Part shown: piece after piece, positions 1 through 17,570 of the stretch | How the letters are laid out: the number at the start of each line of letters is the position of its first letter | Position numbering within the stretch: the stretch's first letter is position 1 | Virus record (IMG/VR): IMGVR_UViG_3300003324_000363 | Location: 1-17,570 of that record | Direction: 5' to 3' (one strand) | Length of the DNA stretch: 17,570 nt | DNA from: a virus | Taxonomy: Duplodnaviria > Heunggongvirae > Uroviricota > Caudoviricetes | Position numbers and translations under genes: made by a program | The notes under the pieces: generated by a model | What the model was told of the DNA's origin: nothing | The model's database searches: none | The model's input: only the letters and a program-made list of their open reading frames with translations

Positions 1-1
1 T

Positions 2-379
2 AGTACCTGTTTTTGTTCCGTTGCTGGTTCTCCAGACATATGCATTTACATAAACTACCTGATTGCTACTAGAAACTGGAAAATTAGCATTGGCGTTGCT
101 TTCAGCAGCTGCAAAATCATATGTCCATGTATTGGCAGCTATAGATGTTTGATTTAGCTTTGGGCTTACAAATTTTGTATAGTAATACTTCTTGAGAGTT
201 GCTACTGCAATACTCGATTGGGCTATGCTAGTTTGCCCACCACCTATCGTGGTGTCCATTGTTCTATTTACTGTTTGAGCATCCCCGTCTTGGTCAGAAG
301 TCAGTGTGCTCTGCTCAGCAGTTGGCAATGTGCCCGTTAATGTTGAACTTGCAGCATGAAAATATAGTGTTGTTGCCAT
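2..379 (-). CDS. Virion/tail-associated protein, partial (runs off left edge)
   Basis: Hand translation from ATG at 379 (TAATG overlap with upstream stop): MATTLYFHAASSTLTGTLPTAEQSTLTSDQDGDAQ...YYYTKFVSPKLNQTSIAANTWTYDFAAAESNANANFP...; open to the edge; T/S/A/N-rich beta-type composition; not in the ORF track. Confidence 0.7.
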   Translation of the reverse strand, partial: MATTLYFHAASSTLTGTLPTAEQSTLTSDQDGDAQTVNRTMDTTIGGGQTSIAQSSIAVATLKKYYYTKFVSPKLNQTSIAANTWTYDFAAAESNANANFPVSSSNQVVYVNAYVWRTSNGTKTGT

Positions 380-636
380 TACAGATACTCCCCTGATAAT
401 CCACAGTTACAACTACAACCTTCTGGTCTTGTTGGTATATCCAATCTATCAATATTCCATTTGCCGTTTTCAAATTTATCTAATATAGGATTGATAGCAC
501 CTTCTAAACATGGTGGATTTTCAGGATGTGAACACTTTCCTCTAATTATCCATTCTTGCCCACTTTGTAAATCACAATAAATTGTGCATTGATCTGTTTC
601 TTGAAGTATCAAAATGTTTTCATCTACTGTTATCAT
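379..636 (-). CDS. Small Cys-rich protein (7 Cys), possible metal-binding, in the structural gene cluster
   Basis: 85 aa; CTIYC, CSHPENPPC, CSCNC; TAATG coupling on both sides. Confidence 0.65.
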   Translation of the reverse strand: MITVDENILILQETDQCTIYCDLQSGQEWIIRGKCSHPENPPCLEGAINPILDKFENGKWNIDRLDIPTRPEGCSCNCGLSGEYL

Positions 637-1973
637 TATCCAGCCACCGCAGCGTCAGTTGTATATTCTATAGATACTCCCATAAATAGAGCTGCTGCTG
701 CCAATGTGTCGCCTGATTGCCTTTCTACTCTCAATTGAATCATTTTTGTATCTGCTGGTGTGCCAGCTATTGTTATTGCAGATGTTTGCCCTGATATGTT
801 TAGGGTACTTGCTGCATTATTTGCGTCAGCTATGCTTTGCTGTGTTCCTTGAGCTGCATCAATTGCTGCATTATCACCAAAAGCTACACCAGATACAAAC
901 CAAGTAACACTGTTAGTACTTGAAGAAGTTGTCAGCCAATAAACTCTGGCTTTAACTGTACCGTTGTTATAATTTCTAGGCATAGTAATTGTTGTTTCAG
1001 CTCTATTTGTTGCTCCAGAAGCAAATGATATGGATTGATAATTCAATTTGTTTGTGCCTGTTTCAGTTTTTGCTAATGCTGTAGCACCAGAGGTCGTTGT
1101 AATCCAAAATGCAGCTGCTGGAATCCAAACATCGTGCAGTCCTACAGGTGAAACTTTGCTAAGTAGTACTTTTTTCAATGCTGTAGCAGATGCGTCATAA
1201 GTAAGAATGTAATCTGCTGTTGCATCTGGGGCAGTGTCTTCTGTTTGCCCACTTATCACTTCTTTTTGTAATGGGTCAGCTCCAGATGGCGAATGTCTTG
1301 CAGCATGACTTATTGGAGTTGATAATGCTCGCCATCTTTGTGTTGTGTTATCGTAATGAATTATAATGCACTGGTCTGGCTCTAATGTAATGTCAGAGCT
1401 TAATGCAAATCTATTTGCTGCTGTACCTGTAGAACCATCATCGTCTTTTAGTACAATATTAAAACTGCCTATATTATGAAGTGCTAAAACTCTGCCATCT
1501 GCTCCACCTGCAATACTTGTGATGTTTCTACTTGCATCTGTTGAAAGTCTCAGCCAATTTGCAGTACTTAGGTTTGTTGGATTATAATCATTCTGATTTG
1601 CTGTTATTTGAGCTGGTGAAAGTACACCATTTATTGCTAAATCAGAACTTGCCTTTGTTCCATCACTTAATGTTTTATTCTTTAAAGTCTGTGCAAATGT
1701 TATGAATGTAAATGTATCATCTGCTGTTAGCAATGGCAAAGTTATGTTTCTATCAGCAGCTACAGCTGATGTATTCAAAATATATGCAAACGTGTTAGCA
1801 GGGTTTCTAAACCTTGGAACCTGATTTCTCCAAGTTGTATTTGTAACAATATCAACAACATCACCATCAGGGTCAGCAGTTGCAGCCAAATACTTGTTAA
1901 TCTTATCTATGCTGTCTGAGCCATGATGTGTGGAATCGCCATTATCAGAAACAGCAACTATCTTGAATGTCAA
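636..1973 (-). CDS. Tail fibre/spike-like virion protein
   Basis: 445 aa, T/A/S/N-rich and modular; segments such as ITANQNDYNPTNL...NRFALSSDITLEPDQCIIIHYDNTTQRWR and a C-terminal beta-sandwich-like region resemble phage fibre proteins (from recall, not searched). Confidence 0.65.
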   Translation of the reverse strand: MTFKIVAVSDNGDSTHHGSDSIDKINKYLAATADPDGDVVDIVTNTTWRNQVPRFRNPANTFAYILNTSAVAADRNITLPLLTADDTFTFITFAQTLKNKTLSDGTKASSDLAINGVLSPAQITANQNDYNPTNLSTANWLRLSTDASRNITSIAGGADGRVLALHNIGSFNIVLKDDDGSTGTAANRFALSSDITLEPDQCIIIHYDNTTQRWRALSTPISHAARHSPSGADPLQKEVISGQTEDTAPDATADYILTYDASATALKKVLLSKVSPVGLHDVWIPAAAFWITTTSGATALAKTETGTNKLNYQSISFASGATNRAETTITMPRNYNNGTVKARVYWLTTSSSTNSVTWFVSGVAFGDNAAIDAAQGTQQSIADANNAASTLNISGQTSAITIAGTPADTKMIQLRVERQSGDTLAAAALFMGVSIEYTTDAAVAG

Positions 1974-1974
1974 G

Positions 1975-2448
1975 TTATTCTTCCCACACTACTGTGACTT
2001 GGAACTTTTGTGCTCCAACTGACGATGGTGTGGTAAGACATACTGCAAAAAAGCTGCTGGAAGTCTTTGTTACAAATGCCATCGTATCATCTCTTGCTAT
2101 GTACTCAAATGTTTCCCTGCCGTTTTTGATTATAGTGTCTAGAACAGTGTTAGTTCCACCACCAAGAGCAAGTGCCGTTGTTCCGTTCTTTGCTTTAAGT
2201 GTCAATGCTGATGCTCTCTGTGCTTGATCAATAGGATAGACGTTTGGAGTGACACTTGAACCAGCAGTTGATGTGGTTTCATGATAAAGTCTTACACGGA
2301 AGTCCCAGTCTTTGCCTGTAGTGTCAGTACCGTCACCATACCTCACCCTTATTAAATATATTTCAGCCTTACCAGAAATTTCTACAAATATATCTTCGCC
2401 GGCAGAAGCACTGGTTGACGCATTAACTGTGGTAATATAACGTGGCAT
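1975..2448 (-). CDS. Putative virion beta-sandwich protein
   Basis: 157 aa, alternating hydrophobic beta pattern, ends FQVTVVWEE; lies among structural-type genes. Confidence 0.55.
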   Translation of the reverse strand: MPRYITTVNASTSASAGEDIFVEISGKAEIYLIRVRYGDGTDTTGKDWDFRVRLYHETTSTAGSSVTPNVYPIDQAQRASALTLKAKNGTTALALGGGTNTVLDTIIKNGRETFEYIARDDTMAFVTKTSSSFFAVCLTTPSSVGAQKFQVTVVWEE

Positions 2449-2466
2449 GAATAAGAAAGTTGCTTA

Positions 2467-2473
2467 TTATATA
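2467..2473 (-). promoter_or_regulatory. Candidate archaeal TATA box (TATATAA) for the gene starting at 2448
   Basis: About 19 nt upstream of the ATG in a short intergenic gap. Confidence 0.35.
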
Positions 2474-2489
2474 GTGAAAAGAACTATTG

Positions 2490-2966
2490 CTACTTTTCAG
2501 CTGCATTAAAGTCAGGTGCATGGAATGGTGCCATTTCTCTAAAACGTGGCAGATTTTGTATAATATCAGTTTCTTCATATATCAAATTGATAGATTGAAC
2601 ATCTTCGCCAGCTATGTTTTTCCTCCAGCCAATGATCCAAAAGGCAGCTATTGGTTTACCAACTTCCATAATGGTGCGTCTTGTCCAAATAAATTTTTTA
2701 TCAGGTTCTAAAATGAGCTGAAAGATAAGATGACTGCTAAATACGCCTTCATCAACTTCACGTTTTCTATAAACATCAACAACTTCCAAGCCTTCCCTCT
2801 TCAATGTGCCCCACGTGCATTCATTTTCAGCAAGCTGATCTTTCTTATCAGTTAGAAGCTGCATTATTCTGCCATCATTGTAGTGTAAGAAAAACTCTAG
2901 ATAAGTTTTGTAGACAGGAAGCTGTTCTTGGCTCTCTTCTGCTACTGTTTGAACCTTAGAAGACAT
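2490..2966 (-). CDS. Hypothetical protein
   Basis: 158 aa ORF, co-directional with neighbours. Confidence 0.65.
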   Translation of the reverse strand: MSSKVQTVAEESQEQLPVYKTYLEFFLHYNDGRIMQLLTDKKDQLAENECTWGTLKREGLEVVDVYRKREVDEGVFSSHLIFQLILEPDKKFIWTRRTIMEVGKPIAAFWIIGWRKNIAGEDVQSINLIYEETDIIQNLPRFREMAPFHAPDFNAAEK

Positions 2967-2990
2967 TGTATTGTGCTTCTCCTATGAACT

Positions 2991-3524
2991 CTACGTTTCG
3001 TCATAAGTCCAAGTAAAAGTCTCTTGGTTAGTTGGGCCGGGATTAGCTGTGCTTGCTACTTCAATCTGATACACAACCCTATCACCAAACTGTCCTGTGC
3101 TAGATTGTGAACCTGTTACTGATTTTGGCGAACCTGAAGTAAAAGCAAAGCAATCTGAAGTTGCACCTGCCAATGTTGAATAGTTTGTAGTATTCAGCAC
3201 ATCGCCTGTCGTATCTTGTGTCCCTGTAGCTTGAACATAGCCAGTTGCTGTGTTCATTTTGCATGTAACACCAGTACCAAATCCGTTAGCACCGTCTGTG
3301 TACCACTTCAAGTTGGTAATGTTTGTGGCTGGGGCTACAGTAGCATCCAATCGTGTAACTACCCAATAGCTGTAATTTGTTCCAGAGGTGGGAACTACAA
3401 TTGGGTGTGTGGTATCTGCTGTAGTATGACCGTCAAACGCATTAGCACGTGTATTTATAGAAGTAATGTCTGTTGCAGTAGGGCCAGCTCCTGTCAAACG
3501 TCTAATCAAAACTGTTGCTACCAT
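2991..3524 (-). CDS. Putative virion structural protein (T/G-rich beta fold)
   Basis: 177 aa, T/G/S-rich, ends ETFTWTYDET; lies downstream of the portal. Confidence 0.6.
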   Translation of the reverse strand: MVATVLIRRLTGAGPTATDITSINTRANAFDGHTTADTTHPIVVPTSGTNYSYWVVTRLDATVAPATNITNLKWYTDGANGFGTGVTCKMNTATGYVQATGTQDTTGDVLNTTNYSTLAGATSDCFAFTSGSPKSVTGSQSSTGQFGDRVVYQIEVASTANPGPTNQETFTWTYDET

Positions 3525-3531
3525 TTATTCA

Positions 3532-3867
3532 TCAACCTATAACACATGTAAAGCCCCATGATGCATTCAAAGGAACTAATCGTTCAGTGTTTGGACTGAA
3601 TGTAAAATCAACATTGCCTGTCTGTCCCGGCATTAGATATTTAGGATGTGATGTTATGTGCAAGTCTTTATCTTCTGTGTGTGGGTCTGTAAGCTCGACC
3701 GGATATGTAAATTCATTCTTTACAATGAGTGTAAATCTTTTCTCAATGCCCGGTATTGTCTTTCCCAAGTCAAATGTAGTCATGCCCTCTTTGTTTATCT
3801 GTAGCTTTTGTCTTGTTTCAGGTGAGTAGTAACCAAGTATTTCTGGACGTTTAGGACGTTCACTCAT
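3532..3867 (-). CDS. Small Ig-like/PapD-like fold protein (tentative)
   Basis: 111 aa; FTLIVKNEFTYPVEL...LMPGQTGNVDFTFSP fits an Ig-like strand pattern; start overlaps the portal stop. Confidence 0.5.
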   Translation of the reverse strand: MSERPKRPEILGYYSPETRQKLQINKEGMTTFDLGKTIPGIEKRFTLIVKNEFTYPVELTDPHTEDKDLHITSHPKYLMPGQTGNVDFTFSPNTERLVPLNASWGFTCVIG

Positions 3868-5249
3868 TGCTTCTTTCTCATCTCTTCCATCTTTTTACGT
3901 AGTAATTCAGAAGCAAGCAGTTTGTTTTCTTCTGTCTTTTCTTGCATTTCTAATTGTCTCAAGTTCTTTTGTGCTATCTGCTGACTTAATTGCTGTTGCT
4001 GTTGTTGCATCTGTTGTTTTTGTTGCTGTTCTGTGTTATACAAAACATCGTCTAGCTTCCATCCTCTTGATTTTAATATTTCCCTGCCTTCTGCAACACT
4101 TACCAAGCCTAAGCCAAGTGCATCTACAAGCCCAGCCGGCATTACAATTTCAAAATCATCAATTGCACCCCATGCAAAATTTACAGGTGGGGCAGGCTTC
4201 TTGAATACACGTGGAAGTACCTCAACATTGAAGATACGTTCAATACGTTTCATTAAGCCAAGTAGCCTAACATCATCTCTTGCTTTTGCTACTCTAGCAT
4301 CAGCCATTGCACTTGGGTTTGTAATTTCACGAATAGCCGAACTCTGCAAGCCAGACTCCAATTCAGCATCCATAACTGGTGTTATTGTGCCTATAAGTCC
4401 ACCACGACCATCAATTGTTTCAGTAAGCAATGTTGGTGCTCTGTTTGTGATACGTCTATCACCCGGTTTCATGTTAAGCAAAGCATCACGCTGCTTTCTG
4501 TAAGCTTCTTCTGTTATGTTTTCATAAGCCCATACAACAATAGGTGACGCATACTTATCTTCAATTTTAGCTAGATTCTGCATGTGCTTACGGTATAGAT
4601 CAAGAAATGGCTGGCTGGCTGAACCTTCATACTCAAATGAAGTCATCAAGCTGTGAAATGAACCAATGCCCCATGGTGCTCTATTGATTTCAATATATTT
4701 GGAATGAATGTATTGATCAATATCCAGTGGCAGGTCTTCCCATTTGCCATTAACAGCAACAATGTATTTTGTTGGTTTGCCGTAGTCGTCCCTTCTCATT
4801 CCAACAATTGTATTCAAAGGCACTGGCATCCAATCTGTAGTACCAATCATGTTGTTGCCACAAATAAGCCAGTCCCTAACCATGTTCTCTATTAGTCTGG
4901 TTGTAGCCTCATTGAAATCATCATCCCACTGTTCTGCTTGCTTTACTGCTGTTTCATTGCCATCAAAATACCAGTCACGTGCAAGAATGGCTGCAACAAA
5001 GCTATCCACAACGTTCTGTACCTTGCCTATTGTTGTGTAATACTTGTATGCTGTACGAAATGGAACTTCTGGCTGTATTACATACTGATAGCCATTATAA
5101 TTTAAGTCAGAAACCTTGCTAGATTGTTTTATTGCTTCATTTACACTGCCATGACGCATTGGGTCAAATGGGTCAGATACTGTCTCGTTGAAAATAAAGT
5201 TCTCTTTCTTCAGTGTAAAAGCAGAACTAATTTTATCTAGAATTCCCAT
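3864..5249 (-). CDS. Portal protein
   Basis: 461 aa; YKYYTTIGKVQNVVDSFVAAIL, MVRDWLICGNNMI and the C-terminal GLVSVAEGREIL match typical portal motifs and size; same strand as the terminase. Confidence 0.8.
   Translation of the reverse strand: MGILDKISSAFTLKKENFIFNETVSDPFDPMRHGSVNEAIKQSSKVSDLNYNGYQYVIQPEVPFRTAYKYYTTIGKVQNVVDSFVAAILARDWYFDGNETAVKQAEQWDDDFNEATTRLIENMVRDWLICGNNMIGTTDWMPVPLNTIVGMRRDDYGKPTKYIVAVNGKWEDLPLDIDQYIHSKYIEINRAPWGIGSFHSLMTSFEYEGSASQPFLDLYRKHMQNLAKIEDKYASPIVVWAYENITEEAYRKQRDALLNMKPGDRRITNRAPTLLTETIDGRGGLIGTITPVMDAELESGLQSSAIREITNPSAMADARVAKARDDVRLLGLMKRIERIFNVEVLPRVFKKPAPPVNFAWGAIDDFEIVMPAGLVDALGLGLVSVAEGREILKSRGWKLDDVLYNTEQQQKQQMQQQQQQLSQQIAQKNLRQLEMQEKTEENKLLASELLRKKMEEMRKKQ
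3985..4035 (-). repeat. Imperfect CAA/CAG trinucleotide run encoding the Gln-rich portal tail
   Basis: EQQQKQQMQQQQQQLSQQ; + strand reads tgttgctgttgctgttgttgc... Confidence 0.8.
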
Positions 5250-5298
5250 AAGTTAGCTAACAGAACACAATTACAGGTTACAAATAAAGAAGAACTAT

Positions 5299-5463
5299 TC
5301 AATATGCATGTACTTTACGTTTGTGCTCACGTACTTTGCCATAACTAAGAAAGCCATCTTTCAAGCATATTGAACATTTGAATCTGATGTATTTTTGTGC
5401 AGGTAGCAATGTGTCTTTAATCAAATACATAGCTGCTTTAGACCATATCTTTTTTGTTTTCAT
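5299..5463 (-). CDS. C2H2 zinc-finger microprotein (54 aa)
   Basis: Hand translation: MKTKKIWSKAAMYLIKDTLLPAQKYIRFKCSICLKDGFLSYGKVREHKRKVHAY; F-x-C-x2-C...F...H-x4-H; ATGA overlap with upstream ORF. Confidence 0.75.
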   Translation of the reverse strand: MKTKKIWSKAAMYLIKDTLLPAQKYIRFKCSICLKDGFLSYGKVREHKRKVHAY

Positions 5464-5696
5464 TTTGGCTCATAGCTCACCTGAAAGAATGCTTTTACTC
5501 CACAAATATCACAGCTTGGGTCGCCATGAGATAGAAATTGAGTTGTAACAAAAACTTGTTTATTTTTAGCTTCTGCAATATATTGTATGCATTTTAACGG
5601 TAAATGGTCACTGCAACAGAATCCCATAACCATGAATGTAACCTGTCTTCTACAAAATAAGCTTTGTTCTGTTTCAGGTGGAAGATTCCTTTGCAT
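5460..5696 (-). CDS. Cys-rich hypothetical, possible zinc-binding
   Basis: 78 aa; C..., CCSDH...C, CDIC. Confidence 0.6.
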   Translation of the reverse strand: MQRNLPPETEQSLFCRRQVTFMVMGFCCSDHLPLKCIQYIAEAKNKQVFVTTQFLSHGDPSCDICGVKAFFQVSYEPK

Positions 5697-5922
5697 CTTG
5701 TTTTACATCCATATATTCAATATGAAGCCAGTCAACCACATGCCATTTGAATACATCAAAAGCCTTAGTCTTGAAATCAATATATAATGTGTTGCCAACT
5801 AATTGCACAATGACTTCTTCACATTCTAATTGTGCTGCGTATTTGCTACATTCAAGTTCAAATCCCCACTGGGTACGTATGTAACAATCTTTTACTTCTA
5901 ATCCGTTGTATGTGATTTTCAT
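5674..5922 (-). CDS. Hypothetical protein (likely start MKITYNG at 5922)
   Basis: ATG at 5922 forms an ATGA overlap with the upstream stop; the longer ORF-track start overlaps the neighbouring gene. Confidence 0.6.
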   Translation of the reverse strand: MKITYNGLEVKDCYIRTQWGFELECSKYAAQLECEEVIVQLVGNTLYIDFKTKAFDVFKWHVVDWLHIEYMDVKQDAKESST

Positions 5923-6182
5923 TGTTCGGCCTCTTTCTTTTCCCATAACGGCCACACTTCTTCTCCTTTCTCTAAAGGCTTGGCACACCACGGGCAGAAC
6001 ATAATGTCTGGAAGATACGTAATACCATCACCACGTACTGCCCATCCCCTATTCTCATATTCTGCTCTCATTCCTTGTGGCACAAAATAGCCTATTTCCC
6101 CTGCATCCCAATTTGGACGTTCTGAGTAATGATTAACATATTCTTTCATTGTTTGACAACATGGTTTTGGAAGGAATTTCAT
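5919..6182 (-). CDS. Hypothetical protein with CC...CPWC zinc-ribbon-like motif
   Basis: 87 aa; PCCQTM...IMFCPWCAKPL. Confidence 0.65.
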   Translation of the reverse strand: MKFLPKPCCQTMKEYVNHYSERPNWDAGEIGYFVPQGMRAEYENRGWAVRGDGITYLPDIMFCPWCAKPLEKGEEVWPLWEKKEAEQ

Positions 6183-6322
6183 TTTTTACGTTCTTCCCCT
6201 ACAGCATAGTTAGCAAAATCAATCATTGCTATCTTATAGCAACGATCTAATGTTTCGTTATCGTGATTCAAGTAATATTCACCACAAATATAGCATATTC
6301 TGCCCAGATTTAGTTCACTCAT
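6179..6322 (-). CDS. CxxC-H-C zinc-finger microprotein (47 aa)
   Basis: Hand translation: MSELNLGRICYICGEYYLNHDNETLDRCYKIAMIDFANYAVGEERKK; ATGA overlaps at both ends. Confidence 0.7.
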   Translation of the reverse strand: MSELNLGRICYICGEYYLNHDNETLDRCYKIAMIDFANYAVGEERKK

Positions 6323-6513
6323 TTCTTTCTCACAACTGTCTTGCCGTCATCATTGTTTGATACTGTAACAATATCAGAATCAGTAATACCATACTTTGGT
6401 GCCATTTCTTTCATAGCTTCATTTAAAGCACAAGCCATCTCGTCTAGGTTCTTCTTTTTCATTATTGTATTTAGCTTTTCAGCATCCTGCTCATCTAGTG
6501 GAACAATCGTCAT
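6319..6513 (-). CDS. Small protein, possibly ribbon-helix-helix-like DNA binder
   Basis: 64 aa; MTIVPLDEQDAEKLNTIM...ALNEAMKE has a strand-helix-helix pattern; has its own TATA box. Confidence 0.45.
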   Translation of the reverse strand: MTIVPLDEQDAEKLNTIMKKKNLDEMACALNEAMKEMAPKYGITDSDIVTVSNNDDGKTVVRKK

Positions 6514-6536
6514 AGGTGTTATTACAAAATCAGGTG

Positions 6537-6543
6537 TTTATAA
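6537..6543 (-). promoter_or_regulatory. Archaeal TATA box (TTATAAA)
   Basis: 24 nt upstream of ATG 6513; AACACCT occurs twice (6532-6538 and 6514-6520). Confidence 0.55.
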
Positions 6544-6666
6544 CTATGTTGATGTTCTACAGCAGATACATTTACAACTACAAGCAACTTCTTCTATCTT
6601 ACTGCCAGACGCATCTTGACAAAAACATTCACAATAGATACATTGTGTAGGCGTGTATTCTGTCAT
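6544..6666 (-). CDS. Cys-rich 40-aa peptide, metallothionein-like CxC clusters
   Basis: Hand translation: MTEYTPTQCIYCECFCQDASGSKIEEVACSCKCICCRTST (9 Cys); fills the gap between neighbours. Confidence 0.6.
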   Translation of the reverse strand: MTEYTPTQCIYCECFCQDASGSKIEEVACSCKCICCRTST

Positions 6667-6671
6667 CAAAA

Positions 6672-6941
6672 TCATTTAGCACCTGTGATATTAAAGTAGC
6701 CGTTGTGTGGGCAAACAATTACAGGTTCAAATGAGCATTTGTTATCAGTACATTTGTTAATGAATAGCTGTAAACAATATGGATGTGTAGCCAAGTAGTT
6801 TTCTGTTGCTTTTGTCGTATGGTATATCTGTGTTTCATCAGGAGAAACCTTTATTGTAGAAACCAGAGCACGACCAACAGCAACAGCTAATAAAATTGCA
6901 ACAACTATTATAGTGCAAAAGACAATAGGTGTTGGAATCAT
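6672..6941 (-). CDS. Small membrane protein (N-terminal TM, Cys/His C-terminus)
   Basis: IVFCTIIVVAILLAVAVG hydrophobic stretch. Confidence 0.65.
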   Translation of the reverse strand: MIPTPIVFCTIIVVAILLAVAVGRALVSTIKVSPDETQIYHTTKATENYLATHPYCLQLFINKCTDNKCSFEPVIVCPHNGYFNITGAK

Positions 6942-6942
6942 A

Positions 6943-7176
6943 CTACTTAGGCACCACCTTACATTCTGTTATTTCTGTGTGATGATAGATAGGCACAATG
7001 CTGCTTCCTACATGTATGAATTGAACCCAATCATGATATTTGCCTGTGCCATAGCACACTTCTTTCAATCTTTTAGCATCTAGTTCTGCATCGTGTTGTA
7101 TTTTAGCTTCAACTGCCCATGCAATTAAGCCGCCAACTCCTACAGCAATGAGTATGAGCAATATCTTCATATTCAC
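6943..7176 (-). CDS. Small membrane protein
   Basis: KILLILIAVGVGGLIAWAV TM segment. Confidence 0.65.
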   Translation of the reverse strand: MNMKILLILIAVGVGGLIAWAVEAKIQHDAELDAKRLKEVCYGTGKYHDWVQFIHVGSSIVPIYHHTEITECKVVPK

Positions 7177-7298
7177 AGTCTATCTACACTCCCACACACA
7201 TTACAAAAACGAACACATATTTCTTTGCCTTGGATAACACGTCTGTTGAATATGATAGCATCACTACCACATGCCCTGCATGACTCATACCGTGACAT
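7173..7298 (-). CDS. Zinc-ribbon microprotein (41 aa)
   Basis: Hand translation: MSRYESCRACGSDAIIFNRRVIQGKEICVRFCNVCGSVDRL; CxxCG twice; TTTATAA at 7331-7325 upstream. Confidence 0.7.
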   Translation of the reverse strand: MSRYESCRACGSDAIIFNRRVIQGKEICVRFCNVCGSVDRL

Positions 7299-7346
7299 TT
7301 AGAACATATGGGTGGTTAGCCGGATTATAAATCCTGCTACGTTTTG

Positions 7347-8297
7347 TTAGTTACTCACAGTAAAGCTTACTGTTGGTGCAAGTTTGAATGATACTGTTGT
7401 TGTGTTTGATGCTCCATCTGTAGCCTGTACACTTATTGTGTGTTGTGCAAATGTTGTTATGGTTACAGAAGCAGACCATGATGTAGTACCACTTGCTAGT
7501 TGATAAGCACCACCATCTACTGATACTTTCACAGAAGCAATACCAGAGCCAGAATCTGAAGCAGTGCCTGATATACCAACAGGAACGTTCCCAGATGTGC
7601 CGGTAACAACTTGACCAATAACAGGTGATGTTATTGTTATTGTTGGTGCAGTAGTATCGGTAGGAGTATTGGAAACTGTAACACTTTCAACTGCTGAAGA
7701 ACCTGTGACATTGTAGCCATTGATAGCTTTTGCTTGCAATGTATGAGTGCCTGTACTTAATGTTGCTGTGTCCAAGTTTATCGTGTAAGTATCCATAATC
7801 TGGCTGTTAGTATTACCGGCTATTGATGATTTCAATACACCATCAACAAATAGCTGAACTGTGGTTATCCCAGCAAAAGCACCAGCTTGAATCTTTACTG
7901 GAACGATTCCTGTTACTGTAGCATTGGCAACAGGTGAAGCAATTGATACTACAGGAGCAGCCGTAGCTGAACCTACATATAACAACATAGAATTACTTAC
8001 GACAGCACCATCTGGTGTTTTAGCCACAACTGTTTGTGGGTTAGCAACCAGTGGAATGTCTTGTGCAGGAGTAATACATGTAACATAACCATTATTTGTT
8101 GATATTTGCTTATACTGCGTTCCATTGAGATAAAAATTGATAGGTGTGCCATTAGGAACAAAAGCTCCATTTGCGTCCTTAACTTGAGCAGACATGTAAG
8201 CTGTACTGCCATACGTCATGAAAACCGGGTCTGTGCTAGGAGTTGCTTTGACTACGTTAGAATTGTATAGTAATATGCTAGCTACTGCCACAATCAA
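7347..8297 (-). CDS. Secreted or surface protein with three bacterial-Ig-like (Big) domains
   Basis: Hydrophobic N-terminus; VSIASPVANATVTG...LFVDGVLK...DTATLSTGTHTLQAKA and DTTAPTITITSP...ISGTASDSGSGIASVKVSVDGG...HTISVQATD are typical Big-domain repeats; start may be the GTG at 8291. Confidence 0.8.
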   Translation of the reverse strand: MIVAVASILLYNSNVVKATPSTDPVFMTYGSTAYMSAQVKDANGAFVPNGTPINFYLNGTQYKQISTNNGYVTCITPAQDIPLVANPQTVVAKTPDGAVVSNSMLLYVGSATAAPVVSIASPVANATVTGIVPVKIQAGAFAGITTVQLFVDGVLKSSIAGNTNSQIMDTYTINLDTATLSTGTHTLQAKAINGYNVTGSSAVESVTVSNTPTDTTAPTITITSPVIGQVVTGTSGNVPVGISGTASDSGSGIASVKVSVDGGAYQLASGTTSWSASVTITTFAQHTISVQATDGASNTTTVSFKLAPTVSFTVSN

Positions 8298-8314
8298 CGA
8301 TTATGGAAGTGGCG

Positions 8315-8404
8315 TATTTAAACCTGTATTTCCAGTAACAATGTTGCCTAGATTATAAATTATGCTATCTGCCAATCTTAACGTCTCTACTACAAATATT
8401 TAAA
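8315..8404. promoter_or_regulatory. Divergent archaeal promoter pair
   Basis: TTTAAATA on minus (8322-8315) upstream of the Ig-like gene; TTTAAA on plus (8399-8404) 22 nt before ATG 8426. Confidence 0.55.
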
Positions 8405-8425
8405 CAGGACAAACATAGCTAAATT

Positions 8426-8836
8426 ATGGCAAAGTCCATATTCCCACATTCATGCAAAATCTGTGAAAGTGACCTAGTGCTTCTAAAGACTGATAGCATA
8501 CAAATAGCACCAAGAGCACCGGGGGGAAGAGGAAGGAAAATAACTACTGTTCTTGCATGGTGTAGGCATTGTAGAACTGTGTTTGATAAAGATGGATTGA
8601 ACGTAGCTAATCTTCCAGTCCAGCCTGTTTACAAGACAAAAAAGCCATCAGAAATATTTGAAGAGGCAATGAAAATATACAATGCATTCAAACGTGGTGA
8701 GCTTAAACAAGTTGACCCGCCCAAGAGAAAGTCTGCTGGGTGTGGTGTTTGTGAGTGCCCTTCATCTGCTCATACAACATATGAGAGTGATGGAAAGGTT
8801 ATTTCAAGCTGTATGAATTGTAAAGCTGTGCATTAA
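8426..8836 (+). CDS. Double zinc-ribbon protein; the only convincing plus-strand gene
   Basis: CKIC...WCRHC and CGVC...H...CMNC; has its own TATA; converges on the TrmB gene with a 4-nt overlap. Confidence 0.75.
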   Translation: MAKSIFPHSCKICESDLVLLKTDSIQIAPRAPGGRGRKITTVLAWCRHCRTVFDKDGLNVANLPVQPVYKTKKPSEIFEEAMKIYNAFKRGELKQVDPPKRKSAGCGVCECPSSAHTTYESDGKVISSCMNCKAVH

Positions 8837-9654
8837 TTACACATCGCAAATACAAACTTGAATGTGTTTATCAATCCCTTGTTTGTAGTATAAACTGCAC
8901 TGGTATCTTTCTTTGTCATAATATCATCAAATATCATTATCATTTCTTTATCATCAATTATGAGAAAAGTTGTAGGCACAATCATTTCTATCTTTTTTAT
9001 ATAAATATCTCGTCTCTTCTCCCTGCTATCGTCATATCCAATGTATTGTGAGACGTTGCTAGTTGGTGTCTTAAAACCTACTTTTAGCCTGCCTGATAAA
9101 ATATCATCTGTTATTGACTCATTATACATTTTAGCCAAGTATCGTTCTGTTGCCAAAATCATGACTGTTTCATTTGCATTATCCACCATCTTTCTCATTC
9201 TTGCCATTAGTGGGGCATGACCTTCAATTACCTGAATAATGCCAGCATCGTCTTCAAGTGCAGGCAAAGCTTTTCTAACATATGTGTTTTGCAACAAATC
9301 AACAAGCTGTTTTCCATTGTATAGCTTTTTGAACTTTACTTCTTCATAAGCCATCAATGTTTTTACAATGTCTTCAAATGTGGTCACACTGTATAGTGTT
9401 TTTCTGTTCTTATGATAAGCTTCTAAAATGTTCTTTTTTGTTAATGTGGTGATGTATCTGTAAATTTCTGTTCGTTGGATGTTTAGATATTTTCCTATTT
9501 CAGATGCAGATAAAGAACCTCTAGTAAGCAAAAGCACAACAACTCTTGCTTCATTTTGTCCTAGACCAGCCTCCTGTAGAGCATAAACTATCTCGTTGGT
9601 TGCCTGAACTACTTTTGTATGTATGTCAATGTCTTGTGACAAGCTCCAACTCAA
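8833..9654 (-). CDS. TrmB-family transcriptional regulator (wHTH plus C-terminal effector/PLD-like domain)
   Basis: LQEAGLGQNEARVVVLLLTRGSLSASEIGKYLNIQRTEIYRYITTLTKKNIL is a TrmB-type HTH; IQVIEG...FLIIDDKEMIM...AVYTTNKGLI matches the TrmB C-terminal pattern. Confidence 0.85.
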   Translation of the reverse strand: MSWSLSQDIDIHTKVVQATNEIVYALQEAGLGQNEARVVVLLLTRGSLSASEIGKYLNIQRTEIYRYITTLTKKNILEAYHKNRKTLYSVTTFEDIVKTLMAYEEVKFKKLYNGKQLVDLLQNTYVRKALPALEDDAGIIQVIEGHAPLMARMRKMVDNANETVMILATERYLAKMYNESITDDILSGRLKVGFKTPTSNVSQYIGYDDSREKRRDIYIKKIEMIVPTTFLIIDDKEMIMIFDDIMTKKDTSAVYTTNKGLINTFKFVFAMCN

Positions 9655-10055
9655 TGTAATGTGATTTGCAATGTTTTTCCAGATGATTGTCCATGCATAG
9701 TTACCGTTCCCACAGATTTGTTTTCAAAGATAGTAAAAACATCGCCAAACTTGTCAGCCTTATCCATATGTATTGTTTTATCCCAAGATACTGTCATTTT
9801 TATGACTTCGTTTGCTTGGAAATGTTTTGCATAAATAAGCTTGCCATCATCGTGGTAAATCACACCTTGATCTTTAGAATAGTCATCATTTGGGTTGTTT
9901 GCTTTAAGTATCTGTGTTTGTGAATAGTCGTTTGGGTTGCCATTTAGACTATTGCTGTCGTCAGGATTGACATACGACAATGATAGCAGAGTAGCTATAA
10001 CTGCAAGTATGCCTCCACCAGAAACAACGCCTGCTATTGCACTATTTTTATTCAT
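9651..10055 (-). CDS. Membrane-anchored protein, coupled to the TrmB gene
   Basis: IAGVVSGGGILAVIATLLSL TM segment; NPNDY/NPNDDY internal repeat; TATATA at 10087-10082. Confidence 0.7.
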   Translation of the reverse strand: MNKNSAIAGVVSGGGILAVIATLLSLSYVNPDDSNSLNGNPNDYSQTQILKANNPNDDYSKDQGVIYHDDGKLIYAKHFQANEVIKMTVSWDKTIHMDKADKFGDVFTIFENKSVGTVTMHGQSSGKTLQITLH

Positions 10056-10097
10056 TGATGGGTAGAAATGTGGATAGAGAATATATAGCTTGACTTC

Positions 10098-10307
10098 TTA
10101 AACCTGTATTTCCCATTCATCTTCAAATGGCTTTACTTTCTCCATTTGAGCTTCAGTTATCATATCTTCCATATGCAACCAGATTAGCAGTGTTTTATCC
10201 ACATACTTTAGTTCGTTTTCATTAACATATGTGGAATCAAATGCCCGTCTACCTTCAATACGTGGTGCTCGGCTGATAAATTCCATAACATTCGAAGATA
10301 CTCTCAT
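10098..10307 (-). CDS. Array member 17: Cys-free head plus conserved helix (LIWLHMEDMI)
   Basis: ORF track 69 aa; ATGA coupling; shares the array tail motif. Confidence 0.75.
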   Translation of the reverse strand: MRVSSNVMEFISRAPRIEGRRAFDSTYVNENELKYVDKTLLIWLHMEDMITEAQMEKVKPFEDEWEIQV

Positions 10308-10507
10308 GCCTTTTCACCATTTAACATATCAGCAATGTGATAGAATATCAGGTCGTGTTTAGGTAGTTCCATGAGTGTTTCATCATACACATCAATATCT
10401 ACAAATTCACATGTTGTTGGTATAGGCACTCTTCCGTCAGTCAATGCCATATACTGGTCATATGTAAGTGTGAATATACTGTAGGCACCTTCTGGATAAC
10501 GTTTCAT
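10304..10507 (-). CDS. Array member 16: non-zinc-finger head plus conserved helix (LIFYHIADML)
   Basis: ORF track 67 aa; ATGA coupling. Confidence 0.75.
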   Translation of the reverse strand: MKRYPEGAYSIFTLTYDQYMALTDGRVPIPTTCEFVDIDVYDETLMELPKHDLIFYHIADMLNGEKA

Positions 10508-10716
10508 TGTTTAGAACCTGCCAATTCTGCTTCATTTATCATATCTTCAATGTGCAGGTATATCTTTTCTGTAGGTGTTAATAGTTTCAATTCTGAGTCT
10601 GTATAGGAAAGACAGTAGTATTTTGGCTGTAAAACTGATGCATATTCTACCACTCTATACTCTGGATACATTCTCATGAGAAATCCAGTTGCATTACGTT
10701 CTAAATATCTTCTCAA
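10504..10716 (-). CDS. Array member 15: non-zinc-finger head plus conserved helix (KIYLHIEDMI)
   Basis: ORF track 70 aa; TTG start overlapping the upstream TGA (TTGA). Confidence 0.75.
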   Translation of the reverse strand: MRRYLERNATGFLMRMYPEYRVVEYASVLQPKYYCLSYTDSELKLLTPTEKIYLHIEDMINEAELAGSKQ

Positions 10717-10862
10717 TCTACATTCGCCAGCTTTCCTAGCATATCTTTCATCTCATAATAGATTGCAATAGTTATACTCTTATGGTATTCTTTAGCATAG
10801 CAGCTCCAACAAACATACCTTTTGGCAAAATTGAAACAATTTTCAGCATTACATGTATGCAT
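10713..10862 (-). CDS. Array member 14: C4 zinc-finger plus helix (49 aa)
   Basis: Hand translation: MHTCNAENCFNFAKRYVCWSCYAKEYHKSITIAIYYEMKDMLGKLANVD. Confidence 0.85.
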   Translation of the reverse strand: MHTCNAENCFNFAKRYVCWSCYAKEYHKSITIAIYYEMKDMLGKLANVD

Positions 10863-10866
10863 CTAT

Positions 10867-11049
10867 TCATCCACCACGATTCCCATTCACAGTTTTAGCA
10901 TCAGAAGAGGAAGTATTTGCCTCTATCATTTCCTTCATTTCCCAGAATATGGCATTTGTCATATCAAAGTCCATTAACTTACAATAGCAACTTCTACATA
11001 GCACTGTGTTTGTCCCACTATCGCATTCTTTTATTACACACTTTTTCAA
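10867..11049 (-). CDS. Array member 13 (60 aa, TTG start)
   Basis: MKKCVIKECDSGTNTVLCRSCYCKLMDFDMTNAIFWEMKEMIEA...; TTG 1 nt after the upstream TAA. Confidence 0.85.
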   Translation of the reverse strand: MKKCVIKECDSGTNTVLCRSCYCKLMDFDMTNAIFWEMKEMIEANTSSSDAKTVNGNRGG

Positions 11050-11050
11050 G

Positions 11051-11206
11051 TTAGCTTGCCTCAATCCTGCCTAGCAGTTCTAGCATCTCTCCAAATATGG
11101 CATGTGTGATGTTTGTCTGTCCTGTTATTGGTGACTTGCAGAAACAACTCCAGCATAGCCTGCTTGATGTCAAGTTATCACAATGTTCTGTTTTACATTT
11201 GTTCAA
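11051..11206 (-). CDS. Array member 12 (51 aa, TTG start)
   Basis: Hand translation: MNKCKTEHCDNLTSSRLCWSCFCKSPITGQTNITHAIFGEMLELLGRIEAS. Confidence 0.85.
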   Translation of the reverse strand: MNKCKTEHCDNLTSSRLCWSCFCKSPITGQTNITHAIFGEMLELLGRIEAS

Positions 11207-11207
11207 G

Positions 11208-11348
11208 CTATTCAATCCCCTTCTTGCCTAGCATCTCTACCATTTCTCTGTATATTGCTTCTGTCATTGATAATGACAATATAGTGATATAACAACTCCA
11301 GCAGGTTCGATATTGTGTTACATTGGTGCACAATATACATTTGTTCAA
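11208..11348 (-). CDS. Array member 11 (46 aa, TTG start)
   Basis: Hand translation: MNKCILCTNVTQYRTCWSCYITILSLSMTEAIYREMVEMLGKKGIE. Confidence 0.85.
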   Translation of the reverse strand: MNKCILCTNVTQYRTCWSCYITILSLSMTEAIYREMVEMLGKKGIE

Positions 11349-11349
11349 C

Positions 11350-11508
11350 TCATTCATCTCCATTTGTCGAAGTTTTCTTTTCTGCTATCAACTCACTCAT
11401 CTCATGCCATATTACCTCTATAGCAGTCATCTTGTTATTCTTGTGGTAAAAACAGCTCCAACATACGGTGAAATAAGTTACATTTAAGCAATCTTTACAT
11501 TTATTCAA
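11350..11508 (-). CDS. Array member 10 (52 aa, TTG start)
   Basis: MNKCKDCLNVTYFTVCWSCFYHKNNKMTAIEVIWHEMSELIAEKK... Confidence 0.85.
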   Translation of the reverse strand: MNKCKDCLNVTYFTVCWSCFYHKNNKMTAIEVIWHEMSELIAEKKTSTNGDE

Positions 11509-11674
11509 CGTATGACCACCTAACCATAGCACCTTTTACACCATAAATCATTTCAAGAATGTTTCTTTCTATTGCATGTGTGGCATTTGTCTTTGGTTGT
11601 AGAATCTTTGCCCAGCAGCTCCAGCATAGTGACCATCCATTATGTTTGTAGTCACCACACATGCATCTAGTCAA
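11501..11674 (-). CDS. Array member 9 (57 aa, TTG start)
   Basis: MTRCMCGDYKHNGWSLCWSCWAKILQPKTNATHAIERNILEMIYG... Confidence 0.85.
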   Translation of the reverse strand: MTRCMCGDYKHNGWSLCWSCWAKILQPKTNATHAIERNILEMIYGVKGAMVRWSYVE

Positions 11675-11843
11675 TTTTACCTTTTCTCCTATGCAATGCC
11701 CCTGTAAATCCATGTAGCATTTCAAGTATCTCAAACTCTATTATGTTTACAGCATTGGCACCACGATTGTTTCTAGATAGCCAACATGACCAACAGTTGT
11801 CATGTCCCCATTCTTTATACATACCACAATTGCATTTTACCAT
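11667..11843 (-). CDS. Array member 8 (58 aa)
   Basis: Hand translation: MVKCNCGMYKEWGHDNCWSCWLSRNNRGANAVNIIEFEILEMLHGFTGALHRRKGKID. Confidence 0.85.
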   Translation of the reverse strand: MVKCNCGMYKEWGHDNCWSCWLSRNNRGANAVNIIEFEILEMLHGFTGALHRRKGKID

Positions 11844-12019
11844 TTCCTAGTACGCCACCTATCATTTGCTTCTTTTGCACCAAATACCATATCCACTATT
11901 TCCAGTTCTATAGCTTTCACAATACCTATGTCTGAAATGTGAACATACTCTACATAGCAAGACCAGCAATAGCCGTTTATCTGATCTTTATAATTTCCAC
12001 ATTCACATTTGTTTGTCAT
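11837..12019 (-). CDS. Array member 7 (60 aa)
   Basis: MTNKCECGNYKDQINGYCWSCY...KAIELEIVDMVFG... Confidence 0.85.
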   Translation of the reverse strand: MTNKCECGNYKDQINGYCWSCYVEYVHISDIGIVKAIELEIVDMVFGAKEANDRWRTRKW

Positions 12020-12022
12020 TTC

Positions 12023-12169
12023 TTATTCCCTCAACAACATATTCGTCATGTCTGACATGATTATGCTCAATATTGGCTCTCTGCTAACTCTTGTCCACCA
12101 ACAACGCCAACAGAATCCGGCTGGCACATCTGACCAATACGGACAGTCTTTTGTACCACAATGTGCCAT
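12023..12169 (-). CDS. Array member 6 (48 aa)
   Basis: Hand translation: MAHCGTKDCPYWSDVPAGFCWRCWWTRVSREPILSIIMSDMTNMLLRE; TAATG coupling. Confidence 0.85.
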   Translation of the reverse strand: MAHCGTKDCPYWSDVPAGFCWRCWWTRVSREPILSIIMSDMTNMLLRE

Positions 12170-12576
12170 TATTCTTTATACCCCACAAAATGTTTGTAGA
12201 ATGCTGTCATTTCTGGGTATAACATTTCTTTGACTTCCCATTCTATTGCAGATACAACATTGCAGGTTTTTGCTACTTGAATATACAAACAAGCAGAGCA
12301 TAAGTTTTCAGGAAATGCCCTCAATAAAGACAATTTGCCACATTTGGAACAATTACTGAAGCTCATGTACGTATCCCCTAAGTTTTTATATATTGACCTT
12401 TCTGAAAAGAGCATCTCATGAATCTCCCATTCTATTGTGTTTATGACAGCATATCCTTTCCCACCAAAACTTTCACTTTCTGCATAATAACATTTAGCAC
12501 ATGACCCACATGCATTGTATATTTTCCCAAAGCTTTGGCAAGTTGGACAATCAGCATAACAATATGGCTCTTTCAT
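12169..12576 (-). CDS. Array member 5: two units fused in frame (135 aa)
   Basis: Unit a CPTC...CAKCYY...TIEWEIHEML; unit b from Met71 (12366) CSKC...CSACLY...AIEWEVKEML. Confidence 0.85.
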   Translation of the reverse strand: MKEPYCYADCPTCQSFGKIYNACGSCAKCYYAESESFGGKGYAVINTIEWEIHEMLFSERSIYKNLGDTYMSFSNCSKCGKLSLLRAFPENLCSACLYIQVAKTCNVVSAIEWEVKEMLYPEMTAFYKHFVGYKE

Positions 12577-12725
12577 TAGCTGCCACTCAACATGTCATAA
12601 AGGTGATGGGTAAGTACAGACAGTGCACGGTCTGTGTATCCGTAGTCATCAAAATAACAATTCCAGCATCTAGGAAGATGTTTAGGTTTAAACTTGATGC
12701 ATAATGGGCATATTTCTGGTGACAT
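12576..12725 (-). CDS. Array member 4 (49 aa)
   Basis: Hand translation: MSPEICPLCIKFKPKHLPRCWNCYFDDYGYTDRALSVLTHHLYDMLSGS; TAATG at both ends. Confidence 0.85.
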   Translation of the reverse strand: MSPEICPLCIKFKPKHLPRCWNCYFDDYGYTDRALSVLTHHLYDMLSGS

Positions 12726-12901
12726 TATGCACTTACCTCTTTTAGCATGTCTCTCATTTCGGCAATGATTGCAGAAATTATAGGAGCAGGATAGCCAGCA
12801 ATCTTATAGTAGCATGTGGCGCAGCACAAATTGCTGCCCCACCTATCTGCATTGTCCACTTTACATTTGCAACCACACTGAAAACAAAGTCCAATAGCCA
12901 T
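12725..12901 (-). CDS. Array member 3 (58 aa)
   Basis: Hand translation: MAIGLCFQCGCKCKVDNADRWGSNLCCATCYYKIAGYPAPIISAIIAEMRDMLKEVSA. Confidence 0.85.
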   Translation of the reverse strand: MAIGLCFQCGCKCKVDNADRWGSNLCCATCYYKIAGYPAPIISAIIAEMRDMLKEVSA

Positions 12902-12903
12902 TA

Positions 12904-13068
12904 TTAGTCTACCTCTGGAAATCTTATCATATTTCTTATTTCAAAATCTATTGTCAATAGAACAGGATTTTCATAGCCTAGTGATCGATAATAGCATGGC
13001 GAACAAGAATTTACAACTTCGTGTATTTTACACACACGCCCACATTTTGGGCAAGCATCAATAGTCAT
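12904..13068 (-). CDS. Array member 2 (54 aa)
   Basis: Hand translation: MTIDACPKCGRVCKIHEVVNSCSPCYYRSLGYENPVLLTIDFEIRNMIRFPEVD. Confidence 0.85.
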   Translation of the reverse strand: MTIDACPKCGRVCKIHEVVNSCSPCYYRSLGYENPVLLTIDFEIRNMIRFPEVD

Positions 13069-13232
13069 TGTGCATTTATCTCCAACTCACGTTTATCAGC
13101 TAACATCTCGCCCATGTCGTATTCGATTATTGACAAAACATCAAAGACCTTATTATCTCTAGCATAGCAGCATCGCCAGCAATAATTGTTAAATGGTGCT
13201 ACATACCCATTACATTGCCTGCAATAACGCAC
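13065..13232 (-). CDS. Array member 1 (55 aa, GTG start, probably leaderless)
   Basis: Hand translation: MRYCRQCNGYVAPFNNYCWRCCYARDNKVFDVLSIIEYDMGEMLADKRELEINAQ. Confidence 0.8.
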   Translation of the reverse strand: MRYCRQCNGYVAPFNNYCWRCCYARDNKVFDVLSIIEYDMGEMLADKRELEINAQ

Positions 13233-13254
13233 ACAGATTAAAACTTGGTAATAA

Positions 13255-13270
13255 TATATAAATATATTTA
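13255..13270 (-). promoter_or_regulatory. Array promoter: TTTATATA box overlapped by the palindrome TAAATATATTTA
   Basis: TATA ends 23 nt before GTG 13232; the same 16-mer recurs at 16143-16158. Confidence 0.65.
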
Positions 13271-13546
13271 CTTATGGTGCTGGAAGTGTGGATTCTTGTA
13301 TTTTACAGGCAATACCTTTCTAACCCGGCTAAAATCATAGCCCATGCTTCTTACCTCATTGCTTATTATTGTGCTTATCAGGTGTAAAGGCACCTGTTTA
13401 CTATGTTCTAGCTCATATGCACGTTGCAAAATGTAAGCTGTTATATCTAGTCTTGTTGGTGCTCCCACACCTTCAAGCTTACTTGGCGGCAGCAAGTCGG
13501 ATTCTGTCGATCTTTTGATTGTCTTGTAGGGACGTTTGCCTTTCAT
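13268..13546 (-). CDS. Basic hypothetical protein, possibly DNA-binding
   Basis: 92 aa, K/R-rich; ATGA coupling to the HNH gene. Confidence 0.6.
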   Translation of the reverse strand: MKGKRPYKTIKRSTESDLLPPSKLEGVGAPTRLDITAYILQRAYELEHSKQVPLHLISTIISNEVRSMGYDFSRVRKVLPVKYKNPHFQHHK

Positions 13547-13914
13547 GTTGCAATCACTTGCCCATACATATCATAGTGTGTAACTTCATTGTTAGAGTAT
13601 CTTTTGATAAAGTTACAATTAGCACATAGAATCTGGAATATTGTCGTTGCCTCTTCTGGATGACGTAAATAATATTTTACAAACTGTTCATTGTTAGGAA
13701 AAAGGAGTCTATGTTTTGTGCCTCCACCTTTAATGTGGTCTATCTGCAATGCTCGATAATCAGCAAATCCACATTGTGCACATTTATCTCCTAATAATTT
13801 TATCAAGCTTATTCTATTTTTTACTCGTCTTATTCTTTCGGCAATACGTTTCTTTTCCTTTAACTCTGGCTTTTTGTTGTATTCGTGCATGTAGGCTTTC
13901 CTAGCAAGAGACAC
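13543..13914 (-). CDS. HNH endonuclease
   Basis: CAQCG...LQIDHIKGGG...FQILCANCNFIK zinc-binding HNH signature; TTTATA at 13943-13938, 24 nt before the GTG. Confidence 0.85.
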   Translation of the reverse strand: MSLARKAYMHEYNKKPELKEKKRIAERIRRVKNRISLIKLLGDKCAQCGFADYRALQIDHIKGGGTKHRLLFPNNEQFVKYYLRHPEEATTIFQILCANCNFIKRYSNNEVTHYDMYGQVIAT

Positions 13915-13951
13915 AAGTTTCCACTCCTAAAGAACAGTATAAATCAAATAT

Positions 13952-14752
13952 CTAGTCGTGAGCATACATGGCACCATTATATGGGTCGAAAGTAATTGTC
14001 ACAGTTCCTACCCGTTTAGCTTCTTTTGGATTTATTTCCACATACCCGTCCACTCCTCTTGCATATCCTTGCAAGAATGTGCCAGTATTACAATACAATA
14101 TTTTTCTTTCAATTGGTGAATTTGTTTTATAATCATACCCTACTCTGATTCCACTTCTAGTCCAAGTATCGTGATTGTGCCCCATGAGAATGACATCTGC
14201 ATCAAAATCTGACCCAATCTGTTTCATTCTATTCACTGACCCTCCTGCCTGCATCCCAGAATAACCTCCATGCAAAGCTAAAATCAAATAGTTTCGTATT
14301 GTTTGCCCTTTATACTTACAACTCAAATGGATGTAGGCTAATCTTCCAAGATATGAGCATCCTAACGGGTTACAAATGTCGGTAATAAATCGTTTCATAT
14401 TGATGGTACGCCATTCATGATTCCCACTCAATAGTCCCCAAGTTTTATGTTTCAGTGGCTGCCATAACTGTAGAAAATACTCAACTTGCTCCTCAGTCAT
14501 CATATGCTGTCTGTCAACTGTTTCAGGATTCCAACGTTTGTCAACCTGTCCTCCTGCATAAGCCATGATGTTATCAATGTAATCACCCATGCCAATCGTG
14601 TAGTAATCCTTGTTATTGGCAACAAATTTGACATGCTTTTTGAATTCGTCAACATCACAAGCTATGTTGCCTAGATGAATGTCCCCCAGTGGACGTACGT
14701 GAATTTTTGCATCTTTGGTTGGTAATTCGATAGTTACACGTTTACAGAACAC
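13952..14752 (-). CDS. Calcineurin-like metallophosphoesterase
   Basis: All five motifs present: GDIHLG, GDYIDN, GNHE, HG, GHNH. Confidence 0.9.
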   Translation of the reverse strand: MFCKRVTIELPTKDAKIHVRPLGDIHLGNIACDVDEFKKHVKFVANNKDYYTIGMGDYIDNIMAYAGGQVDKRWNPETVDRQHMMTEEQVEYFLQLWQPLKHKTWGLLSGNHEWRTINMKRFITDICNPLGCSYLGRLAYIHLSCKYKGQTIRNYLILALHGGYSGMQAGGSVNRMKQIGSDFDADVILMGHNHDTWTRSGIRVGYDYKTNSPIERKILYCNTGTFLQGYARGVDGYVEINPKEAKRVGTVTITFDPYNGAMYAHD

Positions 14753-14819
14753 TGGGTTTCGTTATTGGAGAGCTTATTTTGGCTATAACTAGACTTTGTT
14801 GCCAATGTTAATCGTTCAA

Positions 14820-14951
14820 CTATGACGGAACATCATGTTCAAAGACCTCACGTTCATCAACCCATCCACAGCCACGACAATTAGCCCACTCATCAAACCA
14901 AACTCCAACTTTTGTTGATTGACATTTAGGACACCATACTCTTGTTGGCAA
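14820..14951 (-). CDS. Zinc-ribbon microprotein (43 aa, TTG start)
   Basis: Hand translation: MPTRVWCPKCQSTKVGVWFDEWANCRGCGWVDEREVFEHDVPS. Confidence 0.7.
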   Translation of the reverse strand: MPTRVWCPKCQSTKVGVWFDEWANCRGCGWVDEREVFEHDVPS

Positions 14952-15068
14952 TTATGTTTTCTTCTCCATGGTCATCATGGTGCATTCTAAACATAGCCAA
15001 TGATTTTTCCACCAAACAAAAATGCCATCTGTGTGCAATTCTGCTCCACAGTTTTCACATTTGAACAT
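14952..15068 (-). CDS. C4 zinc-finger microprotein (38 aa)
   Basis: Hand translation: MFKCENCGAELHTDGIFVWWKNHWLCLECTMMTMEKKT. Confidence 0.7.
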   Translation of the reverse strand: MFKCENCGAELHTDGIFVWWKNHWLCLECTMMTMEKKT

Positions 15069-15183
15069 GTGTTTTGTCGTTCTCCTTCTCAGAATCATTC
15101 CAACCTTTAGACCATCCTATGCTATAGCCAAATAGAAAAGCCAAGACACAGCTTGCAACTCCACCAAGTATTAATTCTAACAT
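15055..15183 (-). CDS. Small membrane protein (42 aa)
   Basis: Hand translation: MLELILGGVASCVLAFLFGYSIGWSKGWNDSEKENDKTHVQM. Confidence 0.65.
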   Translation of the reverse strand: MLELILGGVASCVLAFLFGYSIGWSKGWNDSEKENDKTHVQM

Positions 15184-15375
15184 TTATGATCTTTTGTACT
15201 TTTGAGTATAGTTATTTCCAACAATTACAGCAACTATGTGTGCCCACAACTCATCTTCTGGATGGAGATGGTGATACCTTGAAATCATTATCGAAATGTC
15301 ATCACTCATAATAGGTTGACCATCGAGAGTAAACTTTTCCATATCAAGAATGTGTGTATTGCTCATATTAGCCAC
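15184..15375 (-). CDS. Hypothetical protein (start may be ATG 15366)
   Basis: ORF track 63 aa; abuts neighbours. Confidence 0.55.
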   Translation of the reverse strand: MANMSNTHILDMEKFTLDGQPIMSDDISIMISRYHHLHPEDELWAHIVAVIVGNNYTQKYKRS

Positions 15376-15529
15376 TTTTGACAGTTACCCAAACTTTAGA
15401 TGGCATCTTGTCATTATAGCCATCATAATCATCACACCAAATCTTTGTTATAGGTTCATCTATTTTCAATAGTTTGGCAATCTCTTCTATTGTTAATTCG
15501 TATGTTTGCTCTCCAGCTATTTTCTTCAT
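15368..15529 (-). CDS. Hypothetical protein (53 aa)
   Basis: Hand translation: MKKIAGEQTYELTIEEIAKLLKIDEPITKIWCDDYDGYNDKMPSKVWVTVKSG. Confidence 0.6.
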   Translation of the reverse strand: MKKIAGEQTYELTIEEIAKLLKIDEPITKIWCDDYDGYNDKMPSKVWVTVKSG

Positions 15530-15530
15530 G

Positions 15531-15713
15531 CTATAATACCACCTTGTACTTTAGCTTTCTTCCTCTACTTTCCATGCCTTTGCACTTATCAACATGTCTG
15601 TTAAATCTGCCAATGAATCTTATGAATCTTCGACATTTGGGACATTGATAATAAGCTCGTGGCTCATCTGCTCTTATGCTTGCAATTTCTTCCCAAGTTA
15701 TGCCGGGTGCCAA
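15531..15713 (-). CDS. C2HC-type zinc-finger small protein
   Basis: YYQCPKCRRF...FNRHVDKC. Confidence 0.65.
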   Translation of the reverse strand: MAPGITWEEIASIRADEPRAYYQCPKCRRFIRFIGRFNRHVDKCKGMESRGRKLKYKVVL

Positions 15714-15717
15714 TTTG

Positions 15718-16119
15718 TCAATATCCTAAAGTTGACAAGAATGTACCTATTTTTTCATAAGTCCAACAATGGGTGTCGTTCAAATGTGGTATTAGTTCTG
15801 CAAGTGACATTGATGTCCAACTGCTATGTTCGGGACAAGCATACCTTTGTCTGCCATTTACCCCATACTGCTTCAAAATTTTTGTCTGATAGTGTTCATA
15901 ATCAATATCTCCCAAAGCATCATCGTCCATGCCAAGATTTTTACCTAATAGCCCAATTGCACAATATGAATTTTTGTGGAACGGTTCAAAATCAATTAGA
16001 AACTGAAAACTTTGTTTCAACTTCATTGGGTTTGCTATCAATGCTTCACTTGCCTTCAGCTTTTCCTGTTCCTGTATTGGTTGTATGACTTTTATTTCCT
16101 CTTCATGGACTAACGCCAT
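15718..16119 (-). CDS. Hypothetical viral protein
   Basis: 133 aa; C-terminal IPHLNDTHCWTYEKIG; has its own TATA box. Confidence 0.65.
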   Translation of the reverse strand: MALVHEEEIKVIQPIQEQEKLKASEALIANPMKLKQSFQFLIDFEPFHKNSYCAIGLLGKNLGMDDDALGDIDYEHYQTKILKQYGVNGRQRYACPEHSSWTSMSLAELIPHLNDTHCWTYEKIGTFLSTLGY

Positions 16120-16142
16120 ACAAATACAAAACTGGGCTTTAG

Positions 16143-16158
16143 TATATAAATATATTTA
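16143..16158 (-). promoter_or_regulatory. TATA box plus palindrome, identical to the array promoter 16-mer
   Basis: + strand tatataaatatattta; ends 24 nt before ATG 16119. Confidence 0.65.
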
Positions 16159-16159
16159 A

Positions 16160-16405
16160 TTAAGTATGGATTTGGCAAATATCATTGCACAGGTGATATG
16201 TGCTTTTAGGTGCAAAACCATATAGTTTTGTAGCTGAAAAATATGATGGCTCTAGTGCTGTGAACTCGGCACAACGTACCAAATCAAAAGTCATCTGGTC
16301 TTGCCATCTTACTAGCTTGCAATATTCGTGATTTGCTTCCTCAAAATTCTTTATCCTCTCTTGCAATGTATTATGAGTTGCTGCACAATAAGCAAGTGCG
16401 TCCAT
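16160..16405 (-). CDS. Hypothetical protein
   Basis: 81 aa ORF, co-directional. Confidence 0.55.
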   Translation of the reverse strand: MDALAYCAATHNTLQERIKNFEEANHEYCKLVRWQDQMTFDLVRCAEFTALEPSYFSATKLYGFAPKSTYHLCNDICQIHT

Positions 16406-16444
16406 TAGTAAACTTTACTAAATATCATATATTTTAATATAGTT

Positions 16445-16505
16445 ATAAAAGTGAGCTAGGCACTATCCTTTGAGTCTCCAGCTCTTGGTATTCTGTGCCT
16501 AGCCC
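16445..16505 (-). terminator. GC-rich hairpin followed by a T tract (terminator or structured RNA end)
   Basis: GGGCTAGGCAC (16505-16495) pairs with GTGCCTAGCTC (16463-16453), 11 bp with one G-U; followed by ACTTTT. Confidence 0.5.
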
Positions 16506-16636
16506 AACCTTGCTTCCACTAATTCATGGAGAAATTAGATGAAAACAGGATTTCACTCTGATAACGGATGCCTTGTCGAAGTAAGTTCTGACGTGCAGGT
16601 AAGTCAGTCACGCCAAACTTGCTTTGGTAAAAATGA

Positions 16637-16810
16637 TTAATGAGAAGTTAACAATATTGCAATTGTTAATGCTGCCAATCCTATTGCAATGTTTTGTACA
16701 ACATTCCAAATGAATTCCCAATCATGCTTGTGTTTTTTGTGATGTTGTTTTGTAATATGAATAGTTGTTGAAGCTGAAGAATCGTGAACAAAAAAAGAAG
16801 GTATGGGCAT
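16637..16810 (-). CDS. 57-aa protein with His/Lys patch and C-terminal TM helix
   Basis: Hand translation: MPIPSFFVHDSSASTTIHITKQHHKKHKHDWEFIWNVVQNIAIGLAALTIAILLTSH. Confidence 0.7.
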   Translation of the reverse strand: MPIPSFFVHDSSASTTIHITKQHHKKHKHDWEFIWNVVQNIAIGLAALTIAILLTSH

Positions 16811-16815
16811 TTTCC

Positions 16816-17151
16816 TTATGCCTTTCTGTATGTATTTACGTCTAGCTTTGCATCTGTGCCTCTGTCTGCTTTTGTAAAGCCATCTAGCTGCACTGTCTGT
16901 GAAGCTACTGCACCTGCATCTATTGTTGAAACATCACTTTCCTTCACAACATTTCCGTTAACAACTACCTGATACATTACATCAGCTGGTGTTGCACGGT
17001 TGTTCTGCAAGTCAAATGTAATCTGGTATCCTGTTTCTGGTGCTAGGCTCTGTGGTGCTACCAAATTCAATGTGGCAACTACGTCTGCGTCATTTACATG
17101 TATTGCACTTGATGCTGTACTATCTAATACGAATCCATCTGGTATTGGCAT
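16816..17151 (-). CDS. Small Ig-like (CARDB-like) beta-sandwich protein
   Basis: ITFDLQNNRATPADVMYQVVVNGNVV...IDAGAVASQTVQL has a CARDB-type pattern. Confidence 0.55.
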   Translation of the reverse strand: MPIPDGFVLDSTASSAIHVNDADVVATLNLVAPQSLAPETGYQITFDLQNNRATPADVMYQVVVNGNVVKESDVSTIDAGAVASQTVQLDGFTKADRGTDAKLDVNTYRKA

Positions 17152-17189
17152 GGTACTCTAAACTTAGCTTTCATCACAAATATGAATTT

Positions 17190-17330
17190 TTAGATTTCTG
17201 GCTTTTGACATGAGCATGGAGTATGCTGGCAATAAACAACACTGCCATAATGAAGAAGCATAATATCCAAGTTTACCACATACTCAAACACTTGGTGGTT
17301 ACAGTTTTTGCAGGTTTTATATTTTGTCAA
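17190..17330 (-). CDS. Cys/His zinc-binding microprotein (46 aa; alternative ATG at 17339)
   Basis: Hand translation: MTKYKTCKNCNHQVFEYVVNLDIMLLHYGSVVYCQHTPCSCQKPEI. Confidence 0.6.
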   Translation of the reverse strand: MTKYKTCKNCNHQVFEYVVNLDIMLLHYGSVVYCQHTPCSCQKPEI

Positions 17331-17570
17331 AGAATACATTACCTGACTGGAAATAACTTACAGCCATTAAAAATGCATCACCCAAGTCAAACGTCAATTT
17401 CTTTTTATCAGGATGCCCTCTCTCATTTATTTCAACTGAACGTAATTGAGCAATCAAATCTTTGAAATCTGGATGAATTCTAACCATTCTCTCACGTACA
17501 CGTGTTGGTGCCAATCCACTCATGTCTGTTAGCATTTCCCTAAACATCACTGGTTCAACAGATATTGGTG
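17317..17570 (-). CDS. terL: Terminase large subunit, C-terminal RNase H-like nuclease end (partial)
   Basis: Frame is open to the window edge (PISVEPVMFRE...); KDLIAQLRSVE...KKLTFDLGDAFLMAVSYF matches the terminal acidic D-x-x-D-A motif of TerL nucleases; portal on the same strand. Confidence 0.7.
   Translation of the reverse strand, partial: PISVEPVMFREMLTDMSGLAPTRVRERMVRIHPDFKDLIAQLRSVEINERGHPDKKKLTFDLGDAFLMAVSYFQSGNVFFDKI

Follow-up and report, generated by a model that had tools for sequence, protein, structure and literature searches.

The window analyzed here is a 17,570-nucleotide stretch of a 99.7-kb (~100-kb) tailed virus genome with genes for a family-B polymerase, MCM, PriL, RadA, and an HK97-type capsid, probably a virus of Nitrososphaeria (ammonia-oxidising-type archaea). 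On its minus strand, 17 consecutive ORFs run from position 13232 down to 10098 and encode 18 protein units, with open frames back to back over 3.1 kb on this single strand only. The array occupies an accessory region of the archaeal virus genome, a block at ~8.8 to 13.2 kb which is absent from 17 related viral contigs. Pfam searches with ten neighboring proteins returned TrmB, Big_7, Metallophos, and a weak Endonuclease_7. The features are listed in the direction of transcription.

13255..13262, minus strand: putative TATA box TTTATATA, 23 nt upstream of the GTG start at 13232
13065..13232, minus strand: unit 1, 55 aa, GTG start, C4 head, helix IEYDMGEML
12904..13068, minus strand: unit 2, 54 aa, ATGA overlap with unit 1, helix IDFEIRNMI
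12725..12901, minus strand: unit 3, 58 aa, additional Cys in head, helix IIAEMRDML
12576..12725, minus strand: unit 4, 49 aa, His variant of the helix, LTHHLYDML
12169..12576, minus strand: units 5a and 5b, fused in one 135-aa ORF, two profile domains (60 and 59 bits)
12023..12169, minus strand: unit 6, 48 aa, first pair C-x4-C, helix IMSDMTNML
11837..12019, minus strand: unit 7, 60 aa, first pair C-x-C, helix IELEIVDMV
11667..11843, minus strand: unit 8, 58 aa, first pair C-x-C, helix IEFEILEML
11501..11680, minus strand: unit 9, ~59 aa from GTG 11680, helix IERNILEMI
11350..11532, minus strand: unit 10, at most 60 aa, helix IWHEMSELI
11208..11363, minus strand: unit 11, 51 aa, helix IYREMVEML
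11051..11215, minus strand: unit 12, 54 aa, helix IFGEMLELL
10867..11064, minus strand: unit 13, 60 to 65 aa, CRSC in place of CWSC, helix IFWEMKEMI
10713..10862, minus strand: unit 14, 49 aa, helix IYYEMKDML
10504..10716, minus strand: unit 15, 57 to 70 aa, single Cys, helix IYLHIEDMI
10304..10507, minus strand: unit 16, 67 aa, one Cys, acidic head, helix IFYHIADML
10098..10307, minus strand: unit 17, 69 aa, zero Cys, helix IWLHMEDMI
10081..10087, minus strand: TATATAT, its first base (10087) 32 nt before ATG 10055 of the next gene

Neighboring ORFs overlap by 1, 4, 7, 8, or 14 nt or are separated by gaps of 2 to 4 nt. Two longer-looking junctions (-68 and -32) arise only when the longest ORF is taken. 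The longest ORF of unit 9 begins at TTG 11734; its start is most likely GTG 11680, which has a GGAG upstream and gives the 14-nt overlap. For unit 15, ATG 10677, which the public gene call uses, is a possible start and leaves a 35-nt gap. Unit 5b, inside the double ORF, retains its own ATG at 12366, with GGGG 11 nt and ATATATA 27 nt upstream. Shine-Dalgarno-like 4-mers precede 12 of the 18 starts (background, 0.19 to 0.22). The public protein collection, as searched, lacks seven of the units.

TTTATATA, the probable promoter of the array, stands alone as a strong TATA-like word on the minus strand from 13300 to 12400; transcripts of the first gene would have little or no leader. The array itself has this single strong TATA and almost no T-runs. 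The gene after the array (ATG 10055) encodes a 134-aa membrane-anchored protein, and no T-run terminator lies between the two; the TATATAT at 10081..10087 probably marks the end of the array's unit. By these signals, the units appear to be packed for coupled translation behind one TATA box.

Four cysteines are present in 15 of the 18 units, in a CxxC-type pair followed by a C-[W]-x-C-aromatic pattern. The first pair is separated by one, two, or four residues and the last pair by two, followed by C, Y, F, W, or L; between the two pairs lie 8, 10, or at least 12 residues, never 11. A helix motif of the type I-x-x-[EDHN]-[IMLV]-x-[EDN]-[ML]-[LIV] matches all 18 units, versus three matches in the other 103,114 six-frame residues of the genome, and a stricter form matches 15 times in the array and nowhere else in the genome. 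Its Ile is found in 17 units, the Met at position 8 in 16, and the acidic positions in 13 to 16. Around the helix axis, the hydrophobic columns (an I, M/I, M, L stripe) fall at 320 to 80 degrees over four turns, and the two acidic columns lie at 240 and 300 degrees; the side from 140 to 220 degrees is hypervariable. Units 15, 16, and 17 carry the helix without the Cys head.

An earlier note, made from the letters alone, had described the locus as 17 tightly joined ORFs with 18 units behind one TATA promoter, with many SD-like words, a C4 head in fifteen units, and the helix motif in all 18; the junctions, start signals, Cys pattern count, and regular-expression searches reported above bear this out.

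A profile built from the 18 units matched only these units in the genome (E values of 3e-10 to 3e-34; next hit, 0.009). Leave-one-out profiles recovered each of the 15 Cys units, at E values from 1e-5 to 5e-13 (7e-10 for unit 1 and 1.6e-5 for unit 4). Against the profile of the Cys units, the three Cys-less units scored 0.34 (unit 15), 0.17 (unit 16), and 0.081 (unit 17), through the helix region alone; their membership is weakly indicated, by ~13 to 20 residues and by array position. They may be decayed zinc knuckles with the same fold, and thus they do not prove the helix to be an independent module.

The conserved Cys, Ser, Leu, Glu, and Ile columns are encoded by mixed synonymous codons, including both Ser codon boxes. 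Synonymous divergence among units is saturated (pS, 0.69 to 0.85). Nonsynonymous divergence is lower in the head (pN, 0.48) and helix (0.43) than in the linkers and tails (0.64 to 0.66), and the linkers and the opposite face of the helix vary as much as saturated sequence. Selection acts on the four Cys and, in the long helix, on a single face with its hydrophobic stripe and two acidic flanks, while the rest drifts; helix and Cys are the most conserved parts of the aligned units. We are highly confident, from these sequence comparisons, that the units form a real family under protein-level selection. Chance ORFs or a repetitive DNA element would fit the seven units absent from public gene calls, but conservation is at the amino acid and not the nucleotide level, SD-like signals are enriched, and the frames stay open back to back on one strand; this reading has a negligible probability and is effectively refuted by the codon-level tests.

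Pairwise identity drops as units lie farther apart in the array (r = -0.51; permutation p = 1e-4), and DNA similarity between units remains only across motif-coding stretches, for example, 83% identity between units 15 and 17 over the 36 nt encoding the helix. Saturated synonymous sites and neutral-looking linkers indicate old tandem duplicates. The family is best described as lineage-specific zinc-knuckle proteins of ~50 to 70 residues, which would have grown by old local tandem duplication. The profile E values, pN and pS, and codon usage agree with the earlier proposal of paralogous microproteins on a modular plan whose loops and linkers share little, and the comparison of head and helix among the units shows protein-level selection on both. 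Its term "diversified repertoire" does not stand for active diversification, given the saturated pS and the neutral-looking linkers.

The earlier note had not recognized the family, and neither profile nor database searches assigned it to a known one. No relatives were found in 1.84 billion protein representatives, in IMG/VR, in metagenome or genome contigs, in GenBank phages, in 401 Nitrososphaeria genomes, or in the 17 related viral contigs. PHROG profiles gave three single-member matches (E values of 0.0065 to 0.077), none common to different units. By these searches, this would be an orphan family, new to the databases searched and found only in this virus so far.

The AlphaFold2 model of unit 1 (pLDDT, 77.8) has strands at residues 2 to 3 and 10 to 11 and helices at 19 to 26 and 32 to 54. 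Helix 19-26 begins at the second Cys pair, and the conserved long helix comes directly after it. The model follows a C4 zinc knuckle or treble-clef-like plan, with the first pair on a β-hairpin and the second at the helix start, and the aligned half of the double ORF, unit 5b, has the same fold plan. Each unit is therefore predicted to be a β-hairpin zinc knuckle with a short helix and a long amphipathic helix. The model had no significant fold or family match in Foldseek, VIA, or Pfam; its structural neighbors are helical hairpins. The best sequence look-alike among solved structures was 7oqy_Y, the zinc ribbon of an RNA polymerase subunit M paralog, with a whole-sequence E value of 0.0034 but per-domain values of 0.19 and 13, reflecting only the Cys pattern. 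Pfam gave no match of the units to the RNA polymerase subunit M/TFS zinc ribbon, and zf-A20 (PF01754) was unmatched by all 18 even at E values up to 10.

Our explanation joins the zinc-knuckle family to a mechanism based on a shared helix surface, and as a whole we put it forward tentatively, at somewhat short of an even chance. The units would be protein-binding modules that are co-produced, probably at an early stage of infection. On the long helix, the conserved face would serve as a shared interaction surface, either for one common hub (host or viral) or for fellow family members; paralog-specific binding would come from the loops and tails, which vary, and from the reverse side of the helix. 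The Cys-less units would present the same helix on a different or decayed head. Conservation of the helix is probably in part structural, through packing on the C-W-x-C-aromatic helix.

If that packing were the whole story, the units would be self-contained mini-domains in which the helix is the core of a small zinc-stabilized fold, each paralog acting alone without a shared partner, much like the generic small zinc-finger accessory genes that accumulate in variable regions of large viruses. The AlphaFold2 model places the conserved helix directly behind the short C-W-x-C-aromatic helix, an I, M/I, M, L stripe is what a 50-residue zinc protein needs as a core, the head's W and aromatic residue are conserved together with the helix, and the model's neighbors are helical hairpins. 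The stripe could be entirely buried on the unit's own short helix, leaving no shared docking surface. However, core columns usually exchange L, I, V, M, and F freely, as columns 60, 61, 68, and 72 do here, whereas the Ile (17/18) and Met (16/18) are nearly fixed and two flanking acidic positions are retained; in addition, three units that have lost the whole Cys head still carry the helix. We regard the mini-domain explanation as rather unlikely, with a substantial residual chance. Next to the acidic positions is a K/R, semi-conserved behind the last Cys in 10 of the 15 units, so that internal salt bridges could form here. The helix as the conserved element of the earlier note is upheld in its conservation and its persistence without the Cys head; its docking role is a proposal that competes with packing into the unit's own core behind the short helix.

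A more specific form of the shared-surface mechanism is a combinatorial adaptor system, in which the invariant acidic, Met-rich helix plugs each unit into one hub and the heads bring different targets to that hub or block them there. Candidates for the hub include viral proteins and host factors of transcription, replication, division, or proteolysis, and the Cys-less units would add non-zinc heads to the repertoire. This system, which we judge unlikely, would if true have no precedent among archaeal viruses. An anti-defence or host-takeover role is a guess from context.

The units might also be small nucleic acid-binding regulators, with heads reading different DNA or RNA sites and the acidic helix dimerising or contacting the archaeal transcription machinery, in the manner of an activator with an acidic activation helix. 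Zinc ribbons and knuckles frequently bind nucleic acids, 7oqy_Y is a polymerase zinc ribbon, 12 of the 18 heads are mildly basic (+1 to +3), and a TrmB-type regulator gene lies two genes downstream of the array, beyond the 134-aa gene. Yet the 7oqy_Y match reflects a generic CxxC...CxxC pattern, one knuckle of ~25 residues is too small for sequence-specific reading, and a search of the array and its surroundings for repeated DNA words resembling operators gave none. The full-length proteins are close to neutral or acidic (net charge, -7 to +4, mostly near zero), so protein binding fits better than nucleic acid binding. We consider such regulators a poor prospect.

Two further readings are very improbable. 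In one, the units would be precursors of a modified or secreted, RiPP-like peptide family. Such precursors, as in prochlorosin-type and follower-peptide systems, typically come in arrays of many short paralogs that combine a constant part with a variable, Cys-rich one; here the C-terminal helix would be the "follower" recognition element and the Cys-rich N-terminal part the variable core. Against this stand the fixed zinc-knuckle Cys spacing, the confident predicted fold, and the three members counted as Cys-less. Signal peptides and cleavage motifs are absent from the units, and Pfam found no maturation or modifying enzyme, protease, or transporter/exporter family among the ten neighboring proteins. 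In the other reading, the units would handle metal: the two Met of an M-x-x-M (i and i+3), which share one helix face, would join the four Cys in binding or buffering zinc or copper. The host would be a copper-dependent ammonia oxidiser, and ammonia oxidisers rely heavily on copper. But the first Met is present in only 9 of the 18 units, buffering needs no eighteen diverged copies, and no metal transporter or chaperone family was found by Pfam among the same ten proteins.

Returning to the shared-surface mechanism, the adaptor families F-box, SOCS-box, BTB, and poxvirus ankyrin/PRANC combine a constant docking element with a variable recognition part. The array resembles them, conceptually only, in having many paralogs with one short conserved helix-type element and the rest varied; it differs in that there is no homology and no known hub and that the units are much smaller.

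The N terminus of Rabex-5 has an A20-type zinc finger followed by a long helix with a MIU ubiquitin-binding motif (PDB 2c7m, 2fid, and 2fif; PMC3737748). Rabex-5 was the second-best sequence match among solved structures (E value of 0.056, nonsignificant) and ranked 8th in Foldseek. As in the units, a C-x(2-4)-C ... C-x2-C-aromatic knuckle leads into a long helix, which in Rabex-5 itself binds. In A20 fingers the spacing is C-x(2-4)-C-x11-C-x2-C, and the middle gap of the units is never 11. Their helix motif differs from MIU, and the viral genome has no ubiquitin or Prok-JAB gene. The C(P)XCG one-domain zinc-finger micro-proteins of Haloferax volcanii, encoded by scattered single chromosomal genes, act via binding and not catalysis (PMC6562870, PMC11241148). 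They share with the units an archaeal context, a size of <70 residues, and a single C4 site, whereas the units belong to a tandemly arranged viral family that has C-W-S-C-aromatic plus an invariant helix and have no sequence match to them.

A close parallel in organization is with the variable ("hyperplastic") regions of large tailed viruses, for example, those of T4 type, which contain tandem arrays of zinc-finger or zinc-ribbon mini-genes (PMC2839356, PMC4122927). Both consist of many tiny Cys-rich paralogs, tightly packed on one strand in a block lacking in relatives. The array described here differs in being a separate family with no sequence relative, in having no stereotyped junction cassette and no per-gene promoter-terminator unit, and in carrying an acidic Met-rich helix in every unit, retained where the zinc head is lost. 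It is a real new family within a known kind of viral gene array.

The earlier note had described a gap-free array of 17 ORFs, comprising 18 paralogous units, at positions 10098-13232, with a four-Cys head in fifteen units and a helix motif in all 18, and the ORFs, their junctions and an alignment of the 18 units bear out both parts of that description. The minus-strand ORFs fill the region from 13232 down to 10098, leaving no intergenic room, and adjacent ORFs either overlap by 1, 4, 7, 8 or 14 nt or lie 2-4 nt apart. Two seemingly long overlaps, at units 9 and 15, vanish under more sensible start choices; for unit 15 the start may be an internal ATG, matching the public gene call. Standard gene callers overlook about 40% of such genes, as the array illustrates. 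The features that bear on its layout and expression are as follows.

TTTATATA box, 23 nt upstream of the first start codon of the array: TATA-like
12169-12576, minus strand: ORF of 135 aa containing two units, 5a and 5b
12366-12393, minus strand: own ATG of unit 5b (12366), with GGGG 11 nt upstream and ATATATA starting 27 nt upstream
11680, minus strand: GTG start codon of unit 9, with GGAG upstream

Unit 5b still carries a separate start codon (ATG), GGGG as an SD-like word and an upstream ATATATA, so the double unit looks as if two former genes had been fused by read-through after losing the stop codon between them, and unit 5b might also be produced separately. The first start codon of the array has no SD-like word; together with the TATA-like box, this is the arrangement usual in archaea when the first gene is leaderless. 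SD-like 4-mers lie at -20 to -4 of 12 of the 18 starts, compared with a frequency of 0.19-0.22 at random positions. There is only one T5 run inside the array, and a second TATA-like word sits before the next gene downstream. The simplest reading is that the array would be transcribed as one polycistronic message with coupled translation.

In the alignment, four Cys residues are present in 15 of the 18 units. The two Cys of the first pair are separated by 1, 2 or 4 residues; the second pair has the form C-[W]-x-C, with Y, F, W, L or C as the next residue. The helix motif, [IL]-x-x-[EDHN]-[IMLV]-x-[EDN]-[ML]-[LIV], is found in 18/18 units. When a profile of the 18 units was searched against the six-frame translation of the whole virus genome, only array units were retrieved (E values of 3e-10 to 3e-34; next best, 0.009), and leave-one-out profiles retrieved every Cys-bearing unit with E values of 1e-5 to 5e-13. 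A regular expression for the helix gave 18 matches in the array versus 3 in the 103,114 other six-frame residues of the genome, and a stricter form gave 15 versus 0. The last three units (15, 16 and 17), which have no more than one Cys, matched a profile of the Cys units with E values of only 0.08 to 0.34, in the helix region alone. Their membership rests on the short motif, on their position in the array and, for units 15 and 17, on 83% identity in the DNA of the helix codons.

The conserved columns are encoded by mixed codons: Cys by TGT and TGC, Ser by both codon boxes, Leu by four codons, Glu by GAA and GAG, and Ile by ATA and ATC. The pS and pN values come from comparisons between paralogs, no orthologues of the family having been found. 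Synonymous differences are saturated (pS of 0.69-0.85), while pN is 0.48 in the zinc head and 0.43 in the helix versus 0.64-0.66 in linkers and tails. DNA-level repeats persist only across the motif-coding stretches, with 60-83% identity, and units are less similar the farther apart they lie in the array (r = -0.51, p = 1e-4). The saturated pS, the motif-only repeats and the distance decay therefore show that the family arose by ancient, local tandem duplication and has been retained since. The diversified repertoire proposed in the earlier note, if read as an actively diversifying cassette, does not fit saturated synonymous sites and old duplicates. The selection signature is very clean, with four Cys and one helix face retained and the remainder free, and it pinpoints the residues for mutation.

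We modeled unit 1 with AlphaFold2, using the 18 paralogs as the input alignment. The model (mean pLDDT, 77.8) has a beta-hairpin knuckle and two helices: a short one (residues 19-26), starting from the second Cys pair, and a long one (residues 32-54), within which the conserved motif falls. In a model of the double unit, the well-aligned half repeats this plan; the pTM is 0.35 and the first half lacks alignment depth, so the model is uninformative on packing between units. When units 7 and 8 were predicted as a complex with two zinc ions and without alignments, the chains folded poorly. Plotted on a helical wheel, I, M/I, M, L/I and two further conserved hydrophobic columns line up in a stripe that is about 120 degrees wide and extends through four turns. 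Two acidic columns (acidic in 13/18 and 16/18 units) border it on one side, and the opposite face varies as much as the linkers.

We are highly confident that the array encodes a real, translated and selected orphan family of zinc-knuckle microproteins that are co-expressed; its mode of action is what we infer. Our tentative proposal, which we hold quite possible, is that the units have an interaction surface in common, the conserved face of the helix: in each unit it would contact one partner shared by all or other members of the family. In line with this, the Ile and Met positions hardly vary, in contrast to other core-type columns, which interchange freely; the two flanking acidic residues are retained, the helix is kept on three heads without a zinc site, and the overall charge is near neutral. 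The main rival explanation is that the conserved helix is only the core of a small zinc fold. A 50-residue zinc domain requires such a stripe for its own core, and the predicted structure sets the helix beside the conserved W and aromatic residue of the head; we regard this explanation as plausible but less likely than the shared surface. The net charge of single units spans -7 to +4, with most values close to zero. Nucleic-acid-binding regulators seem to us an improbable identity for the units. Each of the remaining readings is very improbable.

To our knowledge, hardly any of the viruses that infect ammonia-oxidising archaea have been cultivated. If the helix is a common docking element, it would give access to a hub, of the host or of the virus, in a lineage of archaea that is important for the global nitrogen cycle, and constant-anchor, variable-head adaptor families would exist among archaeal-virus microproteins. 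If it is only a fold core, the array would represent a new but ordinary zinc-finger family.

That the family is unrecognised, as the earlier note had it, agrees with profile and other searches, which were empty or at chance level. Against 1.84 billion protein representatives, the only full-length matches of the 18-unit profile were the window's own proteins; the remaining matches, long Cys-repeat proteins aligned on the Cys part alone, were discarded. The 90%-identity clusters of the array proteins are all singletons from the virus contig. No relative was found in IMG/VR with sub-alignments of the units, in metagenome and genome contigs, or in GenBank phages by tblastn. A degenerate DNA pattern for CWxC...IxxEMxEM gave seven matches in IMG/VR, all seven rejected for in-frame stops. 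Nothing common to several units was found in Pfam or PHROGs. Foldseek searches of PDB, BFVD and AFDB clusters, a fold search of a 48,000-chain representative set (VIA wide), and searches of the ESM Atlas by features and by shape gave no significant match. Six-frame profile searches of 401 Nitrososphaeria genomes gave 17 weak matches, most on the Cys part only. The best of these came from a 4.3-Mb genome (G037), in the following loci.

L028, L036, L037 and L041, on contigs C4 and C2 of G037: copies of a DNA repeat that is at least about 115 nt long

At least four copies are present and only one has a start codon, so we take the element to be a repeat rather than a relative of the array and rejected the matches as chance. 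Its translation mimics C-W-S-C-F-Y followed by a short hydrophobic-acidic stretch. In the same 401 genomes, a DNA pattern for the helix motif gave 6 matches versus 12 for a reversed control, with a zinc head in 0/6.

The array is absent from all 17 IMG/VR contigs with the same metallophosphatase (L006 to L022; 51-68% identity). In these related viruses the phosphatase gene and a next gene of roughly 92 codons are conserved, with divergence beyond; the three contigs with listed gene order have a gene of about 90-100 codons after the metallophosphatase. No relative of the TrmB-like gene was found in IMG/VR. The block at about 8.8-13.2 kb (8833-13232) is a private, variable region of the virus genome. 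In the window, the metallophosphatase gene and the 92-codon gene are separated by another gene.

13543-13914, minus strand: Cys-rich protein of 123 aa with a weak Endonuclease VII/HNH-type match (E value of 0.003)

Since the two neighboring genes overlap directly in the three relatives with listed gene order, this gene looks like an insertion, putatively of a homing-type nuclease.

The window covers positions 1-17,570 of the virus genome, a single contig of 99,684 nt. The first 26 nt recur at its end (1-26 and 99659-99684), and IMG/VR classes the record under direct terminal repeats; despite a CheckV completeness of 72, the genome is probably complete or was assembled as a circle. Nearly every gene is on the minus strand. 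A family-B DNA polymerase, MCM, large primase subunit and RadA, together with an HK97-type capsid protein, identify a tailed virus of archaea whose replication genes are of the archaeo-eukaryotic kind; an N6/N4 DNA methylase, a NAPRTase-family enzyme and sugar-nucleotide enzymes are also encoded. The best RadA matches (36-37% identity) are to two marine metagenome-assembled genomes, one labelled Nitrosopelagicus. The array is the largest gene family within the accessory region. Tiny putative zinc proteins are abundant throughout 5-17 kb of the window, and small minus-strand ORFs of 47-87 aa with CxxC pairs flank the array (14952-15713, 17190-17339 and 5299-6322); profile searches found these flanking ORFs to be unrelated to the array family.

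Among solved structures, the profile has no significant match. Its best hit is to a paralog of RNA polymerase subunit M, in the zinc ribbon, with a whole-sequence E value of 0.0034 and per-domain E values of just 0.19 and 13, on a generic Cys pattern. The A20 finger of Rabex-5 is matched at an E value of 0.056, likewise on a generic Cys pattern. Membership of the units in the A20 type is not supported, and no ubiquitin or JAB gene is present in the virus genome. In plan, Rabex-5 is the nearest look-alike: its finger leads into a helix that serves as a binding motif in its own right (PMC3737748). Large viruses are already known to carry arrays of tiny zinc-finger paralogs in their variable regions (PMC2839356, PMC4122927), and one-domain zinc-finger microproteins are numerous in archaea (PMC6562870, PMC11241148). 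The novelty of the present array lies in the family as such, in the number of its units (18) and in the constant acidic, Met-rich helix, which has outlasted the zinc head.

Follow-up and report, generated by a model that had tools for sequence, protein, structure and literature searches.

The virus record analysed here comprises 99,684 bases with direct terminal repeats (IMG/VR record IMGVR_UViG_3300003324_000363), and the window, meaning the whole stretch of DNA that was analysed, is its first 17,570 bases. It belongs to a tailed virus, about 100 kb in size, of soil ammonia-oxidising archaea, as is concluded from a portal protein that shares 48% identity with its counterpart in the Nitrososphaera provirus Pro-Nvie1 and from the TrmB-type regulator and HNH endonuclease encoded in the neighbourhood of a large gene array. 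This array lies on the minus strand, where 17 small genes (m1 to m17) run back-to-back from position 13232 down to 10098 and encode 18 units. Fourteen of the genes (m1-m14, 10713-13232, minus strand) encode 15 zinc units, in each of which a four-cysteine head of the form CxxC-x(8-15)-CxxC is followed by a helix core with the consensus I-x-x-[EDNH]-[MILV]-x-[EDN]-[ML]-[LIV], numbered here from position 0 to position 8. The fifth gene, m5 (12169-12576, minus strand), is a double unit in which each head has its own helix, and m4 carries the core LTHHLYDML (12588-12614, minus strand), which makes it the sole zinc unit with a histidine at core position 3.

An AT-rich, TATA-like element of 16 nt (13255-13270) precedes the m1 start by 23 nt and has no second copy within the array, even when up to 3 mismatches are allowed; the array is therefore consistent with one transcription unit running from m1 to m17, and with m15-17 being co-transcribed with the other members as a single operon. 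The gap-free array ends at a 42-nt spacer past the m17 stop codon (10056-10097, minus strand), containing the TATA-like sequence GCTATATATTC and lying ahead of the next gene, which encodes a protein of 134 aa that has a hydrophobic stretch at the N-terminus (9651-10055). On the other side of the array are the HNH endonuclease gene and a gene for a calcineurin-like phosphatase (13543-13914 and 13952-14752), the HNH gene being situated between the phosphatase and the array. Many further small ORFs of the CxxC or C2H2 type are scattered in the window (5299-7298, 8426-8836, 14820-15713 and 17190-17339), that at 8426-8836 being a plus-strand gene for a 136-aa protein with four CxxC pairs, and the helix core is present in none of them. 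It is also missing from other overlapping runs of small zinc-type ORFs in this virus, judged by the helix-only HMM and the regular expression described below.

A first-pass annotation of this DNA had singled out the last three genes of the array as lacking the four-Cys pattern while keeping a variant of the helix motif, and both observations were borne out. The m15 gene (10504-10716, minus strand) encodes a Cys-poor protein (1 Cys) of 70 aa if translation begins at a TTG codon (10716) or 57 aa from an ATG (10677), and its helix core is IYLHIEDMI (10537-10563, minus strand). The next gene, m16 (10304-10507, minus strand), encodes a similarly Cys-poor protein of 67 aa with 1 Cys, a pI of 4.4 and the core IFYHIADML (10322-10348, minus strand), and the array's last gene, m17 (10098-10307, minus strand), encodes 69 aa with no Cys, a pI of 4.8 and the core IWLHMEDMI (10158-10184, minus strand). 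The motif I[YFW][LY]H[IM][EA]DM[IL] is thus present in all three, with the His variant also seen in m4 as had been claimed, but it is not accurate to say that the proteins end in it, as 10, 5 and 19 residues come after the motif in m15, m16 and m17 respectively. The claim that the three N-termini are unlike each other also stood, since their mutual similarity was not significant (P of 0.09-0.6 against shuffled sequences).

A codon-usage frame test, for which the codon model was trained on 42 long ORFs of the virus, gave the m15-17 reading frame +0.29 to +0.35 bits per codon (+0.29 to +0.33 for the m15 frame), equal to the score of the neighbouring genes, and negative values for the other five frames. 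Start and stop codons overlap, the m15 start sharing TTGA with the m14 stop and the m16 and m17 starts each sharing ATGA with the stop of the gene before, and public gene calls cover m15, m16 and m17. On the grounds of codon usage, start-stop overlaps and gene calls, m15-17 are real genes. The start of m15 is itself ambiguous, as it is the TTG at 10716 that overlaps the m14 stop, while the public gene call uses the ATG at 10677.

When an HMM was built from the 15 zinc units only, m15, m16 and m17 scored 7.2, 8.1 and 9.7 bits, and these scores were reached by 4, 1 and 0 of 2000 shuffles respectively, so that the motif is significant against shuffled sequences. When the same HMM was run on the 207 ORFs of the window, the three came directly behind the 14 member genes. 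With a helix-only HMM of 17 columns, run on all 2158 six-frame ORFs of the genome, they took the first three places among the non-members, m16 being the best non-member match. A regular expression composed of residues seen in the zinc units only gave 22 matches in 117,116 translated residues: the 15 defining units, m15-17, and 4 elsewhere. Searching in the reverse direction, a profile built from m15-17 matched m14, m13 and m4 best when self matches are set aside, and a profile-profile comparison of the two alignments with hhalign gave P = 6e-4, with the helix region alone aligned; no part of the N-termini of m15-17 aligned to the zinc finger by HMM or by hhalign. The conserved residues are encoded by varying synonymous codons (ATA/ATC, GAA/GAG, GAT/GAC and CAC/CAT, together with four codons for Leu), and the motif is separated from the next start by anything from 3 to 19 codons, which argues for a constraint on the protein and not for an RNA or translational coupling signal. 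The match of m15-17 to the zinc units is therefore real and acts at the protein level.

The helix core is the sole element common to all 18 units and it outlasts the total loss of the four-Cys pattern, supporting the helix as the most constrained part of the family. Its information content is about 3.6 bits at positions 0 and 7 and about 2.6 bits at positions 3, 4, 6 and 8, and positions 3 and 6 are polar, and mostly acidic, in 18 of 18 units. In the zinc units the core is also preceded by hydrophobic residues at -4, -3 and -1, which were not retained in m15-17.

An AlphaFold2 model of m14, made with the 15-unit alignment (pLDDT 86, pTM 0.61), shows a short hairpin carrying the first knuckle, a helix (residues 19-25) from the second CxxC, a four-residue turn and a helix (residues 30-46) that contains the core. 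Residues 1-27 of this model superimpose on an HNH-type zinc knuckle at 0.9 A rmsd, and residues 19-49 on the two-helix hairpins of ribbon-helix-helix and helix-turn-helix proteins with TM-scores of 0.44-0.5 (ESM Atlas). No match of the m14 model reached significance: Foldseek found nothing in the PDB at E <= 0.001, its top rows being Arc/AmrZ at E of about 5 and a probability of about 0.1, the best Z in a wide VIA-align search was 3.7, and TM-scores in the ESM Atlas were about 0.5 or less. In 14 of the 15 zinc units 12-15 residues separate the fourth Cys from core position 0, and this spacing, together with the compact predicted hairpin and the presence of one helix per head in m5, makes the helix look like an integral half of one compact fold and not like a tethered peptide. 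Judging helix packing from the secondary structure and the fold matches, core positions 0, 4, 7 and 8 would form a hydrophobic core while positions 3 and 6 would form an exposed acidic rim. A Lys or Arg stands 3-4 residues past the fourth Cys in 10 of the 15 zinc units, whereas m4, with its His in place of an acidic residue at core position 3, has Asp-Asp there; this pattern, in what is a small sample, could reflect a salt bridge formed within the molecule between the helix of the knuckle and that of the core.

For m15, AlphaFold2 with a three-sequence alignment gave a model of lower overall confidence (pLDDT 56.6) in which a short helix (residues 40-44), a turn and a long helix (residues 48-68) are predicted at a pLDDT of about 75, matching m14 in arrangement and register. 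The pair of short and long helices is probably kept in m15-17. Their N-terminal halves were poorly modelled (pLDDT 38-53 by AlphaFold2; mean values of 0.44-0.46 for m16 and m17 in the ESM Atlas), and the Protein Atlas gave no feature matches for m16 or m17. The length of this half is preserved, with 38-53 residues before the core in m15-17 compared to 33-54 in the zinc units. A MAFFT alignment of all 18 units places the lone Cys of m16 in the column of the fourth Cys and that of m15 one column off, for which a rough estimate of the chance probability is about 0.04. The N-terminal halves are rich in aromatic residues and, in m16 and m17, acidic, and the net charges of the two proteins (-7 and -5) compare with -3 to +5 in the zinc units. 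No alternative set of metal ligands was found in m15-17, which have 1-2 His each, nor was a frameshifted relic of a zinc finger found in their other frames, nor any DNA similarity of the three genes to the rest of the array.

On balance, we regard m15-17 as probably those paralogues in the array that are oldest or have diverged fastest, with the metal clamp lost, the N-terminal half rebuilt and the helix kept. The ancestral unit would have been a mini-domain of about 50 residues, in which a four-Cys zinc knuckle hairpin led into a short helix beginning at the second CxxC, and then, after a turn, into a longer amphipathic helix whose positions 0, 4, 7 and 8 would have made up a tiny core and whose acidic rim (positions 3 and 6) would have been exposed. 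In m15-17 the metal ligands would then have been lost and the N-terminal half would have diverged beyond recognition, the helix core being kept because it would serve the fold as its backbone and the family as its constant surface. Descent by decay is suggested by the matches of the reverse profile to the adjacent m14 and m13 and to the His variant m4. The first-pass annotation had proposed that these genes replace the zinc finger, and this was not supported, since the unit size is the same, the Cys of m16 is aligned and the helix pair of m15 mirrors that of the zinc units; decay of the metal site accounts for these three observations no less well than an exchange of heads would, and we infer that decay took place and that the two-helix hairpin was retained. 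The related proposal, that the helix is a separable module, was likewise not supported: the core does survive the loss of the four Cys and is common to all units, but the fixed spacing and the compact predicted hairpin speak against its being separable. Against decay count the N-termini, which resemble neither the zinc finger nor one another to a detectable degree, as do the loss of the hydrophobic residues at -4, -3 and -1, the unreliability of the N-terminal models and the chance probability of about 0.04 for the lone-Cys alignment. Since there is neither a relic nor DNA similarity, it is possible that a 3' end coding for the helix was joined to 5' sequence of unrelated origin.

On this reading, the 18 units together would be small protein-binding modulators of the host, acting for example in takeover or counter-defence. 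Binding to protein is likelier than binding to DNA because of the near-neutral to acidic charge, the small size and the single promoter, and the net charge near zero or negative also argues against the array proteins acting like the ribbon-helix-helix DNA-binding proteins.

Three alternatives to metal-site decay were weighed. It is rather unlikely that, as in the adaptor model favoured by the first-pass annotation, the helix is an autonomous docking peptide for one common hub, of host or virus, to which the 18 heads bring different targets. That the core is the sole common element and outlives the zinc site would fit such an arrangement, as would the near-neutral to acidic charge and the high variability of the heads (21-44% identity), and the model is kept alive mainly by positions 3 and 6, which appear to be exposed and which stay polar and mostly acidic in 18 units when a structural role alone would need no such residues. 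However, the fixed spacing of 12-15 residues and the compact hairpin suggest that the hydrophobic face is buried within the unit, the double unit m5 retains one helix per head, and no known docking motif or domain was matched in Pfam, PHROGs, PDB sequences or the fold libraries. To our knowledge, none of the PIP box, MIM1, the HbYX tail and the UIM fits the core. A complex prediction for zinc-bound m14 with m16 scored 0.01, which is evidence neither for nor against.

Poxviral ANK/PRANC proteins offer a parallel for such docking, being a set of many paralogues with variable target-binding heads and a conserved C-terminal helical element that docks to a common host hub (PMC4353913, PMC9414399). 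The likeness is a functional analogy for the docking model only and not homology, Pfam giving no match. The docking element of the array would be a helix core of 9 residues compared to about 40 in the F-box, the PRANC hub is eukaryotic (a cullin-RING ubiquitin ligase reached via Skp1), and the array proteins had no sequence or fold match to the F-box in Pfam, Foldseek or VIA-align. We hold it to be doubtful that an acidic-rimmed helix plugs all 18 heads, including the three without metal, into one hub as an independently evolved archaeal-virus counterpart of F-box/PRANC proteins.

It is also improbable that the helices pack against one another to give homo- or hetero-oligomers, which the members without the Cys pattern would cap or modulate. 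The zinc units do have a broad hydrophobic face (positions -4, -1, 0, 4, 7, 8 and 11), expression from a single coupled operon would supply the partners in matched amounts, and dimeric ribbon-helix-helix proteins head the list of weak fold matches, but those matches (E of about 5) are not significant, no heptad-like periodicity extends past about 12 residues and positive support for oligomerisation is absent. It is highly improbable that the motif in m15-17 is a product of chance or of a nucleotide signal such as translational coupling, with m15-17 as unrelated small ORFs or non-genes, for although their individual HMM scores are low (7-10 bits) and a few other Cys-rich mini-ORFs of the genome score equally high with the full zinc profile, the shuffles and the genome-wide helix-only ranks oppose this, as do the adjacency of the three matches in the strand and register of the array, the varying synonymous codons and motif-to-start distances (3-19 codons) and the clearly positive frame test.

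Relatives of the array proteins were sought widely. Word-indexed searches of 5.8 billion proteins with both alignments returned self matches only, and an exhaustive HMMER search of 1.84 billion representatives returned self matches and generic multi-CxxC proteins only. One 144-aa protein of the representative library (P0024) has three CxxC...CWNC knuckle repeats, two of them followed by ENPxI[IV]EIL, which loosely recalls the layout of knuckle plus helix; hhalign aligns the knuckle alone and we consider the protein unrelated. Scanning IMG/VR with the back-translated His-variant motif gave 9 matches, roughly as many as chance would yield, all of them in ORFs that are short or out of context. 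A 159-aa ORF with IYQHIEDMM in a longer, helical-looking stretch (IMG/VR contig 3300020125_000277, 1439-1464) was judged to match the degenerate pattern by chance. In metagenome contigs 109 stretches matched the His-variant motif and none was confirmed, a six-frame profile search of 301 sampled Nitrososphaeria genomes gave matches at chance level only, and tblastn against 50,697 phage records gave nothing. There were no matches in Pfam at E up to 1 for m14-m17, m5 or m1, and the sole match in PHROGs, of m16 to phrog_35263 (E = 0.066), was not significant. As no relative was found in the protein, IMG/VR, metagenome, Nitrososphaeria or phage collections, the zinc units and the trio at the end of the array appear, among the collections searched, to be an ORFan expansion confined to this virus.

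The surroundings of the array were compared in the same way. Array members were absent from 17 viral loci that share the upstream phosphatase (51-68% identity) and from 39 loci that share the HNH gene, and the flanking TrmB-like and 134-aa genes had no relatives in IMG/VR or the metagenomes. In one of the phosphatase-sharing contigs (L004) the HNH gene is absent too. Because the array is missing from the 17 phosphatase loci and the HNH gene from this contig, the HNH gene plus array looks like a block inserted in one lineage.

The nearest precedent for a zinc-less member in a set of zinc-finger micro-proteins comes from Haloferax, where metal-free members are documented and the protein persists (PMC11241148). 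Like the zinc units of the array, the Haloferax micro-proteins are shorter than 70 aa and have two CxxC knuckles. They are, however, scattered cellular genes with no shared C-terminal helix motif, whereas those described here form a viral tandem operon; their metal-free members retain cysteines where m15-17 have lost theirs, and the searches found no sequence similarity between the two sets. Generic C4 ribbons and knuckles (bL32, Nop10, RpoM/TFS and eL40) aligned weakly to the heads of m1-m14 (E of 0.04-1), these matches to PDB sequences covering the head only and never the helix, with none significant and no match for m15-17.

Archaeal viruses commonly contain tandem expansions of tiny zinc-finger genes, and we know of almost none that has a known role. 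Zinc-finger micro-proteins, tandem paralogues in viruses and degenerate metal-free members are all familiar already, and the finding is an interesting case of paralogue decay, above which the present evidence does not raise it. Its use lies in the three natural "mutants" found in one operon, which would reveal the part that selection protects once the metal site has been given up, namely the nine-residue core. This provides a defined peptide, and defined residues (0, 3, 4, 6, 7 and 8), to mutate or to use as bait, with m15-17 as built-in metal-free controls, and any function found would be new because the family is without relatives in billions of proteins.

A few further features are shared by m15-17 among themselves. 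Upstream of the core the three align without gaps from -14 to -6, with Leu at -9 in 3 of 3, Asp or Glu at -12 and Lys, Lys and Met at -8, and each has an aromatic residue at -13 or -14 before the core. This suggests that m15-17 may form a subfamily of their own, the likeness outside the core not being statistically significant. When m15 is read from its ATG start it begins MRMYPE, compared to MKRYPE in m16, so that both proteins open with M[RK]xYPE.
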